This document shows, piece after piece, positions 1-64,000 of a stretch of DNA of 64,000 nucleotides. The stretch lies in the IMG/VR virus record IMGVR_UViG_3300021425_000028; one strand, given 5' to 3'. Numbering within the stretch: the first letter of the stretch is position 1; each line of letters starts with the position of its first letter. Source of the DNA: an uncultured virus (IMG/VR IMGVR_UViG_3300021425_000028). Taxonomy: Duplodnaviria > Heunggongvirae > Uroviricota > Caudoviricetes. The notes below the pieces were generated by a model. The model made no database searches and had not been told where the DNA came from. It saw nothing but the letters and a program-made list of their open reading frames with translations. The translations under genes were made by a program, and so were the position numbers.

Positions 1-79
1 TGGATATTCCGTATTTAGATATACCAGACCTTGATTAATTGTTAATAACTTCGTTTGTAAGATGAAACAATTATCTTTC

Positions 80-87
80 TAACTTTG
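80..87 (+). promoter_or_regulatory. Bacteroidetes sigma70-type -7 element (TAACTTTG) upstream of the head genes
   Basis: Matches TAnnTTTG about 20 nt before the ATG at 109. Confidence 0.55.
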
Positions 88-108
88 TAAAAATCAAATT
101 TTATTGTA

Positions 109-1353
109 ATGGGATTATTAGACCAATATCAGCAAGCTAAAGAAGAGGAAGAAAAAAATGCTGGCAATGCTGAAGGACCGCAAGGCGGTTCTGAGGAAGG
201 TGGAAGTAAAGGGAATGAAGCAGCTGCAGCAAAAGCAGCGGAATCAGAGGCAGCAGCGGCAGCTGAGAAAGGATTAGGAAAACATGAGTCAGGAAATAGC
301 GCTGATGAAGGAAAAGAAAAAAATAAATCAGCTACAACTTCTGAATCTGAAGCCGAAGCCGCAGAAAAAGCAGTGGCAGCTCAAGCGAAAGCTGATGAAG
401 ATGCTGCTAAGAAAGCTTCCGAAGCAGCTGAAGCACAAAGTAATGAAGCTACTGATAATTATAAGCAAGAACTAGAAATCTACATGTCCGACCCAATTCT
501 GAAGGAACTTTTGGAATTGAAGAAGAAAGGAAAGAGTATTACTAAGGAATTGCTGAGAGAAGGGTTTGAAGATTTTGATTCTGTAGATCTTGAGAATGTA
601 AATATAGCTAAGCATTGGGCTAAAGAAGCTTTGAAGGCATCTGGTTTGTCAGATAGAGAAGCCGAGATTACCTTAAAGAAGCAGTATAAGTATGTTGGTC
701 AATTAGATGACGATCTTACTGAAGACGAAATAGAAGACAAAGAGTACCAAGAGGTACAATTGAAAAGAGCTGCAAGAGAGTTCTTAGGACAAAAAAAGGA
801 AAGCCAATTAAGGCTTCGAGATATTGATACAACATCCACAAACAAGGATGAAGTAGAAAAAGAAATGGCAAAACGAGTTAACGAGTCTATGCAAAAAAAT
901 GCAGACTTGATAAAGAAGATTGCCATGAACGTTACCGAAAAGGTAACAAAGGTTGATTATGAGGCCGTCTACAAAGATGATGATGGTAATGAGGTGAAAG
1001 TGCCTTATGAGGTGGAAATTACCGCAGATATGAAGAAGCAAGCTCGGAAAGAGCTTCAAGACCCTGCTTTTTTTAACTATGCATTAAGTAGCGTAAACAA
1101 AAGCGCTACTCCAGCAGAGCAGGAAGTGCAACTAATGACAAGAGCGGTAGAATTAATGTTCCCTGAACTTAATAATCAATTACGCCTATCCAAAGCGGTG
1201 AATGCTGCTAAAAAGGATTGGTACGACAACGACCTGACACACAGAAGTAAAAACTCGCAGAACAGTTCTTCATCTTTACGCGAAATACCTGACGTAAAAG
1301 GTAAATCAGGATTTGCGAAGAAGTATGCAGAAATGGCTGCAACCCAAAAATAA
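109..1353 (+). CDS. Putative capsid scaffolding protein
   Basis: Highly acidic, Ala/Glu-rich low-complexity N-terminus and helical body, immediately upstream of the MCP candidate. Confidence 0.6.
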   Translation: MGLLDQYQQAKEEEEKNAGNAEGPQGGSEEGGSKGNEAAAAKAAESEAAAAAEKGLGKHESGNSADEGKEKNKSATTSESEAEAAEKAVAAQAKADEDAAKKASEAAEAQSNEATDNYKQELEIYMSDPILKELLELKKKGKSITKELLREGFEDFDSVDLENVNIAKHWAKEALKASGLSDREAEITLKKQYKYVGQLDDDLTEDEIEDKEYQEVQLKRAAREFLGQKKESQLRLRDIDTTSTNKDEVEKEMAKRVNESMQKNADLIKKIAMNVTEKVTKVDYEAVYKDDDGNEVKVPYEVEITADMKKQARKELQDPAFFNYALSSVNKSATPAEQEVQLMTRAVELMFPELNNQLRLSKAVNAAKKDWYDNDLTHRSKNSQNSSSSLREIPDVKGKSGFAKKYAEMAATQK

Positions 1354-1362
1354 TTTTAAAAA

Positions 1363-2790
1363 ATGTCTTTCACACAACAAAACGCCCCAGCAGTTAACAT
1401 TGGGGACTACTCAGGCCTGGAATGGGCAACTGGTAGTGACATAATCAAGTTTCAACTTGATTATAAAGAGGACTTTGACGGGACTCTAAAAGAACGATTC
1501 AAGGATGCTGATTTAGGTGTACTTGACTTTATTGAAACCTATGGTACTGTTACGGGAACGGATTCGTTCACTTACGGACATGCCGAGCAGGATTGGAATA
1601 GGTATATAATCACTGTAGCCGCTGGTTACGGTGTTGGTACAGCTTCAACCACTATGACGGTAGCTGCTGGATTCTTGGCTGATTACCCTGTTTCAGGTGA
1701 ATCAATCTACGCTTCAAGTACAACTAAATATGGCGCGAATGTGCGATATGGTGACAAACTTGAAGGCACTGTGAATGGAACAACTTACTATATGTGGGTT
1801 ACTGCAGCTCCTACACTGGGAGCGTCTACGACATTCACAGTGACATTATACAACACAACAGCTACTGGTGCTGCAACAGTGTTTGCTGCTGGTTTGGAAG
1901 GTGTTGAGATAATGAATACCGGTAACGCAATCACCGAATCAGGTGAAGGTAGCGGAACGGGTGAGACAAAGAAAATTAAGTATGAGAATGCGATTCAGAG
2001 AATGCAGCGTCCTTACACTTATACTAATGCGTCCATTGCTCAAGCAACCGCGTTTGATGGTAAGTTCAAGTTTAACTATATCCGAGGTGTAGTTAACAAC
2101 CGTAATGCATTCTACTCTCTTTGTGAGATTGATTACATGACGAGTAGATTGATCACAAGTGCAAGTATGCCAGAAGAGATCAATATGACTGAAGGTTACA
2201 TTCCTTTCTTGTTATCTTATGCAAATGAGGTGACTTACTCGACTGTGACTAAAGCGAAGTTCAAGGAAACGTCTATTTTGTTGCGTCAGCAACAAGCTCC
2301 AGACAAGTACATGATTATCTGTAACACTGAAAAGATGACAGATATTGATGATATGTTTGGTGGAACTACTGGCCTTACAGCCGGTGGAGTTATCTACGAC
2401 CAAAGCGGAAGTGGAAACAGAGAGATTGATTTCGCGTTCAGAAACTTTACTTACGGTAACGTTATGTATAACGTTCGTTCATTCAAAGTAATGGATGACC
2501 GCCCAACATTGAACTCTGCTAATAGTCAGTACAAGGACTTGTTATTATTCACTCCTCTTGGAACAGCTCAGAACTACGACTTCGGTGGTACGCCAACTGA
2601 TGAAGGCTTCATGGAGTTGAAGTATGTTAATACTCTACCTAACCACGATATGGGATACCGTGAGTTTAAGATTGACGGTTCAGGTGGTGATAATCCAGTG
2701 AACAAGACTGGTAAGAATGAGTGGGTATTCGAAAAGTATTTCGGAGCATCTTTCTCTTTACCAAACTGTCACTTGATTTGGACTAAGTAG
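1363..2790 (+). CDS. Major capsid protein (crAss-like, HK97 fold)
   Basis: 475 aa; N-x-I-Q-R-x-x-R and T-E-G-x-I-P motifs; follows the scaffold-like gene; biased codon use; strong terminator downstream. Confidence 0.75.
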   Translation: MSFTQQNAPAVNIGDYSGLEWATGSDIIKFQLDYKEDFDGTLKERFKDADLGVLDFIETYGTVTGTDSFTYGHAEQDWNRYIITVAAGYGVGTASTTMTVAAGFLADYPVSGESIYASSTTKYGANVRYGDKLEGTVNGTTYYMWVTAAPTLGASTTFTVTLYNTTATGAATVFAAGLEGVEIMNTGNAITESGEGSGTGETKKIKYENAIQRMQRPYTYTNASIAQATAFDGKFKFNYIRGVVNNRNAFYSLCEIDYMTSRLITSASMPEEINMTEGYIPFLLSYANEVTYSTVTKAKFKETSILLRQQQAPDKYMIICNTEKMTDIDDMFGGTTGLTAGGVIYDQSGSGNREIDFAFRNFTYGNVMYNVRSFKVMDDRPTLNSANSQYKDLLLFTPLGTAQNYDFGGTPTDEGFMELKYVNTLPNHDMGYREFKIDGSGGDNPVNKTGKNEWVFEKYFGASFSLPNCHLIWTK

Positions 2791-2810
2791 TAGTGTAAAT
2801 TGAAAACATA

Positions 2811-2840
2811 AAGGGGAGGGATTATACTCCCCTTTTTTTT
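2811..2840 (+). terminator. Intrinsic terminator after MCP
   Basis: AGGGGAG..CTCCCCT stem followed by a T run. Confidence 0.8.
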
Positions 2841-2862
2841 ACTATAATTAAATTGAAATAAA

Positions 2863-3912
2863 ATGAAACATTCAGTGTTATTCTCCCTGATTAGGGACAA
2901 TTCAGGCTCTATGAAAGGGCATAGTGGAAACAAGGCATTCATCCTAGAGGGATGTATGGAAATTGTTGATCCAAGACCAAACAAATCGGGAACATGCTTT
3001 ATCCGATACATACCTAGTGAAAAAAGCATCTTTGTCGATCAGCAGACTACAGATTTTGATTGGAACAAGATTCAATCCGGTGAGCATAAAGTAAATGACA
3101 TCCATTTTAATGATGGGTCAAGACTTTGTGACATGAATCAAGTTAGATTGATTGAGTATCTTAGAGCAGCTAAAAGTAATACTACAAACGCGGTTATTAA
3201 TCGCTATTATGGAAGTACTTACGAAGAGGCTAACTCAAAAGAAAAGAGCAATGACACAGCTATGAGCTGGGAGGCAGAGACTAAGCTTAGAAAGCAACTG
3301 GTAGAGATGCCGGAAGTTAAGCTTAAGGCCATTTATCGTGTAATGAGTAATGGAAACATTAACCAAATCAACGAAATGGAAGTTAGTTCAATCAGACACA
3401 ATCTGAACGTATTAGCGAACAAGGACAAGGCAATGTTTGATATTCTCTATTCAGACAAATTATTAGGCGTTAAATATGACCTATATGAGGCTTTGGATAA
3501 AGGAATCGTAAGTCAGCATCCATCTGACATGAGCATGTTGATGATGAATGATCGAATGGTTAAGACTGCTCCATCTGGGACAAATCCAATTCAGTTCTTT
3601 GCTGAGTGGTTAAACATGGATGGTCAAGACACATTAGAGTTAATTCGTAAAAGAATTGGCCGAGAGAAGTCGAGTACTCCAGATATAGCTACGCCAGAAC
3701 AAGATGCAGCTCGACTTATTGAGTTCATGAAGACTAATGAGCGTGGTGAAGAATTGTTTGTTTCGAAAAGCCCATCAGCAAGAGCATTTGTCTATGAAGA
3801 TGGAAATGAAGTTGCTTTAGGTAATTCGAATAAATTATGGATAAAAACCCTTGTCGAAGATGAAGATCTTAGAAAGGCGGCCATGGATAGATACCAAAAA
3901 TTGAAAGGATAA
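2863..3912 (+). CDS. Conserved phage protein downstream of MCP
   Basis: 349 aa; IRYIPSEKSIFVDQQ motif recalls post-MCP genes of Bacteroidetes podophages. Confidence 0.5.
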   Translation: MKHSVLFSLIRDNSGSMKGHSGNKAFILEGCMEIVDPRPNKSGTCFIRYIPSEKSIFVDQQTTDFDWNKIQSGEHKVNDIHFNDGSRLCDMNQVRLIEYLRAAKSNTTNAVINRYYGSTYEEANSKEKSNDTAMSWEAETKLRKQLVEMPEVKLKAIYRVMSNGNINQINEMEVSSIRHNLNVLANKDKAMFDILYSDKLLGVKYDLYEALDKGIVSQHPSDMSMLMMNDRMVKTAPSGTNPIQFFAEWLNMDGQDTLELIRKRIGREKSSTPDIATPEQDAARLIEFMKTNERGEELFVSKSPSARAFVYEDGNEVALGNSNKLWIKTLVEDEDLRKAAMDRYQKLKG

Positions 3913-3930
3913 GACCTATCTAAACTTAAG

Positions 3931-3963
3931 AAAGCCTCTGCAATTTGTAGAGGCTTTTTTTTT
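3931..3963 (+). terminator. Intrinsic terminator
   Basis: AAAGCCTCTGCA/TGTAGAGGCTTT stem followed by a T run. Confidence 0.85.
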
Positions 3964-4036
3964 GCTGTAGATTCATTTACTGATGTATTGTAAATGCTTA
4001 CAATAGAATAATTATTTTTGTTCTAATAAACTAGTT

Positions 4037-5293
4037 ATGGCAACAAATACAGTTACGAATATTCCTATTGCGGTTACGTTTTACAACCTTACTAACCTAA
4101 ATAAGACTACTTTGCCTAAAGTTATAGGAACGGTAGTTTCAGGTGTTACTTTTCCTTTAAATGGAATTTCAGCAGTAAACGCTAGGTTTTACTTTCAGAT
4201 ATTCGATTTAAACGGAGATGTGGTTTATAAAAATGAGGCTTTTGATAGCATTCCTGATTATACTAATCCTGATGTATTAGGAACAAGCACTACAACGTGG
4301 GTAAATACTGCTCCAAACGCACCTACTGAGGTTGATAACTTAGTTTTAAAAGGCGTATATACATTTACGGTATTGCAAAGAGATGAGTCGCAAGGAGTTA
4401 CAGACTTGTTTACTAGAACAATCGAAGTTGATTTTCAATATGATAGACCAACGGTAACGGTTTCACCAAGTATAAATATCTTTACTCCTAGTTTGGTTTT
4501 AACAGATCAGTCTTCTTACATCGTTACAGATGGATCTACAAACGACCCTGTAACACCGACCATAACAAGAGCGTGGAAATTCTATTATCCACCTCAGCTA
4601 GATTTAACGCCTTTATCGGGATCAAGCGCCACCTTTACTACCTACATATTTTATGAAGGGGATCAAACATGGAAGCTAACCACATCACTCAGGTACACGT
4701 TTAGCACAACTGATTCACAAGACACATTTAGTGTTTTTGATTCTTTAGTTACAAGCGATGTAATTGAAATTCCTGAAAGCTTGTGTGATTTATTTTGCTG
4801 TGCAAGAGCTGTAGAGGCTAGGTTCTGGGCGTCTAGAGGAACAACATCTCAACAAGCTATAGCGCCTCAGTTCTACGGTATAACAGGATATATGTCATTG
4901 ATATGCAATGCGTTATTGTGTGGAAACACAGATAATGTTGCTGATTGGATGACAAGAGCTAAAGAAATAGCAAATTGTAATGATGATTGTGATTGTGGAG
5001 ATGATTCGGGATTGCCAAGGCAAATCACTGGATTCGGAAATCCTACAATTACACAGAAAATAGAAGGTGTTGCAGATGGTTCAACCACTGTATTCCCTAT
5101 TGATGTGGAAGATAAAAATAAATTAGTCAATAAAAGCTGGGCAAACGGAGAGATTCAGTTTTATTTGGATGGAATTTTATTACCTTCTGTTGGCGCAGGA
5201 TCAACATCTTCTTTTAACTCAGCAACAGGAGAGTTCACCTCTTCATATACTCCAGGAAGTGGGGTTTCTTGGACAATTCAAATACTTAAATAA
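4037..5293 (+). CDS. Virion structural protein, beta-rich with a Cys cluster
   Basis: Thr/Ser/Val-rich; CNDDCDCG motif; located in the structural operon. Confidence 0.5.
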   Translation: MATNTVTNIPIAVTFYNLTNLNKTTLPKVIGTVVSGVTFPLNGISAVNARFYFQIFDLNGDVVYKNEAFDSIPDYTNPDVLGTSTTTWVNTAPNAPTEVDNLVLKGVYTFTVLQRDESQGVTDLFTRTIEVDFQYDRPTVTVSPSINIFTPSLVLTDQSSYIVTDGSTNDPVTPTITRAWKFYYPPQLDLTPLSGSSATFTTYIFYEGDQTWKLTTSLRYTFSTTDSQDTFSVFDSLVTSDVIEIPESLCDLFCCARAVEARFWASRGTTSQQAIAPQFYGITGYMSLICNALLCGNTDNVADWMTRAKEIANCNDDCDCGDDSGLPRQITGFGNPTITQKIEGVADGSTTVFPIDVEDKNKLVNKSWANGEIQFYLDGILLPSVGAGSTSSFNSATGEFTSSYTPGSGVSWTIQILK

Positions 5294-6111
5294 TGAAAAA
5301 AATATTTTTATTGCTGTTGGTTATCACAGCTAGTTTATCGTGCATTGCACAAGAAAGAGCAAGAACAATGGCTGGTCAGTATCTTTGGTTAGATACCAAC
5401 TATAGTAAGACGCTTCCAATGATTGATACTTCTTTAGTGAATTATCAGCCGAACATCTTTATGTCTGTAGACTCTGCGGGGTCATCAGTTACGGGGTATT
5501 ATACTCTTACACCAATGACGGTTTCAGACGCAGGGTTAAAGGGTGCAGGAATACTTAATGAGGTGACTATTTTTGGAGGGGTAGACTCGGTATTCTCAGT
5601 TTCAGGGTATAAAATTGATACATTATCAACATCACTTTTGCTTAGAAATGATGCGATAAATGCTAGTCCTAATATAAATATTAGAAACAACGATACTACT
5701 GCTGTTTATAGAAAGGATAGAATAGAATATCTAGCTGGTCTTAACTTTCAAACAATAGAATTTAAAACTGGAGGAGGAGTAGAGGTTAGTTTAGCGGAAG
5801 CATCCCCAAGGCTAATTATTGATCCAAATCAGAACTTATTCTTAAATGAGGCTGACACAAATCTAACTATTCGAGTAGACAGTGGATTTGTTGGTATTAA
5901 GAGCGGTAATCCTCAGTATCCAATAGATATGAGAGCAAAGGGGAATACATTTATGAGGCTAAACTCTCCATCAATAGAAACTGGTGGGGCAAGCACTGCA
6001 ACATTTAGTAACGCACCGGCTGGAGGAAACCCGATATACTACCTAAAAATTGCCATTACAATTAGTGGCGTAACAACAGAAGGTGTTATACCAGTTCTTC
6101 GGTTACCATAA
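5293..6111 (+). CDS. Fiber-like protein with signal-peptide-like N-terminus
   Basis: MKKIFLLLLV..., G-F-V-G-I-x-x-x-N-P fiber-type repeat. Confidence 0.45.
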   Translation: MKKIFLLLLVITASLSCIAQERARTMAGQYLWLDTNYSKTLPMIDTSLVNYQPNIFMSVDSAGSSVTGYYTLTPMTVSDAGLKGAGILNEVTIFGGVDSVFSVSGYKIDTLSTSLLLRNDAINASPNINIRNNDTTAVYRKDRIEYLAGLNFQTIEFKTGGGVEVSLAEASPRLIIDPNQNLFLNEADTNLTIRVDSGFVGIKSGNPQYPIDMRAKGNTFMRLNSPSIETGGASTATFSNAPAGGNPIYYLKIAITISGVTTEGVIPVLRLP

Positions 6112-6123
6112 TCTAAATAAAGA

Positions 6124-6813
6124 GTGAACGTAAATACCATAAAGACATTTTTTGAAGATCTGGCTCGAAAGAACCAGACTACTGGGTATGTTACGGCAAG
6201 TCGGTACAATAGATTAGCGCCTTTCATTCAGACTCAGATCATCAGAGAGCTTCGAAAAGAGAAAGGCCAGGGGTTTTATTCAATCGATTCTTTATCAGAG
6301 CTTAGAGCTGAGAAAACCGTAGTGATCACTGATGGAGTGTTTGCTAAACCGGATGACTACTTATTCTTTGATGAAGGATTCGTGGCAAGTTATGCTAAGA
6401 ACCTAGAGCAAAAATATCAGCAAGACATTAAGCCTTTGGATTTATTGGATACCTCAGAGTTTGCTACTCGGAAGTCTAGCAGATTTGAGCCACCAACAAA
6501 GAGGCGACCAATTGCAAGAGAGCTTGCAGATTCATTTGAGGTATATCCAACTCCATTTAAACTAAACTTGAATTACTTAAAGAATCCACCAGTTCCATTT
6601 TGGAATTTCAGCACTTCAGGAGGGGTTCAAGTATACGCAGCAACAACAGGAGGTTCTTTAACGAATCCTAATGATGGTGGTGCTGGATCAACAGACTTTA
6701 CATTACCCGACTTTCTAATGCCTAACGTTATTTATAGAATGGCTACAGTACTAGGAATAGAGGTGAGACAACAAGATTTACTTCAAGCAGGAATACAATT
6801 ACAAAACTCATAA
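6124..6813 (+). CDS. Putative head-tail ring/tubular protein
   Basis: 229 aa; P-D-D-Y-L and Y-L-K-x-P-x-x-P-x-W motifs typical of podoviral ring proteins. Confidence 0.55.
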   Translation: MNVNTIKTFFEDLARKNQTTGYVTASRYNRLAPFIQTQIIRELRKEKGQGFYSIDSLSELRAEKTVVITDGVFAKPDDYLFFDEGFVASYAKNLEQKYQQDIKPLDLLDTSEFATRKSSRFEPPTKRRPIARELADSFEVYPTPFKLNLNYLKNPPVPFWNFSTSGGVQVYAATTGGSLTNPNDGGAGSTDFTLPDFLMPNVIYRMATVLGIEVRQQDLLQAGIQLQNS

Positions 6814-6816
6814 GAA

Positions 6817-7299
6817 ATGAAAATAGGAAAAACATCTGGCAGATATTACGATAGAGAAGTGATCTCGGTTACTACTCTTACAACAATTCCTTCTCCAGTT
6901 TCTTCTGGGGCAGAAACAATGACGACTGAAGGAATAATATTTACAGTTTCAGACGCGGCTGTTCCAGCTAAAGTTGGTGATTGGATTAATGCTTCTGGAG
7001 AGGTAAGAAAGATTGTAGAAATCATATCTAGCACAGAGGGAAGATTGAATGAAAGTTTCACGTCAGATTTATCTGCAGATACATTCGGCATAATTGATGG
7101 TAATGATTTAGCTAGAATTTGGGCTATAGATTTCAAGCCAATTGGGTCATCGAATACTACGATTGACGGAGTTGATTACTCAGCCTCAGATGCATTAAGA
7201 ATAAGTATACCATCTCCTGATGAGGCAGCTATTCCAAATCAGATAAAGCCTGTGATAATTGATGGCACATGTAAAGTAATTGTACATAGATTGGTATAA
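6817..7299 (+). CDS. Putative structural protein
   Basis: Coupled ORF in the structural operon. Confidence 0.45.
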   Translation: MKIGKTSGRYYDREVISVTTLTTIPSPVSSGAETMTTEGIIFTVSDAAVPAKVGDWINASGEVRKIVEIISSTEGRLNESFTSDLSADTFGIIDGNDLARIWAIDFKPIGSSNTTIDGVDYSASDALRISIPSPDEAAIPNQIKPVIIDGTCKVIVHRLV

Positions 7300-8123
7300 T
7301 GAGTAATGTTGGTATAGTTAAATATGGAATTTTTGGATCTGGTCAAAATATTGGGCGTAAAGGTATTTTAGGGGCAAGTGGTGGCTTTGACCCTAACGCT
7401 GCTGCTTTTTTTGCTGCTAATGAAGCGGCAGGAGGCACTATACCAGCGCTAGTTAAAACAGAATACAATGCTCACGTTACTAGAGGAACTTATACTCGAT
7501 CTGATGTAAAAAGAGAGTTTGTTCCTGTTGGTGGTGCTATTAACGCAGTTAAAATTGATGCAGTATCGTTGACCGATTACACAAATAACAACTTTGTTGA
7601 TGGGGATTGTGATGCAACTTGTGGGCTTCAAGGTGATAACATATCTAAACAATTACTCACAGACGTTAATTTAAGTTCAATTCTTACATCTGTAAACAAA
7701 TCTCAGGGAGGGTATTTTCTTATTGGTTCTCCAGAAAATACAAATGGTGAATATCCTTTTGGGGTTATATCTGGAGGGAATGAGTTTTCGCTGAGATATA
7801 TCACGGGGCAAAACAGAGCTAGTATAGGTGGTACATTAGCTGTTGGAGCTAATATTGCCGCTAATAACTCCGTAATAGCTGCAAGATTTAGTTCAACATT
7901 ACTCTATGCGGTAACAAATGGGGTTGAAAGTCCTGCAAGCACAACGCCATCAACAACAGGTTTGCCAGCATCACCACTTGGACTTTTTAGGGGTCTTGGA
8001 TTTGCTGGCTACGCTAATGAAAAATGGGGCGGTGCATTTCTGTCTGAATTTGATGCACTTGCTGAACTAAAGGCTTATGAAGCATCTTATAAATTATTCT
8101 TAACAAATATCGGAGTAATATGA
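7299..8123 (+). CDS. Putative tail fiber/lectin-like (LamG-type) protein
   Basis: Gly-rich; FDPNAAAFF N-terminal motif; beta-sandwich-like body. Confidence 0.45.
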   Translation: MSNVGIVKYGIFGSGQNIGRKGILGASGGFDPNAAAFFAANEAAGGTIPALVKTEYNAHVTRGTYTRSDVKREFVPVGGAINAVKIDAVSLTDYTNNNFVDGDCDATCGLQGDNISKQLLTDVNLSSILTSVNKSQGGYFLIGSPENTNGEYPFGVISGGNEFSLRYITGQNRASIGGTLAVGANIAANNSVIAARFSSTLLYAVTNGVESPASTTPSTTGLPASPLGLFRGLGFAGYANEKWGGAFLSEFDALAELKAYEASYKLFLTNIGVI

Positions 8124-8326
8124 CACAAGTAATAGTTATACCAAGTCCACTAAACGAACAAGTTGATGTCGTTGATGACAATGGTAATCGAATAACAGGA
8201 ACAAAACTTTCAATTCCAGCTAATTCATTTGCTTACAACTTAGACAAAACCGAACACATTAAAAGTGTTTTAGGTGTTGATGGTTTAAGCCAATACCTAA
8301 TGGAAGTATCAGAAATAATAATGTGA
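8120..8326 (+). CDS. Hypothetical protein
   Basis: ATGA overlap with the upstream gene. Confidence 0.5.
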   Translation: MTQVIVIPSPLNEQVDVVDDNGNRITGTKLSIPANSFAYNLDKTEHIKSVLGVDGLSQYLMEVSEIIM

Positions 8327-8330
8327 AGCG

Positions 8331-8477
8331 ATGAACAAATACCTTAGATACTCGGCTTACGGAACGGCATTATTAATTGCTATAATTGGAGCAGTAATGC
8401 TTTTTCAAGGAGATATATATGGAATATTTGCCTTAGCCACCTCAGCATTATTTGCATTTGTAATTTACAAGCAGTGA
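8331..8477 (+). CDS. Small two-TM membrane protein (not in ORF track)
   Basis: 48-aa hydrophobic ORF MNKYLRYSAYGTALLIAIIGAVMLF..., fills the gap and overlaps the next start. Confidence 0.5.
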   Translation: MNKYLRYSAYGTALLIAIIGAVMLFQGDIYGIFALATSALFAFVIYKQ

Positions 8478-8917
8478 TAGGATTTCTATGTTTCATATTG
8501 ATTGGGTTCTTTAAAGGACTTGCCGACTTATCTGCTGAAGGAAGGATATTCCCCAAGGCAGAATCTTCGAAGAATAAGTGGAAGCTTGATGAGAAAGGTA
8601 ATACTATTCCTGAAGGCCGATCTTATTGGTATTATGCTTGGGTTTATATTCCTGAACACAAAGAGAGAAGACCGCTATCAAGCACATGGTTAGTTTGGAC
8701 AACAGACTTTTGGCATAGAACACAAACAGCAAGATTTATATCAACAGTAGGTGCGGTAATAGGTTATACTGAAGTAGTTTTTCATCCAGTGATTGATCTG
8801 TGTATTTTTCCATTGTGCTATGTCGCTGGTTTTACCCCAGTGTATGAAGTGGTTAAGAGAAATCTATTTAATTTTACCACAATCCTAAATAAAAAAAAAC
8901 CTGAAAATAATGTCTGA
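8474..8917 (+). CDS. Membrane protein
   Basis: Hydrophobic segments; S-K-N-K-W-K and T-D-F-W-H motifs. Confidence 0.55.
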   Translation: MIGFLCFILIGFFKGLADLSAEGRIFPKAESSKNKWKLDEKGNTIPEGRSYWYYAWVYIPEHKERRPLSSTWLVWTTDFWHRTQTARFISTVGAVIGYTEVVFHPVIDLCIFPLCYVAGFTPVYEVVKRNLFNFTTILNKKKPENNV

Positions 8918-9272
8918 AAAAGAGGTAGTAGTTACAAGAGAAATGGTTAAGGCAATTGTGAAAGACGCAATCACTAAGATTGCTTTATGGTCAATACTTG
9001 CGGTTGCTGCAACTGTTTTATCTGGCGCTGTATGGGTTGGGGTGATAAGTTCCGATGTAGAAGACTTAAAGGACTACAAAGAAAAAACAGCGCCTACCAT
9101 TAATGAAAATGCGGCTACGCTTAGAGAAATTGCTATTGATTTAAAATACATAAGAAAGCAAGTAGAGGTTAATGGGTACTCTTTTCAGAAGATAGCCAAT
9201 GATTTTGACTTATACAAAGATGCTCAATCAAAAGAAATTCAGGAGTTCTATAGGAAGAACCCTAATCTGTAA
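8910..9272 (+). CDS. Single-TM coiled-coil protein, lysis-associated candidate
   Basis: One TM segment plus coiled coil, upstream of the lysin candidate. Confidence 0.45.
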   Translation: MSEKEVVVTREMVKAIVKDAITKIALWSILAVAATVLSGAVWVGVISSDVEDLKDYKEKTAPTINENAATLREIAIDLKYIRKQVEVNGYSFQKIANDFDLYKDAQSKEIQEFYRKNPNL

Positions 9273-9280
9273 AAAAAATC

Positions 9281-9883
9281 ATGGAAACAATCGCATTATT
9301 ATTGAAAGTCGTAGAGTTTTTAAAAAGTAAATTCTTTTTATACCTATCGATCATTGCTCTCATCCTGATTATCATTTTCTTTTGGAGATCCAATCAAAAA
9401 ATGAAAGCTGACTTTGAGATGGTTTCAAACTCTACTCAGAACTATTTAGAGGATAAGAAGAATGAGTTGATGTTAAAGGTTACGGACAGAGATATGAAGC
9501 TTCATCTCCAGGAAGAAAAGATCGATAGTTTATTGACTGCTGTTGACGTAAAGCCAAAGCAAGTTATCCGGTACAAGTACATTAACTTAGATCGCACAAT
9601 ACACGATACTTTGTTCCTACATGAATTAATCGAGTTAGGAGACTATAAGCAGAAATTTATATTTCAAGAGCCTTGTTTTACAGCCGAAGTGGACTTATCA
9701 GGCGCTCACCCAAGTATAAAGGCAGATATTATCACTAGCCTATATGACATTAATTACAAAGAAAGACGTAATTTGTGGGGCGTTAAATGGTTTCCGAAAT
9801 GGGGTAAAACTCAGATTAGACAAACCTTAATAAGTGACTGTGGAGACACGATTAGAGAAAACTACCTAATTACAACAGAATGA
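9281..9883 (+). CDS. Putative i-spanin-like protein
   Basis: N-terminal TM, coiled coil and periplasmic domain, in the lysis cluster. Confidence 0.45.
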   Translation: METIALLLKVVEFLKSKFFLYLSIIALILIIIFFWRSNQKMKADFEMVSNSTQNYLEDKKNELMLKVTDRDMKLHLQEEKIDSLLTAVDVKPKQVIRYKYINLDRTIHDTLFLHELIELGDYKQKFIFQEPCFTAEVDLSGAHPSIKADIITSLYDINYKERRNLWGVKWFPKWGKTQIRQTLISDCGDTIRENYLITTE

Positions 9884-10188
9884 CTAACGAAATATACTTT
9901 ACAATGACTCTAGGTGTATCTCTAATAGAGCTAGGACACCTTAAATACAAGAAATACCCAACGGTTAGAGCGTGGTTTATTGAGCGATGGGATAATCTTT
10001 CCTTTTCATTAGTTGGAGGTGTAGCGTTATGTTATATTTTCCCAGAGGTATCTACTCTTGGAATTGTGAAGAGTGTGGTTGATATTCATGGCTATCCGTC
10101 TTTGGGTGGTATTATTATTGGATTGACATCTACGCCATTAATCAATTTCATTAAGTCTAAGACTAAAGGTAAGTTGAAAAACTTATGA
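9880..10188 (+). CDS. Putative holin
   Basis: 102 aa, 2-3 TM segments, basic C-terminus, directly before the lysin candidate. Confidence 0.55.
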   Translation: MTNEIYFTMTLGVSLIELGHLKYKKYPTVRAWFIERWDNLSFSLVGGVALCYIFPEVSTLGIVKSVVDIHGYPSLGGIIIGLTSTPLINFIKSKTKGKLKNL

Positions 10189-10682
10189 GAACCTACCTCG
10201 ACAGACCGGATAAAGAAAATGACCACGTTATTTGCGAGGTTATCAGAAACAAGTACACTGATGACACCACAATAGGTCGTTGGTTTTTTCCAGATAAGGA
10301 AGACTATTGCTATACCTTAGAGGACACTGTTCGTGCTGAAGGGATAAAAGTTAATGGCAATACTGCATTAGCTGCAGGGTACTACAAAATGTCTACGCGC
10401 TACTCTCCAATGCTTAAAAGGGATGTTGCGGTAATCTATACCGAAGACGATAAGATAACGGCTAAGAATGGAGGTATTAGCTTCAAATATGCTTTAGCTC
10501 ATGCTGGGGCAACCCACAAAAACACTGCCGGTTGCATTTTGGTAAGTGATGAGTATGATAACGATGAGCGAATTGCGCCTACTAGAGATCAAGAGCAAGA
10601 GATTAAGGATAGGATTAAGAAGTGGGAGTCAGAAGGAAAAGAGGTTTGGCTGCATATTATCAATAAGCCTCAAGCTGGGTAG
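10185..10682 (+). CDS. DUF5675-family putative endolysin (transpeptidase-like fold)
   Basis: T-I-G, C-Y-T-L-E-D, G-x-T-A and H-A-G-x-T-x-x-N-T-x-G-C-I-L-V motifs. Confidence 0.7.
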   Translation: MRTYLDRPDKENDHVICEVIRNKYTDDTTIGRWFFPDKEDYCYTLEDTVRAEGIKVNGNTALAAGYYKMSTRYSPMLKRDVAVIYTEDDKITAKNGGISFKYALAHAGATHKNTAGCILVSDEYDNDERIAPTRDQEQEIKDRIKKWESEGKEVWLHIINKPQAG

Positions 10683-10683
10683 T

Positions 10684-11097
10684 CTACTTTTTACCTCCGT
10701 GTATCTTCGATAATTGGTATTTCTTTGAAAGTTCTGGATTGCGTTCTAGCTCCAGGTTGTGATTGTTACAGCATGGCGCAAAGTATCGTGTGTCGATCAG
10801 TAGTGGAATATTATTGTTTCTAGCCCACTCATCAGCAAATCCCTTACGCCCTTTTCTGTGTTCTATGGAATTAGCCGGGGCATTACATCCAGCAATAAAA
10901 CACCTCTGATTTTCATCCCTAGATAGAAACTCTTTTCTGATCTTGGAATATTGAGCCTCAAGCTTCGCTCTTTTTTTTGAGTAGAAGTTAATCTTAGATG
11001 ATTTCTTTTTAATAGCCGTTCTTTTGAGTGGCTTCTTAGGTTTATGTCTCCAGCACCTATTGCTATTTGCTTTTATTCCACATATTTCACAATTCAT
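10684..11097 (-). CDS. HNH-like nuclease
   Basis: C-x4-C, E-H-R-K-G-R and C-x-x-H-N motifs. Confidence 0.55.
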   Translation of the reverse strand: MNCEICGIKANSNRCWRHKPKKPLKRTAIKKKSSKINFYSKKRAKLEAQYSKIRKEFLSRDENQRCFIAGCNAPANSIEHRKGRKGFADEWARNNNIPLLIDTRYFAPCCNNHNLELERNPELSKKYQLSKIHGGKK

Positions 11098-11153
11098 AAT
11101 TTTAAATCGGCAAGATTGCTCTTTTTAAATGTTATGTACTAAATTGACCATAA

Positions 11154-11564
11154 TTAAATATTTTCTTTACCCACGCTCTCAAAATAGAAAGTTCCGCTAA
11201 ATGGCTTTGTTGGTGTAATTCCAAAGTATGAAGCCACTTTATTAAGGTATTCCTTTTTCCGTTTAGATTTCTCGGTTCTCGGATTCTTTGGCTTGTCTAA
11301 TCTTTCATGTAGACCTCCTAAAAACCACGTTCTAAATGTTTCCAAATCTAACGAACCCTTGTAGTGGTTAATTATTTTTTGCACAGGCACTAGGTTTTCA
11401 TCACAATGAGCGTTTGGAAACATAGATGTTCCATCAAACCAATTGCGAATAAGTGGCTTGATATGTTCAACTTGCCAATCATCTTCAAGCGGTGTTCCTG
11501 AATATGCGCAAAGCCCGTTGAATTTTTGTTTGATTTCTAGTCTTTTCTTTTTACTGATATACAT
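11154..11564 (-). CDS. HNH endonuclease
   Basis: CAYSG..WQVEHIKP..NLVP..INHYK. Confidence 0.75.
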   Translation of the reverse strand: MYISKKKRLEIKQKFNGLCAYSGTPLEDDWQVEHIKPLIRNWFDGTSMFPNAHCDENLVPVQKIINHYKGSLDLETFRTWFLGGLHERLDKPKNPRTEKSKRKKEYLNKVASYFGITPTKPFSGTFYFESVGKENI

Positions 11565-11670
11565 ATCGGGTACTTTAAACTCATGTAATTATCAATTGCA
11601 TCAATCGCTTGATCTATTCCAACAGTAAATTGAGCTTTATATCCTTTTGTAATGATTCTTCTTTTCCCAT
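11536..11670 (-). pseudogene. Internally deleted VRR-NUC gene remnant
   Basis: MGKEESLQ joined out of frame to KGYKAQFTVGIDQAIDAIDNYM; both ends resemble the intact gene at 20392-20772. Confidence 0.55.
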
Positions 11671-11676
11671 AATTCA

Positions 11677-11925
11677 CTAAAGTAACATATTCACCTTTAC
11701 CGTTTCCATCTTTTTAAGAGATCGCCTCGAAAGTCTAAACGATGTGCCAGGCAACCGCTTTACTATCTGATCGCGATAAACTTCTTTTACAAGCACTTTT
11801 GCAGTAAATAAATTGTCGTTGCTCCAGATATATGTGCCATCTGAACAAATGAACAAGTTTCTACCGTGCCATTTTGCAATTGCAACGCCTGTTTTGTTGA
11901 ATCCAATGTATTGATTTTCAGTCAT
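11677..11925 (-). CDS. Hypothetical protein
   Basis: ORF co-oriented with its neighbours. Confidence 0.5.
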   Translation of the reverse strand: MTENQYIGFNKTGVAIAKWHGRNLFICSDGTYIWSNDNLFTAKVLVKEVYRDQIVKRLPGTSFRLSRRSLKKMETVKVNMLL

Positions 11926-11964
11926 AATTTGAACAAATTGAATATAGCCAATTGTTGTGCGTAA

Positions 11965-12063
11965 TTAAACCCACTCCGTTGAACCAACTATGCAAAAATC
12001 ATCTCCTACAACCGTGTCATACAATGAAAACTCCTTTTCTTCAATCGGGTCTTCCCCTTCAAC
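11965..12063 (-). pseudogene. 3' part of phage gene split by the IS1595 element
   Basis: Removing the element and one TSD fuses ...NNDY to VEGEDPIEEKEFSLYDTVVGDDFCIVGSTEWV* in frame. Confidence 0.85.
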
Positions 12064-12439
12064 GGGAACTATATACAACTTGGGACAAAACCTACTACTT
12101 TTTTTTTGTAGTGTGGATTTCGGTTAAAAATTCATTTCAAGAAGGTCGGAACTTCTTACGCTTTATACACGGAGCGAAATCACTCAAAATGAGATAACCT
12201 ATTCAATGAACGACTGAGGGTAAAGTTGCTTGCGTATTGCTTCCACCGCGAACGCCACTTTGTACGGACTGTTACCGACCCTCTTTACTCTTCTCTTTAG
12301 TCTCGCTTACTGAGGCTTTTAAAACCCCGTCTAGCGTGCCGTCAATAATGAGCTTGTCCTCGTACTTCTCAGCACGAGGCTTCTTTTCATCTTTCTTCTT
12401 TTCTGACATATCCCAAAGATAATAAAGTCATATGCTTAT

Positions 12440-12832
12440 TTACTCTACGGACTCAAATTCTACATAAATAATATCACTAAAACCTACGGTTTTAATGTCT
12501 ACCCATAAATGATCTTTTTCCAGTCTTTTTATCTCCCAAATTTCTACAGCCCCATAATCGTAATCTAGTCGCATTGATTCTTTTCCGTCTTCAAAATCCC
12601 AATCACCACCATATATAGTGCCATTGGCAATTCCCGCAAACTCATCATACGAGAACATAATCTCCATGTCTGGATAAATGACTGACCCATTAAATATTGC
12701 TTTTTCAGCACGCCACTCTTGAGCCAGTCTATCTCTCTTTGAGGTTAATTGTATCCCTTCATTATCCTCGTATTTACTGCACGAAGTAAGAATAAGAGCG
12801 CAAGAAATAAGGAGAAAAATTAGTTTTTTCAT
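12440..12832 (-). CDS. Lipocalin-like lipoprotein (IS passenger)
   Basis: Lipobox LTSC; W-x-x-E-K and G-x-W-x-F beta-barrel motifs. Confidence 0.65.
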   Translation of the reverse strand: MKKLIFLLISCALILTSCSKYEDNEGIQLTSKRDRLAQEWRAEKAIFNGSVIYPDMEIMFSYDEFAGIANGTIYGGDWDFEDGKESMRLDYDYGAVEIWEIKRLEKDHLWVDIKTVGFSDIIYVEFESVE

Positions 12833-12920
12833 GGTAATAAATTTTAGTGTTGTTTAATTCTAAAGCAAGTATAACGAATCCGTTATAGTCTCAGAGCTTA
12901 TAAAGAACAATTTTTAGCAG

Positions 12921-13145
12921 ATGGATCGTAAAGACCAATTGCTTCGCATAGGAAAACGCGTAAAATTTATTCGTGAAACAAAAGGGCTTTCTCAGACTCA
13001 GCTTGCTAACAACATAGGCAAGGATCAGCCATCAATTAATCGACTTGAAAAAGGCAATGTAAACCCTAGCTATCTTTATATACTTGAAGTATGTGAAGGG
13101 CTTGAGATAACCATTGCTGAGTTTTTTAATGAAACCTTGGAATAA
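12921..13145 (+). CDS. XRE-family HTH regulator (IS passenger)
   Basis: R-x-x-K-G-L-S-Q-x-Q-L-A..I-N-R-L-E-K-G-x-x-N-P-S. Confidence 0.9.
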   Translation: MDRKDQLLRIGKRVKFIRETKGLSQTQLANNIGKDQPSINRLEKGNVNPSYLYILEVCEGLEITIAEFFNETLE

Positions 13146-13206
13146 CAATTTCACCAAGGTTTTGCTGTAGTAATATTTACATTATACTTCTTAGAAACAC
13201 ATAGTC

Positions 13207-13374
13207 ATGAACAATATAGAATATACTTCCGAATCTTTAGTAGGCTACGCCCCTGAACATTTAACAGACAAGATAAATGAGATGGCGGCACAGGGATGGG
13301 AGCCGATTTCACATGCCTATTATACGCTCAATAACAGCGTACATGGAACAATCTTATTTAAACGGATGTCTTAG
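13207..13374 (+). CDS. Small DUF4177-like protein (not in ORF track)
   Basis: 55 aa with INEMAAQGWE..ILFKR. Confidence 0.55.
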   Translation: MNNIEYTSESLVGYAPEHLTDKINEMAAQGWEPISHAYYTLNNSVHGTILFKRMS

Positions 13375-13757
13375 TCGATTCTTAAAAAAGATTTTTCACT
13401 TCTCTTACAGTTGAGAGAGTTAATAATCATTGACGCCTCATGGTAGCTATATCTTGATATTTCGGCAAGCATCTTATCAGATACTTCATCTATTTCTTTG
13501 GTTGTTATTATTTTATCGCACATAATGATTTTATTAAATTACCCATGTGGGTAAAAATACTAATATTTTTAGTAACCTATGTTACTTAGAGATAATATTC
13601 TAAATTAAGAAATCAAATGCTATTTTAGTTGCGTGAAGCTCGGAGACTACATAGACGATCTTGCTAACCTCTTCTTTCCTAATGAGGGGCTTAATAATTG
13701 GCAAAGAGCCTTTTTCGTTGCAGTGATTGCATTATTGTTTTGGTTCTTATTATTTAG

Positions 13758-14501
13758 ATGAAGAAGATTATTCATCATATATATTGCGATGAAAGTAGGC
13801 AGTCTAAAGATCGATATATGATACTAGGAGGAATAATTATTCCGAATGGTAACGTAAACGTGTTTATAGAGACAATGCAGCTTTACAGGGTGAAGCACAA
13901 CATGAGATCAGAATTAAAATGGTCTAAAGTAAAGCATCAAAAACTGGATGAATACAAAGCTTTTGTTGATTATTTTTTCGCATTAGTCAATTCGGATAAA
14001 ATACATTTTAAGTCTGTGATTTTTGACAATCACACAGTAGACCATAAAAAATATAGTGGAGGAGATAAGGAAAAAGGATTTTACAAGTTTTACTATCAAC
14101 TTTTATTCAATTGTTTTGGCCGACAGTATTATAGCTCCGAAACAAATGAAAAGTTCATAGTTCACCCCGACCAAAGACAATCAAGTTATGGTTTAGATGA
14201 GCTTAAAACAGTTCTAAATAATGGAATGAGAAAAAAATTTAAAACATCAGACTCGCCATTTATTAGCATTGAACCAGTAAATTCTAAAAATTCAGAAATA
14301 GTTCAAATTAACGATATAATAATCGGTGCGATTGGTTTTGTAAAAAACGGATACCATCTTTTATCAGCCTCTAATAAAGGAAAAGTTGAATTATCAAAAT
14401 ACATTGAATCTAAGGCTGGACTAATGGATTTAGGATCTAATACAAGATATGGAATGAATCGCTTTTCTGTTTGGAATTTCAACCTTCAAGCAAAAAAATA
14501 A
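13758..14501 (+). CDS. DUF3800-family protein (RNase H-like fold)
   Basis: I-Y-C-D-E-S, E-L-K-W-S-K and S-x-x-V-Q-I-N-D-I-I-I-G-A-I motifs. Confidence 0.8.
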   Translation: MKKIIHHIYCDESRQSKDRYMILGGIIIPNGNVNVFIETMQLYRVKHNMRSELKWSKVKHQKLDEYKAFVDYFFALVNSDKIHFKSVIFDNHTVDHKKYSGGDKEKGFYKFYYQLLFNCFGRQYYSSETNEKFIVHPDQRQSSYGLDELKTVLNNGMRKKFKTSDSPFISIEPVNSKNSEIVQINDIIIGAIGFVKNGYHLLSASNKGKVELSKYIESKAGLMDLGSNTRYGMNRFSVWNFNLQAKK

Positions 14502-14587
14502 ATCGCCTAACATCCTATGCTAAAAAGCTACCAAGTTAAGGTTTCCCACATTTAAACGTGGGTTTTCAGATTGTCATGACGATTTAT
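14498..14587 (-). ncRNA. Putative DUF3800-associated small structured RNA
   Basis: TACATTTG promoter at 14594-14601 (-), long closing stem with G-U pairs, internal hairpins, T tail. Confidence 0.55.
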
Positions 14588-14712
14588 CTAAATCAAATGT
14601 AATATTAGAATTAAATCTAATTGTCACACAAAAGTCATATGACTAACTATCAGTTGTCAAAATCAAAGATAAAGATATTAGTTTACTAATAATATTAGCA
14701 TCGCATTTCTTT

Positions 14713-15648
14713 TTAAGAAATCAAATCAGAATATCTCAATCTACTCTCACTCTGAGCTAAGAACCTTTGAAACTTCTCTTCATTCCCGTTATGTCGGTTG
14801 TTATACCGTGCTGCAAACTCATTCAAGTAAGCCTCAATATGCTTATCGCTTACTTGGTGATATATTCCATAGATACCACGCTTTAGGGTAGCCCAAAAGC
14901 TCTCTATTGTGTTGGAGTGAGCATCTCCAACAACGTAAACCTGTGCCGAGTGGTTCATTGCCTCGTGATCGAATTTATTACTCAACTTGTGGTAATACTT
15001 GCTTTCGTCAGTGTAAATCTTTGAACCGTTTGGAACGTGAGTTTTAATAAACTCTTCCATACCTTTCTGAGTAGCGTTAGGAAGATACTTCAAAACAACG
15101 TTTCCGCTTCTCTCAACAATTCCTATTACTGTTTTCTTAGGTTGGTAAGGAGTACCATCATTTTTAAGCTCTCTACCCTCAAGAGAACGTCTTTTAGAAA
15201 AGTGCTTGTTCTTTTCTTTGCCTCCTACGTATGATTCATCCACTTCAACAGGGTTATTCTCTCCCAACATTGCAGGAGACTTTTCCTTTAGCATTTCACG
15301 AACTCTGTGAAGAATGAACCATGCTGTTTTCTGAGTTACGTCTAATTGATCTGCAAGCTGAACAGAGCTAACGCCTTTCTTGCTTGTAGTGCAAAGGAAA
15401 ATCGCAGCGAACCAAGTTCTAAGCTTAATGTTTGAGTTTTCAAAGATTGTCTTAGTCTTAACGTTGAACTTCTTGTAGCACTCGTTATTAGAACACTTAT
15501 AACCTCTTGTCGTCTTGTAAGGCTTCTTACTGCTTTCGCAATGAGGGCAAACAGGCTCACCAGCCCAACGAATATTCTCGTAGTACTCGATGCAAGTCTC
15601 TTCGTCTTTGAAGAAGTCTAAAAGCTGTGTTATTGATTTGAAGTTCAT
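14713..15648 (-). CDS. IS1595-family DDE transposase
   Basis: Zn ribbon CPHC..C..C, HTH (TQKTAWFILHRVR), VEVDESYVGG, IYTDE, HSNTIESFW..KRG, YLNEF..RYN. Confidence 0.95.
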   Translation of the reverse strand: MNFKSITQLLDFFKDEETCIEYYENIRWAGEPVCPHCESSKKPYKTTRGYKCSNNECYKKFNVKTKTIFENSNIKLRTWFAAIFLCTTSKKGVSSVQLADQLDVTQKTAWFILHRVREMLKEKSPAMLGENNPVEVDESYVGGKEKNKHFSKRRSLEGRELKNDGTPYQPKKTVIGIVERSGNVVLKYLPNATQKGMEEFIKTHVPNGSKIYTDESKYYHKLSNKFDHEAMNHSAQVYVVGDAHSNTIESFWATLKRGIYGIYHQVSDKHIEAYLNEFAARYNNRHNGNEEKFQRFLAQSESRLRYSDLIS

Positions 15649-15729
15649 AGTTCCTTTTCTTTTGATACATCAAATATACACTTTGTCCCATATACTACCT
15701 AATTTTTATTGTAGAAACTTAAAATATCT

Positions 15730-16203
15730 TTGAGTATGGATGCAGAAAAACTTCAAGAGTTAGCTAAAAATATCTTATATCCAGATCACGGGCTTTCAAA
15801 CACAATGATTATTCATACTTATTGCGAATCTCAGATTGACGACATAATAAATAAAAGCTGCCAAAGACCAGCTCTTATTCTAAAATGGACGTATAGATAT
15901 AAGCTTGAGTTTATTTACTCAACAGGACTAATAACAGAGCCTTTATATTATAATCTTACTCAGCTAGGAGCAATTAGAAATAAATACGCTCACAACACAA
16001 ACTTTGATATAGGATCATATCAAAATCTAACATTTAAAAATCGCGAAGGTCAATCTATTAATGTAAGACATCTTTTCGCAATGCTTACAGTTGCTGTTGA
16101 AAAGCATTTGATAATGAGTAGTCTAGAGCAAATACTAGCCTACACTCTTTACGGTTTAATGTTCGGTTATAAACCGACAGCCCAAGGAGACGCGCCATTC
16201 TAA
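15730..16203 (+). CDS. HEPN-like (MtlR-type) protein (IS passenger)
   Basis: Helical; H-x3-E near N-terminus; R-N-K-Y-A-H (Rx4H) motif. Confidence 0.6.
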   Translation: MSMDAEKLQELAKNILYPDHGLSNTMIIHTYCESQIDDIINKSCQRPALILKWTYRYKLEFIYSTGLITEPLYYNLTQLGAIRNKYAHNTNFDIGSYQNLTFKNREGQSINVRHLFAMLTVAVEKHLIMSSLEQILAYTLYGLMFGYKPTAQGDAPF

Positions 16204-16232
16204 AATAACGCAATCTCCTTTGCTGTACCCTG

Positions 16233-16304
16233 TAGCGATGGTGAGAATCGAACTCACATAAACAGCCTTATGAGAGCTGCTTGAAAACCAATATTCGCAT
16301 CGCT
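16233..16304 (-). tRNA. tRNA with CAU anticodon (Met or Ile2), inside the transposon
   Basis: Acceptor AGCGATG/CATCGCT, anticodon arm CAGCT-CTCATAA-GGCTG, T-arm GTGAG-TTCGATT-CTCAC; weak D-arm. Confidence 0.8.
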
Positions 16305-16346
16305 ATATGTATGTTTAACACTTTTATTAAGTAGCAAGTAATTGAA

Positions 16347-16979
16347 ATGCAAGACATCAACCACACCCCCCTCTCTGTAAAGGTTCTTGTAGAACTTTTG
16401 AATAAAGGAAAAGGAAACCCTGAGCCTATTCTTTTAAACGAGTTTTTCCTAAAAGAAAAGGTATCTGTACCCGTTGCTAAACAAGTGTTATTAGACTTAA
16501 TAAAGAATGAGTATGTAACATTCAAAGATTGGTCGATAAAGGATGCTATAGATCAAATCAATCGAAGGCTATCAGACGATCTATTAGGTATTGACGAAGC
16601 AGATAAAGAAAAAGGAAGGTTATACACTCGATTTTCGGCCGACATGACTACACCCCCCAATATTTATCCATTACCATTTAGGATAACTGTAAAAGGAATT
16701 GCTTTCATAGTTAAGTTTCAAGAAACAAAGAACAACACTGACTTAATTAACAAACAAAGACGTTACATAGTAATACTTCCCATTCTCACATTAGTAGCCA
16801 CCTTGTCAATACCACCCTTAATGGAATACCTATCAAGAGACCAATCGCACAAGAAATCGGAAATGTTACCAACCAATACTTCCACCCATCAACCCAACCA
16901 TTATCAAACAAGTAATTCCAAAATCTGTCCCACGGATTCGTCCAATAACGATACACTACCCGATTCGCCTTCTCTATAA
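16347..16979 (+). CDS. Membrane-anchored hypothetical protein (IS passenger)
   Basis: wHTH-like I-T-x-K-G motif followed by a single TM segment. Confidence 0.5.
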   Translation: MQDINHTPLSVKVLVELLNKGKGNPEPILLNEFFLKEKVSVPVAKQVLLDLIKNEYVTFKDWSIKDAIDQINRRLSDDLLGIDEADKEKGRLYTRFSADMTTPPNIYPLPFRITVKGIAFIVKFQETKNNTDLINKQRRYIVILPILTLVATLSIPPLMEYLSRDQSHKKSEMLPTNTSTHQPNHYQTSNSKICPTDSSNNDTLPDSPSL

Positions 16980-17048
16980 TCTCAACACAACTCATCTACC
17001 CCCCCTTCTTTTCGACTGAGAACTTGTCCCAAGTTGTATATAGTTCCC

Positions 17049-17227
17049 CCTTCAACGTAATCGTTATTTTTAAGCATTATGGTTTTAGCTTCTTCATCCG
17101 TTATTTCTTCAACTTCTTCAATGTCTTGGAAGCCCTCAAATTCAGCTTCGTAAGATTGTAATAGATGAAGATGATTTTTTGCCTGTGCAAATTCTGTTCT
17201 GTCATCAAATTTTAGTCTGTAAATCAT
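17049..17227 (-). pseudogene. 5' part of phage gene split by the IS1595 element
   Basis: MIYRLKFDDRT..NNDYVEG reads into the TIR; continues at 12055 after excision. Confidence 0.85.
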
Positions 17228-17237
17228 AATTAACTGC

Positions 17238-17366
17238 GCACAACACAAAATAAAAAACAGTGGGTGTTGTGCGGCTTTTTATCCACTGTGCCTTGTAGTT
17301 AATTTAGTCCAGTTAGATAGGTCAAGACTTCCAAATCCAACCGATTTTTTATTCAAACCGTTAGTT
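17238..17366 (+). repeat. attC-like site
   Basis: GCACAAC..AATAAAAAACAGTGGG / CCAACCGATTTTTTATT..GTTAGTT; 129 nt. Confidence 0.65.
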
Positions 17367-17380
17367 GCAATAAAAATTAC

Positions 17381-17617
17381 CTACAACCGAACCGATTTTA
17401 TGGTTTTTATCCTTTCAATACATCTAGGGCAAGTTATACCCCCTCTTTCAACAGTTTTTACCTCGAACTCACATCCGCTTGCACCAAAGCCGAAGTATTC
17501 CCCTTGACAAAAAGTTGCGGAATCTCCACAAACTGTTTCAACTAAGCACCAAACTTGATTCTCTTTATCCCTTATTTCTCCATCATCAGATGAAAGTATT
17601 TTAACTAAATTGTTCAT
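17381..17617 (-). CDS. Cys-rich hypothetical protein (cassette gene)
   Basis: C-P-R-C motif; lies between attC-like sites. Confidence 0.6.
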   Translation of the reverse strand: MNNLVKILSSDDGEIRDKENQVWCLVETVCGDSATFCQGEYFGFGASGCEFEVKTVERGGITCPRCIERIKTIKSVRL

Positions 17618-17685
17618 GATCGTAATTTTTACATTTCATTCATTCGTTCCTCATTCATCAGCTAACACAGCCTATGGCATATAGG

Positions 17686-18015
17686 CTACCATTTCGTAAC
17701 CTTAGTGCCGTCTACTGTAAATCTCATTGCCTCACCTGTAATTTTTAATCTACTATCCCATTCGCCAATAAAATCATCTAAGGGCTTCAAAATATGGCTT
17801 GATTCATCTAAGTTGTCACCATCTTTCAAGGTAAAGAAGTAAGTTCCCATACCCATAACAAATTCATTTAGCTCATTGTGTTCTTGTAATATTTTACGAG
17901 CCATTTTTTCAACAACTTCTGAAGCTGTTTTTTCTGCTTTTTCGTAACAATCCGTCACAGTGCCTAACATTTTGTATAGTGCATGGCTGGTGTTATTTGA
18001 ATCTTCGTTTTTCAT
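17686..18015 (-). CDS. Hypothetical protein (cassette gene; start inside the attC-like site)
   Basis: Probable start MKNEDSNN at 18015. Confidence 0.55.
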   Translation of the reverse strand: MKNEDSNNTSHALYKMLGTVTDCYEKAEKTASEVVEKMARKILQEHNELNEFVMGMGTYFFTLKDGDNLDESSHILKPLDDFIGEWDSRLKITGEAMRFTVDGTKVTKW

Positions 18016-18090
18016 ATCTAGGTTTTTAAGTGTTTGAATCTTTGTGGCTTTTATCGGGCAGACACTACACCATACAATAGCCTTTAGCAT
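17962..18090 (+). repeat. attC-like site
   Basis: GCCTAAC..TTGTATAGTGCATGGCTG / CAGACACTACACCATACAA..(T)TTAGCAT; 129 nt. Confidence 0.65.
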
Positions 18091-18095
18091 TAATA

Positions 18096-18404
18096 CTACT
18101 TACCTAGTAGTTTAGTATGCACCAATTTTGGAAGAACAACCTCTTTCCTATCATCAGTATATGCCTCAAATGCCATTCGCTTAGTCTCTACTTGCCGGCA
18201 ATAGTCTTTTATTGCTTCATCTATCGTGCTACCATTTCCGTGTGAACCAACTAAGCAACCACCTTCCATCACTTCACCGCCTTCAAAACTTACGTAGTAT
18301 TGGCTTGTTCTAGTGTTTTTAGGTCGCTCATTCACTACCAATTCAAAGCCTATTTCTTGTTCTAAATCCAAAATTTCTTTGGTTTCAATTAAGTTAAATT
18401 TCAT
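18096..18404 (-). CDS. Hypothetical protein (cassette gene)
   Basis: ORF between attC-like sites. Confidence 0.6.
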   Translation of the reverse strand: MKFNLIETKEILDLEQEIGFELVVNERPKNTRTSQYYVSFEGGEVMEGGCLVGSHGNGSTIDEAIKDYCRQVETKRMAFEAYTDDRKEVVLPKLVHTKLLGK

Positions 18405-18440
18405 ATTTCAAATTTTTAGTTATTAAATTGTAGTACATAA

Positions 18441-18567
18441 TGCTAACAAAATGTATCATTCAGGCTTGTGCTGTCTAAGACTTACTTTGCTACTCGGTTG
18501 TGTTGGTAGTTGTTCAGAATAGACGCTATACCTCACGCAGCCCGAAATGATACAAAGGTCGTTATAC
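18441..18567 (+). repeat. attC-like site
   Basis: TGCTAAC..TGTATCATTCAGGCTTG / CAGCCCGAAATGATACA..GTTATAC; 127 nt. Confidence 0.7.
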
Positions 18568-18837
18568 TCCATTAAACATAGTGTACTTTGTTAGTTTATA
18601 AGTTACCTTATTAAGCCATTGCCATCTTGCAGGTGTCGTAAAATGTCTTTGATACCATTTTATATCGCCCATAACTTTACCGTTTACAATAAAATGCAGT
18701 TTAACTAAAGGCTTCAATACAAGCCATTTTACTGTGCTGTACCAAAACGAAAGCATAACAACGTGTAAAGAAAATTTAGGTTTCTGTTCTAACCCTAAAC
18801 GTTCAATCATATCTTCTGCTGTAATTTTATCTTCCAT
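18562..18837 (-). CDS. Hypothetical protein (cassette gene; start inside the attC-like site)
   Basis: N-terminus ..FSLHVVMLS is encoded by the attC-like arm. Confidence 0.55.
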   Translation of the reverse strand: MEDKITAEDMIERLGLEQKPKFSLHVVMLSFWYSTVKWLVLKPLVKLHFIVNGKVMGDIKWYQRHFTTPARWQWLNKVTYKLTKYTMFNGV

Positions 18838-18884
18838 AATTTTTGTATTTTAATCCTAAACTTTCCTTACACAATGCGTTGGGC
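18753..18884 (+). repeat. attC-like site
   Basis: GCATAAC..GTGTAAAGAAAATTTAGG / CCTAAACTTTCCTTACAC..GTTGGGC; 132 nt. Confidence 0.7.
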
Positions 18885-19080
18885 AGAATTGCCTTCGGCA
18901 CAAACTCTACTCATTTAATCAATTATCCTTAACCATTTAATTTGACCATGTTGATATTCAACCTCGTCATGCACGGCATCAGCCAATTGATCTTTGGTTG
19001 TAGCTCCGTCTTCAATATAAGCATCGCCATCTACTATTCTATCGTCTTTGAGCCGCGCTCTGAAATGTATTTTCATTAGA

Positions 19081-19878
19081 TTAAATTTCTTCCATTTCAC
19101 GCTCCATAAAATAGGCCTCAATAGCCAACTTTCTACATTCAGAAACCAATATATCAGGAAGCTTTGTCTTGGGGTTGTCCACGAATATTGAATCAAACGT
19201 TAAGCTTTCAATAGCATCTTTATTCAATCGATAAAGAGTTCCAGAAATGGCTCGTTGAACTTGAAGTGACTTAAGGTTTTCCAATACGATTGGAATAGCA
19301 GTTTGAATATGACCCCAATAATCATCTTGGGTCAATTTAATCTTTCCCGTTTCTAGCGCAAGTTCATATGCTGGTGAGTATCCTGCAAATAGATCTACCC
19401 CATTTCCATTCTTGAATTTACTCCAGGATTTATAGAACGACTCTAGCACTCTTTCTTTTTCTTCCATTGATAATTCTTTTGGTGGTTTTTCATTGCTTCT
19501 GATCCGTTTAGAAACAGTGCTACGATCATTTTGAACGTATAGTTTCAATGCTCTAATTAGCTTTGCGCCAGAAAAGTGTTTTACTTCATCGTCAGAGTAT
19601 TTCGCCCAATTTTTCACAGCCTCTTCTACCTCCATTATGTGAAGGAATTTGTATTGCTCTGTGACGGCATCTTTTAGTGCTTTTGCGCCAGCTTCTAATA
19701 CCGGCCTAGAAGCACTTCTTTGCCCTATAATGTCGCAAACATCTAGGCATAACTCATATAATCGAGTATTTAACTCAGATTCATCCATTTTACTAGCCCA
19801 TTGTTTATGGACTATAGCTAATGATAATGCTTCTGGAAGAGAGTTTGGTTCGGTGATTTTGGATAATTTATTTTCCAT
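19081..19878 (-). CDS. Replication-associated protein (helicase-loader position)
   Basis: Directly downstream of the initiator-like gene; position only. Confidence 0.4.
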   Translation of the reverse strand: MENKLSKITEPNSLPEALSLAIVHKQWASKMDESELNTRLYELCLDVCDIIGQRSASRPVLEAGAKALKDAVTEQYKFLHIMEVEEAVKNWAKYSDDEVKHFSGAKLIRALKLYVQNDRSTVSKRIRSNEKPPKELSMEEKERVLESFYKSWSKFKNGNGVDLFAGYSPAYELALETGKIKLTQDDYWGHIQTAIPIVLENLKSLQVQRAISGTLYRLNKDAIESLTFDSIFVDNPKTKLPDILVSECRKLAIEAYFMEREMEEI

Positions 19879-19879
19879 G

Positions 19880-20386
19880 TTATTGTCGCATTGAGTTTCG
19901 TAGATCAGAAATGTTTACCATCTCATTGTCAGATCCATTCTGTTTGTTGAATCGCTTTTCATTTTTAAGGAATGTTCCTAATCTCCTTCCAATATTAAAA
20001 GAAGTTTGCTTCTCAAATCTCATTTGACGATCATTTTCACCATGTTCAGTCCAATACTCATAGAAATTACGAAGTAGTTCAGAGTCATATTGATCTACAT
20101 ATGGTCTAAGTGAGTCGTAGAATTTAGACTTTGCTTTTTCTCGTCTTTCTATAAACGACTGTTTTATAGCAACTCCAGTCTCTTCTAACTTCTTGGTCAC
20201 TTTATTTGAGTTTGTTTGAAGCTGTTTGAACACCAATTGAATAACTGGGTCATTCAGCTGAGAGTCATCATTGTTTAATGAATAGTAAATCTCTTTGAGC
20301 AATTTCCCGGCCTGCTCATTAGTCAAAGCCTTAACTACATCTTCATCAGATTGTGATAAGGCAAAGTATGTTGTATTCTTAGACAT
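19880..20386 (-). CDS. Putative replication initiator (DUF6291-like N-terminus)
   Basis: LTNEQAGKLLK..Y and NFYEYWTE..MRFEKQTSF motifs. Confidence 0.6.
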   Translation of the reverse strand: MSKNTTYFALSQSDEDVVKALTNEQAGKLLKEIYYSLNNDDSQLNDPVIQLVFKQLQTNSNKVTKKLEETGVAIKQSFIERREKAKSKFYDSLRPYVDQYDSELLRNFYEYWTEHGENDRQMRFEKQTSFNIGRRLGTFLKNEKRFNKQNGSDNEMVNISDLRNSMRQ

Positions 20387-20391
20387 CGTAG

Positions 20392-20772
20392 TTATTTCAA
20401 ATAAAAATCAATTATTCTTTTTGCCTCATCAAAGCCTACTGCAAAACATGCTTTATACCCTCGTTCGTGAAGTAATTTATGAACTTTCTCTTGTTGCTCT
20501 AAATGTTCATTTTTTCGTAGCAAACCATCTTTTTTATAAATGACTGTACCCTGTGGCTTAAGCTCAAGAAATAATCCACTGCAAATTCCATTTCCTCGAT
20601 GCATTATCAATAAATCAGGCCAACCTTTTGATGGATTCTGATTACGTTTAAGATTTGTTGCTTGCCCTATGGTTAATTTTATGCCTGAAGGAGACACCAT
20701 AAATAATACCGAAGGATATTGAAGTCGTAAATAATCACAGATTTGATTTTGAAGTTTTTGTTCTGGTTTCAT
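20392..20772 (-). CDS. VRR-NUC nuclease (Holliday junction resolvase-like)
   Basis: E-x-x-L-Q, G-W-P-D-L, L-F-L-E-L-K and G-Y-K-A motifs; start taken at MKPEQK. Confidence 0.8.
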   Translation of the reverse strand: MKPEQKLQNQICDYLRLQYPSVLFMVSPSGIKLTIGQATNLKRNQNPSKGWPDLLIMHRGNGICSGLFLELKPQGTVIYKKDGLLRKNEHLEQQEKVHKLLHERGYKACFAVGFDEAKRIIDFYLK

Positions 20773-20915
20773 AAAATTAGAGCAGGAAACACACTCATCG
20801 CCTTTTGGTGTGGGTGCGAGGAATGCGACTGCCACGCTTTAAAATGTTTGACAAACCTAGTAATTATTTTCTGATGTTTTAATTGTATATTGATAATATT
20901 ATTTAATTTTGCAAT

Positions 20916-21413
20916 ATGATTAAACAAAAATGTAGTATTTGCGGAAAGGTTGGACATAAAAAATCCTTTCATTATAAAAGTAAAAAATGTCCTATATGTA
21001 ATATTGTAAAGCCAATTGAGGACTTTTACAAAGGAAAAAAATACTATTACAGCAATTGTAAAAAGTGCAACAATGCAATGTCTCGTGATTATTATACCAA
21101 AACCGTTGAAGGTAGAATGCGGAAAATATTTAATGCCGCTAAATCCAGAAGTTTGAAAGACAACATTCCGTTTGATATTACAATTGAGTTTGTTTTTGAT
21201 TTGTTCAGAAAGCAAGAAGCTAAATGTTTTTATTCTGGTATTGAAATGACTTCTAAAATAGGTCGAACAGGAATAAGCATAGACAAGAAAACACCTAATA
21301 TTGGATATACAAAGGATAATACAGTTCTGACTACTTGGCTTGTCAATAATATGAAACGAGATTTGACCGAGCAACAGTTTAAAGAAATGTGTAAACTTAT
21401 TGCAAATAAATAA
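20916..21413 (+). CDS. Zn-finger HNH-like homing endonuclease
   Basis: CxxC pairs; C-F-Y-S-G..S-I-D..G-Y-T-K-D-N..N-N-M-K; inverted relative to neighbours; TAATTTTG at 20904-20911. Confidence 0.75.
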   Translation: MIKQKCSICGKVGHKKSFHYKSKKCPICNIVKPIEDFYKGKKYYYSNCKKCNNAMSRDYYTKTVEGRMRKIFNAAKSRSLKDNIPFDITIEFVFDLFRKQEAKCFYSGIEMTSKIGRTGISIDKKTPNIGYTKDNTVLTTWLVNNMKRDLTEQQFKEMCKLIANK

Positions 21414-21492
21414 AAGCCGAGCATATTGTACTATCAAGTGCATTCGTTCTTAGGTTTAAAGCCCATCACATCGCTTTGCGTGGGTCGGTATT

Positions 21493-21966
21493 TTACTGTT
21501 CGTCTAGTTTATAATTTTCAAGCACAAAGAATGGTGAGTAATTCATAATCTTATTTAGAGGATGGTATTTCACAAATGCAGCTTCCTTGGCAACATCTGA
21601 CCAATTCCATTTACTTTTTGGTGGGTTTGTCCCATAATGATCTTCGTCTATACTGAAAGGTCTGCTACGCAAAGGGTCTCTTCTATTTTCAATCATTGGA
21701 TAGTATTTCAACTCCTCTAACCTTAGTCTTGTATTTTCGGTTTGATTTAAAATACTCCATTTTTCGCGCTCACTTGAGACTCTATACACTGGTTCAACCC
21801 TAGAATTTCCAGCATAAGGATTCTCTCTAACAACCAGGGCGGCTTGTAGTAGTGAGCCGCACGCTCCGACTACTTGCTTATAGGTAAGGCCAGTCTCCTC
21901 TACAATCCTTTGTCGATTGAAATGTCCTTCCTTAATGGCTTTTAATACCCTTTCACGATTATTCAT
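21493..21966 (-). CDS. Winged-HTH protein
   Basis: RVLKAIKEG..RQRIVEETGLTYKQV. Confidence 0.5.
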   Translation of the reverse strand: MNNRERVLKAIKEGHFNRQRIVEETGLTYKQVVGACGSLLQAALVVRENPYAGNSRVEPVYRVSSEREKWSILNQTENTRLRLEELKYYPMIENRRDPLRSRPFSIDEDHYGTNPPKSKWNWSDVAKEAAFVKYHPLNKIMNYSPFFVLENYKLDEQ

Positions 21967-22343
21967 AGATATGAGCCTAAGTTGAATAAAACAGACGAGT
22001 CTAATTTGTTTTCCCACTTGTGAAGGAAGTTTCTGATGTCCGACTTAAACTTGAAGTCAGCCCTTTCTTTTCTAAGGTCAAGTACATGATCAGGGTCAAC
22101 AGTTTGCCAAACTGTGTACCGGCCAACCTTCACCCCGCTATCAATAATTAGTCCTTCATCTTGAGGGTCAGTAAACCGCCCACTGATCACATTCTTCTCA
22201 ACCTTCATCATAAATGCTACATTCTTAAGAGTAGCTTCTATACCTGTGGCTTCAATTCTTTTAATGCAGTCGTATACCGATGCTATGCGCTCTGGAAGTT
22301 CTTTGATGATGTTACGGAACGCTGTTCTGCTTGCTTCACTCAT
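21963..22343 (-). CDS. Winged-HTH protein
   Basis: ATLKNVA..KNVISGRFT..GLI motif. Confidence 0.5.
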   Translation of the reverse strand: MSEASRTAFRNIIKELPERIASVYDCIKRIEATGIEATLKNVAFMMKVEKNVISGRFTDPQDEGLIIDSGVKVGRYTVWQTVDPDHVLDLRKERADFKFKSDIRNFLHKWENKLDSSVLFNLGSYL

Positions 22344-23011
22344 GGCGTAAGTTTTATGATTTTGCATTCTTCTTCAATTATCATTATTGGCATTAGCAAC
22401 ACATCTGTAGTTCCTATTTTAAAATAGGATGGAGAGGTCATTGTGTCTTGACGATACAAAGTGATGGATGTTACGGCAAGCTTATCAGCTATATCTATAA
22501 GAACGGAAGTATACTTTGCGCTAAAGAAAGACTTGTCTATTTTGAAAGCGCAAATTGGGTCAATTTCCTTTTTCCCATTTGGTTTAGAGCTTCTCGTTCC
22601 TATTGTACCCTCTCCCTCGCAAACTGGGCATTCATGATCAAGCATATAGTCTCGAAGATCATGGCTAAATTCATACTCAACTTCTCCTTCTCCACAACAA
22701 GCACTGCACTCTTTTTCTACCTCATCATAGCAGTCTATTAAGGGTGCAGATTCGACAATAGACTTCATATCTGAAACAGTTATTTGGATGTCTATATTGG
22801 CTTCTTTTGGAAATATAGGTCTAATTTTTTCGTTCATGACTGGCGCTCCATCTATGAACTCAGGAAAGGCAATCATCATATTGCCATCAGTAGATAGTGT
22901 TTTGCCGTTAGCAGAGAAAGGATAATTCATCCAATTTTGATATTCGTTTACGCATGAATGCTCCTTAAGGATGTCGTACTGCCTTTGTTCTTTTGGTGTA
23001 AAATTTTCCAT
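22340..23011 (-). CDS. Phage protein with DnaJ-type Zn finger in a beta-clamp-like scaffold
   Basis: STDG motif, CxxCxGxG twice, C-terminal LLMP. Confidence 0.5.
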   Translation of the reverse strand: MENFTPKEQRQYDILKEHSCVNEYQNWMNYPFSANGKTLSTDGNMMIAFPEFIDGAPVMNEKIRPIFPKEANIDIQITVSDMKSIVESAPLIDCYDEVEKECSACCGEGEVEYEFSHDLRDYMLDHECPVCEGEGTIGTRSSKPNGKKEIDPICAFKIDKSFFSAKYTSVLIDIADKLAVTSITLYRQDTMTSPSYFKIGTTDVLLMPIMIIEEECKIIKLTP

Positions 23012-23176
23012 GATGTTCGTTTTAATTTGTTCTAGTTTGTATTTCACTTCTCACGGTATTACCGTTGTATCTAGCGCCATAACCACACGGTCTTTTGGCT
23101 CTCTTGAATTGGATGTTTTGACCCCTTATCTCAGCTTCCCATTTTTGTAGTTCGTCTTTGGTCATGGCGCTATAAT

Positions 23177-24115
23177 TTAACGTAAGTTGTAGCTGTAGTA
23201 AAGCGGAAGATCAAAGTCTATTACTCCATGAGCATTGTCACTTGATTCTCGGTAACCATTTACATCAGTATATGAAGCTATCTTACCTTCTTTGATGTCA
23301 TTGATAACCTTTGCAGCTCTAGAAATATAATACTTGAATGCGTCATAGATCATCTCTCGATCCTTTTCTTGGAATCGATATAGCTGCGCATTGTAAGGAG
23401 CAACTTTCTCAACTACCAACCAATAGTAGTCATCTACCTTGTCTATATACCCTGACTGCTCAACTCCTTCTATTTGCATAGTAGCTTGCATAGGGTAATC
23501 TAGGTTTGCGGCCTTTCTAAAGAATGCTTGTGGAGATGCGTCAAGGTCTGTCTTGATGTCCACAATTACCTTCTGTCTGTTTACCGCTAAGTCAGGTCTT
23601 GTTTTGCAAAGCAGTCCTGTATCAGGATCTTGCCATACAAATGACTTTTGGTAGTCAGTCTTCTCCAATATCGCAGTGATCGTCTTGTCAGCCTTACATG
23701 AAGCAATCATTTCTTGAATTACTTCCCAGCTTTCAACTCCAACATCATCGATCAGGTATTTAGCATCATTCTCTTTTTCAAAAGCATCCTTTGCATCCTT
23801 ATAAGCTTTTGATGCCTTAACTGATTTCAGCTCTGGCTTCTCTTTTAAAGCATCCTCTGACCACTTCTCTGTCTGTCTGACGCCAATCATTGAGTCAATA
23901 TCGTTCGTGCCAGCAATCGCGTCTAATAAGGCCACCTCAAAAGCATTCCCAAAATCAAAATGTGACTTACGTTCTTGCTCTTTCGTTAAGTAGTATGCTA
24001 AATGTCTACTTGACTTCTTAGCTTCTTTAATCCCAGTTGAGGAGAGAATAGCTTTATTCTCATGGTAGTCCTCAATGGAAAGATCATCGTATATTCCTAT
24101 TTCTAAGTTTTTCAT
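23177..24115 (-). CDS. PD-(D/E)XK exonuclease, RecE/ExoVIII-like (DUF3799)
   Basis: YH..LSSTGIK, FGNAFE, CKTRPD..IVDIKT, Y..QA. Confidence 0.8.
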   Translation of the reverse strand: MKNLEIGIYDDLSIEDYHENKAILSSTGIKEAKKSSRHLAYYLTKEQERKSHFDFGNAFEVALLDAIAGTNDIDSMIGVRQTEKWSEDALKEKPELKSVKASKAYKDAKDAFEKENDAKYLIDDVGVESWEVIQEMIASCKADKTITAILEKTDYQKSFVWQDPDTGLLCKTRPDLAVNRQKVIVDIKTDLDASPQAFFRKAANLDYPMQATMQIEGVEQSGYIDKVDDYYWLVVEKVAPYNAQLYRFQEKDREMIYDAFKYYISRAAKVINDIKEGKIASYTDVNGYRESSDNAHGVIDFDLPLYYSYNLR

Positions 24116-24117
24116 GA

Positions 24118-24765
24118 TTACCCCTCCCCATTTACTAAGTTATCCAATCCTTCATTTGCAACCTTTCTATCTTCTCTGTAAGTGTCTATTACTGAGATGA
24201 TTTCATTATCATCAGCATTGATGGTCGCGCCAAAAATGTTACCCAATTGCTTTGCAGCATTGTTTACTGCAAAAGACTTAGCTGCTGGTATGTTCTTGTG
24301 CAGCGCCATAGGATTAATCCTCTCAAAATCTAGTGCGTGTCTAGCGCCATCAGGGTTTGGAATCTTACCCTTATTACCTTTTTCATCTACGCCCCACATT
24401 TCTTTGGCCGCAAGCTGTACAGGAACAGCGCCAATTCCGGCATACGATAACCACTCCTTTAAAATCGGATGGTATACCTTAAGATGAACAGAGCAAACCA
24501 CGCTATTACCTATGATTGATGGTGGGGCTGCAAACTCTATTTGGTATGCGCCAAACACCGTCCTTAATAGCTGCTCAATGATTCGAATAGGAATGTAATT
24601 CACTCCATTATTCTTCTTGATCCACTGAGGCAATGGTTGCTTTTGAAATTTCACGTTGAAGTCGTATAAAGCTTTATTCTTGACTACATCGATCTCCTTG
24701 CCAATGTAGTTTGCAATTTCAGTATTGCTGTCTTTCTCTTCTTTTTTTGCGAGTTCTTTACTCAT
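24118..24765 (-). CDS. Single-strand annealing protein (Sak/Rad52-like)
   Basis: [33 protein letters not shown]; paired with the exonuclease. Confidence 0.65.
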
Positions 24766-25331
24766 GATTTCTTGTCTTTATTAGTTTGTGACTTACATAG
24801 TGAAAAATATTCAATGTGCCTTGATCTAGTATCAAGCAGTTCCCCAACCGAAAATTTTCCTATGCTTTTTGTTGCCCGATACATAAACCTTTCTTGGTCG
24901 TATTTTATAAATCTGTGTAGGATGTTATGGTCTTCCGTTGAAAGAGGTATGACATCCTTGTAGTGTTCCTTGTTATAAGACCAATGATGCTTTTCCATTC
25001 CCTTAAATAAAATGTTTGAGGATTTGTTTTTTGCGGCTAATTTTTCAGGATACCTTTCATAATAAGCGTTATTGGTTTTTCGCTTCATTTCAGGTGTTGC
25101 CTTATGCTTGGTTTTATATTCAAGTCGATGATGCTTTTCTCGATGCCTGGCTTTTTCTTTTTCTACCCAATCAGGATCTTTACTTAACTCAACCTCACGG
25201 GTTCTTACATCTTTTTTAGCACAGGATTTACACTTATTTAAACGCCCATCTGCCATTCCTTTATGTTTGTAATAATCGGAGAGCGGTTTATTAACCTTGC
25301 ATTTAAAACATATTTTATGATTCATAATCAA
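24762..25331 (-). CDS. Zn-finger HNH-like endonuclease
   Basis: CFKC..CKSC and HHWSY..L..H..LH motifs. Confidence 0.65.
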
Positions 25332-25368
25332 TATTTATTACAAAGGTAGTTAAAATGTTACTGTCATT

Positions 25369-25728
25369 CTAAAAAGGCAAACTATCTTCGTCATCCGCAC
25401 TTGGTTCGGCTGGTGCTGAAGCTGGAGATTGATAAGTTGGCTCTCCAGTTTGACTTTGCGCTCCTTGTCCAGAAGCATTTATTTTCCATCCCTCAAGGTT
25501 CACATAATACTTTCTGTTGTATTCGTTTCCTCTCAGGTTGTAGCTGATTTCTACATCATCTCCAACACTTAAACTATTGAGCATTGCAGTCTTATCCTTT
25601 ACAAACTCTAGCTTAATATCTTGAGGATACTTCTCATCAGTTGTAACTACAACTCCTTGTTTATAAAATCCGCTGGAGAATGTCTCTAGGTCTAAGATGA
25701 CCTTTACTTTTCCTTTTACTGAACTCAT
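25369..25728 (-). CDS. DUF3127 OB-fold protein (SSB-like)
   Basis: F-x-K..Y-P-Q..V-G-D..R-G-x-E-Y..G-W-K-I; acidic tail DSLPF. Confidence 0.85.
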   Translation of the reverse strand: MSSVKGKVKVILDLETFSSGFYKQGVVVTTDEKYPQDIKLEFVKDKTAMLNSLSVGDDVEISYNLRGNEYNRKYYVNLEGWKINASGQGAQSQTGEPTYQSPASAPAEPSADDEDSLPF

Positions 25729-25733
25729 CGTTA

Positions 25734-26711
25734 TTATTGATTTATGTAATTAATCACTTTGTCGAGTAAGGTGCTTACATCAGAATACATCTTGATGTTT
25801 TTAGCAGACTTGAACTCGTACTTTGATTTGAGTTTTGTTAGGTCAGCAATCAGGTCTTGTACTTTTTCAGAATCACCCTTGCTTAACTCTAATTGATTTC
25901 TTTCTTCAGCCTCACGAATCTCTTCTTCTTCAGCTTGTTTTTTGGCTTTTAATTCAGCTTCTAATTTAGCCTTTTTTTCCTTCTCAGCCTTAATTTCAGC
26001 TTCTAGTTTGGCCTTTTCTTTGGCTGCTTTTTCTTCAGCTTTCTTACGTTCAGCAGCGGCTTGCTCCAATTCTAGTTTTCTAGCCTTTTGATCTTCTTCG
26101 TATTGCTTTCTCAGAGCCTCATTTTCTTTGGCTATTCTGATTCTTTCTTCTTGTTCAGCTTTCTCAGCAGCAATTTGCTCCTCTTCAGCCTTTTTCTCAG
26201 CAGCCTTTTTAGCCTTAAACTTCTCTTTGGCCAAACTCTCATAGGCTTCGTAGACATCATCTTGCATACTACCTAGATCGGTAGGAATATTCTCAACCTC
26301 AAGCTTAAGAAGCGCATTTGCTCTTTCGTTTTGAAGTTTGGCTATTCGCTCTGCTTCAATTCTTTCGAAGTAGGTTTCATTCTCCTGGAGATTAGCCTCC
26401 ATTCGAGCATTCACTTCAACCTCTTTCCTCTTGATGGCATCAACGAATTGACCACCTCTTAAGTAGAACTCTTTGTTGGTTTTGTGCCAAGCTTCAATAC
26501 CTTTTGTTCTGTTGTCACGAATTTTCAATCGCAGCTCTTTAAACTTCGGTATGTTCTCCTCCTCAATAGGGAGCATTATCACTTTGGAATACATCTTAGA
26601 AAGTTCTTCTCTTTCACTAAGGATCTGATCCATTCCACTTGTGATTTGTTGTGCTTGAAGTTCGTCTAATCCAAATTCAGATGGGACAATTGTTGCTAGT
26701 TCAGTTTTCAT
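25734..26711 (-). CDS. Coiled-coil protein (DUF1351-like)
   Basis: Long Glu/Lys/Ala coiled coil in the recombination module. Confidence 0.5.
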   Translation of the reverse strand: MKTELATIVPSEFGLDELQAQQITSGMDQILSEREELSKMYSKVIMLPIEEENIPKFKELRLKIRDNRTKGIEAWHKTNKEFYLRGGQFVDAIKRKEVEVNARMEANLQENETYFERIEAERIAKLQNERANALLKLEVENIPTDLGSMQDDVYEAYESLAKEKFKAKKAAEKKAEEEQIAAEKAEQEERIRIAKENEALRKQYEEDQKARKLELEQAAAERKKAEEKAAKEKAKLEAEIKAEKEKKAKLEAELKAKKQAEEEEIREAEERNQLELSKGDSEKVQDLIADLTKLKSKYEFKSAKNIKMYSDVSTLLDKVINYINQ

Positions 26712-26713
26712 TA

Positions 26714-27662
26714 CTATTTGATTTTTGATTTTAAATTTTTGATTTTCTCTTGTAGCTTTTCAGCTTCGTAAGCATATTCGCTTGCTTTGTCTAGGTAGGC
26801 GTCTCGTTGCTCAATCATCTCAGCTTTTCCAGCTTTTTTTGAAATGTCACTAAATGTCTTAGTCAGCTTTACATATGACTCTAATTCGATTAAGCAGAAA
26901 ATGATTTGCTTCTTGATTTGTTCTTGCTCTAGGTTGCTCATGATTACGATGCTTTTTTAATTAGCTCCCAAGTCCACTTTAAGTAGGTGTTGTCTGTTGA
27001 GTCAACTTTTCTGTAACCTCCTCTATGGTGAATTACAAGTCCTTGAGATAGGATAACCTTTAACTTACCCGACCAAGAATCACTACTTATATTAATTTGA
27101 TCACCTGTATTATAATCTTCTTCGAGTATAAAAGCAGGGCGAGTTACTTTTACTGTATCTCCAACGTGAATAGGATTGCCGTTTTTGTCGTTTCGGATGA
27201 ATAATCCTTGACATAGCTTTGTATTCTTCATGACTACTTGAATGTTACAGTTTTAAGGATGGCTGTTTGAAGATCATCTCTAAACTTCTCAGAAATCTTA
27301 ACCAGCTTCCAATTTGCTTCAGGGTCACTGAGCTTTATGCGTTTTGATGGGATGTCAACAACAATACTATATGGAGGCATCGTTGAAGTTGCGGCAGAAC
27401 CACTATAAAGCCACTTCCATTTAGAGAATATAATCTCGCAGTCAAACTCTAATCGATGCATAAGGTCATACGAATCGATTCTTAATCGACCAATTAACGG
27501 CTGCCTTGGCGTCACATCATCTTCAGTAGTTTCTATTACTAAAGGGTGGAAGCATTTTCGATCATGCTCTATGAACCAATAATCACTTTTTGAAGACTTT
27601 TTTATGATCGATTCGATCAACCTTGTATCTTCGCTTTTAAATAAGTCTGAAAAATTTAGCAT
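26714..27662 (-). other. Three hypothetical genes (26714-26941, 26944-27231 YopX-like, 27234-27662)
   Basis: Tightly packed co-oriented ORFs; DKNGNPIHVGD motif in the middle one. Confidence 0.5.
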
Positions 27663-27720
27663 TTTCGTATAGTTTGTGTTTGTTTAGTTTGAGCCTCCTA
27701 TCCCTTGGGAGGCTTTTTTA

Positions 27721-27933
27721 TTAGAAATAACTCTTCTTGTCTAAGACTTTCAGTCTTTCAACTTCCGCGTAGTAGTCATTAACTATTTCTGCTTCTGTCT
27801 CAGTAAACCCCACATGACCAGCCAGCCTATTTTCTAGTGCCGCTGCTGAAATTCTGAGTCGTGTATATAGGAACATCTTTGATAAGTAGATTCCTATCTC
27901 GTTTGCCTTTAATCTTGTTGCCAGTTTGCTCAT
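27721..27933 (-). CDS. Cro-like HTH protein
   Basis: 70 aa; L-x-I-S-x-x-x-L-x-N-R-L-x-G..F-T-x-x-E; divergent AT-rich promoter region upstream. Confidence 0.5.
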   Translation of the reverse strand: MSKLATRLKANEIGIYLSKMFLYTRLRISAAALENRLAGHVGFTETEAEIVNDYYAEVERLKVLDKKSYF

Positions 27934-28044
27934 GGTTTTAAATTTATTTCAACGAATGTAATGAAATATTTTTACACGCAACAAAGAAAATTATTTTTAT
28001 TTTATTGAAATTAATTTATACATTTGGCGAAACAAACACAGAAC

Positions 28045-28344
28045 ATGAAAACTAAAAGACCAGACCTTCCGAGTGACTTATTAGAAGAAGTCAATCAGTT
28101 TGTAAACGACAAGGATTATAAAACACAAGTTGTCTATGAAGATGATGGATTTAAGGTGTTTGTCTCGTTTCCAAACAGATGCCGTTGCTCATTTGAGTCT
28201 CTATATGAAGTGCTTGGGCGTGAAACAGAAACGGGAGCGCCAAATAGGTTTGATTATACCGAGTACGAAACTACAGGAGGTGAAATAGAATTAGATGGTG
28301 TCGTTTACGATGATGCTATTGAGTTTGAACATATTGATTGGTGA
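28045..28344 (+). CDS. Acidic hypothetical protein
   Basis: Divergent gene with TACATTTG promoter element near 28019. Confidence 0.5.
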   Translation: MKTKRPDLPSDLLEEVNQFVNDKDYKTQVVYEDDGFKVFVSFPNRCRCSFESLYEVLGRETETGAPNRFDYTEYETTGGEIELDGVVYDDAIEFEHIDW

Positions 28345-28427
28345 TGAGCGATAAATTAATATACAACGGCAAACCTCCTTGCTGCGATTCATGTGGTCAA
28401 GAAATGAGGTTAGACAAAGTGGTTCGA

Positions 28428-28610
28428 TCAGGAACGAAACAAGCATCTGGAAAGACTAGATCGTATAGGATAAGAAGGTTTACGTGTGATGTGGTTTTGC
28501 CTACATATAAACTCTAGTCCATTAGCAGAATTTGCGATTTCAAATAATATCTTATCAATCAGCTCATCTGTTCTTTTTGATGGTGACCCTACTCTGTTGA
28601 TCTTTTCCAT
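28428..28610 (-). pseudogene. Truncated Sf6-type terminase small subunit-like HTH
   Basis: GSPSKRTDELIDKILFEIANSANGLEFIC resembles the GRPSxYTxELxxxI..L..IC N-terminus; similarity then ends. Confidence 0.5.
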
Positions 28611-28807
28611 AATTCAAAGCTATATCGCAAAAATAAGAATCTATTCTGAATCTTTTGAGGCGTTGATTTTCATTCGTTTTATCTCTTGGAATAGTTCGTT
28701 GATTATTTGCTCGTGTTCGCTTAGTGGTGGTTCAGTAGGTGAGTCTATTTTACTTCTTACAATTGTCACCAATCCGCTAGGTCGGTTTATTACAATGAAT
28801 TTATCCA

Positions 28808-31800
28808 TCATTCAAAGTTTAAAAGCATACTATCAGCTAGCGCGTTAACTCTTACGCGGTAGATTATATGTTCGGCCTGTTGCGATTCTGGATAGTGTAC
28901 GATTGTGCTAAGGTCTTTTCTGAGCGATTGGATTAATCGTTTTTGAGTTTGGATTAGTTCTTTTTGCTCTTTGTAGATTTCGGTTCTGTTTGTTGGAGGA
29001 TTAAGCATTAAGAATATTAGAACTATAACTACCACTGAGAAGGATAAAATTAAGCTAAATATTGATTTTTCGAGTTTCATAGTTTCTAGTTGTTTTGGTT
29101 TTGTTGTATTAACCACTCGTCTATCTCTTCAAGTAGACATTCCCCATCACATTCTACGCCATCCCAAATCGCTGTTACAGACATAACATCCTCTGTATTA
29201 TTTGAGGCTTGACACTTAGATAGAATATCATAAGCTGCTGTGAGCAGTATTTTAGCTCTTTCTTGTTGTTGTTTTTTTTTATGGTCATTTGTTTTGGTTT
29301 TACTGTTAAAGTTTGATTAGTCGGTCAGATAAATGGTCGCGGTATTCTTGTAGGCTGTCTCTTATCTCTTTTTTACTCTCATAAAAATATCGAAGTGTAT
29401 CTACACTGGTTGTAATCCAGAACGATATTAACCAATCTCGTTTAATTTCATATCGTCTTTTAGCAGATCTCAATGTTATGTTTTGCCATATAATTGATTC
29501 ATCGAGCTTAGTAATCCTCTCTATAATCTGTTCTTTTTCGTTTTTGATTTTCATAGTCGTTTGTTTTTGTCTCCACTCGGTGAGAGATTGAGACTAAGTT
29601 ATTGATTTATTGAGGTTTAAATTTACTGCTTTTTTAAAGCCACATCTAAAAACAAATACCACTATTAGTTTTCGATGTGTCTTTTGTGGGAAGAAAACAA
29701 AAAGCCATCGCGCTTAGATGCATAAAGACGGATTATGCAAACACCCACTCATCTGCTGCGCAAACGTGTAACAAGGGTCTCTCATTATAATCCTTCTCAA
29801 TAAAAAATCCCTCCCCGTTATGTGGATCGTCAAGATATTTTGCAATCCCAAGGAATATGCCGTCTCGATATATTTCGTATTCCTTGCCTTCAATGAGAAG
29901 GTCTTGTCGAAGCCCTTCTTCCCCTTTTCTAAGGATTAATTGTAAGCCGTCTTCTTTGTCTTGTTTCATGATCTAATTGTTTAAATTAAGCACATTTATT
30001 TAAGTTACTCTCTCCAATGGTTATTACTTTTCTTTCTGAAAACACCATCCATATCTTCATTAAAAATTCTCGAATCAATTGACGATATGTATTCTAATAA
30101 CTGTAGAAATCCACTAATACTTTCTTGATCGCTTCTACCAGGCCCTTTGTCTGGATTTATGCCGACTTCGATGCAATTATGGTGATCTACATGGAAAGAA
30201 TAAACCGTTTGACCACCTTCTTTTCCCACTGCTTTTCGGTAGATGCTTCCGTGGCATTCAGCGTTGATTTGCCTCATGACCATTTTGAAAATCCGCATTG
30301 GATATTCTTCTGAATCAGATTGATCTAAGTTTTGATTGTATTTCCAATTAGCTATGTCTGAATGGTAAACGTTTCTGAGGTATTCTTCGTAAGGTAAATC
30401 TATGCTATTTACACCATGCGTCATACGAATCATTTTTTCACGTTCTTCTGATAGAAGGTATTCGCCAAAGGTTATAAGATCGCGCTTTGTGATTACCCCA
30501 CCTGATTCAATTAATTCCGCATAATCAATTGCTGATTTTAAGTTATTGAAATAGCCTTTTAATATGAACGCTTCGACTTTATACCTACGATTGACATCTG
30601 GTAACTCTTCATCACCCCACGCAACCTCATATACCGCGAAGTGTTGAGCGTTTAAGACTTCTTTAGTTAAGATGTGTTTGTGATTACCGACTACGGCTTC
30701 AAGATGATCTTTGTTTTCAGACCTGAAATCATCAATGGTCTTGTTCTTTTGAACTAACATAATAATTGAATTTATTTACCGCACCATCAATCTATGTGTG
30801 TCCAGTGGTGCGTTTACTGAACAACACAAAATTAATATTAATTTTCTTGATAGTACATCCTTTTCAGGTTTTCTTTCAGCTTGTAGAGTTTATCCCAATC
30901 GCTAGGAAGTCGTTTCTGTTGATCCGTGCTTACTTGATTTTAACTGATAGTGCATCGTTCTTCTCCATGAACTCATACATTCTGTTGATTGTTCTTGCTT
31001 CTTTTGGTGACCATCGCTTAGTGCCAGCCTTTTTAGCTTCGTAGGCTCTCCAGAAAGTGCCTAGATAGCTGTATAGCCATCGCTTGTGAAATATTACTTC
31101 TAGCGCTTCGGCTTTTTCGGTTGTTGTCATTATTAAGTCCATTCTCGGTAAGTGTTAAGTGAGGTTGATGTAAATTTCATTCCGTTTCCATTGTATCCTA
31201 TCGCAGCATGGTAGCCTTGAAGAAAACAATTCATCTCTAGTTCAGTGTCGAAGCTAAACTGCTCCGCTGATTCTGTCTGTATAGATTCGTCATCTAATAT
31301 CTCCTGGGCATCCTCAAAGGATGTGGCGTTTTCGAAGTATCCTTCATCTTCTGAAGATGGGACAATGATTAGTTGGAATTTTTTCATGATTATTTAGTTA
31401 CTTGAATTGTGGCTGTCACCTTAGTTACTCCTTCATTTCCTGAAGCCATTTCTCTTTGAAATTGCCCTGATTTTATATCATCTACCACGCTTTGCATATT
31501 CTTTTCAAAGAACTCGTCTGTGCAATAGGTAATTATGACCATTCTTACTTGTCTCATGATTACCTCTTAGCGTTTTCGTTATACCACTCGATGAACTCTA
31601 CGCATCTAAGCACAATACAATTCAAGTCATTGTCTAGAAATTCGGAAAACATATTATCCATGTAGAAAATATCTTCTGCTTTCTGTCTTCTCTCGTCCTC
31701 ATAGTCAAATGATCCTAGTATGTTTGCGCACTTTTTAACTAAAGGCATCAAGGCATCCCAGCTATCCTCAAAAGGATTTGTAAAGTTGTATTGATTTACC

Positions 31801-32926
31801 CACTTTTTGATTGGCTCATCATGCATGAAGCTGTGCATCATTTTCCACTTTTCAAATTCTCTTAGCTGAATGTACCAATACAAGTGATTCAATAAGTGTA
31901 CTTCGTGTGGATTAAGCCAATTTACAGCATCCTCGATCATTTCCTGAGTTATTTCATCTTGCTCTTCCCAATCATGCAAATAGGCTTTCCCTTCTTCGCA
32001 AGGCGTGAAATCAAGGCTATCAATGTACTCTTTGGTCTGGTTGGTTATGTCGTAATTTTCGAGCCTACTCTGATAATAAGTAGTAAGCATATGCTCCCCG
32101 TTATGGTGAATTGTTGCGTGACCTCCATCCTCCATGAAGATGTGAACTTCGCGCTTGTCAATATGAAATATGTTTGCTTTCATCGCTGTTTGTGTTTGAA
32201 TGGTTTCTATTGATTAAACAAAGCGCTTAAGATTCTTAACTTCTTTTTTCCCTTCAGTTGTTAATGGCATCCAATTATCCGCAATTGTCAGCGCTATAAC
32301 ATGCACTAATGCTTTACGGGTTGTGAAATCGTTTTCATCTTGCGCTGCAATGTCGATCGCTCCGCAATTCATAGCCTTTTCGATTAGGCTATCTATATCT
32401 GAAGCACTATTATTGAACATTGCTTTAACTGAAGATTTGAATTGTTCCCTTTGCATAGTTTCTACGTGTTTGTTTAACTGATTAGAATACGAATGTAAAA
32501 CAATATTTGACAATTCAAAGCATGTTTGATAAAAGAAAGTGTAAATCTTTGAAAATCAGGTAGAAAAATTTTAGATTGTTTCCGCGCTGAATGCGTTAAT
32601 TAGTCTTTTGATCGGTTCAATTTGATCGGCTCGCCAATATGTGTGCCTAGCTCGCTGTTGTATTTCATTGCATCGTCTTGTACCTGAATTACCAAGGCAT
32701 CCAAACTAGATTCATCTATAACAGCATCTAAACTAGAACGAAGCATATTATTAATGATCACTCTAAACGGTAAATTAGTCCGCTCTCGCAACGCGCAAAG
32801 CTTGCTGTAATGGCTTACTAACATCGGCAAAGATGTATCTTTTAACCCTGCACGCGCGTAATAGTTGCGCTTATACACTGTAGACGTTCGCGTTTTATTC
32901 TTTTTTGCCATGCCCCAAATATACAA
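28808..32926 (-). other. Run of small early hypothetical genes (28808-29116, 29306-29554, 29733-29969, 30005-30760, 30930-31142, 31133-31387, 31560-32183, 32214-32513, 32600-32926)
   Basis: Co-oriented short ORFs with A-rich translation initiation regions. Confidence 0.55.
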
Positions 32927-33151
32927 TTACCCGCGAAAGTTACCTCTCGTGTTTCCCGAAAGCAGAATAACTCTTTTCCTCCTCAACACACCATAAACAA
33001 AAGTAAACGTCTTAAACACTCGCAAAGTATACCGTAACGCAAAGCACTTTGAAACTCAAAGTAAACCTCTAAATCTAGTACACATAGGGGTTCTGGAAGC
33101 TATTCTCTTCCCTACATACTATGTAAAAAAACAAAATGAATGCTTATATTT

Positions 33152-33290
33152 GTCTTACATCGTCTTACGTTGTCTTACATTTTAACGCTAAATCATGGAA
33201 AAAAAGAAGCTATTTAACCTGCGTTTGTCTTACGCTGTCTTACAGTGTCTTACAAAAGATGCTGAAACGCAGAATAGGCCTGTGTCTTAC
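33152..33290 (+). repeat. GTCTTAC heptamer direct repeats (7 copies)
   Basis: Starts at 33152, 33162, 33172, 33227, 33237, 33247, 33284. Confidence 0.9.
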
Positions 33291-33572
33291 ATTGCGAGAG
33301 AGATACTAGAATCACATTATGGAATTGATAAGCCTGTCCGCGCTGAATCTGTTGAGGAGGTTGTAGTAGTTCGGAAAGAAGTTAAGGCTGCTGTGCAAAA
33401 AAAGCCTGAGAAGGCTCTAAAAGTTTCGGGTGTCGTTGCTCCGGTTAAACCTTCACTTGAGGGTTACGAAACGAAGGTTGGTATAGATGGTCAATTAAGG
33501 TATAAAGATGAGTTTGGCCGCTGGTTGACTGAGGATGATATTTTAGCGCAGCAAAAAGCCCCTGTAAATTAG
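33195..33572 (+). CDS. Ribbon-helix-helix (Arc/CopG-like) DNA-binding protein
   Basis: KLFNLRLS beta strand followed by L..DA..NRPVSYIAREIL helices. Confidence 0.7.
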   Translation: MEKKKLFNLRLSYAVLQCLTKDAETQNRPVSYIAREILESHYGIDKPVRAESVEEVVVVRKEVKAAVQKKPEKALKVSGVVAPVKPSLEGYETKVGIDGQLRYKDEFGRWLTEDDILAQQKAPVN

Positions 33573-33580
33573 GGGCTTTG
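33554..33580. terminator. Bidirectional terminator between convergent genes
   Basis: AAAGCCCCT/AGGGGCTTT stem. Confidence 0.7.
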
Positions 33581-33601
33581 TTTGTTGGTTTGTGGTTTGG
33601 G

Positions 33602-34496
33602 TTATTCGTTGGCGGCTTCTTCAAGCTTATCAACTATAAATTCTTCGATCTCATGGAATACGTCTGAATTGCTGTTGACGGTTAAGCCTGTTTCAGCTTC
33701 GTATATTTCAATGATGTGAGTGTATGCTCCGCTATCGTTTAGGGCGTTGCTTATATGCTCGATGAGTTGTTGTTTTTTCTCGTCTGTCATAGTTTCTAAG
33801 ATTTAGATAGCCATTAAAGCGGCTGTAATGATCCAAGCAAATAATAAGCATAGCAAAACTGCTGGAAAGAATTTCTCGCTTACTGTATCGATTGTTTTGA
33901 TTAAAGTTTTCATGTTGAATTGATTTAATTGATTTGTTCGCGGGGTGCAATTCGATTGCATGCCATTACGCCCCCGCAAAGTATTACTTACTTAAGCCTA
34001 ACAGATAGGCGTCAAGTTTACTATAAAGTTCTCGTTTAGTAACGTGTCCACATCTGAACACATCATCTACACCGCCCCCATCGTTTGTCATTCTATGAAG
34101 AGCTACCCCTCCGTAAGCATACGACAAATGATAGTTGTCAATATTCGCCTTCATTTTTCCGTCAGCATTCTTAGTCCAACTTGTATTGGGTGATTTAGTA
34201 GCCTCATTAATTCTATTTACTAAGTTTTCAAGATCTTTCTGCGTGATTCTCATAATTTCTAATTATTTGTTTGTGTTTCTAATTGATTACTTGTTAGTAT
34301 AGTATTTGTCACCCTCTAGTAGAATTACCTCAGAGTTAATTATAATTGAATCAACTTCTTCATGTGTTAATTCAACACCCTCAGCATTATAATAATGTCT
34401 TTGATAAGTGTTGTAGTAGTTAGCGTAAAATTGTATAGCTACTACACAAAAGATTAATCCAAGATAAATAAGAGTGATTGCGTTAACTGGTCTCAT
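33602..34496 (-). other. First leftward early genes (33602-33790, 33984-34253, 34287-34496)
   Basis: Short co-oriented ORFs starting at the strand switch near 34.5 kb. Confidence 0.55.
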
Positions 34497-35415
34497 GATT
34501 TCTAATTTTAAATGTTTGTTGTTTTAATTTGATAAGACAATGATACGACTATTTATTTAAAATCAAAGAATATTTGATAAATTAATATCTAAGTAGTTGA
34601 TAATGAGCTAGAATAATTTTAGTTTGTTGTTAGGTTAATTGCTTAGTTATGCGTTTGCGCTTGCTTACAAGTGGGAAGGAGCAGCGCGCAGCATTCTATG
34701 CAGTCAATAGCACAGAGGATTCAACCCATTTGCCGAAGGAGGCAACCAATACAGCACAAAAGAATACATCACCAGTAAAGTAGTATATCATTTATGCCCC
34801 ATTGAACACTAGATTTATTCTGAACCGTTTGAAATTCCCGAAGCCCAAAAGTCGAAGGGGGTAGGTTTGAGAAAACGTTTTTCTTTTCGGTTATACGGGG
34901 GCTTGTTTAGGGGTTGAGAACCCAAGTCTTCTCTCTATATGTGTTTGGGGGATATGTTGGTTCTGTTCTTAGGTTTCGGGTGCTGTTGGAAATTTGATTT
35001 TTGGGGTGTGTAAGACAATGTCATATTGAGTCTGACGGAATTGTGATTAGTTTTGGGGTTATGGAGGATTTAGGGTTTCCAGGATTGGTAATTGTTAGTT
35101 TGGTTGCGATGTTTCGTGACGAGAAGTTTCTTACGTTTGTGAGTGATTTTCGTCATGGGAGGAGGGTAAAGGAGTTGGAGGCAGAGAATAGGGAGTTGAT
35201 CAAGCAGAGGGATATAGCTGCAGCGTTGGAGGCTATGTTGGGTGAGGTTGGTGATGATGTGAGCAAGAAGAGGGTTGATGCGATGAAGAGGGTCTTGAGC
35301 AAGGGTTCGAACCGGCATTGAGAGGGGGAGTGGGTTTGAGAAAAAAAATCGAACGCTTCGCGTTGTATTTGTATATGGTGGGGGTGGGGCGCGGAGTCGT
35401 GGTTTTTTATTATGT

Positions 35416-35706
35416 TTGTTTTCTAATTTAATTGTAATGTTTAAAAAATACAGAAGGAGTCAGGTTGCGGAGTTGCGGCCTGTTACCCATGCAGAATGCA
35501 GAGGGTTTCACCAATCGCCTACTACAAAAGGGTTTTTAATGAGGCCTATTTTAATGGCATCTGGGGTAGAGGTTTCTATTTCACGAGAAGATCGAAAAAA
35601 CGGATCTCCACGAATTGGAGACATGATTGCACGAAACCCTAAGAACCACCTTGATCAATGGTTGGTTGCTAAGCAATACTTTGAGGATAATTTTGAAGAG
35701 ATATAG
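35416..35706 (+). CDS. Conserved small phage protein (PGDYG-like)
   Basis: GDMIARNPKNHLDQWLVAKQYFEDNFE. Confidence 0.6.
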   Translation: MFSNLIVMFKKYRRSQVAELRPVTHAECRGFHQSPTTKGFLMRPILMASGVEVSISREDRKNGSPRIGDMIARNPKNHLDQWLVAKQYFEDNFEEI

Positions 35707-35936
35707 TATTGAAAATGAAGAAAGCTAGATACAGAGGTGTGCCATGCCTATTTAACTCTGACACTGGTGAAATTGAAGGTACAAATTGGCTCACGTCTTT
35801 ACTCCTTGATTTAAACATTTGGATAGACGTTGAAATAATTGGAGTTGATGAGTTCCCGATAGAAATTGATGAAGAATAATTAGCATAGACAAAAACTGTC
35901 GGCTACGATCATTACTAAACATTAAACAAACACAAC

Positions 35937-37501
35937 ATGGAAAAGATGAAAATTGATGGTAATAAAGTTACCATTACAGCTGATGATTTCACATTTGAAA
36001 GCACAGTATCCTATTTGATTAATCTCACTAAGCAAGAGATTGCAAAACAGTCTGGTAAACATGTGGTAAAGTCTGACTTTACAGTGTTGGAGTATAAACA
36101 TGATTGCGGAAATGGTAAAACCTATTTACTTAGAAATCTTGAATGTTTTAGCAGCTCAATTAAGAAAGACTTTAAAAAAGACACAATCACCAAAGTAAGA
36201 AGGAATAGCGATGGTGAGGTTTTTAGTGTTGGAGATTTGATCAATATACCACACATAGATATGAAGGGCAGGATGTGGAGTATTGATTGCTTTAGTGTTG
36301 AATTTGACGGGGTATTGATTGTTGGTGTAGACAAGTTGCTGACGTTTAACAAAGGAGAGCATTTAGCTCAGTTAGAAAACAGGCAAACCAACTTTAAAAA
36401 CATCAAAAAAGCCTACGAAGTAGAAGATGGTTGGGTTTGTGAGGGAGATATGGTCTGGATGTATTTTGTAGATAAGTGGGTAAATATTCCATACGATAGA
36501 AACGGAGAATATGGGGCTGATAAGATTTACAAGAACGATCCAAGGAAAAAGGAAGACAACGCTGTTGACTTTTATATAGATTCAATAACTGAGTTCATGG
36601 ATGGGGTGAAGCTTGATAATGGTTATTTCTTTAAAAGAATAGCCAAGAACTACGCCTTTAAAAAAGATGGAGATAAGTTGCAATTCCACTTCTATGCTTT
36701 TATTGATGAAAAAGGGAGTGATATAAAGCTTTTTCTTTTTGACGGTGATATGGATGAGTTGATGGAGGCAAAACAAAACAACCTACTTAAATCCAAGAAA
36801 TCATGAGCAATGAAACAAAAAGACTAGCCATTGATGTTGCTAGTTTGACATTTGATGAATTTACACCTCCAGCTGAGTGGGTTAGGAAGTACGTTGATGA
36901 GGGTATCTTATTTTACCACTCGGAATGCGGTGAGAAGCCTATGATTATCGGAGGAGAGGTCATGGATGGAGTCTTTGTAGATGTATCAACTAAAGAGGGT
37001 AAGGATAAGCTTAAAGAGTACCAAAAAAGAAGTAAGCATGAAATGGATTAGTGTAAATGACTACAAACCAAACGAAAAGAGAATGGTTGTTGGTAAGACT
37101 ATAGGTGAGCCAATTGTTCAGTTTGTAATAGTAAACTATGAGCCAACTATAGACGCTTTCATTGATTATGATGATTGTGCCTATAACATATCGCATTGGG
37201 CTTATTTACAAAACATACCAAAAGAAACATCATGACTAGTAAAACCAAAGGAAAAACGTTTGACATCAATAGTTTTGAACGGCTAGTCGAGGTTGCTGAT
37301 TCAGAAAATATTGATCGGCTGTCAAAGGATTTGTTTCTGTGGCTATCCATAGTAGTCAGAATGAAAGAAAAGTTCCCAGAGTTAAAACAAATGGGTTTCG
37401 TTTGGACAGATGATGGTAAAATGGATATTAAAAACCTTGAGCTGACTGATAAGAATACTGGTGAGAGAAGGGTTGTGAAGATTACTCCTAAAGGTAAATA
37501 G
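35937..37501 (+). other. Rightward hypothetical genes (35937-36806, 36803-37051, 37038-37235 DUF551-like, 37232-37501)
   Basis: Overlapping co-oriented ORFs; MKWISVND..P..ISHW motif in the third. Confidence 0.55.
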
Positions 37502-37568
37502 TTGGTGGTTGACAAAAATCTATTTATCTTGCAATTCTCTTATTTACTTAATCTAATAAAAACAGTTT

Positions 37569-37931
37569 ATGAAGCAATTGAAAGCCTTTATGCTGATGGG
37601 AATGATCTTCCTCTTAGCAGTAGTCGGTTACAGCGCGTCCTCCGACTATGGACAAAATGAAAAAGATGCAGTAGTTATGATGTCAGATTATTCTGACTCT
37701 TATGTATGTGAGGTATCTGGGGACATCCTGGAATATACGCCTCACTTAGGCGAAGCTCCTACACTGGAGTTAAGCGTAGCAATTCGTTATATAGAGATGG
37801 CTAATGAAGTCTGGTTGCTGCCGGATAAGTCTATCAAAACGAATAATACATTATATACTACTGCACTAAGGCCGAACACTTTAAAATTGGGTACATCGTA
37901 CACTAATTGGTCAATACAGAGCAAACGTTAG
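37569..37931 (+). CDS. Secreted protein, moron-like
   Basis: Signal peptide; own terminator downstream. Confidence 0.55.
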   Translation: MKQLKAFMLMGMIFLLAVVGYSASSDYGQNEKDAVVMMSDYSDSYVCEVSGDILEYTPHLGEAPTLELSVAIRYIEMANEVWLLPDKSIKTNNTLYTTALRPNTLKLGTSYTNWSIQSKR

Positions 37932-37955
37932 GGGGATTCCCGAACTCGATATACA

Positions 37956-37987
37956 AGCCGCTGGATTTATTTCTAGCGGTTTTTTTA
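37956..37987 (+). terminator. Intrinsic terminator
   Basis: AGCCGCTGGA/TCTAGCGGTT stem followed by a T run. Confidence 0.8.
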
Positions 37988-38006
37988 TTTGTATCAGTTT
38001 TTAAGA

Positions 38007-38229
38007 CTAATCGTTGTTTAGTATATAATGAAGCGTTCCCTTACTACTAATTCCAAACTTGTTCATAGTCTTGATGTAAGGTTTGCTATGTGAATGGAAT
38101 TTCCTCACCTCATCTTTATTATACTTTCTGCAAAAGGATGTGGCATGTAAAGCCTTTTTAATTCTGATTTGTTCCGGAACATCCATCATATTCTCTTTTA
38201 CTTGCAATTTGCTCTATTTTTTCTTCCAT
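38007..38229 (-). pseudogene. Remnant of a homing-endonuclease-like gene
   Basis: ATG at 38229 (MEEKIEQIASK) is out of frame with a C-terminal ENMMD..FGISSKGTLHYILN HTH-like tail. Confidence 0.4.
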
Positions 38230-38274
38230 AGTTCAAATATAGTTTTTATTTTGAACTATTAGTAGTGCTAAGTG

Positions 38275-38346
38275 GGTGTAAGGAGGGTACTGACCCCTCT
38301 TCTTCTGATTCACAGTCAGATACATCACCTTAATGCTTCAAACACC
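38275..38346 (-). tRNA. tRNA-His(GUG), atypical
   Basis: G-1:C73, anticodon arm TCTGA-CTGTGAA-TCAGA; T-loop GTCAGTA; two U-U pairs in the acceptor stem. Confidence 0.8.
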
Positions 38347-38351
38347 ATAAG

Positions 38352-38422
38352 CTGTCGGAGATGGATTCGAACCACCGTCTTCAGATTCAAAGTCTGAAAT
38401 CCTGCCACTAGACGATCCGACA
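38352..38422 (-). tRNA. tRNA-Gln(UUG)
   Basis: TGTCGGA/TCCGACA, TCAGA-CTTTGAA-TCTGA, GGTGG-TTCGAAT-CCATC. Confidence 0.95.
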
Positions 38423-38479
38423 AAAATCTAATTCTATGCAGCGACCAAACGCCATATGAATTAGCAACAGCCTATATCG

Positions 38480-38552
38480 TCTAGGTGGCACGACTCGAAC
38501 GTGCGGCCTGATGCTCCCAAAGCACCCGATCTACCAACTGATCTACACCTAG
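38480..38552 (-). tRNA. tRNA-Pro(UGG)
   Basis: CTAGGTG/CACCTAG, GGTGC-TTTGGGA-GCATC, GCACG-TTCGAGT-CGTGC. Confidence 0.95.
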
Positions 38553-38563
38553 ATATTAGCCAC

Positions 38564-38590
38564 AAAAAAAAGCCTCCGAATAGGAAGCTT
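38564..38590 (-). terminator. Attenuator terminator (3:4) just upstream of tRNA-Pro
   Basis: AAGCTTCC-TATTC-GGAGGCTT running into a T8 tract. Confidence 0.85.
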
Positions 38591-38618
38591 TCTCTGTAGT
38601 TATTTATCGTTGCGTTTT

Positions 38619-38681
38619 CTACATATCCTTCCTGTTACGAGCGTGTCGTTGGCGCGGTTGGATATGTTGTTGTGTTTTCAC
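38619..38681 (-). CDS. Putative attenuator leader peptide MKTQQHIQPRQRHARNRKDM
   Basis: GTG start 4 nt after the promoter element; 4 CAA, CAT, CAC, CCG and 4 Arg codons; overlaps alternative hairpins. Confidence 0.7.
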   Translation of the reverse strand: MKTQQHIQPRQRHARNRKDM

Positions 38682-38685
38682 AATA

Positions 38686-38693
38686 CGAATGTA
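38686..38693 (-). promoter_or_regulatory. Promoter -7 element (TACATTCG) of the tRNA operon
   Basis: One mismatch to TAnnTTTG; divergent from TACATTTG at 38740-38747. Confidence 0.55.
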
Positions 38694-38739
38694 ATACTTT
38701 ATCAATTGAAAAAAAACTTTTGTTTATTGATTTTAGTTT

Positions 38740-38874
38740 TACATTTGCGTATTCCAAATAGGAAAAGACTTCACTCAGGGTCAGTCGAAAAAATCTTTTT
38801 TTGCGGGAAAAACCCATCGGGAAAAACCCTCATTGATAAAAGCCATCTGACCCTGAGAATTTAGATGGCTTTTT
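38740..38874 (+). promoter_or_regulatory. Promoter plus leader with terminator/antiterminator switch
   Basis: TACATTTG; CTCAGGGTCAG complementary to CTGACCCTGAG inside terminator AAAAGCCATCTGA/TTAGATGGCTTTT. Confidence 0.6.
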
Positions 38875-39474
38875 CTTTGCCTTTAATTCAAGTAGGCAAT
38901 AAAACAAATGAATTAGAACGGAGATCAACGTGCGTGGTTAACTGCTGTTAAATTTGATAAATGGGTTTTCTGTAACTTGCTACCCGATCAAAGCCAAAAC
39001 ATTTCCCGAAAGAACTCAACTGTGCTAGAAATATGGTAAAAAGTTTGTTAGCTCTCACTTAGGGGGCAGGGGGCTAACTTGCTTTTGCTGACCTACAATA
39101 GCCACTCAGAATCTTACATGGCTAATAAATTTATGTAGCTATTCGAAAAACATTAAATTTGGCATCTACCAATACTTATACCATGTACGCAAGCACAAAA
39201 AAACTACAATGCTTATTCGCTTGGAAAGAATTTTACATTCAGAACCATTTGTTTGAAAAAGCTCAAATTTGCCAAGACCAGATTGACGAATACGATCAAT
39301 CATAATGAGTTTAACTCCAAAACAAATTGCGAATCTTTCTATTCAAGAGATAGAAGAATACGTTAGAGCGCGATCAAATGAGGAAATTAAAATCATTAGG
39401 CCAATTCGTGAACAATCATTAAAAAGGCGTGAAAAGCCTGTAAGAGGAGAAATAAACGTAAACAGAACATTCAC

Positions 39475-39720
39475 ATGATACTAAAAATAGGGGAAAAACG
39501 AATCAGAGCTGAGCATGTAATTGATTATGAACCAATTGACGAAAGTGGCTTTGATGCAAAAGGCATGGCAATAATCTCGTTTTACATTTTCATCACATCT
39601 ACTGGTGGAATTGGAAGCACTATTCCTTTTTATGGAGATGGGGTTACCAGAGATAAAACTATTGAAATGATGGATGAAATTTTCGAGCCGAAGGAAGTTT
39701 CTCTTGATAATCCCTCCTAA
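39475..39720 (+). CDS. Hypothetical protein
   Basis: ORF at the end of the rightward unit. Confidence 0.45.
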   Translation: MILKIGEKRIRAEHVIDYEPIDESGFDAKGMAIISFYIFITSTGGIGSTIPFYGDGVTRDKTIEMMDEIFEPKEVSLDNPS

Positions 39721-40375
39721 ATCGTAGCCTAATAGTTTTTTTATCGTACTCAATCACTAAAAACTTAAGTGATCTGATACGCATCCATAGAGAAGATACA
39801 ACATCGCTAATTGGGGAAAGAAATATTTGTTTGCCATAGAGTAAATTATTTGCCTCCTGAACAGAAATCGATCCTTTATCACTCAGTTCCATGAAAAGCT
39901 TAAACTCATGATCAGTCAACATGATTTCTTTATGAAGCTTTGTTCTAATGTATTTTTTAGTCTTATTGACAAAAACTCTTTCCAAAACATACTCAGTGTC
40001 ATGAGTGGCCGGCACTTTATCTTCAAATGAAAAGATGTTTGGCTTTTTCTCCTCTGTTATTCTGATTTTCAAGCAGTTAATAAGACGATTATAGATAATA
40101 CTCAATGTAGTAGGAGTCTTTATTTGACTATTTATAGGACATGAGTAATTGATTTCTGGAGTCAATATAATCAAAGTACGATCATGATTTTTAGAGAATA
40201 GTTCTGGGATTTGAGATGCGTCATCCACTTCAATGATCCCATATTTAGCATTACCAATTTTGAATCTATTTACTGACTCACTGGATTTTATATTGTTGAC
40301 TTTCAGCTTTTCAAGTAGAGCTACTTTCATGCTTTGATCTAAAATATCAATGTAAACAGAACTGTTTAAGGTCAT
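39659..40375 (-). CDS. Degenerate receiver plus OmpR-like wHTH regulator
   Basis: IMLTDHEFKLFMEL..LLYG..RIRS resembles an OmpR effector domain. Confidence 0.45.
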   Translation of the reverse strand: MTLNSSVYIDILDQSMKVALLEKLKVNNIKSSESVNRFKIGNAKYGIIEVDDASQIPELFSKNHDRTLIILTPEINYSCPINSQIKTPTTLSIIYNRLINCLKIRITEEKKPNIFSFEDKVPATHDTEYVLERVFVNKTKKYIRTKLHKEIMLTDHEFKLFMELSDKGSISVQEANNLLYGKQIFLSPISDVVSSLWMRIRSLKFLVIEYDKKTIRLRFRRDYQEKLPSARKFHPSFQ

Positions 40376-40405
40376 TTATACTAAATTTGCGTCAAACTAG
40401 AAATA

Positions 40406-40996
40406 ATGGCAAAGAAAACTACAAAAGACGAGACAAAAAAAGAAGAGACTCCAGAAGTTAAAAAAACTGAGGACACAATAAAAGCTGAAGCTGCTGAACA
40501 AGCCGCTAAAGAAGCAGAGCAAAAAGCGGCAGACGAGGCGAAGGCGAAAGCAGAAGCTGAGGCCAAAGCGGCCAAGGAGGCAGAGGATAAAGCGGCATCC
40601 GAGGCACTCGTTGAGGATGAATCTAAAGCTGAAGCTGAGTGGAATATCTCAAAATACCAGAGAACTTTAATTGCCACTAAGGGTGAGAAGAAAATCACAA
40701 TTCAAGCTGTTTCAGGAAAAGGAATGGGTGTTAATAGACTTTCTGAGAATGAAGTTGTTATCAAACTTAGACATGACATTCCTCATGTAAATGCCTTCAA
40801 AAGAAGAAAAGCCGGAACGGTTATCAGTAATAATCCAATTGAGCTTAGTAAAGGCATTGAAGATAAGATAGAAAAAGAATACCAGGCAGTTGTTTCTGAA
40901 AGAGAAAAAGGAACTTTAGCTTTGGTTGAAGAGTTGTTGAATAGAGTTAAGGAAGAGTGTCCATTTACAATTGAGGACATGTCAACATTGGCGTGA
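40406..40996 (+). CDS. Ala/Glu/Lys-rich hypothetical protein
   Basis: Low-complexity AEAKA tract; TAAATTTG promoter at 40382-40389. Confidence 0.55.
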   Translation: MAKKTTKDETKKEETPEVKKTEDTIKAEAAEQAAKEAEQKAADEAKAKAEAEAKAAKEAEDKAASEALVEDESKAEAEWNISKYQRTLIATKGEKKITIQAVSGKGMGVNRLSENEVVIKLRHDIPHVNAFKRRKAGTVISNNPIELSKGIEDKIEKEYQAVVSEREKGTLALVEELLNRVKEECPFTIEDMSTLA

Positions 40997-41367
40997 ATTA
41001 CAAAAGAGAAAGTATAAGAACTCATGGCGATTTGCCTGAGTTAAGCGATATGTACGAGATTACAATTATTGTAGCTCGTATGCAGGATCGCGATAAGTAC
41101 TTCCATACAAGTATAGGCAAGGTTCATACTATTAATATTGATAATGGTAAGTACTTAGTGAAGGTTGTTGATATTGTTTTCAACAACAATTGGTTAGTTG
41201 ATAAAGGAGTTTTAAGATACGAAATCTGGGTCGAGGGTGTTAATGGCGGCACTCCTTGGATGTGGAAACACACAAACAACGGGATAACCGTTACCCATTC
41301 AATGCCTGATAAAATTAAATTGGAATATGAAGAACAAAGTAATCGTTTTAACGGGAGCAGAAGCTAA
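40993..41367 (+). CDS. Hypothetical protein
   Basis: Coupled ORF upstream of groEL. Confidence 0.5.
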   Translation: MNYKRESIRTHGDLPELSDMYEITIIVARMQDRDKYFHTSIGKVHTINIDNGKYLVKVVDIVFNNNWLVDKGVLRYEIWVEGVNGGTPWMWKHTNNGITVTHSMPDKIKLEYEEQSNRFNGSRS

Positions 41368-42928
41368 GTCAAAACTAAAAGAAGGTGTCGATCTAATAGC
41401 AAACGCCACCAAAGTAACCCTTGGAGCAAAGGGTAAAAATGTGTTAATCCAAAGAACAGGCATGTACCCTCACATCTCAAAAGATGGGGTTACTGTTTCA
41501 AGGCACGTTATAAGCTCAGATCCTACTGTTCAATCTGGTGTTTTAGTAGCCCAAGAGGCTTCGGAAAATACTGCAAAATCAGTTGGCGATGGAACTACTA
41601 CAGTATTAGTGTTAACCCAAAGCCTTATTGATAGAGGATTGAAAATTATGAAAATGGGTTATAATAGTGTTGAGATTAAATCAGGAATGGAGGATGCTGT
41701 TAAAGATGTGTCAGAAATTCTTAATGATTTAGCAAAGCCTATTAAAGAGAATCTCAAAAAACTTAAACAAGTTGCTGTTGTTTCTGCAAATGGAGATGAA
41801 GAGATTGGCCGTGTGATTGCAGAGGTTGTTGTTCAGACTGGTGTGAAGGGAGCTGTTACCGTTGAGAAAAGTATTTCCGGAAAGCATGAATGGGAAGTGG
41901 TTGATGGACTTCAGATTCCAATAGGATACTTCCATGGTGGATTCGTAAACAACGGATCTAAAATGAGAGCTGAGTTGAAAGACGTTGCGATTTTAGTTTC
42001 AAATCTTCCTATTAGGACTGCCCAACAAGCAGTGACTATAATGGATGGTGCGAAGCGCGTGAATAAGGAGCTTCTAATTTTAGCTAAAGGAATAGAAGGT
42101 GAGGCTTTAAATGTTCTTCTGGCAAACAAAAATAAAGGCAACGTAAGTGTTTCTGTAGCAGTACTCCCTGAGATGGCGGAGCAATCTGATCATATGATTG
42201 AGGATATTTGTGTAACTACTGGAGCAACAGTCATGAGCCTTAGAGAAGGTACATCGATATTCCATACCGATCTATTTGGAAGGTGTGAATACGTTCAATC
42301 AACTGAAGAGTACACAATCCTAAAAGGTGGTGCTGGAAGTAAGGAGAAAATAGATAAACGAATCAAGGAATTGAGTGAGTTGGCCGATGAAACAAAAGTT
42401 GATTACAAAAAAGACTACTACCTAGCCAGATTAGCTGCGTTAATGGGTGGTGTTGGTGTTGTAAAGATTTGGGCAAACTCAGATGTTGAGATTCGTGAGT
42501 TAGCTGATCGTGTAGATGATGCTATTCATGCTACTAAGGCTGCAATGGAAGAAGGAATTGTAGCTGGAGGTGGAATCACATTAAAACATTGTAAAAGTTT
42601 GCTGTTAGGGGGTCATAAAGGTCTTGATGCAAGAGCCGGTGAAAGAGTTGGTTATAAACTAGTGATTGACTGCTTAGATGTTCCTTATCAAACTATCCTT
42701 TCAAACGCTGGAATTAGCTACAAGAAACAATGGTGGAGATTATCTACTGATGATCAACCGTATCCGATAGGAACAAATGTCAAAGAAAATAAGCTTTGTG
42801 ATATGATTTCCGAAGGAATTGTAGACCCAAAAAAGGTGACAAGAATTTGTCTTGAGAACTCAGTCAGTGTAGCAGCTGCATTTTTAACTATTGAAACAGC
42901 AATAATACAAGCAGATGAGACTAATTGA
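41327..42928 (+). CDS. groEL: Phage-encoded group I chaperonin GroEL
   Basis: KVTLGAKGKNV, KDGVTV, GDGTTT, SANGDEEIG, DRVDDA..ATKAAMEEGIVAGGG, GIVDPKKVTR. Confidence 0.95.
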   Translation: MKNKVIVLTGAEAKSKLKEGVDLIANATKVTLGAKGKNVLIQRTGMYPHISKDGVTVSRHVISSDPTVQSGVLVAQEASENTAKSVGDGTTTVLVLTQSLIDRGLKIMKMGYNSVEIKSGMEDAVKDVSEILNDLAKPIKENLKKLKQVAVVSANGDEEIGRVIAEVVVQTGVKGAVTVEKSISGKHEWEVVDGLQIPIGYFHGGFVNNGSKMRAELKDVAILVSNLPIRTAQQAVTIMDGAKRVNKELLILAKGIEGEALNVLLANKNKGNVSVSVAVLPEMAEQSDHMIEDICVTTGATVMSLREGTSIFHTDLFGRCEYVQSTEEYTILKGGAGSKEKIDKRIKELSELADETKVDYKKDYYLARLAALMGGVGVVKIWANSDVEIRELADRVDDAIHATKAAMEEGIVAGGGITLKHCKSLLLGGHKGLDARAGERVGYKLVIDCLDVPYQTILSNAGISYKKQWWRLSTDDQPYPIGTNVKENKLCDMISEGIVDPKKVTRICLENSVSVAAAFLTIETAIIQADETN

Positions 42929-43463
42929 TAGACCATTAAACGACTATATTCTTATTGAAACATCTTTTAAACAACAAGTTTCAAGTCATGGTGTTTTCTT
43001 GAGTGGGGACTCCGTTTTACAAACAAAGGAAGGTGTTGTTAAGGCTGTTTCAAAAGATCTTAAAACCAAAATAAAAGTTGGTGAAAGAATACTTTTCAAT
43101 AGTCAAAGTGTAATTCGAACTTCACTGAAGGAGGATGAGCAAATGGTAATTTGTTCGTATTTTCAAGTTATGATGAACCTGGACACAAGAGTTCCATATG
43201 GCGACTTTATACTTGTTAAGCCTCATGAGTTGAATGAAAATACTGAGGATGGTGTTTTCTTAACTGAGGACATGAGAAAAGTATCAGGGTTTTCAGAGGT
43301 GATTGCTTGTAGCCCAGATATTCCAGGTAATATGGTTATTCCTGCAAAAGGAGATATTGTCATGCATAGAAAAGAAGTGGAGCGAGAGACAGATATGCAA
43401 GATGTTGGTCAAGAATTTTTACTTAGGCATAAAAATTTGATGGCCATACTAAATAATGCTTAA
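42915..43463 (+). CDS. groES: Tandem two-domain GroES-like co-chaperonin
   Basis: RPLNDYILIE..GVVKAV..IKVGERILF and VPYGDFILVKP..GDIV..LMAIL. Confidence 0.75.
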   Translation: MRLIDRPLNDYILIETSFKQQVSSHGVFLSGDSVLQTKEGVVKAVSKDLKTKIKVGERILFNSQSVIRTSLKEDEQMVICSYFQVMMNLDTRVPYGDFILVKPHELNENTEDGVFLTEDMRKVSGFSEVIACSPDIPGNMVIPAKGDIVMHRKEVERETDMQDVGQEFLLRHKNLMAILNNA

Positions 43464-43489
43464 TTTTGCCTTATAACAAAAAAAAGATC

Positions 43490-44257
43490 ATGAAAAAATC
43501 AAGCATTATAACACTAATATTGGTGATTAGTTCGTTTTTGTGCAGTGCGCAAATGGCATACTTTACAAAAAGTTCAGCTCCACTAACTGGGTATAATAGT
43601 CAATCCGACTCCGTATATGTTGAACAAACTGACGTTGTTTCGATACAAGAAATTTCATCTGGGGGGTCAGAATTGATATACTTCAAAGGAAATGTTCGAA
43701 GCTCAGTTAATGTTAGAGAACAAGTTGGAGACTCTGCTTGGACGTTCGCCACGTTCCTATCTACATTTTCAAGCAACGCAGCTTTAGACTCAATTACTAT
43801 TGGTGGCACTAATGTAACTCCAAATGGAGTTCCTGTAGCGGGATCTTTAACTGCTACATTAGCAGCAATTAGAGATAGTATTTCGGTTAATTCAGCAACA
43901 GATACAGCAATCGCAACAGCAACAACGCTTACATTTAGGAAAATAGCAGACTCAACAGCTACGCCAAACGGAACGGTTATTGTCATTTATTATCAAGGAA
44001 CAGTATCACCATCATCAGGAACATTGACTGGAGGATTTTATAGGAGAAACGCATCATACATATATGGAGCAGCTACTCAATTATTTGAAGTCACATCAAT
44101 TAGCAATTCGAATGAATTACTAATCAACAAGACAAGGGTTAGTGCGCTAAATGGGGATGCTCCTACAACGATTTGGTATCACGGGGCAATCAATGATAGT
44201 TATGAGGTGAGTGAAAACAGATCTGTTTTGACTACAACTATTAATGCCTTACCATAA
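43490..44257 (+). CDS. Secreted Ser/Thr-rich protein
   Basis: Signal peptide MKKSSIITLILVISSFLCSAQ. Confidence 0.55.
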   Translation: MKKSSIITLILVISSFLCSAQMAYFTKSSAPLTGYNSQSDSVYVEQTDVVSIQEISSGGSELIYFKGNVRSSVNVREQVGDSAWTFATFLSTFSSNAALDSITIGGTNVTPNGVPVAGSLTATLAAIRDSISVNSATDTAIATATTLTFRKIADSTATPNGTVIVIYYQGTVSPSSGTLTGGFYRRNASYIYGAATQLFEVTSISNSNELLINKTRVSALNGDAPTTIWYHGAINDSYEVSENRSVLTTTINALP

Positions 44258-44295
44258 GTTTAGATTGATTAGTTTTCTAATTGTTTAATTGGCTG

Positions 44296-44328
44296 AAGCC
44301 CTGCGCGACATTGCGGGGCTTTTTTTTG
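44296..44328 (+). terminator. Intrinsic terminator
   Basis: AAGCCCTGCG/TGCGGGGCTT stem followed by a T run. Confidence 0.8.
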
Positions 44329-44843
44329 TATGTTTGCTTAAATTAACGTGTTATTTATGCGGTCATTACCGTGGTTCAAATTAGTACAATTTAAATTAAA
44401 AGCAGAATATAATGAATACAAAATCAGTTTCAAAAAAGCCACAAGGGAATGCCGTATTACGGACAGGTGTATGAGCTGTGCCTGTTCGAAACCATCAAAC
44501 TACAACGGCTTTTAATTGGCATGGTTTATACACCATGTTACCAACAATTAATTTAAAAACTCTAAGGGACGTAAATAACCTCCACCTTATACAAGAGTTC
44601 AAAAACAAAAAAAAAGGAGGGATTAATTTTTTAATTATGGCTAGTTCTATTAATGATATTGCAATGGATGCAATAGCAAGATGTGATTATAACGATGTAG
44701 ACAAAATTCAAAAACACCTAAAAGAGAATGTCGGTATAGAAATATCGAAAAGCGAGGTGATACGAATTCAAAAAACAATTATAGCTGGGGGCGCTACCTA
44801 CTTATAGATTGTTGGCTTTGTTTTTCTCATAGACTTAATTATA

Positions 44844-45143
44844 ATGAAAATACCAAAAAGGTTTAAAATATTTGCGTCCACTATCAATGTAGAGTTTGAC
44901 AACACAAGACTGAGTAATGAGGGTATTTTGGGTGATTGCAGCTTTAATGAAGGCAAGATAACCGTATGCGACTATTATAAAGGAATTAGAATATCATATA
45001 GTTGCATTATTGACACTTTTTACCATGAAAAAGTGCATGTCATCTTAGACGCGATGGGAGAGCATGAATTATCAAGAAATGAGAAATTTGTCGAAGTGTT
45101 TGCAAGACTATTGCGACAATCTGATGAGAGTGTGGAGTTTTAA
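44844..45143 (+). CDS. Small HExxH zinc metallopeptidase-like protein
   Basis: T-F-Y-H-E-K-V-H..N-E-K-F-V-E. Confidence 0.7.
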   Translation: MKIPKRFKIFASTINVEFDNTRLSNEGILGDCSFNEGKITVCDYYKGIRISYSCIIDTFYHEKVHVILDAMGEHELSRNEKFVEVFARLLRQSDESVEF

Positions 45144-45189
45144 TAATTGCAGGTAGATAGCCCTCGGTACACGAGGGAAGTAGTAAGTT

Positions 45190-45213
45190 TTGACTCAAGT
45201 TGTATATAGTTCC
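45190..45213. mobile_element. Orphan IS1595-type terminal inverted repeat
   Basis: TTGACTCAAGTTGTATATAGTTCC, 22/24 identical to the right TIR at 17024-17047. Confidence 0.75.
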
Positions 45214-45323
45214 AAATTCTGCCATAACGGTTGGCTATAAAATGTTTTTACAGCCTTTGTTAATTTATACCTCAGCATACCTAAAACGATAATTTCTATC
45301 TTTGATACTTTAATTCAATTGTA

Positions 45324-46145
45324 ATGAAAGGAATACACAGCTATTTGGTAGAAATAGACCTTAATTGGTATAAGAAACTTGAAAGTAATGGTATCGTTTA
45401 TGATACTCCAGCAAGAGCCGGTCAAAAAGGATTAACCGAGCCTAGACATGGAAAAGTTGTGGTTAGTATTGCTGGATCAAAAGTAAAAGTAGGATACACC
45501 ATTTTCTTTATTCACTTTGAGCTTTACAGACAGGAAGATCAAAACGGAAAAACATATGTTTTAGTTCCTGAAGAACTTGCATTAGGATACGCGACTAAAT
45601 TTCCAGATGTTTGGAGTGAAGATGCTGGGAAGCACATCGACATACAGCCACTGCATTTTCTAGTTGGAAGCAAGATTGAAAATCCAGCTTGGTATAAAAA
45701 TCAAGAGGCTACAATTCAAGATCCAACAATACCAAAAGTATTTCCAAGGATATATGAATCTCTCTCGGGGGATACTGGTATTAAAAAAGGAGACTTAGTT
45801 TGGACTTATGTTGGAAGTGAGTATTTCATTGACTATTTACCAAACCATGCATTTTTAGATCGAGAGTGGATTACTTACAATCAAACTCAAAACAAACCTC
45901 TTGGAGACTATATAGTAGTTGAGATTACAGACATTGCTGCTCAATCTAATGGGTTTATAACTGATGGGAGTAGGCGTAAGAAGCTGCAAGGAGTTGGAGC
46001 TGTTAAAACGCCTAGAAAAGGCTTAAAAGCAAATGAAGCGGTTCGATTTGATATTAGCAATCAGCAAGTGAGTCCAGTTTCAGAGAAAATATTTACTGTT
46101 CCGTATTATTTAATATTCAGCATCATTGAGCCATATAACGCATAA
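45324..46145 (+). CDS. Multi-domain GroES-like protein
   Basis: HGKVV..VKVG.TIFF, GIKKGDLV and KPLGDYIVVE..GVG units. Confidence 0.55.
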   Translation: MKGIHSYLVEIDLNWYKKLESNGIVYDTPARAGQKGLTEPRHGKVVVSIAGSKVKVGYTIFFIHFELYRQEDQNGKTYVLVPEELALGYATKFPDVWSEDAGKHIDIQPLHFLVGSKIENPAWYKNQEATIQDPTIPKVFPRIYESLSGDTGIKKGDLVWTYVGSEYFIDYLPNHAFLDREWITYNQTQNKPLGDYIVVEITDIAAQSNGFITDGSRRKKLQGVGAVKTPRKGLKANEAVRFDISNQQVSPVSEKIFTVPYYLIFSIIEPYNA

Positions 46146-46468
46146 AGACCTTGAGAAGCTGACCAAAGAGCAGCTTATTACATTGTGCTTGAGACTAGCG
46201 GATAACGCCAATCCAATTGTTGATTCAATGGAGGGGTATAGAACGCAATTGAAAAACGCAGCAACTTTACTAAAGGACACAAACATTTTTGATCCAACAG
46301 CAACATCTGATAAGGATGATAAGTTATTTGATAGAGGGAAGGTAGTTATCGAGAAACTTCACGAATGGCAAGTGAATCTAAAGAAAATGGAGTCGATGAT
46401 AATGCCAAACATCCAAAAGGATGCTATGATCATTGAAGAGGCGAGAGAAGGTGATGTGACCCTGTATA

Positions 46469-48628
46469 ATGAAAGATGAAAATAAATACAAGGACGAGTG
46501 TTTAGAGGCTTGGTCAAAGTTTGAAAGCAAACAAATTGTAGACCGGATTAAAATTACTTGTATTCCAGAAAAGCCAGCTCCACAAGAAATAGCCAATTAC
46601 GGACTCCCAAAAGATGATAGGATATTTAAAAGAACAATCCCTAAAGTTGTATTCATTCAAAAGACTGACCATCAAGGAAATGAATTAAAAAATGATAAGG
46701 GAGATTTAATTTTTGTAGCAAGATTTGAAGGGTATGAAACCTCTGAGAAACAGCATGAGTTTTTAACCCAAATAACTGAGTGGAGGAGAAGTGGATATTG
46801 GTTCTATAATGGAGATAATCTAGAATATATTACAGGGGATCATTGGTTCTACTTAAATGTAGTGAAGATCATGGTTGCTAGAACCGATCCTAAAACTGGT
46901 GAGACATACGATGAAAGAGATTACCCATGGTTTATTGACCGTGATAGAATGTTTTTTCACGCTTGGAGACAAGTAGAGTATGTTCCATATTGTTTTGGAA
47001 TGCTTTTATTGAGCGCAAGACGTATGGGTAAGACAGCAAAAGGGCTGTCAATTCTAGTAAACTCAGGAACATGGTATAAAGAATCATTGAATATTATTCA
47101 AGGTCAGACGTTTGACTTTGCTAAAGGAACAATGTTTCAAGAAATTAAGAGTATGATGAGGGAGCTTCCTGATCATCCTTATTTTAAACCAATCCATCAA
47201 GATCTTGCAGACTCAATAAAATTTTGGCCTAAAGGATCAAGCCAAGAAGATGGTCATACCATAAAGCGTGAGGGAATCCTTTATAGTGAGATTAAGCCAA
47301 CAGCTCAAACTCTTACTGCCGGTGATGGTAAGCGTGTGAAAAGAGCATTCTTAGATGAGGTTTGTAAGTGGACTGCTGTTTCGGTTAAAAAAGCCATTAG
47401 TATTTTAGTAGAGACTTTAGCTATTGGATCAAAGACAAGAGGAAAGTTATTTGCGGCAACTACAGCTGAAAATATTCTCGGAAAAACTCTTCCAGAATTT
47501 AAGTCGTTATGGGAGAACTCAAACCTAGCATTAATAGATGATTTCAGCCAGACACCATCAAAGCTTTACCGAGTATTTTTCTCAGCAGTATTAGGATACC
47601 AGCACGAACCAGACCCATTTTTCCCTATTCCTGATAAATTCAATAAGCCAGCAATTGATAAATGGGGGTATTCAGACACGGAACTAGCTAGGGAAATAAT
47701 CATGTATCTCCGAAAGAAATATACTGGAGATGATTTAGTTGACTTCGTAAGAAAATACCCATTAACAGCAGAAGAAGCTTTGTCATTCAGTCAGGAGAAA
47801 ACACCATACGATGTCCCTAAACTAAACGAACAGCTTCAGTATAATGCTGATTACAGAATAAAAGTTCAGGACGAGGTAGTTGTGGGAAATTTCGAGTGGA
47901 TTGAGTATTTCAGAACAGTTGAGTTTGTCCCAAGGTCAGATGGAAATGTCAAGTTATGCTGGATGCCACCTCCAGGAGATAGAAATCAGTTTGAGACTTA
48001 TTTAGGTGTTACAAGGCCAACAAGGTCATGGGTTTATACCGGTATTGATCCATTTGATCACGATATTACTGAGGATAATAAATTTTCAAATGGGGCTGCG
48101 GCTTCATTATGTCTAGGCCATCCCGTTGGTTTTCCAAGAAAAGGATTTGTTTGTATGTACGACCATAGGCCAGACACTGCATATATGTTCTATGAAGACA
48201 TGCTTAAGCAGTTGATATTTTATAGTAGCCCCTGTCTTCCGGAAAACCAGAAATATGGATTTATTACTTGGATGAATGACAAGGGTTTTGGAGGTTACAT
48301 AGAAGATAACCCATTAAAACCTGATCAGAAAAACCAAGGGGTATCAACAAAGGATAAAGATACACGAAACGCAATGATCAATAAAATGAGATCATTTGTA
48401 TTTGACACTATGGGTAGAAAGCTTATTTATGATGAAAATGATTTAATCATAGAGGAGAGATGGGGTCATTGTCCGTTTGATGATTTTATAGTTGATTTAC
48501 TGGCATTTAACCCAGCTAACTGGAAGCCTTCAGATTTACCGGTGGCCGCAAAATTGGCTTTATTAGCTACAGAGCGACCAGAGTTTGCCTACGAGGATAT
48601 AAAGATGAATTTAAATGATTGGTTGTAA
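46469..48628 (+). CDS. terL: Terminase large subunit
   Basis: EYITGDHWFYL, Walker A RRMGKT, Walker B FLDE, nuclease GIDPFD, ENQK. Confidence 0.9.
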   Translation: MKDENKYKDECLEAWSKFESKQIVDRIKITCIPEKPAPQEIANYGLPKDDRIFKRTIPKVVFIQKTDHQGNELKNDKGDLIFVARFEGYETSEKQHEFLTQITEWRRSGYWFYNGDNLEYITGDHWFYLNVVKIMVARTDPKTGETYDERDYPWFIDRDRMFFHAWRQVEYVPYCFGMLLLSARRMGKTAKGLSILVNSGTWYKESLNIIQGQTFDFAKGTMFQEIKSMMRELPDHPYFKPIHQDLADSIKFWPKGSSQEDGHTIKREGILYSEIKPTAQTLTAGDGKRVKRAFLDEVCKWTAVSVKKAISILVETLAIGSKTRGKLFAATTAENILGKTLPEFKSLWENSNLALIDDFSQTPSKLYRVFFSAVLGYQHEPDPFFPIPDKFNKPAIDKWGYSDTELAREIIMYLRKKYTGDDLVDFVRKYPLTAEEALSFSQEKTPYDVPKLNEQLQYNADYRIKVQDEVVVGNFEWIEYFRTVEFVPRSDGNVKLCWMPPPGDRNQFETYLGVTRPTRSWVYTGIDPFDHDITEDNKFSNGAAASLCLGHPVGFPRKGFVCMYDHRPDTAYMFYEDMLKQLIFYSSPCLPENQKYGFITWMNDKGFGGYIEDNPLKPDQKNQGVSTKDKDTRNAMINKMRSFVFDTMGRKLIYDENDLIIEERWGHCPFDDFIVDLLAFNPANWKPSDLPVAAKLALLATERPEFAYEDIKMNLNDWL

Positions 48629-48687
48629 TCAATTAAAGGTTGGATTGTGAGTTCCAAACAAAACTAAACTTTAACTAATTTTGCTAC

Positions 48688-51051
48688 ATGGAGAAATTGA
48701 CTAATGGTATGTTCCCTTCTGAATTTGTTTCAGTAAAAGAAAAAAGCACAGAAGGGTGGTTAAAGCAATACGCTCAAGCAGCAACTAGAAAAGGGGCGAC
48801 TTCAACGCCAGGTCGATACACTCAATTCAGAGAAAAGGTAATCCGCAACAATAAATACACTGCTGGGACACAAGACTCAAGTATTTATCAAACCAAAATA
48901 GAGGGCGAGAATAATGTAGCTAATCTTGCTTTAAACTACGACACAGCTAATCCTATTGGAACGTTTGTAAAGAATATTGTCGGCCAGCTTCAAAACCAAG
49001 ATTATAAAATTCAGTTTAAATCCATTTCTCCAGCCACGGCCACTAGATTTGATAAGGAATTTAAGAGGTTAAAAAGGATAAAGGCAATCTCAAAAAAGAA
49101 AGATCAGTTTGCTGAAGCAGGAGTAGATATTTCAAAATACATTGTTAATGAAGAGATTTTCGAAACTGAGGATGAAATAGAACTTCACTTAGAGTTAAAC
49201 CTAAAAGATGATGCGGCTCTAGCTCTTACGATTGCTACGCAGTATGTTCTTGACCTTAATAAATACGAAGATCTTGAAAGAAGAATACTTGGTGATATTG
49301 TAAAGCATAATTGGGGAGCTGTTTACGTTGAAGCAAGAGAAGATGGTCATTGTGTGATCAGAGTACCTCAATTAGAGAAATTGGTATTTGATTACTTTGA
49401 GGAAGAAGATGCTAGTGATTGTAGGTATATTGGTGAGGCCAGAAGCGTATCAATCAATGAGCTAAGAAAAATGGCTGATGGTCAGCTTACTAATAAAGAG
49501 CTTTTTGAAGCGGCTAGACAAGGAGCTGCTGGAAGTAGTTTCCCATATTCATTTGATCAGCTTCAGTATTACAAGAATGGAGATGCGAAAGGGATGCCAT
49601 GGGGGGGTATGAAAACAACAGTTTATGATTTGAAGATATTGTCTGTCAATGAAGAAACTGGATACAATGTTCCAGATAGAAGATCAGGTGGTTACAAGTT
49701 CATCAAATCAGAGAAGCTAAAGAAAGTTCCAGAAGGAGCGGAAAGAGTAACTAGAGAGATTGAAAATCAGTACAAGGTCAAATATATCCCTGCGCTTGAT
49801 AAAGTTATAGATTACGGTATTTGTTATTCTCCTAGAGAAAGAAAAGAAGGTAAGTGGTCAACAAACTATGAGTGTGACTACATAATGTTTGCTCAAGATA
49901 TTCATGAAATGGTTACTTCTTCAATTGTTGATCAATTGATTGGAAAGGCTGATGATTGGATTTTAATCAAGCTGAACATCATGAGAATGATTGCTCAAGC
50001 TCACCCTGCCGGTGTAGCCGTTGACCAAATGGCGGTAGCTGCTGCAGCAAATGGATTTGGTGAAGGAAATATTACTCCAAGAGGGTTGATTGATATTTTT
50101 ACCAAACGAGGCGTATTCATTTACAGCTCAATGGTTCATGGCCGTGCGCTTCAAAATCAGAATCCAATTCGAGACACAGCTGAATCTACATTGATTTCAT
50201 TAGAGAGGATGCAGAAGCAAATGTTCGATATTATCAGTGAAATGGAGATCATTTCAGGAGTTCCGTACAGCACAATTTCTGCTCCAGATAAGGACACAGC
50301 GGTTGGAAACAATAAAATTGCCCTTTCCAATAGAAATAATTCATTACGAAATATAGATCTAGCGTATAAAAACATTGCAAATAGAATGGGCAAGAAAATA
50401 GGTTCTTGCATACAAGACGCTGTTATCAGTGGAAAATCGATAATGGATTACGGCCAAGCTATTGGGTACATGAATTTAGATGCCATCAAAGCAACAAAAG
50501 CTATTCCTTCAGAGGAATTTGGAACAATGGTTGATACAGCTCCAGACGGACAAGACCAACAAGATGTAATCGATTCATTGAACCTAGCAATTCAGAACAA
50601 GTCAATTCGAGCAAGTATAATTCCTAGAATTAAGCAAGAGATCAGAAGATTCCCAGCAAGAGCAGCTAAAATGCTTGTAATTGAAGAAAGGCAATATGCT
50701 GATATTCAGAACAAAGCAGCTGACGAAAGATCAAGAGTATCAGCAGAAGCAATGGCTAAAGCAGGAAAAGATACTGAAATGGCTAAAGTCATGACTATTA
50801 ATGCTGAATGGGATCGTAGGGATGCTCACGTCACCTTAGAGTTTAGACATAAAAAAGGATTATCTCACCAAGACTACCTTGAAGAGGCAAGGATTCAATA
50901 CCAAAAAGACCAAGCCAAACTTGAACAGATTAAAGAGGCAATGGAGGGCGATAGTAATGAAGAGTCAGGAGAAGGTAATTATGCGTCTAAAGACATGCCT
51001 AAAGAGTCAGGTAATAGAATGCCAGCAATACCAGCTGTTGCTAGTCAATAA
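48688..51051 (+). CDS. Portal protein (crAss-like)
   Basis: 787 aa directly after terL; FPSEFV..K..WLKQY N-terminus, ISGV motif. Confidence 0.8.
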   Translation: MEKLTNGMFPSEFVSVKEKSTEGWLKQYAQAATRKGATSTPGRYTQFREKVIRNNKYTAGTQDSSIYQTKIEGENNVANLALNYDTANPIGTFVKNIVGQLQNQDYKIQFKSISPATATRFDKEFKRLKRIKAISKKKDQFAEAGVDISKYIVNEEIFETEDEIELHLELNLKDDAALALTIATQYVLDLNKYEDLERRILGDIVKHNWGAVYVEAREDGHCVIRVPQLEKLVFDYFEEEDASDCRYIGEARSVSINELRKMADGQLTNKELFEAARQGAAGSSFPYSFDQLQYYKNGDAKGMPWGGMKTTVYDLKILSVNEETGYNVPDRRSGGYKFIKSEKLKKVPEGAERVTREIENQYKVKYIPALDKVIDYGICYSPRERKEGKWSTNYECDYIMFAQDIHEMVTSSIVDQLIGKADDWILIKLNIMRMIAQAHPAGVAVDQMAVAAAANGFGEGNITPRGLIDIFTKRGVFIYSSMVHGRALQNQNPIRDTAESTLISLERMQKQMFDIISEMEIISGVPYSTISAPDKDTAVGNNKIALSNRNNSLRNIDLAYKNIANRMGKKIGSCIQDAVISGKSIMDYGQAIGYMNLDAIKATKAIPSEEFGTMVDTAPDGQDQQDVIDSLNLAIQNKSIRASIIPRIKQEIRRFPARAAKMLVIEERQYADIQNKAADERSRVSAEAMAKAGKDTEMAKVMTINAEWDRRDAHVTLEFRHKKGLSHQDYLEEARIQYQKDQAKLEQIKEAMEGDSNEESGEGNYASKDMPKESGNRMPAIPAVASQ

Positions 51052-51505
51052 AAATAGCCTGGCATTCGTTTGCTAAAACATCGTACTTAAATGTATATGC
51101 CCACATACCTAAAGAGTTGTAAACTTTTACATGAATAGTAACCTCTCCTTCAGGAAGTGATAATATCAGGTCTCTTGGATCTGAGCAGTCATTAGGAGCT
51201 TCATCATGAGTTAATATGCTACGATCAGACTCAACTCCATCATAAGTAATTGTGAAGCTTATACCTGGTTGGTCTGTCCAAAACAAAACCGACCCTTCAT
51301 AAGAACAAGTGCCATCATCTTTAGATGCTGCACTATTGTAATTAGTAGACGTTGGATCAGTGCAACCTAAGATATATTCACATGAACCATCGTTTTTTGT
51401 TGCTGTCTCATTGTAATTATATGCATCGGGATCAGTGCATCCTTTTTTATTACATGATGATAATGAACAAAGTGTGACAGCCGCTAAAAATATAGAAGTT
51501 TTCAT
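51041..51505 (-). CDS. Lipoprotein with two GCTDP..NYN..A..DGxC repeats
   Basis: Lipobox LSSC; inverted orientation; TATATTTG promoter at 51532-51539 (-). Confidence 0.75.
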   Translation of the reverse strand: MKTSIFLAAVTLCSLSSCNKKGCTDPDAYNYNETATKNDGSCEYILGCTDPTSTNYNSAASKDDGTCSYEGSVLFWTDQPGISFTITYDGVESDRSILTHDEAPNDCSDPRDLILSLPEGEVTIHVKVYNSLGMWAYTFKYDVLANECQAIFID

Positions 51506-51613
51506 TGTAATTAGATTTAATTGGTTACGGCAAATATACACTACTTTTCAAGAACTAAGATTTCAACACAAAAATCATATCTTTGAAAGGTATTTGTAAA
51601 CGCCCATTATCAC

Positions 51614-52240
51614 ATGAATCCTTGCATATATTACGCTCAAGAATTACTTAAAATTCTCTATCCAAATACGACCATTGACGCAAAAATGGGTGAACAAGCA
51701 GCTCTAGCAGCTGTTGGTCAGGCGTGTGATGAAGTTAGAAAAAGACAGTACTTACAATCACTAGGAGAGGGAGACATGATCCCATACGGATGGTTAAGCC
51801 ATTTTGGAGAGCAGAATGATAAGTCTGTTGAAATTCTGAAAACAAATAAAGGCGAGTATTATTGTGAGCTTCCGGCAAGAGTGATTCAGATTAATGATGT
51901 TGGGGGTATTCGAACAGTTTATCCAACTGGATGTCCACAGAATTTAATCTATCCAACTCCAACTTCTTTTCGTGGGATGTTCAACACTTCTGAAGTAAAA
52001 AACTTAGGAGGTAGGATGGGGTTCAGCCCAAAGCAAGACCGATTATACTTTTTACAAGACATGAGCAAGTATAAGTCTGTAGATATGGACTTGTTTGCTC
52101 AAGCACAAAGCTTAGATGAAGACGATCCTTTTCCAGCTGACGATTCAATTATAAATCTCATTATGGAAAGGGCTACACAACTTTGGGGAACACAAAAGCA
52201 GATTCCTGCTGATCCTGTTAATAACGGAATATCACAATGA
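51614..52240 (+). CDS. Tail ring/tubular protein
   Basis: Y-C-E-L-P..G-I..V and D-D-P-F-P motifs; position after the portal. Confidence 0.55.
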   Translation: MNPCIYYAQELLKILYPNTTIDAKMGEQAALAAVGQACDEVRKRQYLQSLGEGDMIPYGWLSHFGEQNDKSVEILKTNKGEYYCELPARVIQINDVGGIRTVYPTGCPQNLIYPTPTSFRGMFNTSEVKNLGGRMGFSPKQDRLYFLQDMSKYKSVDMDLFAQAQSLDEDDPFPADDSIINLIMERATQLWGTQKQIPADPVNNGISQ

Positions 52241-52983
52241 TCGGAATACCATTAGCGGAAGTAGTTGACGGCTACATGTTAAAGCTTGGGAATGATAGCC
52301 CTAGAAAGTTTTCATATTATTTAGCCTATGCCAAGGCTGGATTAGATATTTTCCATAGACAAGTCAACGGAACTTTAAAGGCCGAGCAAATTATTCTTAA
52401 CCAAAATAATTCAACCGCGCCATTACCAAATGGTTGTGTGAAGATTGCGCATGTTTACATCATCGATAGATTTGGGTCGATCAGTGAATTGAGTGAGTCG
52501 AATAATATTCGAATTGCTAATGATAATTGTGGAGACCCAGTATCCTTAAGTGGAGATAGTGGATTTGGGTCTAATGGAAATGGATCTGGGATACGCCACC
52601 ATCTAAACGGTGAAAACAAAGGTGCTTATTACGGAAATGGTGGTCGCTCTGCTGCTGGACAGTATCGAGTAAATCAAGAACTTAATAGGATTGAAGTATC
52701 ATCCGGTGTAGGCGCTGGAATACTTGTAGTTGAGTATATCGGAAGGCCTGAAAGAGTGGGAGAAGACTTTATGGTTCATCCATACTTAACTGAGGCATTG
52801 GAGGAATACATTCACTACGCAAGTATAAAATTCAAAAGAGGAGTTCAACTACAAGAAAGAGATTACTGGGATAACAAGTGGGTTATGAGTATGCTTCAAG
52901 GAAAGGTAGATATTTATGGCATGACGCAAAAGCAAGTAGAATACGCCATGGCTAAAAACACAATTTTAACACCAAAAATCTAA
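52237..52983 (+). CDS. Tail ring/tubular protein
   Basis: LPNGCVKI..ILVVEYI..VHPYLTEALEEYI. Confidence 0.6.
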   Translation: MIGIPLAEVVDGYMLKLGNDSPRKFSYYLAYAKAGLDIFHRQVNGTLKAEQIILNQNNSTAPLPNGCVKIAHVYIIDRFGSISELSESNNIRIANDNCGDPVSLSGDSGFGSNGNGSGIRHHLNGENKGAYYGNGGRSAAGQYRVNQELNRIEVSSGVGAGILVVEYIGRPERVGEDFMVHPYLTEALEEYIHYASIKFKRGVQLQERDYWDNKWVMSMLQGKVDIYGMTQKQVEYAMAKNTILTPKI

Positions 52984-53176
52984 TGGCAAATTACTTCGAA
53001 AAGCTTATTAAGACACAGCATGAAGTAACTGGAAACAAGAATTTAAAGAAAGTTTTTCCAGAGATTTTAGATAAGCCAGCCGCTGAAAAAATTAACAGCG
53101 AGGCAATGCGTAAGTATAAGGAGCAGTACGAAGATGGTGAGTTGGAAGAATTGGAATCTAAGTTAGTACAGAAGTA

Positions 53177-56100
53177 ATGGGGGTAGATAAAAGAGTATTT
53201 GTTGGCGAAGGAGGTTCGGGTCAGAATAAAGACGTGGATGTTCGGTTTATTACAAATGGATTTTATCTTGATGGGCGAAATATGTCCGTTGGAATACTTG
53301 GAAGCCAGTATGTTGTCCACAACATAGAGGGCAATGTTTTAAAGTCATTTACTCTTGGATCTGGAAGCAATATGTGTATTGGCGCTCACGATGATAAGTT
53401 AAACGACTCATTATATTACTTTGTGTGGAATGGGCTTGGAAACCATAAAATTCTAAGATACAAGTACTCTGCAAGTGTAGACACCATTGAAGAAATTGCT
53501 GGTGGAGAAGGCCTGAACTTCAACTTTTTATATCTAATCGTTAGTATAGTTGTAACCGATAATAAAATTTTAGGGTGGACTGATGCATTTAATGCGGAAG
53601 TGTGTGCGATTGATCTAACAGATTTTGCATCATTACCTAGTCCACTAACAACAGCCGATCGATATAGAATTGAACTAGCCAAAGCCCCAGAACCAAACGC
53701 TTTAATAGCTGAGTTTTTTAGCGAACAAACTAGACAATCAAACGGGCTAAAAAATAATCTTTACAAGTTTAAGACAAGATATGTGTATGCTCTGAATATG
53801 AGAAGTGGATTCTCAAAGCATACTAAAATGCCAGTCCCAGACATTGGATCTAATACAGAGGTTTACACTTCAGGAGGATCTTCTTACAATAATGCAAACA
53901 ACGCGATATTTATAAGGGTAGACGCTCCTGATTTAACGGGAGTAGAAAAAATAGAGCTATTCGTGCAATTTGGTCAGGACGATAATACCATGAGTGATTG
54001 GTATCGATTCTTTGTTTTTGATGCGTCATACGCGCCACAATCGATTGTATTTACTGGAGAAGAGGCATTAGATGTTACTGATCAAACAGAAGCCTTACAG
54101 CCGTATTCATTTGTTCCAAAATATGTTCAAGCAATTGAGGAGCTTCCAAGTAATGTTTGGGCGTTCTTTAACTTCACTGAAAATATAAACGCAAACATAA
54201 CTCCAAATGTTTCTGTTTATCCAACATATAATCAGAGAGTTCCATCCGCATCAGCTACTATAACAGGAACAGCAAATAATACACCGGTCGCCACTACAGG
54301 AACTTATCGAAATGTAAATTTTGATATTCTTCTTAATTCTTCGTTAAACTACAAAAGGTTTACGATAGGGGGAACATTTGGAGCTGGGCAGAAATTAGTG
54401 ATAAATCTTGCTATAACCCATACGGGGACAATGCCATTTACTTCTGCAGCTATTACGAGATCAGTTTATTATGTATGTAAAAAAGGAGATACGTTAGCAA
54501 TAGCTGCGTCAAAATTAGCGGATGCCATAAACGCTGTGGATACGAGAGATAGAGGTTATGGAGGTGTAATTGCTTATTATCCTGGATCTGGAAATATCAT
54601 TAGAATCATATATGGGACAAACCAATTAAACACACCATACACACCAACAAGCGCGGTAACTATTACTGGAGCAGGGTCAGGTAGTGTGTCGTATTCTTTT
54701 CCAGGATCAACACTTGATGTTAATGGTGCTAAAGTGAGTCTTAAACGATACGCACAACACCCGTTTGCAGGACAGTATGAAGATTCTAAAGGAAGATTAA
54801 GCCCAGCAATTCCATTCGGAGAAATGTATGCGGCTGGGTATGACACTACAACAAACAAGGGTGAGGTAACGGCAACAATGGTTGTTAATCATATTCCTCC
54901 AGCTGATGCGGTTAGGCTTAATGTGTTATATGCTGGAAATCAAACTATTGGTAGCTTCTTTCAATTTTATTCTCAAGCATGGCAGGTAATTGAAGTAACT
55001 TATGATTCAGGAACAGGAACATTGCCACCGCTATTAGCAGGTGTGATAGGCAGTGTGACTGGAGCAACAGGGTTTATTATTGATTTTAAAGAGGGTGGGA
55101 ATACTGATGGCACATTGTTAATTGCGGTTACTTCTGGAGCTTTTCTTGACACGGACACCCTGGAATATAATACAACAGCTTGGACTGCAGACATTCCAAC
55201 TGATGGGATTACAGATAATAATGTAGCTATTGTGTCATTAGGTAGAACGTACCGGGCAAATCAAGATGCTTACGGAATAAGAAGTGATTACAGTTTTGTA
55301 GATGGTGATAAAGTAAGATTTCTTTCTGTAGTTGATCCAAGTACGGGAACGTATACTTATTTCACTGACTCAAAATCAGTAGATATTAATAAGGTTGACA
55401 CTAATTTTGCTTACATTAATTATGACATTTCTAATCTAAGCACTGCGGTTACAAGCTCACTAGCAGTATATGTTGAATTTTGGAGGCCAAAGCAAAGTTT
55501 CGGAAATCGCTTGTTTTATCAAACAGGATTATCATTTCCAATAGTTGGTGGATACCATACCGGTAATACGCAAAATCAAACGGCAAGTCAAGGAGCAATT
55601 ATTGAGCTTTATAATGTAGGAGACGTCTACTTAAGAAGTAGTCCTTCGGTTACAATATCATCTACAACAGCAAAAATAGAATCTGCGAGTATCTATGAAA
55701 CTATTCCAGTCAATGTTTCGCCAATAGGCGCTCCAGCCGTTGTTGATACTGTGAGCTTACAGGAGTTCAATAGTGAGACCGGAGTTTACTACACACAACC
55801 ATATGTGGCCGATACAGAGTTAAATGGACTTGCAGTTGTGCTTGGATCAAGCTTTAGGGAGTATGATCGTAAATATGGAAGTATTGAAAGGGTTAGATCA
55901 AGAGACAGAAGTCTTACGGTTTGGTTTGAAGATAGAGTTGGGCTGGTTGGAATCCTTCAAGAGTTAAGTCTTCAGGATAACGGGCAAGTTACTTACCAAA
56001 CAAATGCCATCCTTAACAACATGCAGTATTATGCTCATGACGGTGGTATTAGTGGGGCATTCGCATCAATGGTTGTAAATGGAAACAGAAACTACTACCT

Positions 56101-57046
56101 AGACCCTAAGAGAGCTAGTGTAAATAGACTAAGCCAAGATGGAGTTACTGAATTGAGTAGGGTTTACAAGATGTCAAGTGAGTTTTTCAGGGTATTAAAT
56201 CCGATTAAGAAAAACAACGAGATACCAAGGATTATAGGAGCTTACGATGATAAGCATGATACTTATAATTTCACCATTCAGTTTTATAGAAATAGCTCAG
56301 TGACGGCAAGTAGTTCTGGAAGATTATTACTTCAAGGAAAAGGATTTGATACAGATTCAGATCTAATAGTAGATGCTGTATTATTTAATGGGACAAACTA
56401 CTATAATGTGCCAGTATTAAGCACGTTGATCAGTGGCGCAAATGAAATCGAGATTTATTATGATAATTCGATAGTAAACGCGGCTACTGTTACTGAGGTT
56501 TGGATACGATATGCGGGGGATACATACTCATTCAGTGAAGGCGCAAAAGGATTTACCAATCAATGGGACATGACGCCCGATTTTATGGTAGATGCTGGAG
56601 TAGATTGGGCATCATTTAAAGATGGAGAGATCTGGGTTCAGAATAAGAATGGAAATGGCGAATATAACTACTTGTTTGGACAAGAGGTTGAAAGCTATGT
56701 AGTTGTTCCGTTTAATGGAAGCCCTTCATCGATTAAGTTGATGGAAAACTTAATTCAAGAAGCAAGTGAGTTGTGGTCAACTGATGTATTGGGAGATATT
56801 TACACTCCGGAAGGACAACAGACATACATGGTTGACGCGCATTGGGAGGAGCTTTTAAGAGGTCAATTTAGCGCTGCTATACTGAAAGATTACAACACCC
56901 CAAATGTTGACTCAAATTATTCTATTTTTGAAGGAAACGATATGCAGTCATATGCATTACTATGTAAGTTTAAAAATTCAAGTCATAATGCGGCTAAATT
57001 ATTCGCAGTAAACTTGATTACAACTGAAGCAAAATTAACAACATAA
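53177..57046 (+). CDS. Tail stabilization/nozzle (muzzle) protein
   Basis: 1289 aa; NKDVD.R..NG.Y.DG.N start, YGSI..YLDPKR..RLSQDGVTELS, GAYD. Confidence 0.75.
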   Translation: MGVDKRVFVGEGGSGQNKDVDVRFITNGFYLDGRNMSVGILGSQYVVHNIEGNVLKSFTLGSGSNMCIGAHDDKLNDSLYYFVWNGLGNHKILRYKYSASVDTIEEIAGGEGLNFNFLYLIVSIVVTDNKILGWTDAFNAEVCAIDLTDFASLPSPLTTADRYRIELAKAPEPNALIAEFFSEQTRQSNGLKNNLYKFKTRYVYALNMRSGFSKHTKMPVPDIGSNTEVYTSGGSSYNNANNAIFIRVDAPDLTGVEKIELFVQFGQDDNTMSDWYRFFVFDASYAPQSIVFTGEEALDVTDQTEALQPYSFVPKYVQAIEELPSNVWAFFNFTENINANITPNVSVYPTYNQRVPSASATITGTANNTPVATTGTYRNVNFDILLNSSLNYKRFTIGGTFGAGQKLVINLAITHTGTMPFTSAAITRSVYYVCKKGDTLAIAASKLADAINAVDTRDRGYGGVIAYYPGSGNIIRIIYGTNQLNTPYTPTSAVTITGAGSGSVSYSFPGSTLDVNGAKVSLKRYAQHPFAGQYEDSKGRLSPAIPFGEMYAAGYDTTTNKGEVTATMVVNHIPPADAVRLNVLYAGNQTIGSFFQFYSQAWQVIEVTYDSGTGTLPPLLAGVIGSVTGATGFIIDFKEGGNTDGTLLIAVTSGAFLDTDTLEYNTTAWTADIPTDGITDNNVAIVSLGRTYRANQDAYGIRSDYSFVDGDKVRFLSVVDPSTGTYTYFTDSKSVDINKVDTNFAYINYDISNLSTAVTSSLAVYVEFWRPKQSFGNRLFYQTGLSFPIVGGYHTGNTQNQTASQGAIIELYNVGDVYLRSSPSVTISSTTAKIESASIYETIPVNVSPIGAPAVVDTVSLQEFNSETGVYYTQPYVADTELNGLAVVLGSSFREYDRKYGSIERVRSRDRSLTVWFEDRVGLVGILQELSLQDNGQVTYQTNAILNNMQYYAHDGGISGAFASMVVNGNRNYYLDPKRASVNRLSQDGVTELSRVYKMSSEFFRVLNPIKKNNEIPRIIGAYDDKHDTYNFTIQFYRNSSVTASSSGRLLLQGKGFDTDSDLIVDAVLFNGTNYYNVPVLSTLISGANEIEIYYDNSIVNAATVTEVWIRYAGDTYSFSEGAKGFTNQWDMTPDFMVDAGVDWASFKDGEIWVQNKNGNGEYNYLFGQEVESYVVVPFNGSPSSIKLMENLIQEASELWSTDVLGDIYTPEGQQTYMVDAHWEELLRGQFSAAILKDYNTPNVDSNYSIFEGNDMQSYALLCKFKNSSHNAAKLFAVNLITTEAKLTT

Positions 57047-57050
57047 AGAA

Positions 57051-58049
57051 ATGGGATTTGATTGGAAAAAAGCAGCTGGTACAGGAATAGATTTGTTTTC
57101 TACTGGAATTACCGCAGGAGTTATTCCAGCCGCCTCATACGCATTAACTGGACAATCATTAGGCGCTAATATTATGGGAGATTCATATGCCCCAGAATTA
57201 GGCGATCACCCGAACCAAAAAAAGAAAAGCGCAGCTTCTGATTTAGAGGCTTATATGCAAGAATTAGCTGACTCACAGCAAAGCAAAGCTGATGAGATAT
57301 ATGCTGAACTTGAAGCGCAAGGGCGGCCAGAGATGGATGCTCAAGTCCAAAGAAATCAGGAGATTGTAGATATTGCTAGACAAATGGCCGACACTGGAAT
57401 GCCAGAGGCGCAAAGACAACAAGCGCAACAACAAATTGAAAGAAGTGGGGCAAACGCTATGGCAGCAGCTTCAAGTAGAGGTGCTGGAATGCAAATGCTT
57501 GCTGGCATACAAGGAAATCAAAATCAAGCATTCGGAAATCTAGCCGCACAAGATGCTATGATGGCTAATCAAAATCAGCAAGGATACATGTCTGCTCTTG
57601 GTAATTTAGGGGCGGCTGAAGGAATGGCTGAGCAGTATAATCAATTGCTGCCATACGAGCAGCAATTAGCGTATGCTCAAGGTCTTGAAGGTAGTGCTAT
57701 ACAAAACCAGATGGGAGTATATAACCAAGCTTATATGAACTCAGCTGCAAATCAACAGCAGCTTATGGATATGGCTGGAATGGTTTTAAATGGTGGAGGA
57801 ACAGTCGCGTCTATTGCCTCTGATATAAGATTAAAAGAGAATATTAGTCATACGGGGTACAGTAAAAATGGCATTCCTATTTATCAATGGAGATATAAAG
57901 GCGACAATCCAAAAACTTACTCTGGAACAATGGCTCAAGATCTATTGGAATTAGGATATGAGGATGCTGTAGTTACTATGGAAAGTGGTTTCTTTGCTGT
58001 TGATTATTCAAAAATAGATGTAGATTTCAAAACAATTTCTAATGGCTAA
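57051..58049 (+). CDS. Gln/Ala-rich ejection/pilot-like protein with C-terminal S74 chaperone domain
   Basis: SDIRLKENI..GIPIYQWRY..GTMAQDL..VDYSKIDVDF. Confidence 0.7.
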   Translation: MGFDWKKAAGTGIDLFSTGITAGVIPAASYALTGQSLGANIMGDSYAPELGDHPNQKKKSAASDLEAYMQELADSQQSKADEIYAELEAQGRPEMDAQVQRNQEIVDIARQMADTGMPEAQRQQAQQQIERSGANAMAAASSRGAGMQMLAGIQGNQNQAFGNLAAQDAMMANQNQQGYMSALGNLGAAEGMAEQYNQLLPYEQQLAYAQGLEGSAIQNQMGVYNQAYMNSAANQQQLMDMAGMVLNGGGTVASIASDIRLKENISHTGYSKNGIPIYQWRYKGDNPKTYSGTMAQDLLELGYEDAVVTMESGFFAVDYSKIDVDFKTISNG

Positions 58050-59556
58050 AGGAGGATTCGGTGCATATAGTAGTGTTCCAAGAAGTTCGGGTATGGGGCA
58101 AGGCGCTGCTCAAGTAGTTAATCCTGTAGCTCCAATAGCTACAGACTTTACAGGATTGAATCAGGGTATTCAAAATCTTGGAGCTGGGGTTATGGACATG
58201 AAAGCTCAAGACGCGGCCAAGAAAAAAGCTGAAGCTCAAAAGCTAAAAGATGCGCAGGATCTTAATGCTGGCACAACTCCTTATTATCAGAATGCCTTTA
58301 ACGCACATAAGGATAAAGTAATGCAAGGTGTTTTAAATTCAGAAGATGAAAATATCGACCTTGATAAAGTTGCAGCTGATTTAGGAAGATTTGGAAAGGA
58401 TATAGAGGCGGCAGAAAAATTGGAAGTTTCTATGTTGAAACAAGCTCAGCAAGATGAAAATCAAATGGTAAGGGATGCGAATGGAAATTGGATTCCGTTT
58501 CAAGAAGTTATGTTTGATCGATTGGCTACTGCGCCTACAGAGGAAGAATTAGCTTTAGCAGATGAGGGTTTATTTGCTCAAAATAGAATGCTTGAGTTGA
58601 ATGACTTACAAAAGTCAACGCTTAAAAGAGATCCTTTATATGATCCTGAGTTTAAAATCAGCGATACATTTATGGACTACGCAAAGAATAGCGCAAGCTC
58701 AAAAGCAGTTATTCAAAAGGTAATGAATGACAACGATGGAAACTATGACTTTAAGAAGGTAATTACCGAGCTTCCACTGGAAGAAAGGAAAAAATTTATT
58801 GATAAGGTTAAAGACTCAGACCAATTAATGACTGAGTGGGTTACTCAAAGAGCAATCGCCACGAATCAAAAGATTCCTAACATTAATGACCCTAATGAAA
58901 GAGCGTTAATAGAAGATGCTTGGTATGAAGAGGTAGATAAGATTGATAGTCGATTACCGGCTACTAGAAAGGAGTCCGGAAGTGTTGTTAAATCAGTTGA
59001 TGGACAACAGAGGGGTAATAATAAGCAGACTGATCAATATCGAGTGATTGAACTTGAAAATGAAAACTTTGCTACGCCTAAAGATTTTGAAAATCAAGTA
59101 GAAAAAGTAGGCAGTTTAATCTCAAAATCAAATTCAGAAGACTTTACTGAAGATGACGCAAAACTTCTAAAAGAAAGCCAGAATCTTCTAAAGAAGATGA
59201 AGTCAACATCTTGGGGATTTGATACTGAGTCAGCTAAAACAACGTCATTGGTAAATGATAAAACTCCAGACAAAGAAATTCCTGTTTCGATTGGAAATTA
59301 TACTGGAGGATTAAAGAGTATAACAGTCGATAAAAACGGCAAAGGATACGCAGTCATAAACACCAAAGTTTCATATCGAAAAGGAAGTACAGCAGATGAT
59401 GGAACAGCAACAAGTAGAACAATTATTCAGCCATTACCAGTAGAAATTTCGCCTAATGATGTAAAAATGATTGAGGAAAGGTATAATGTCAAAGTAATGC
59501 CTGATGGTAGTGTAGAAGAAACAACAACAGAAGATTTTAACTGGGGGGATCAATAA
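58042..59556 (+). CDS. Putative internal virion (ejection) protein
   Basis: Position between pilot-like and large virion genes. Confidence 0.5.
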   Translation: MAKGGFGAYSSVPRSSGMGQGAAQVVNPVAPIATDFTGLNQGIQNLGAGVMDMKAQDAAKKKAEAQKLKDAQDLNAGTTPYYQNAFNAHKDKVMQGVLNSEDENIDLDKVAADLGRFGKDIEAAEKLEVSMLKQAQQDENQMVRDANGNWIPFQEVMFDRLATAPTEEELALADEGLFAQNRMLELNDLQKSTLKRDPLYDPEFKISDTFMDYAKNSASSKAVIQKVMNDNDGNYDFKKVITELPLEERKKFIDKVKDSDQLMTEWVTQRAIATNQKIPNINDPNERALIEDAWYEEVDKIDSRLPATRKESGSVVKSVDGQQRGNNKQTDQYRVIELENENFATPKDFENQVEKVGSLISKSNSEDFTEDDAKLLKESQNLLKKMKSTSWGFDTESAKTTSLVNDKTPDKEIPVSIGNYTGGLKSITVDKNGKGYAVINTKVSYRKGSTADDGTATSRTIIQPLPVEISPNDVKMIEERYNVKVMPDGSVEETTTEDFNWGDQ

Positions 59557-59557
59557 G

Positions 59558-62500
59558 ATGAATCAAGACCAAGACAATAAAGCGCTAGATAACCTTTACA
59601 AGGATGCCCAGTCAAAAGGCTATAAAAAGGATGTCTCTGAATTTAAGACTCTTTTAGAGTCTGATGAAAGGGCTTTAGAAGCAGCGTATAAGCTGGCTAC
59701 TGACAAAGGCTATAAGAAAGATGTTGCCGAGTTTGAAACCCTTCTAGGGTTAAAAAAAAAAGAATCCGCGCAGTCAGAAGCATCTACAACTCAACAATCA
59801 AAAAATCCACAGCAAGCTGGTCAATCATCTCAAATGGATGGTCAGCAATCTACGCCATATGGTGTCCAACAACCAAGTCCTCTCGTTGATAAAACGCTTC
59901 CAGTTGGTGTGGCTGCTCCTAAAGAAGGGGGTGAAGTAACTACAGAGTTTCAAGAAAGTATGCGCCCCACAGAAGGTGCTGTAATTGGAGCTAATATTGG
60001 AATTGATAAAGCAAAGGATAAGAAATCTGCAGAGAGTGCGGTAGCTGGTTTTAATGTTGGCATTGAAAAGGCTAATGAAAAGCAGCCTGAAAATACTATG
60101 GCCGTATACTCTGATTACAAAAAATTAGAGCCTCAAATTGAGGAGCTTAATAAGCGTATTGATCAATTCGAATCTTTGGATACTCCAAATAGAAAGGTGA
60201 TTGATGAGCTTACTATTCAGAGAAACGAGCTTGCCGATGCTCAAGCAAAAAATGTAGAGAAGCTTATTAATCCAGTAATTGAAAAAACTAAGGATACGTT
60301 TTGGACTAAAGATGGAGAGGTAAAGCCAGAATTTATTGATAAGAATTTTTATGGATTCAATGTTCCGAATCTTGATGCTATTAGAAGCGAAGCTGATAAG
60401 CTATTCAATGAAGATGCTCAAGGATTAAAGAGAAAGTTCATCAAAGACATGCAGGGGTCTATCCAATTTGGATTAGACGTTGAGAAAAACAACCTTGAAG
60501 ATAGATTTGAAAAAATTCTAAAAGAAAATACTGGGAAATCATTACAAGATTTAATCTCAGAAAACAGCCAAAAGCAATTCGATGAAACGTATGGCAAGGA
60601 TCTAGCCGCCACACTTTCAACTGTTCAAGGTAAAATTGGGGCTTTAGAATCTGAATACACTGAAATACTTAAGGCTGAGCAAGAAAAAGATCAAGCCATT
60701 ATAGATCAAATGAGCGCAGCGTATAAGGAGAAAGCCGAAATATTGACAAGCGCTCCTATTACTACTGTTGAGCAAGAAACTGCTGTAAATCTTGAGTTAT
60801 CCAAATTATTTGATGATTACAACAAGTCAATAGACGAAATAATCGAAACATCTGCTGATAGGCAAAATGAATACAATAGTAGGCTGAACAGGGTTGCTCA
60901 AGAACAAACGGATCTTTACAATAAAAAAGCAGCAGAGCTTTCTGCTAAATTTGAGAGGGAATATAATTTATCTCCAGATGTTGTTGCTGAAATGAATAAA
61001 GCATCTAAAGCAGCGGCAGAGCAGTTACTTCAAGAGGCAAACAAAGCAAAGGAAAAAGTCATATCCTCTATGGATCAGACAAACCAATGGTCAAACAGAT
61101 TGATGACTAGCACCATGTCTTCTATTGGAGGTTTAATGGCTGGATGGGCTGTGTCTGGAGGTGGAGATGGTGCGTTTGGTGATAAGGTGGAGCAGTATTG
61201 GCAACCATCTGTATCACCGGTTAAGTCATTTAAAGACATGACTTTATACTCATTTGAGGAAAGCTCTGGAAACCTTTTAGGTTCTATGATGCCATCAGTA
61301 GCTGCTAGTCTTGGTACAGCGGCTTTAACAAAGAACGCTAGTATGACAACTAGGATTCTTGCCACTGGTGCAGCTGGATGGGCAACTGAAACTATAGATA
61401 TAGCTGGAAGACAATACAAAGAAGCACTTGAGCGAACTGGATCAGAGGCAGAGGCTAAAAATGCAGCTTCAGAGGCTATTGATGCTCAGATTGCAATGTC
61501 TTATATGTATTTAGCAGATGGGCTTCCATTTATCGGTGCGTATAAGAAAATTGCAAATCCGGTTCTCAGAATTGGGACTGGAGCAACAGTTGAATATGTT
61601 ACTGAAGGTATTCAAGAATACGGACAAGGATTAGCAGAGAAGTCAATTTCTGGGTCTAGAGACTATGAAAACTGGTGGTCTGGATATAGAAATAAAGATG
61701 GTTGGATGGAAGGTGGAGCTTCTATGGAGGCGTTTGAAGAGAATATGGTAAATGTGTTGCCAGCTTCATTGACTGGAGTAATAGGGTCTGTAAACGCACA
61801 GAGCAAGTCTATTCTCGATACTAATCCAGACATTGCTATGCAACAACTTGGTGATATGATCATTAAGAAAGGTAAGCCAATGGCAAAACACCAAATCTCA
61901 TTGATTTATAGCCAGGGGCTAATGGATAAGCAAACATTCAATTATTTAGGCCAGCAAATTGATAATTATGAGACAGCAAACTCTAAGGAGTACAATGCTA
62001 TCATGTTTAAAAAGGATCAAGTCAATAAAGAGGCTGAAAAAGAGGAAGATCCAGTAAAGAAAAAGGTTCTAAATAAAGTAGCTCAGTCATATGATGTTTT
62101 AATGGAAGACCTATTAATGGGACGACCTATTAACATGAATACTGTAGATGTTGCTGGAAAGGAGTATCTTGAAGTAACTAACAATCCTATCAAGCAAGTA
62201 GAGATGAATAAGCTTAAGGATGTAAAAATTACCGCTCCGGAAGAAGCTAAAAAGTCTAAAACTACAGTCGAGCAATACGGGGATGAGCAAGAGGTTAAAT
62301 CAAAACAAGCACCAGAAGAAAAAGGAGTATCGGTATCAGATGCTATTACAGGAATCGTTGTGCCGGCTAGTGTAAAAGGAAGGCTTTTGAATGAAGATCA
62401 GTCAAAAGAACTACAGAAAGAAATTGAGTCGAAACAAGTCACTAATTCAACAGAAGTTTTTGATAAGGCCAAAGACGATATTCGTATGAAAGCCTTCAGC

Positions 62501-63031
62501 TATGATGAGCCGATAGCTAAAAAAGAAGTGAACGGAGTAGATGTGCGTATTACTGAAGGGTTAATACGCAATAACGAAAAATCTTATCTTCTTTATGCTG
62601 ACGGTAAAATAGTTGGAGAATTTGAAACTGTAGATGGAGCTAAAAAAGTAGTAGGATTAATTGAAGAGAATCTAGTTCCTTCATTAGAAAGCAATACACT
62701 ATCTCCTTTCATAGAGAAGTTTAATTTAACGGAATCAGAGTCAGCAGAAGGTGTGTTGGTTAATGACCCTAACAGCGATATTCAATTAGCGTTTTCTGAG
62801 TCAACAACGCCTAACACAATTAAACTAGAAAGTATTAGGTCAACAAAGGCAAAACAGGAGTTTGAAGCTCAAGAAGACAATGCATTTAAAGCTAGAAAAT
62901 GGCCAGTAAAATTAACTTTGATTTCCCCAAAACAATTAGCAAATTCAAAAAATCCTATTGAAAACAAGTTAAAGCATGATGATATTAAGGATAGGTACAA
63001 AAAATTAAAAGCATTTATTAATTGTTTGTGA
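59558..63031 (+). CDS. Large internal virion (ejection) protein
   Basis: Repeated N-terminal LY..A..KGYKKDV.EF..LL unit; Gly/Ala amphipathic region with TEGIQE. Confidence 0.6.
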   Translation: MNQDQDNKALDNLYKDAQSKGYKKDVSEFKTLLESDERALEAAYKLATDKGYKKDVAEFETLLGLKKKESAQSEASTTQQSKNPQQAGQSSQMDGQQSTPYGVQQPSPLVDKTLPVGVAAPKEGGEVTTEFQESMRPTEGAVIGANIGIDKAKDKKSAESAVAGFNVGIEKANEKQPENTMAVYSDYKKLEPQIEELNKRIDQFESLDTPNRKVIDELTIQRNELADAQAKNVEKLINPVIEKTKDTFWTKDGEVKPEFIDKNFYGFNVPNLDAIRSEADKLFNEDAQGLKRKFIKDMQGSIQFGLDVEKNNLEDRFEKILKENTGKSLQDLISENSQKQFDETYGKDLAATLSTVQGKIGALESEYTEILKAEQEKDQAIIDQMSAAYKEKAEILTSAPITTVEQETAVNLELSKLFDDYNKSIDEIIETSADRQNEYNSRLNRVAQEQTDLYNKKAAELSAKFEREYNLSPDVVAEMNKASKAAAEQLLQEANKAKEKVISSMDQTNQWSNRLMTSTMSSIGGLMAGWAVSGGGDGAFGDKVEQYWQPSVSPVKSFKDMTLYSFEESSGNLLGSMMPSVAASLGTAALTKNASMTTRILATGAAGWATETIDIAGRQYKEALERTGSEAEAKNAASEAIDAQIAMSYMYLADGLPFIGAYKKIANPVLRIGTGATVEYVTEGIQEYGQGLAEKSISGSRDYENWWSGYRNKDGWMEGGASMEAFEENMVNVLPASLTGVIGSVNAQSKSILDTNPDIAMQQLGDMIIKKGKPMAKHQISLIYSQGLMDKQTFNYLGQQIDNYETANSKEYNAIMFKKDQVNKEAEKEEDPVKKKVLNKVAQSYDVLMEDLLMGRPINMNTVDVAGKEYLEVTNNPIKQVEMNKLKDVKITAPEEAKKSKTTVEQYGDEQEVKSKQAPEEKGVSVSDAITGIVVPASVKGRLLNEDQSKELQKEIESKQVTNSTEVFDKAKDDIRMKAFSYDEPIAKKEVNGVDVRITEGLIRNNEKSYLLYADGKIVGEFETVDGAKKVVGLIEENLVPSLESNTLSPFIEKFNLTESESAEGVLVNDPNSDIQLAFSESTTPNTIKLESIRSTKAKQEFEAQEDNAFKARKWPVKLTLISPKQLANSKNPIENKLKHDDIKDRYKKLKAFINCL

Positions 63032-63435
63032 TGGAAAAAGATAGAGATGATGAAATATTTGAAAGGGAACTTTCGCAAAAGAACCATAAGGAATTAATAT
63101 CCCAGATTAAAAATCTGTCAGAGGCTATTTTAAATAGAAAAGAAGCAGGAATTGAAGATGGCTTAAAGATCTATTTACAAAAAATAGATCATGCGTTAAA
63201 CGCCCTAAATAATAAAAATGAGTCTAGTCCAAAAATTAATGTAAATTTAGAAGAAGCAGTACGCGCGATTGATAGAATCAAGGCTGAAATAGTGGATAGC
63301 AACAATGCTTTTATGCGGTACATGGAGAGCAGGTTAGTTCCTGATAAAATATCCTTTGTAAGAAATTACAGAGGGGTTGCAGATTCAGTCCAAATAACAT
63401 ACAAATCAATTAAAGAACTAAGAGATGGCCGATAA
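63031..63435 (+). CDS. Hypothetical coiled-coil protein
   Basis: Start overlaps the upstream stop. Confidence 0.5.
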   Translation: MEKDRDDEIFERELSQKNHKELISQIKNLSEAILNRKEAGIEDGLKIYLQKIDHALNALNNKNESSPKINVNLEEAVRAIDRIKAEIVDSNNAFMRYMESRLVPDKISFVRNYRGVADSVQITYKSIKELRDGR

Positions 63436-64000
63436 TGTACAGTTAAATTCCCCTACAACTTCTGGAGCTGTTATTGCAACTGATGATATTGCAGGGGTTC
63501 AGCATCAACTTGTAAAGCTTGAGTTCGGAGAAGATGGTTCTGCGACTCAGGTAAGCAACTCAAACCCATTACCGTCTAAAGATTCAGAAGCCATTGCGCT
63601 ACTCGAAAGTTTAGATGGTAAGATTTCAGCTCAAAGTTATACTTCTGAGATCGGGGTAAATTCAACTACAACACCACTAGCTAGTGGTGCTACATTTACA
63701 GGGGTTGGAGAGCTATCAAATCTACCCAATGTTATGGTCATTTGTAAGACCGACAACACAGGAACTCTATTTTTTGATTTTTCACCTGATGGAACAAATT
63801 GGGACTCAACATTTCCTACAGCAGGATTTCAAGTAAAGGCGGGTATAAATGAGTTTCATACAGCAATAAAAGGAGCAAGGTATTTTAGAGTTCGTTTAGT
63901 TAATGATACAGGCGCTCAAACATATTTAAGGCTTTACACTTATTACGGGTCAAACTTTGTACCTAGTAACGCCCCATTAAATCAAATCGCTGGATTAGAC
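63425..64000 (+). CDS. Structural/fiber-like protein, truncated by the window end
   Basis: MADNVQLNSPTTSGAVIATDDIAGVQHQLVK..; open to 64000. Confidence 0.6.
   Translation, partial: MADNVQLNSPTTSGAVIATDDIAGVQHQLVKLEFGEDGSATQVSNSNPLPSKDSEAIALLESLDGKISAQSYTSEIGVNSTTTPLASGATFTGVGELSNLPNVMVICKTDNTGTLFFDFSPDGTNWDSTFPTAGFQVKAGINEFHTAIKGARYFRVRLVNDTGAQTYLRLYTYYGSNFVPSNAPLNQIAGLD

Follow-up and report, generated by a model that had tools for sequence, protein, structure and literature searches.

A probable integron-like cassette array, split by an IS1595-family transposon, in a marine phage of Flavobacteria-type hosts

What are the imperfect palindromes that lie between the small genes of this marine phage, which has Flavobacteria-type hosts, and do they mark a system for exchanging those genes? 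An earlier note on a 64,000-nt stretch of this uncultured virus (hereafter the window) had proposed an integron-like cassette array there. We consider it probable, with considerable room for doubt, that positions 11954-18884 form a five-cassette array of an integron-like gene-exchange system of Flavobacteriia phages, with one gene split by an unrelated IS1595-family transposon. On the minus strand, which is the sense strand of the genes, every junction reads xxxxAAC, spacer, arm ... arm, spacer, GTTxxxx, and a unit runs from the site interior (spacer, arm ... arm, spacer) through a GTTxxxx box and a small gene to an xxxxAAC box. Within a unit, the GTT box that precedes the gene and the AAC box that follows it are complementary. 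Seen on the plus strand, the sites open with xxxxAAC and close with GTT-type cores, as the earlier note had described; its five sites were all recovered in place, and its cassette-array architecture is supported.

All sites are given on the minus strand. Site E (18753-18884, 132 nt) consists of GCCCAAC, GCAT, a 19-bp stem with three G.T/G.U pairs, CGTT and GTTATGC. It contains an ATG at 18837 and 27 codons that continue into the next gene, and its interior matches both the IMG/VR contig L049 and Polaribacter phage P12002L. Site D (18441-18567, 127 nt) forms a long irregular hairpin, in the order GTATAAC, GACCTT, arm TGTATCATT ... arm AATGATACA, TTTT and GTTAGCA. Site C (17962-18090, 129 nt) folds weakly and has a degenerate AAC box (TGCTAAA), a GTT box GTTAGGC and an ATG at 18016; its ends resemble those of the published P12002L_attC1 (TGCTAAC-GGCTA ... 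GTTAGGC). Site B (17660-17689) is collapsed to about 30 nt, in which a degenerate AAC box (GCCTATA) is followed by a 7-8-bp hairpin and GTTAGCT. Site A (17235-17369, about 130 nt) reads CAACTAAC, GGTTTG, A/T-only arms and GTTGTGCG, has an additional local 9-10-bp hairpin, and shows a 5′ end, AACGGTTTG-ATAAAAAATCG, that is found again at a P12002L junction. Sites A and C were accepted as members only because their ends resemble P12002L sites. Lastly, a short terminal site (11926-11963) carries CGCACAAC and then GTTCAAA directly before the next gene; CGCACAAC has its partner in the GTTGTGCG box at site A, with agreement at 6 of 7 variable positions. On the plus strand, two GTT cores, TATAGGC (17680-17686) and TTTAGCA (18083-18089), are degenerate, as the earlier note had reported, and its observation that two genes begin inside sites is borne out for E and C.

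The cassette genes all lie on the minus strand. Gene g91 (18562-18837) has 41 homologues, and its conserved 64-residue body starts at the ATG at 18754-18756, inside the GTTATGC box. This body was seen with at least 4 different N-terminal extensions, and the contig L050 carries the gene between a perfect 10-nt inverted pair. Conversely, the site E peptide (27-28 residues) is fused to 7 unrelated C-termini; for g91 bodies and site E peptides the junction is invariably GTT|ATG. The next gene, g102 (18096-18404), is an orphan flanked by GTTAGCATTA and TAATGCTAAA, with a box match of 7/7. Gene g109 (17686-18016) would encode 134 aa if its start were the ATG at 18090. The Cys-rich product of g78 (17381-17617) belongs to phrog_15583 and is 50.6% identical to that of an Aeromonas phage 59.1 gene, which is tightly packed with no such site adjoining. 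The fifth gene, g88, is cut by the transposon into an N-terminal part (17049-17228) and a C-terminal part that includes the stop codon (11965-12063).

The transposon (12064-17048) is 4,985 bp long, includes passenger genes and has inserted into the array without belonging to the cassette system. It is bounded by perfect 25-bp terminal inverted repeats and an 8-bp target duplication, CCTTCAAC, at 12056-12063 and 17049-17056; removal of the element and one copy of the duplication restores a single open 88-codon frame for g88. Therefore, the link between 11954 and 17237, which had been taken for a 5.3-kb first cassette, spans an insertion into a cassette of about 340 nt. The transposase (14713-15648, minus strand) matches Pfam DDE_Tnp_IS1595 (9.4e-40) and Zn_ribbon_IS1595 (3.4e-10), and its relatives at 57-68% identity come from marine Flavobacteriaceae and Cytophagales. 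Inverted-repeat-like ends surround transposase homologues at 25 of 46 loci, with both ends in 20. The element, which the earlier note had overlooked, resembles IS1595-family insertion sequences in its DDE and zinc-ribbon domains, its terminal inverted repeats and its 8-bp duplication, and its end sequences recur around homologues in Bacteroidota genomes; it differs in that its setting is a phage genome and that passenger genes take up about 4 kb of it. At 45190-45214 there is a third copy of an end-like sequence, standing alone.

Could the sites be palindromes and short matches that arose by chance in AT-rich DNA between genes? Against shuffles, whole-site folding is unremarkable (z +1.3 to -2.8), and under DNA parameters the long sites likewise fold no better (z +1.3 to -1.4). 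Comparable arm-pairing frames are frequent, with 33 independent loci in the window at <= -12 kcal/mol (DNA parameters). A simple half-site motif was not enriched in the window (7 hits vs 7.25 expected), adjacent-junction alignment scores were no higher than non-adjacent ones, blunter earlier tests found chaining not beyond 2 of the 5 nominal links, and the window array holds no perfect 10/10 chain. When 130-nt frames of the minus strand were scanned across the whole window, sites E and D came 3rd and 6th, among the strongest long-range hairpins (z -6.95 and -6.14), with the hairpins of A and C at chance level (z -2.0 and -1.2). Loci at <= -26 kcal/mol number 7 in the window vs 1-3 in five block shuffles.

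Position-specific comparison of the boxes speaks against chance. Own GTT and AAC boxes match at 4.9 of 7 variable positions, compared with 2.6 for non-own boxes and 2.5 for boxes of the same palindrome. With 10-mer boxes picked by eye, none of 100,000 permutations over 13 cassettes reached the observed value. For the window alone, own pairs of 10-mers match at 4, 7, 4, 4 and 6 of 7 variable positions, a sum attained by 1 of 120 permutations, namely the true order. When the boxes were replaced by fixed windows at the annotated ends of genes, the test returned p=0.084 for the window (4 intact genes), 0/20,000 permutations for each of P12002L and P12002S, and p=0.014 for L049. The chained core complementarity claimed in the earlier note is thus supported. 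Chance is contradicted by this chaining, by the fixed-window test, by the P12002L junctions and by the breakpoints between P12002L and P12002S; homologous sites in five other phage records and covariation also tell against it, and we give it almost no probability.

In a different reading, the hairpins and gene-flanking inverted repeats act in RNA: pairing of the 5′ and 3′ flanks would close each early mRNA, the intergenic hairpins would be processing, termination or stability elements, and modules would shuffle by microhomology at AACG or TGTAT, with selection keeping only intact units. Compensatory changes, which we count for the array as a sign of structure under selection, occur at 2 of 18 pairs of the E stem relative to P12002L and at 3 of 23 pairs among four medium sites, in all of which 4-5 G.U pairs are conserved on the sense strand. 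With RNA parameters, folding favours the sense over the antisense strand at 6 of 8 long or medium sites (site E, -26.5 vs -14.1). Conserved sense-strand G.U pairs fit RNA structure equally well; as G.T pairs they also fit folding of the sense strand as DNA. Moreover, start codons lie within the structures, and the gene-spanning inverted repeats of P12002L reach 22-31 nt, more than an integron R box needs.

The site family recurs among unrelated phages, namely two IMG/VR contigs (L049 and L050), the Polaribacter phages P12002L and P12002S, and Cellulophaga phage phi12:1, where GTTATGC/GCATAAC are chained. P12002L and P12002S share blocks of 99% identity, between which methyltransferase cassettes are reordered and three genes inserted. 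Of their 7 array breakpoints, 6 are located at AAC|G(T), corresponding to G|TT in the orientation of the earlier note; its crossover at the plus-strand GTT, with genes antisense to the canonical direction, therefore holds. A search for relatives covering the array of the source phage found none, and the sole sequencing run containing that array shows one form only. The concentration of 6 of 7 breakpoints in the same 4-5 nt, despite longer shared motifs nearby, argues against the RNA reading, as does the variation of boxes between cassettes that leaves the GTT start and AAC end constant. The remaining breakpoint, in TGTAT instead of AAC, would suit the RNA reading, which we nevertheless judge unlikely.

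The same odd breakpoint, and the conservation of TGTRTA in many sites, could point to Xer/dif-type modules, that is, short sites of alternating orientation at which XerC/D would act in a central 6-8-bp overlap such as TGTGTA. Inverted boxes flank each gene, and both serve as boundaries in older comparisons. However, the 6 other breakpoints lie at the outer AAC and not in the centre, the boxes that would be binding arms vary freely, and site sizes range from 27 to 140 nt, making such modules highly improbable. Boundaries at the GTT box and inside sites in those older comparisons are not explained by the single crossover point of an integron-like array, and so count against it.

Which enzyme might act on the sites? 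None of the 89 ORFs scanned in the window encodes an integrase or tyrosine recombinase, in agreement with the earlier note, and no tyrosine recombinase was found in the complete P12002L genome. The host or distal tyrosine recombinase that it invoked fared unevenly. The canonical IntI model passed its cut-off in 0/5 named relatives and in 0/401 Flavobacteriaceae genomes, the control set being without a genome known to hold IntI; the search for IntI-like integrases in candidate hosts that the earlier note had suggested yielded no canonical one. A Polaribacter genome (G003) does encode a 386-aa recombinase that matches TIGR02249 in two stretches at 210.6 bits (cut-off 265), with profile positions 178-239 unmatched, and has similar scores with Xer and IntI models, a point also in keeping with Xer/dif. 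Directly behind it lie sites of about 130 nt with 7 consecutive perfect 10/10 chains; perfect pairs in this genome number 9 in all vs 1.58 in shuffles. Homologues of the recombinase at E<=1e-60 occur in 231 of the 401 genomes. The inner arms of the host sites are not those of the phage sites. With a candidate beside a chained array on the Polaribacter chromosome, a tyrosine recombinase of the host is a plausible actor, but not one of the canonical IntI type. That a chromosomal array built in this way stands immediately behind such a recombinase is a further point against the RNA reading.

Ordinary attC sites made and moved by a host canonical IntI, as in a classical CALIN, would account for the AAC/GTT triplets, the chaining and the lengths of 127-132 nt. 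In Qi et al. 2023 (PMC9892861), 2 attC sites, called divergent in direction, were predicted in P12002L, and IntI1 recombined P12002L_attC2 at G|TT, whereas P12002L_attC1, the published site closest to site C, gave no verified junction. The neighbouring genes are antisense to the strand that carries the recombined G|TT box, and that assay also counts for the integron-like array and against the RNA reading. However, published attC tools called only those 2 sites, against at least 10 junctions read by eye in P12002L; every gene lies antisense to the canonical direction; and only 2 of 10 window boxes, read by eye, fully fit the consensus RYYYAAC/GTTRRRY. With the IntI model below its cut-off in all genomes searched, a classical CALIN is highly improbable.

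For the integron-like array that we favour, the imperfect palindrome would fold, probably as single-stranded DNA of the sense strand, and a tyrosine recombinase would carry out strand exchange at the conserved AAC, which reads G|TT on the opposite strand. With exchange at that point, the interior and the gene would therefore travel as one cassette via a circular form, within which the two boxes would pair. Because the genes run against the classical cassette direction, every cassette must supply expression signals of its own, which would lie inside the site of about 130 nt; at E and C the start codon and first codons lie inside as well. The recombinase would not be phage-encoded, the best candidate being the host Xer/IntI-like enzyme without the integron-integrase insertion, and on this model the array would be active in the present phage too.

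Classical IntI, attI and attC systems are among the closest known comparisons. In sedentary chromosomal integrons attC sites measure about 120-130 nt, and the attC box consensus is RYYYAAC/GTTRRRY. Both kinds of array have imperfect palindromes that carry AAC and GTT boxes, boxes chained by complementarity, compact cassettes of one gene each, crossover at a conserved triplet and a tyrosine recombinase heading the host array. In contrast, genes here run antisense to the canonical direction, each site stands upstream of its own gene and can contain the start codon, the boxes fit the consensus poorly, the inner arms are conserved in sequence (TGTRTA), and the candidate enzyme shares the orientation of the cassettes and leaves the IntI-specific segment unmatched. 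In Acinetobacter plasmids, pdif modules are moved by XerC/D. They too are rows of gene modules between inverted recombination sites with an Xer-like enzyme as likely actor; here, however, the boxes are cassette-specific, the palindromes fold over up to 140 nt and the breakpoints are not central. PeSLs, the mobile regulatory cassettes of T4-type phages (Arbiol et al. 2010), reportedly act via homologous recombination between repeated promoter stem-loops. As in our array, stem-loops with expression signals delimit small accessory genes, lie in plastic regions of lytic phage genomes and coincide with points of shuffling, but PeSLs are not known to have gene-specific chained boxes.

The nearest precedents are the CALINs, integrase-less attC clusters, that Qi et al. 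2023 report from virulent phages and that likewise comprise phage-borne AAC/GTT-box sites with no integrase nearby. P12002L has the same site family as the window, site C shares boxes and the start of the spacer with P12002L_attC1, and attC2 recombined at the box used by the natural P12002L/P12002S breakpoints. Against the 2 divergent sites predicted there, we read at least 10, which all face the same way with respect to the genes and show gene-specific chaining, extended flanking repeats and cassette swaps against P12002S. Clusters of attC sites in phages are thus already published, and the present array is a non-canonical variant of those: built on the plan of a bacterial integron, read in the opposite direction, and without the usual integron enzyme.

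The five sites of the array (A, 17235-17369; B, a collapsed site, 17660-17689; C, 17962-18090; D, 18441-18567; E, 18753-18884; all on the minus strand) share one plan. Read on the gene-sense strand, an xxxxAAC box is followed by a 3-6-nt spacer and then by a palindrome whose first arm is often TGTRTA-like and whose centre varies; a spacer of 2-4 nt separates the return arm from a GTTxxxx box. The core consensus of integrons is RYYYAAC for the inverse core and GTTRRRY for the core. AAC or GTT is present in 8 of the 10 window boxes, the full 7-mer consensus fits 2 of the 10, and two GTT cores are degenerate. An earlier note, made from the sequence alone, had read these sites as an integron-like cassette array in which the core ending each site pairs with the core starting the next. 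The observation of the sites stands and the chaining is borne out. We compared 10-mers at boxes chosen by eye in 13 cassettes, five from the window, seven from the IMG/VR contig L049 (one coordinate shifted by one base) and one from the contig L050. Once reverse-complemented, the AAC box behind a gene agreed with the GTT box in front of it at a mean of 4.9 of 7 free positions, compared with 2.6 for non-own pairs and 2.5 for the two boxes of one palindrome. None of 100,000 permutations reached the observed sum (1/120 for the window alone). For another cassette the true box, located afterwards, likewise matches 10/10. Because the boxes had been picked by eye, the test was repeated with fixed windows around annotated gene ends, giving 0/20,000 for the Polaribacter phage P12002L, and 0/20,000 for its sibling P12002S; p was 0.014 in L049 and 0.084 over the four window genes left intact. 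Around gp53 to gp56 of P12002L, the flanking repeats reach 13-31 nt. Within the window, neither perfect 10/10 GTT..AAC pairs nor a simple half-site motif are enriched, and local alignments of adjacent junctions are no better than those of non-adjacent ones. Against random windows, two of the five links are nominally unusual, one of these not being the match named in the note. Outside the array, two half-site motifs (AAC-N3-6-TGTRTA, minus strand) lie 60 nt apart at 44527-44600, in or beside an ORF at 44478-44807, possibly by chance.

The first link, between 11954 and 17237, spans an IS1595-family transposon of 4,985 bp (12064-17048). The element is bounded by a perfect 25-bp inverted repeat (12064-12088 and 17024-17048) and by an 8-bp direct repeat, CCTTCAAC, on either side. 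Between the repeats it encodes a 311-aa transposase with a DDE_Tnp_IS1595 domain (PF12762, 9.4e-40) and an N-terminal zinc ribbon (PF12760, 3.4e-10), so that zinc-ribbon transposase, terminal repeats and 8-bp duplication, the features of the family, are all present. Taking out the element and one copy of CCTTCAAC in silico leaves a single open 88-codon minus-strand frame. Therefore the link drawn in the note does join the two ends of a cassette, but one of ~340 nt, into which the transposon entered later. Relatives of the transposase (57-68% identity) occur in marine Flavobacteriaceae and Cytophagales genomes; end sequences like those of the window were found at 25 of 46 such loci, and both ends at 20. 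The element carries ~4 kb of passenger genes, including an Xre-type HTH protein (12921-13145), a DUF3800 protein (13758-14501), two unknowns and a 130-aa ORF (12440-12832) with weak N-terminal similarity to several PHROG families. Bacteroidetes-type -7 motifs precede the transposase and the 15730 ORF, and a tRNA-like sequence at 16233-16304 (minus strand) scores 34.1 bits against the Rfam tRNA model (cut-off 29) with no ARAGORN call. A solo copy of the left end (45178-45214; 3 mismatches in 25 nt, ~35 nt similar), far from the element and upstream of a gene at 45324-46145, may be a remnant end or a decoy.

Folding separates the sites. Whole-site folds of the five gave z-scores from +1.2 to -2.8, and DNA parameters from +1.3 to -1.4; in a DNA-parameter scan of arms, 33 independent 130-nt frames of the window reached -12 kcal/mol or lower, the level of site D. 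On these folds and on the junction alignments, an early reading took the sites for ordinary hairpins between genes. It was overtaken by the modularity of g91, the gene behind site E, and by minus-strand ranks under RNA parameters, where E is third and D sixth among all window frames. Arm-shuffle z-scores are -6.95 for E and -6.14 for D, the hairpins of A and C are not above chance, and the window holds seven loci at or below -26 kcal/mol compared with one to three in five block shuffles. A hairpin of 23 pairs, both boxes included, is common to four medium sites, each from a different phage; three of its pairs are compensatory, and four to five G.U pairs persist in every sequence or nearly so. 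The 18-pair stem of E shows two compensatory pairs between the window and P12002L, one of which alters a codon of the embedded reading frame. The sense strand folds better than the antisense strand in 6 of 8 long or medium sites (RNA parameters). The conserved pairing accords with sense-strand folding, whether as DNA or as RNA, and a function of the same hairpins at the RNA level is a live rival to recombination, with which it may coexist. Scans of the window for sigma-70-type promoters and terminators, and for the Bacteroidetes -7 motif TANNTTTG, returned chance levels, with none of either in the array spacers; Rfam over the window gave tRNAs only and no attC-type match. Arms that pair strongly over a long range (14 pairs without a break; arm-shuffle z -6.2; rank 2 in the window) also occur at 23056-23185, straddling the border of the genes at 23022-23165 and 23177-24115, the latter an exonuclease.

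Evidence that bears on exchange at the sites comes from g91. In its homologues a conserved 64-residue body, whose first methionine lies within the core named in the note (GTTATGC, sense strand), follows N-terminal extensions of at least four unrelated kinds. In turn, the 27-28-residue peptide that site E encodes recurs (77-100% identity) at the head of seven unrelated bodies, and the junction falls at GTT|ATG every time. Sites of this family recur in other phages. In L049, sites of three sizes (long, ~130-137 nt; medium, 62 nt; collapsed, ~30 nt) lie along a run of small genes, and in L050 the g91 body is flanked by an inverted pair that matches perfectly over 10 nt. The minus-strand early genes of P12002L are separated by ten or more such junctions as read by eye, P12002S adds more of the same family, and Cellulophaga phage phi12:1 has one site upstream of a methyltransferase, chained GTTATGC/GCATAAC. 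Close counterparts in P12002L exist for the 5' end of site A, the ends of site C and the whole of site E. When all window proteins were searched against the related phage loci (tblastn), only an HNH nuclease and g91 were shared, and therefore no common phage-borne recombinase candidate emerged. With P12002L, the matching window proteins are only this HNH endonuclease (11154-11564, minus strand, and 40062-40502 in P12002L; 28% identity) and the head of g91. The HNH gene lies in or beside the cassette row in both phages and is itself flanked by sites in P12002L. For the window gene g102 no phage homologue was found. The 78-aa Cys-rich protein of g78 (17381-17617, minus strand) shares 50.6% identity with a hypothetical protein from Aeromonas phage 59.1, whose host belongs to another bacterial phylum. 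In that phage a putative DNA invertase is encoded two genes upstream of the homologue, which has no adjoining site.

The sibling phages P12002L and P12002S allow cassette changes to be placed. The two share blocks of 99% identity, and in their early-gene rows two methyltransferase cassettes are reordered, three genes are replaced by four, and three genes are inserted. At 6 of the 7 junctions, identity covers the upstream gene, the xxxxAAC box and a G or GT and then ends, or it restarts exactly at AAC; the seventh falls 8-12 nt beyond this point, in TGTAT. On the other strand the crossover point is GTT, which is the orientation given in the note, with genes antisense to the canonical direction. 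Since 6 of 7 breakpoints fall at AAC, the recent mobile unit consists of site interior, gene and AAC box. The breakpoints lie at the box by the 3' end of the upstream gene, and thus the site travels with the downstream gene. In older comparisons, boundaries also fall at the GTT box and inside sites, which a single crossover point leaves unexplained.

A Phage_integrase domain (PF00589) was found in none of the 89 window ORFs, in agreement with the note, nor in the L049 and L050 records or the complete P12002L genome. The note had looked to candidate hosts for an IntI-like integrase; among 401 sampled Flavobacteriaceae genomes, none gave a match above the cut-off of the integron integrase model TIGR02249, a count of unproven sensitivity because the controls included no genome known to bear IntI. 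Four of five genomes reached through the transposase loci gave as best TIGR02249 match one frame of 326-413 codons, aligned in two stretches with positions ~180-239 unmatched. One of these proteins, of 386 aa in a Polaribacter genome (G003), scores 210.6 bits (cut-off 265) with profile positions 178-239 unmatched, 219.9 (cut-off 220) with the archaeal XerA/integron-integrase model and ~184 with XerC and XerD. Directly downstream and co-oriented are cassettes with ~130-nt sites between them (read by eye), and this stretch contains nine perfect 10/10 pairs compared with 1.58 in shuffles, seven of them around consecutive cassettes. Full-length homologues of the recombinase (E<=1e-60) are present in 231 of the 401 genomes. 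Many lie 50-2,000 bases from the end of a contig, a position to be expected if assemblies tend to stop at repetitive arrays. The host sites have the same architecture as the phage sites and a different inner-arm sequence, and because of this difference we can only infer that an enzyme of this type acts on the phage sites.

The window is phage DNA of 37% G+C, encoding among others a large terminase, a portal, virion proteins and GroEL/GroES. The terminase shares ~25% identity with its counterparts in Flavobacterium, Cellulophaga, Tenacibaculum and Maribacter phages. About 4.8 kb of the contig lies outside the window, as the longest contig in the cluster record of one window protein has 68,831 bases. 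A megablast of 9000-21000 against phages gave no match, and a scan of IMG/VR with the array-flanking proteins gave no relative of the window phage; a 265-aa neighbour of the array has a single 75% relative, on a 1.6-kb contig, and a metagenome scan led to a 1.4-kb contig positioned upstream of the array. The note had also suggested looking for excised circles in reads. The sole public run with the window stretch is a seawater metagenome stored as contigs, probably the source; it holds one form of the array and no joints at sites, and no RNA run with the stretch is listed. Elsewhere in the window, a 533-aa GroEL and a GroES-like protein with two Cpn10 stretches occupy 41327-43463. In a tRNA cluster at 38275-38552 (minus strand), ARAGORN calls Gln and Pro, and Rfam calls Gln and a third at 38275-38345, without Pro.

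Taken together, the window holds a modest, partly decayed member of the family: two of its cores are dead, a transposon has hit one cassette, and sites A and C fold weakly. The family bears the hallmarks of site-specific cassette exchange. We tentatively propose, at somewhat less than even odds, that virulent phages of marine Flavobacteriia carry active cassette platforms plugged into a widespread host analogue of the integron (none such in the papers searched), run by a Xer-like recombinase without the IntI-specific segment. The cassettes would be opposite in reading direction, and the folded recombination site would supply the promoter of each cassette, in some cases together with the start codon and the first ~27 codons. 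During infection, accessory genes (methyltransferases, HNH nucleases, small orphans) would pass between the chromosomal arrays of hosts and lytic phages. Active arrays would give lytic marine phages a site-specific route to acquire and reshuffle accessory genes (anti-restriction methyltransferases, for example), would offer a concrete mechanism for phage mosaicism at the borders of genes, and would widen the definition of the integron to enzymes without the IntI insertion. The idea is directly testable, as P12002L and P12002S have both been isolated and their Polaribacter host can be cultured.

The definition of integrons rests on IntI and on attC models whose training sequences came mostly from Proteobacteria. 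Full-text literature searches turned up no description of this site family or of a variant in Flavobacteriia. A screen of 10,705 phage genomes reports three integrons, one In0 and 17 CALINs, with P12002L among the records as having two predicted sites in "divergent directions" (Qi et al. 2023, PMC9892861), compared with the ten or more read by eye here. The same paper describes recombination of P12002L_attC2 with attI1 by IntI1 at G|TT and gives no verified junction for P12002L_attC1 (Qi et al. 2023, PMC9892861). The published attC2 is on the crossover (GTT) strand, antisense to the genes. Its sequence occurs twice in P12002L, at 29175-29243 and at 37201-37270, the second copy exactly at a P12002L/P12002S breakpoint. 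Modules of the pdif type have 28-bp sites with conserved binding arms and a crossover in the 6-bp centre. In the phages, by contrast, the boxes vary per cassette and 6 of 7 breakpoints fall at the outer AAC, which sets them apart from Xer/dif. With integrons and CALINs the phage sites share the chaining of the gene-head core with its own inverse core. They differ in that an integron places each ORF before its own attC with crossover at the far (R') end, whereas all the phage genes are antisense, and in that the IntI with its specific extra domain was found in none of the window, L049, L050, P12002L and the 401 Flavobacteriaceae genomes. By enzyme and gene orientation, and apparently by box consensus, the family is not a classical integron.

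Follow-up and report, generated by a model that had tools for sequence, protein, structure and literature searches.

A candidate leader-peptide attenuator upstream of a Pro-Gln-His tRNA gene cluster in a marine Flavobacteria-type phage

Known attenuators and the layout of the locus

The classical leader-peptide attenuators are the trpL, hisL, pheL, thrL, leuL and ilv leaders of Escherichia coli and Salmonella, together with pheM in front of pheST. T-box riboswitches also read tRNA charging through the choice between a terminator and an antiterminator, which they make by binding the tRNA directly; they exceed 200 nt in length, carry a conserved T-box sequence and regulate synthetase or amino-acid genes. 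The tRNA genes of phages are currently explained by codon-usage matching, by compensation for the degradation of host tRNAs or by escape from tRNA-targeting defences. In Bacteroidota, a leader-peptide attenuator has been predicted (Rfam Bacteroid-trp, RF01692; PMC2864571), and leader-peptide attenuation has been reported for Flavobacterium psychrophilum, with 'strong clues' to attenuators upstream of its amino-acid operons (PMC9723704). According to the same source, leaderless mRNAs account for 5.5% of the mRNAs of this species, and the sigma-A -7 box of Flavobacterium spans -12 to -5. Our search of the literature found neither a published tRNA-gene attenuator nor a published description of ORF-plus-terminator leaders before phage tRNA arrays.

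The window, the whole stretch of 64,000 nt that was analyzed (IMG/VR record IMGVR_UViG_3300021425_000028), comes from a marine, Flavobacteria-type phage. On its minus strand, a candidate promoter box is followed in order by a 20-codon ORF, an intrinsic terminator and the genes for tRNA-Pro, tRNA-Gln and tRNA-His. A sequence-only reading had interpreted this region as an attenuator, and when its elements were checked directly on the sequence, all of them were found on the minus strand at the positions listed below. All tests in this study are post hoc, because the locus was picked for its attenuator look.

38686..38693, minus strand: candidate sigma-A -7 box TACATTCG, one mismatch to TAnnTTTG, 4 nt 5' of the GTG
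38619..38681, minus strand: leader ORF of 20 codons plus TAG, peptide VKTQQHIQPRQRHARNRKDM (from the sequence)
38660..38667, minus strand: segment 1, ACATATCC, within codons 5-8; pairs with 38628-38621 and is paired in the minimum-energy fold
38619..38633, minus strand: segment 2, AGGAAG GATA TGTAG; overlaps GGATATGT (38628-38621) and the stop codon
38582..38599, minus strand: segment 3, CTACA (38599-38595) and CTTCCT (38587-38582); overlaps the 5' arm of the terminator
38564..38590, minus strand: intrinsic terminator, AAGCTTCC, 5-nt loop, GGAGGCTT and T8 (from sequence and folding)
38479..38552, minus strand: tRNA-Pro (UGG), ARAGORN; Rfam, 61.6 bits
38351..38422, minus strand: tRNA-Gln (UUG), ARAGORN; Rfam, 62.2 bits
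38275..38346, minus strand: tRNA-His (GUG) with encoded G-1 (G at 38346), Rfam only, 37.5 bits

Apart from the leader ORF (GTG AAA ACA CAA CAA CAT ATC CAA CCG CGC CAA CGA CAC GCT CGT AAC AGG AAG GAT ATG TAG), the 110 nt preceding the terminator contain no ORF of 10-40 codons. A 60-aa ORF in another frame, which overlaps the leader (38817-38635), was rejected as a gene because its frame is broken in the one relative that extends over the leader, a contig from sequencing run X2, where 14 nt are deleted at 38817 and 1 nt is inserted at 38789. Just upstream of the leader, the opposite strand carries two candidate small-RNA genes.

tRNA-Pro(tgg) and tRNA-Gln(ttg) were both called by ARAGORN. The third gene, which had been read as tRNA-His(GUG), drew no call from ARAGORN; its identity was supported by Rfam, which scores 38345-38275 at 37.5 bits (cut-off 29, RF00005). 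Its acceptor stem contains two U-U mismatches and its T loop, GUCAGUA, is unusual, and it is identical in 57 of 77 aligned columns to a tRNA-His that ARAGORN called in another phage and whose T loop is similar. The three tRNA genes are the only genes downstream of the leader before the next promoter box (38241), and no gene for amino-acid biosynthesis, transport or an aminoacyl-tRNA synthetase was found between the leader and that box. Searches of Pfam and PHROGs returned no function for the genes adjoining the tRNA cluster.

The locus shares with the classical attenuators a short ORF with regulatory codons, overlapping 1:2, 2:3 and 3:4 helices, a stop codon placed such that a terminating ribosome would block the antiterminator, and a terminator directly before the regulated genes. 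It differs from them in that the regulated genes encode tRNAs rather than biosynthetic enzymes or synthetases, in its location in a phage, and in an apparently leaderless mRNA with GTG as its start codon. The regulatory codons form a mixture of Gln, His and Pro for three tRNAs, as in the multivalent ilv and thr leaders, and not a run of a single codon. The leader resembles the classical ones neither in sequence nor by covariance model; the best non-tRNA match in Rfam was Phe_leader at 21.8 bits (cut-off 55, E = 1.2), which aligned on the terminator only. With the predicted attenuators of Bacteroidota, the locus has in common the mechanism class and the presumed host phylum, in which Shine-Dalgarno sequences are lacking and sigma-A promoters are of the TAnnTTTG type; however, those leaders control amino-acid biosynthesis, and the window leader has no Rfam match to them. 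The likeness to T-boxes would lie in the charging state of tRNA being read by the choice between terminator and antiterminator, and no T-box was matched in the leader by Rfam at E up to 10.

Folding of the leader and its dependence on ribosome position

The three helices pair as had been read from the sequence, with free energies of -7.8 kcal/mol for 1:2 (38660-38667 with 38628-38621), -9.6 kcal/mol for both parts of 2:3 and -10.7 kcal/mol for the core of 3:4. The terminator arms AAGCTTCC (38590-38583) and GGAGGCTT (38577-38570) include one G-U pair and are followed by eight T (38571-38564), and the hairpin reaches -18.8 kcal/mol when extended by A-rich/U-tract pairs. The terminator was missed by a simple scan and was found, with a stem of 6, by a second one. 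The gap between its T tract and tRNA-Pro is about 11 nt. The 148-nt leader had a folding z of -4.29, with an equally good fold in 0 of 200 shuffles, and its minimum-energy fold without a ribosome includes the 1:2 pairing.

In an in silico test of switching, the RNA under a stalled ribosome was masked and the remainder was folded, with the free energy gained from pairing the 5' arm of the terminator with upstream RNA as the readout. Without a ribosome, the gain was -0.7 kcal/mol; helix 1:2 formed and the arm was free. With the A site of the ribosome at codon 4, 5, 8, 9 or 11, the gain was -6.5 to -7.5 kcal/mol and 2:3 was the minimum-energy fold. Masking of codons 4-11 thus let segment 2 pair with segment 3, which sequestered the 5' arm of the terminator. 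The gain was -2.5 kcal/mol with the ribosome at codon 13 and -0.6 kcal/mol at the stop codon, where the arm was again free. The helices are therefore mutually exclusive and chosen by ribosome position in the model, and the stop codon is set so that a terminating ribosome would block 2:3.

The switch score of the leader was -6.48. When the upstream 91 nt were shuffled 400 times with dinucleotides preserved, the mean was +0.31 (sd 1.22) and no shuffle was as strong; sequestration of the masked arm equaled that of the native leader in 1 of the 400. Among the 18 terminator-like sites in the window, the leader was the extreme at -6.47, the next site scoring -0.59. The three-helix layout of the trp/his type proposed for this leader thus survives masked folding, the shuffles and the comparison of sites. 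Within the folding model, a ribosome-position-dependent switch is real and is very unusual relative to both the shuffles and the other terminators of the window.

Codon content, start site and leaders of other phages

The leader contains four Gln codons (all CAA), two His codons (CAT and CAC) and one Pro codon (CCG), that is, 7 of 19 codons for Gln, His or Pro, and codons 4-11 (QQHIQPRQ) specify these amino acids at six of eight residues. When the 110 nt were shuffled, an ORF of 10-40 codons with at least seven Gln/His/Pro codons appeared in 11 of 5000 shuffles, and 124 of 12778 genome windows held an ORF with at least seven such codons. Gln, His and Pro together make up 8.7% of 11351 phage codons, which gives a binomial P of 7e-4 for the leader content. 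As for the choice of amino acids, 48 of the 1140 possible triples reach seven codons in the leader ORF, and only 6 of the 1140 cover six of the eight residues at codons 4-11. CAA is the exact cognate of UUG and the favored Gln codon of the phage (335 CAA vs 138 CAG). The match between leader codons and downstream tRNAs, as claimed in the sequence-only reading, is borne out by the shuffles, the binomial test and the triples at codons 4-11, and it is unlikely to have arisen by chance.

In codon content, some points count against an attenuator. The sole Pro codon, CCG, is a wobble read for UGG; stalling at His13 barely opens the switch (-2.5 kcal/mol); and the four Arg codons of the leader have no cognate tRNA gene in the window, where ARAGORN found none to match them. 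As a guess, a tRNA-Arg lost from the cluster could be the origin of these codons.

The near-leaderless start of the sequence-only reading has support in its spacing. The box TACATTCG (38693-38686) is separated from the GTG by N4, the same spacing as in the leaderless TAnnTTTG-N4-ATG arrangement of this phage, and the transcription start that it predicts falls on the G of the GTG. Of the 74 perfect TAnnTTTG boxes in the window, 7 have an ATG at exactly N4, the portal gene among them. The position of the leader box and its spacing thus resemble those of seven leaderless genes, whereas its one mismatch, which falls on the conserved T, does not, and there is no TTG at the usual -33 distance (about 19 nt upstream of TACATTCG). 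In addition, the leader starts with GTG, while all seven perfect-box starts are ATG. Boxes with at most one mismatch were found at N4 for 40 of 3418 ATG/GTG sites (about 1.2%), which is weak evidence alone, and boxes with one mismatch for 33 of 3418, about the chance rate. From 38242 to 40761, the minus strand has no perfect -7 box, and together with the gap of only about 11 nt between the T tract and tRNA-Pro, this leaves no space for a separate tRNA promoter.

A comparable arrangement precedes the tRNA array of a 214-kb jumbo phage from IMG/VR (L004), whose tRNA-Pro is identical to that of the window in 66 of 75 aligned columns. In L004, a 36-codon ORF and a 10-bp terminator lie 18 nt before the array, and each of the 14 amino acids served by the 15 tRNAs that follow is present in the leader peptide. 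Full coverage of this kind was found in 4 of 5000 shuffles, or in 4 of the 611 shuffles with an ORF of at least 30 codons. The switch score was -2.57 and was matched by 5 of 200 shuffles. The presence of a codon-matched ORF and terminator before the tRNA array of another phage supports the core of the attenuator reading. In a second jumbo phage (L005), an ORF and a terminator also precede the first tRNA, but the same masking measure detected no switch, with values of -0.4 to -0.8 at most ribosome positions; therefore, the ORF-plus-terminator architecture alone is no proof of attenuation.

In a loose scan of the two arrays, a hairpin with a T-rich tail was found within 70 nt upstream in 5 of 19 tRNA blocks. 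A convincing terminator preceded by a short ORF was present in 2 of the 19, the first large block of each array, and the other three hairpins were rejected as terminators since they look like chance or promoter boxes. Like the leader in the window, those of the jumbo phages combine a short ORF, an intrinsic terminator and a first tRNA within 10-35 nt, and their peptide composition tracks the array. They differ from it in their longer ORFs (28-36 codons) with 5' untranslated regions, in a switch that is weaker in L004 and undetected in L005, and in the absence of alignable similarity; homology between the window leader and that of L004 was considered and rejected, the alignment not being meaningful.

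Relatives of the leader itself are scarce. A search of IMG/VR with DNA patterns, exact or gapped, drawn from the terminator, from the three segments and from tRNA-Gln returned 0 matches; protein searches of IMG/VR with the 238-aa neighbor, TerL and GroEL gave 0 relatives, as did searches of GTDB genomes with the neighbor alignment and TerL. Matches of blastn to GenBank phages were confined to the tRNA-Pro part (24 records, 7% of the query). JGI metagenomes yielded one contig of 1235 bp (L001), which ends 237 nt past the neighbor gene, short of the leader. Two sequencing runs came up for the stretch, X1 (a possible source) and X2, with no RNA run among them. The contig from run X2 is 558 nt long and spans 38565-39135.

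Proposed mechanism and alternatives

We estimate a probability of roughly 55% that the leader is a ribosome-mediated (leader-peptide) transcription attenuator gating the Pro-Gln-His tRNA cluster of the phage. If so, host RNA polymerase would start at or beside the GTG at 38681 and produce a leaderless mRNA, and a ribosome would translate the 20-codon ORF behind the advancing polymerase. With ample Gln-tRNA(UUG), His-tRNA or Pro-tRNA, the ribosome would reach the TAG in segment 2; segment 2 would then be covered, or would return to segment 1 once the ribosome is released, and the 3:4 terminator would form, ending transcription about 11 nt before tRNA-Pro. A ribosome lingering on codons 4-11 would instead cover segment 1, so that 2:3 would pair, the terminator would be blocked and the polymerase would enter the three tRNA genes. 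The net effect would be a negative feedback fitting the tRNA output of the phage to the decoding of these codons, and the phage probably raises its output of Pro, Gln and His tRNAs only when the reading of those codons by ribosomes is slow. Sensing of host tRNA cleavage by anticodon nucleases, as suggested in the sequence-only reading, would be a speculative extension of this model. We infer promoter firing, translation of the ORF, stalling and the change in read-through from the sequence and the folding model.

Another reading keeps the switch and changes its trigger: an RNA-binding protein of phage or host, a small RNA or a tRNA might occupy the 5' 25-45 nt, after the model of TRAP/PyrR/BglG-type or T-box-type antitermination, with the ORF being incidental. 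The masking test is consistent with this, as it shows only that an occupied 5' part frees segment 2; the masked part contains the direct repeat CCAACCGC GCCAACGAC, the candidate promoter is imperfect and its start is GTG, and the two candidate small-RNA genes lie close by on the opposite strand. However, a trigger other than the ribosome leaves unexplained an ORF that begins at the predicted transcription start and ends in segment 2, as well as the Gln/His/Pro enrichment and the codon-matched ORF of L004. The repeat motif occurs elsewhere in the window at chance level (3 matches with at most 3 mismatches, equaled in 9 of 100 shuffles), and the leader, at about 120 nt, matches neither the T-box nor any other Rfam family. 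We regard this trigger as unlikely. The pattern CCAACSRC-N-CCAACSRC and a CA-rich 14-mer were also considered as a repeated protein-binding motif and rejected, since elsewhere in the window they are not beyond chance.

It is also improbable that the unit of about 120 nt from promoter to terminator is a stand-alone short RNA, with the tRNAs transcribed by constitutive leak or factor-driven read-through; candidates are a small RNA of the phage and, in the manner of lambda 6S RNA, a promoter-proximal terminated transcript that depends on a processive antiterminator. Its shape would be typical, as a single-stranded 5' end rich in CA is followed by a hairpin and then by a strong terminator, and L005 has an ORF and a terminator without a switch. 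In the X2 relative, the noncoding block 38565-39135 has also changed less, with 23 substitutions and 15 gap letters over 571 nt, than the coding stretch 39959-40450, with 85 over 492 nt. Against this stand the 2:3 alternative and the masking dependence, which would be unexpected in such an RNA (0 of 400 shuffles; the extreme of 18 sites), and a codon match that would have to be coincidence; no antiterminator protein was found among the neighbors scanned.

Least probable is a chance assembly, in which an ordinary terminator of upstream transcription, a spurious ORF in a C/A-rich spacer and tRNAs expressed from an unrecognized phage promoter merely adjoin: short ORFs are common, one frame of a C/A-rich stretch yields Pro, Gln, His and Arg codons since all start with C, and the T tract with the G that follows it (TTTTTTTG, 38570-38563) differs from a -7 box at a single position and would place a start 5-6 nt before tRNA-Pro, but TTTTTTTG lacks the conserved A and a TTG upstream, L004 provides an analogue, and the separate switch, codon and start-geometry tests are each improbable by chance (0 of 400, 11 of 5000 and about 1.2%).

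In summary, the leader-peptide attenuator reading would make phage tRNA genes a new target class for this mechanism, in which a leaderless 20-codon 'test gene' gauges the decoding of Gln, His and Pro and the tRNAs are transcribed on demand, the design recurring without homology before jumbo-phage arrays such as that of L004; we give this broader picture about even odds, and codon-matched tRNA leaders may be widespread. If true, textbook leader-peptide attenuation would extend from amino-acid metabolism to tRNA genes, and phage tRNA genes would gain their first described cis-regulatory logic. The phage would sense decoding speed directly, and the leader would act as a homeostat of tRNA supply that responds also to the loss of host tRNAs from any cause. 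Such a leader would offer a compact, portable sensor for the availability of specific tRNAs, and the finding bears on why phages carry tRNAs and on how the timing and dose of these tRNAs are set.

Leader elements, tRNA cluster and phage

Inspection of the sequence located all the elements described in the sequence-only reading, on the minus strand, as follows.

Leader and tRNA cluster in the window
38693-38686, minus strand: candidate promoter box
38681-38619, minus strand: leader ORF of 20 codons, translation VKTQQHIQPRQRHARNRKDM
38590-38564, minus strand: terminator
38552-38479, minus strand: tRNA-Pro(UGG)
38422-38351, minus strand: tRNA-Gln(UUG)
38346-38275, minus strand: third gene, putative tRNA-His(GUG)

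The calculated energies were -7.8 kcal/mol for helix 1:2 inside the ORF, -9.6 kcal/mol for the antiterminator 2:3 and -10.7 kcal/mol for the core of the terminator 3:4, which reaches -18.8 kcal/mol when extended. ARAGORN called only tRNA-Pro(UGG) and tRNA-Gln(UUG). The uncalled third gene scored 37.5 bits with the Rfam tRNA model (cut-off 29) and carries the anticodon GUG and an encoded G-1; its acceptor stem contains two U-U mismatches, and its T loop is unusual. It is identical in 57 of 77 columns to an ARAGORN-called tRNA-His of a jumbo phage, and the two agree in anticodon arm and variable region and have T loops that resemble each other; on this likeness it was accepted as a probable tRNA-His gene of a phage lineage. 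The Rfam search of the leader revealed no match to a leader, T-box or riboswitch family (Phe_leader reached 21.8 bits against a cut-off of 55, with the alignment confined to the terminator), and the leader belongs to none of the curated families.

The window covers most of a phage contig of ~69 kb (68,831 bp); by PHROGs, its proteins include a large terminase, a portal, GroEL/GroES and an exonuclease. The terminase shares only ~25% identity with its counterparts from phages of Flavobacterium, Cellulophaga, Tenacibaculum and Maribacter (89 records), and the Bacteroidota sigma-A -7 box TAnnTTTG lies directly before gene starts in intergenic regions, which together make a Flavobacteriia-type host likely. 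The complete stretch was present in one sequencing run, a seawater metagenome. At 41327-43463 (plus strand) the phage has its own GroEL (533 aa, PHROG E = 6.5e-114) together with a GroES-like protein, which is uncommon at a phage genome size of ~69 kb.

Folding and codon content of the leader

The nascent RNA was folded from 38681 to the terminator loop, the ribosome being modelled by masking everything up to its leading edge, and the free energy gained once the terminator 5' arm may pair with upstream RNA was taken as the measure.

Modelled gain by ribosome position
No ribosome: -0.7 kcal/mol; 1:2 forms, arm free
A site at codon 4, 5, 8, 9 or 11: -6.5 to -7.5 kcal/mol; 2:3 is the minimum-energy fold
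Ribosome at codon 13: -2.5 kcal/mol; partial
Ribosome at stop codon: -0.6 kcal/mol; arm free

This dependence on ribosome position matches what a trp-type attenuator requires and upholds the trp/his-type layout claimed from the sequence. The switch score of the leader (masked minus unmasked) was -6.48, a strength reached by 0 of 400 dinucleotide-preserving shuffles of the upstream 91 nt (mean +0.31, sd 1.22), and the arm was sequestered equally well under masking in 1 of 400. As a natural control, all 18 terminator-like sites detected by a scan of the window were scored with the same geometry; the leader gave -6.47 and the runner-up -0.59.

The leader ORF is the sole ORF of 10-40 codons within 110 nt before the terminator. 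Shuffling yielded an ORF with seven or more Gln, His or Pro codons 11 times in 5000, and 124 of 12778 phage segments of 110 nt contain one. Across 28 long ORFs (11351 codons) these amino acids account for 8.7% of codons, and in the leader for 7 of 19 (P = 7e-4). With the peptide taken as given, at least seven residues were matched by 48 of 1140 amino-acid triples, and six of the eight residues at codons 4-11, the zone where modelled stalling opens the switch, by only 6 of 1140. Gln is written as CAA all four times; this codon is the Watson-Crick cognate of UUG and the one preferred by the phage (CAA 335 vs 138). For Pro the phage prefers CCA (205 of 382). The weak points of the codon match are the single Pro codon, which is CCG, and His13, which lies beyond the effective zone. 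The Arg codons are CGC, CGA, CGT and AGG, and AGA is avoided though it makes up 226 of the 430 Arg codons of the phage; no tRNA gene matching these four codons was found within the window.

Transcript start and conservation

Passages of PMC9723704 place the TAnnTTTG box of Flavobacterium psychrophilum at -12 to -5 and put the leaderless share of its mRNAs at 5.5%. Of the 74 perfect boxes in the window, 7 have an ATG at exactly N4, with any other spacing occurring at most twice; these seven include the portal gene and four further ORFs of at least 45 codons.

TAnnTTTG-N4-ATG starts and the unit after tRNA-His
20916 and 48688 (portal), plus strand: perfect box
12409, 28610, 32911 and 38229, minus strand: perfect box
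38961, plus strand: perfect box, 4-codon ORF
38158-38241, minus strand: small unit after tRNA-His, with the 38229 start listed above; perfect box 38241-38234, N4, ATG; leaderless 23-codon ORF
38007-38180, minus strand: 57-aa ORF in another frame than the 23-codon ORF; no Pfam match

This excess indicates that the phage uses leaderless mRNAs with the fixed geometry TAnnTTTG-N4-ATG. The leader start, TACATTCG-N4-GTG, has the geometry of these genes. However, the promoter element proposed earlier has one box mismatch, a GTG start and no -33 TTG, and one-mismatch boxes at N4 occur at about the chance rate (33 of 3418 ATG/GTG sites). A leader promoter at TACATTCG is plausible on sequence grounds. 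The minus strand contains no perfect box between 38242 and 40761, and two hairpins with T-rich tails lie upstream of the leader. The gap of ~11 nt from the T tract to tRNA-Pro is too short for a promoter, which argues that, as judged from spacing, the tRNAs must be transcribed through the leader terminator. The unit after tRNA-His ends at a bidirectional-looking terminator (37955-37982).

Searches of IMG/VR, GTDB genomes and GenBank phages turned up no relatives. Only two homologues of the adjacent 238-aa protein were recovered, 78% and 55% identical to it, their contigs being 2.3 and 1.3 kb long; one of these contigs, L001, stops short of the leader. A relative is present in the marine-sediment run X2, where a 558-nt contig spans 38565-39135 (571 nt) and departs from the window by 23 substitutions and 15 gap letters. 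In the neighbouring coding DNA, the relative differs at 85 of 492 positions (39959-40450) and at 17 of 142 (39252-39393); the leader-bearing noncoding block is therefore the best conserved of the parts compared with X2. A 60-aa ORF overlapping the leader in another frame was removed as a rival because its frame is broken by indels in X2.

A perfect plus-strand box, TACATTTG (38740-38747), lies back-to-back with the candidate leader promoter and is followed by ~135 nt that close with the hairpin GCCATCT...AGATGGC and its T-rich tail TTTTTCTTT. This segment (38740-38886, plus strand) is a candidate small RNA with an 11-bp long-range helix, CTCAGGGTCAG/CTGACCCTGAG, around two tandem GGGAAAAACCC hairpins (fold z = -2.55, equalled in 1 of 200 shuffles); the X2 relative is without 14 nt at 38817, one of the two tandem repeats. 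Further plus-strand boxes occur at 38949 and 39154, in or near the conserved block, and 38961-39095 (plus strand) shows no unusual folding (z = +1.29).

Analogues in jumbo phages and interpretation

Queries of IMG/VR with pieces of the tRNAs of the window retrieved two jumbo phages, L004 (214 kb) and L005 (304 kb). The tRNA-Pro of L004 is identical to that of the window at 66 of 75 positions. Its array (Thr, Gln, Pro, Lys, Val, Tyr, Asn, Ile, His, Arg, Arg, Trp, Phe, Cys, Leu) is preceded by a TAAATTTG box, a 36-codon ORF (MKTTNRHMNICNPSIQWSFNVYRTLKSRVRAFSFMS), 32 nt, a 10-bp terminator and 18 nt. The leader peptide contains 14 of the 14 amino acids of the array and is without Asp, Glu and Gly, whose tRNAs sit in a separate block; 14 kinds arose 4 times in 5000 shuffles, and 4 times in the 611 whose ORF has 30 codons or more. 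The terminator arm was sequestered by 2.5-5.9 kcal/mol upon stalling at codons 2-25, by 1.5 unmasked and by 0 at the stop codon, and 5 of 200 shuffles scored at least as strongly as the L004 leader (switch score -2.57). The first tRNA of L005 comes after a 28-codon ORF (MKETTNRINLITGRKPYSRFLSNGGKRN) and a long terminator hairpin, with no switch by the same folding measure. As modelled, the structural half of the design is strong in the window, moderate in L004 and absent in L005.

Among 19 tRNA blocks in the two phages, the ORF-terminator architecture was found only at the first large block of each array. Their leaders do not align with that of the window, and the design therefore recurs without detectable homology. 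The leader peptides of L004 (11390-11500, minus strand) and L005 (674-760, plus strand) have the N-terminus MK(E)TTNRxN in common, and that of the window begins (V)KT. Common ancestry could explain this, as could an A-rich start region, favoured where initiation does not use a Shine-Dalgarno sequence. Directly after its tRNA-His, L004 carries tRNA-Arg(ACG) and tRNA-Arg(UCU), which would read exactly the Arg codons of the window leader; this fits the earlier guess of a lost tRNA-Arg and proves nothing. Upstream of the second tRNA block of L004 (3015-3400, minus strand) stands a TATCTTTG box. Then come ~280 nt of RNA that is rich in G and apparently structured, and after these a tRNA-like gene (Rfam 39.6 bits) whose anticodon loop is aberrant and which ARAGORN did not call.

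The most likely reading, to which we give a probability of roughly 0.55, is a leaderless, multivalent leader-peptide attenuator predicted to control transcription of the Pro-Gln-His tRNA cluster. Its mode of action would be that of the trp, his and ilv attenuators; within the reach of the literature search, tRNA genes in a phage are a new class of target. The earlier remark on novelty held in so far as no description of leader-peptide attenuation of tRNA genes was found in full-text literature with few subscription journals. A link to anticodon-nuclease defence is speculation. If the attenuator operates as modelled, transcription of the cluster would depend on ribosome speed at CAA, CAY and CCN codons, and the attenuator would constitute a demand-driven loop of tRNA supply.
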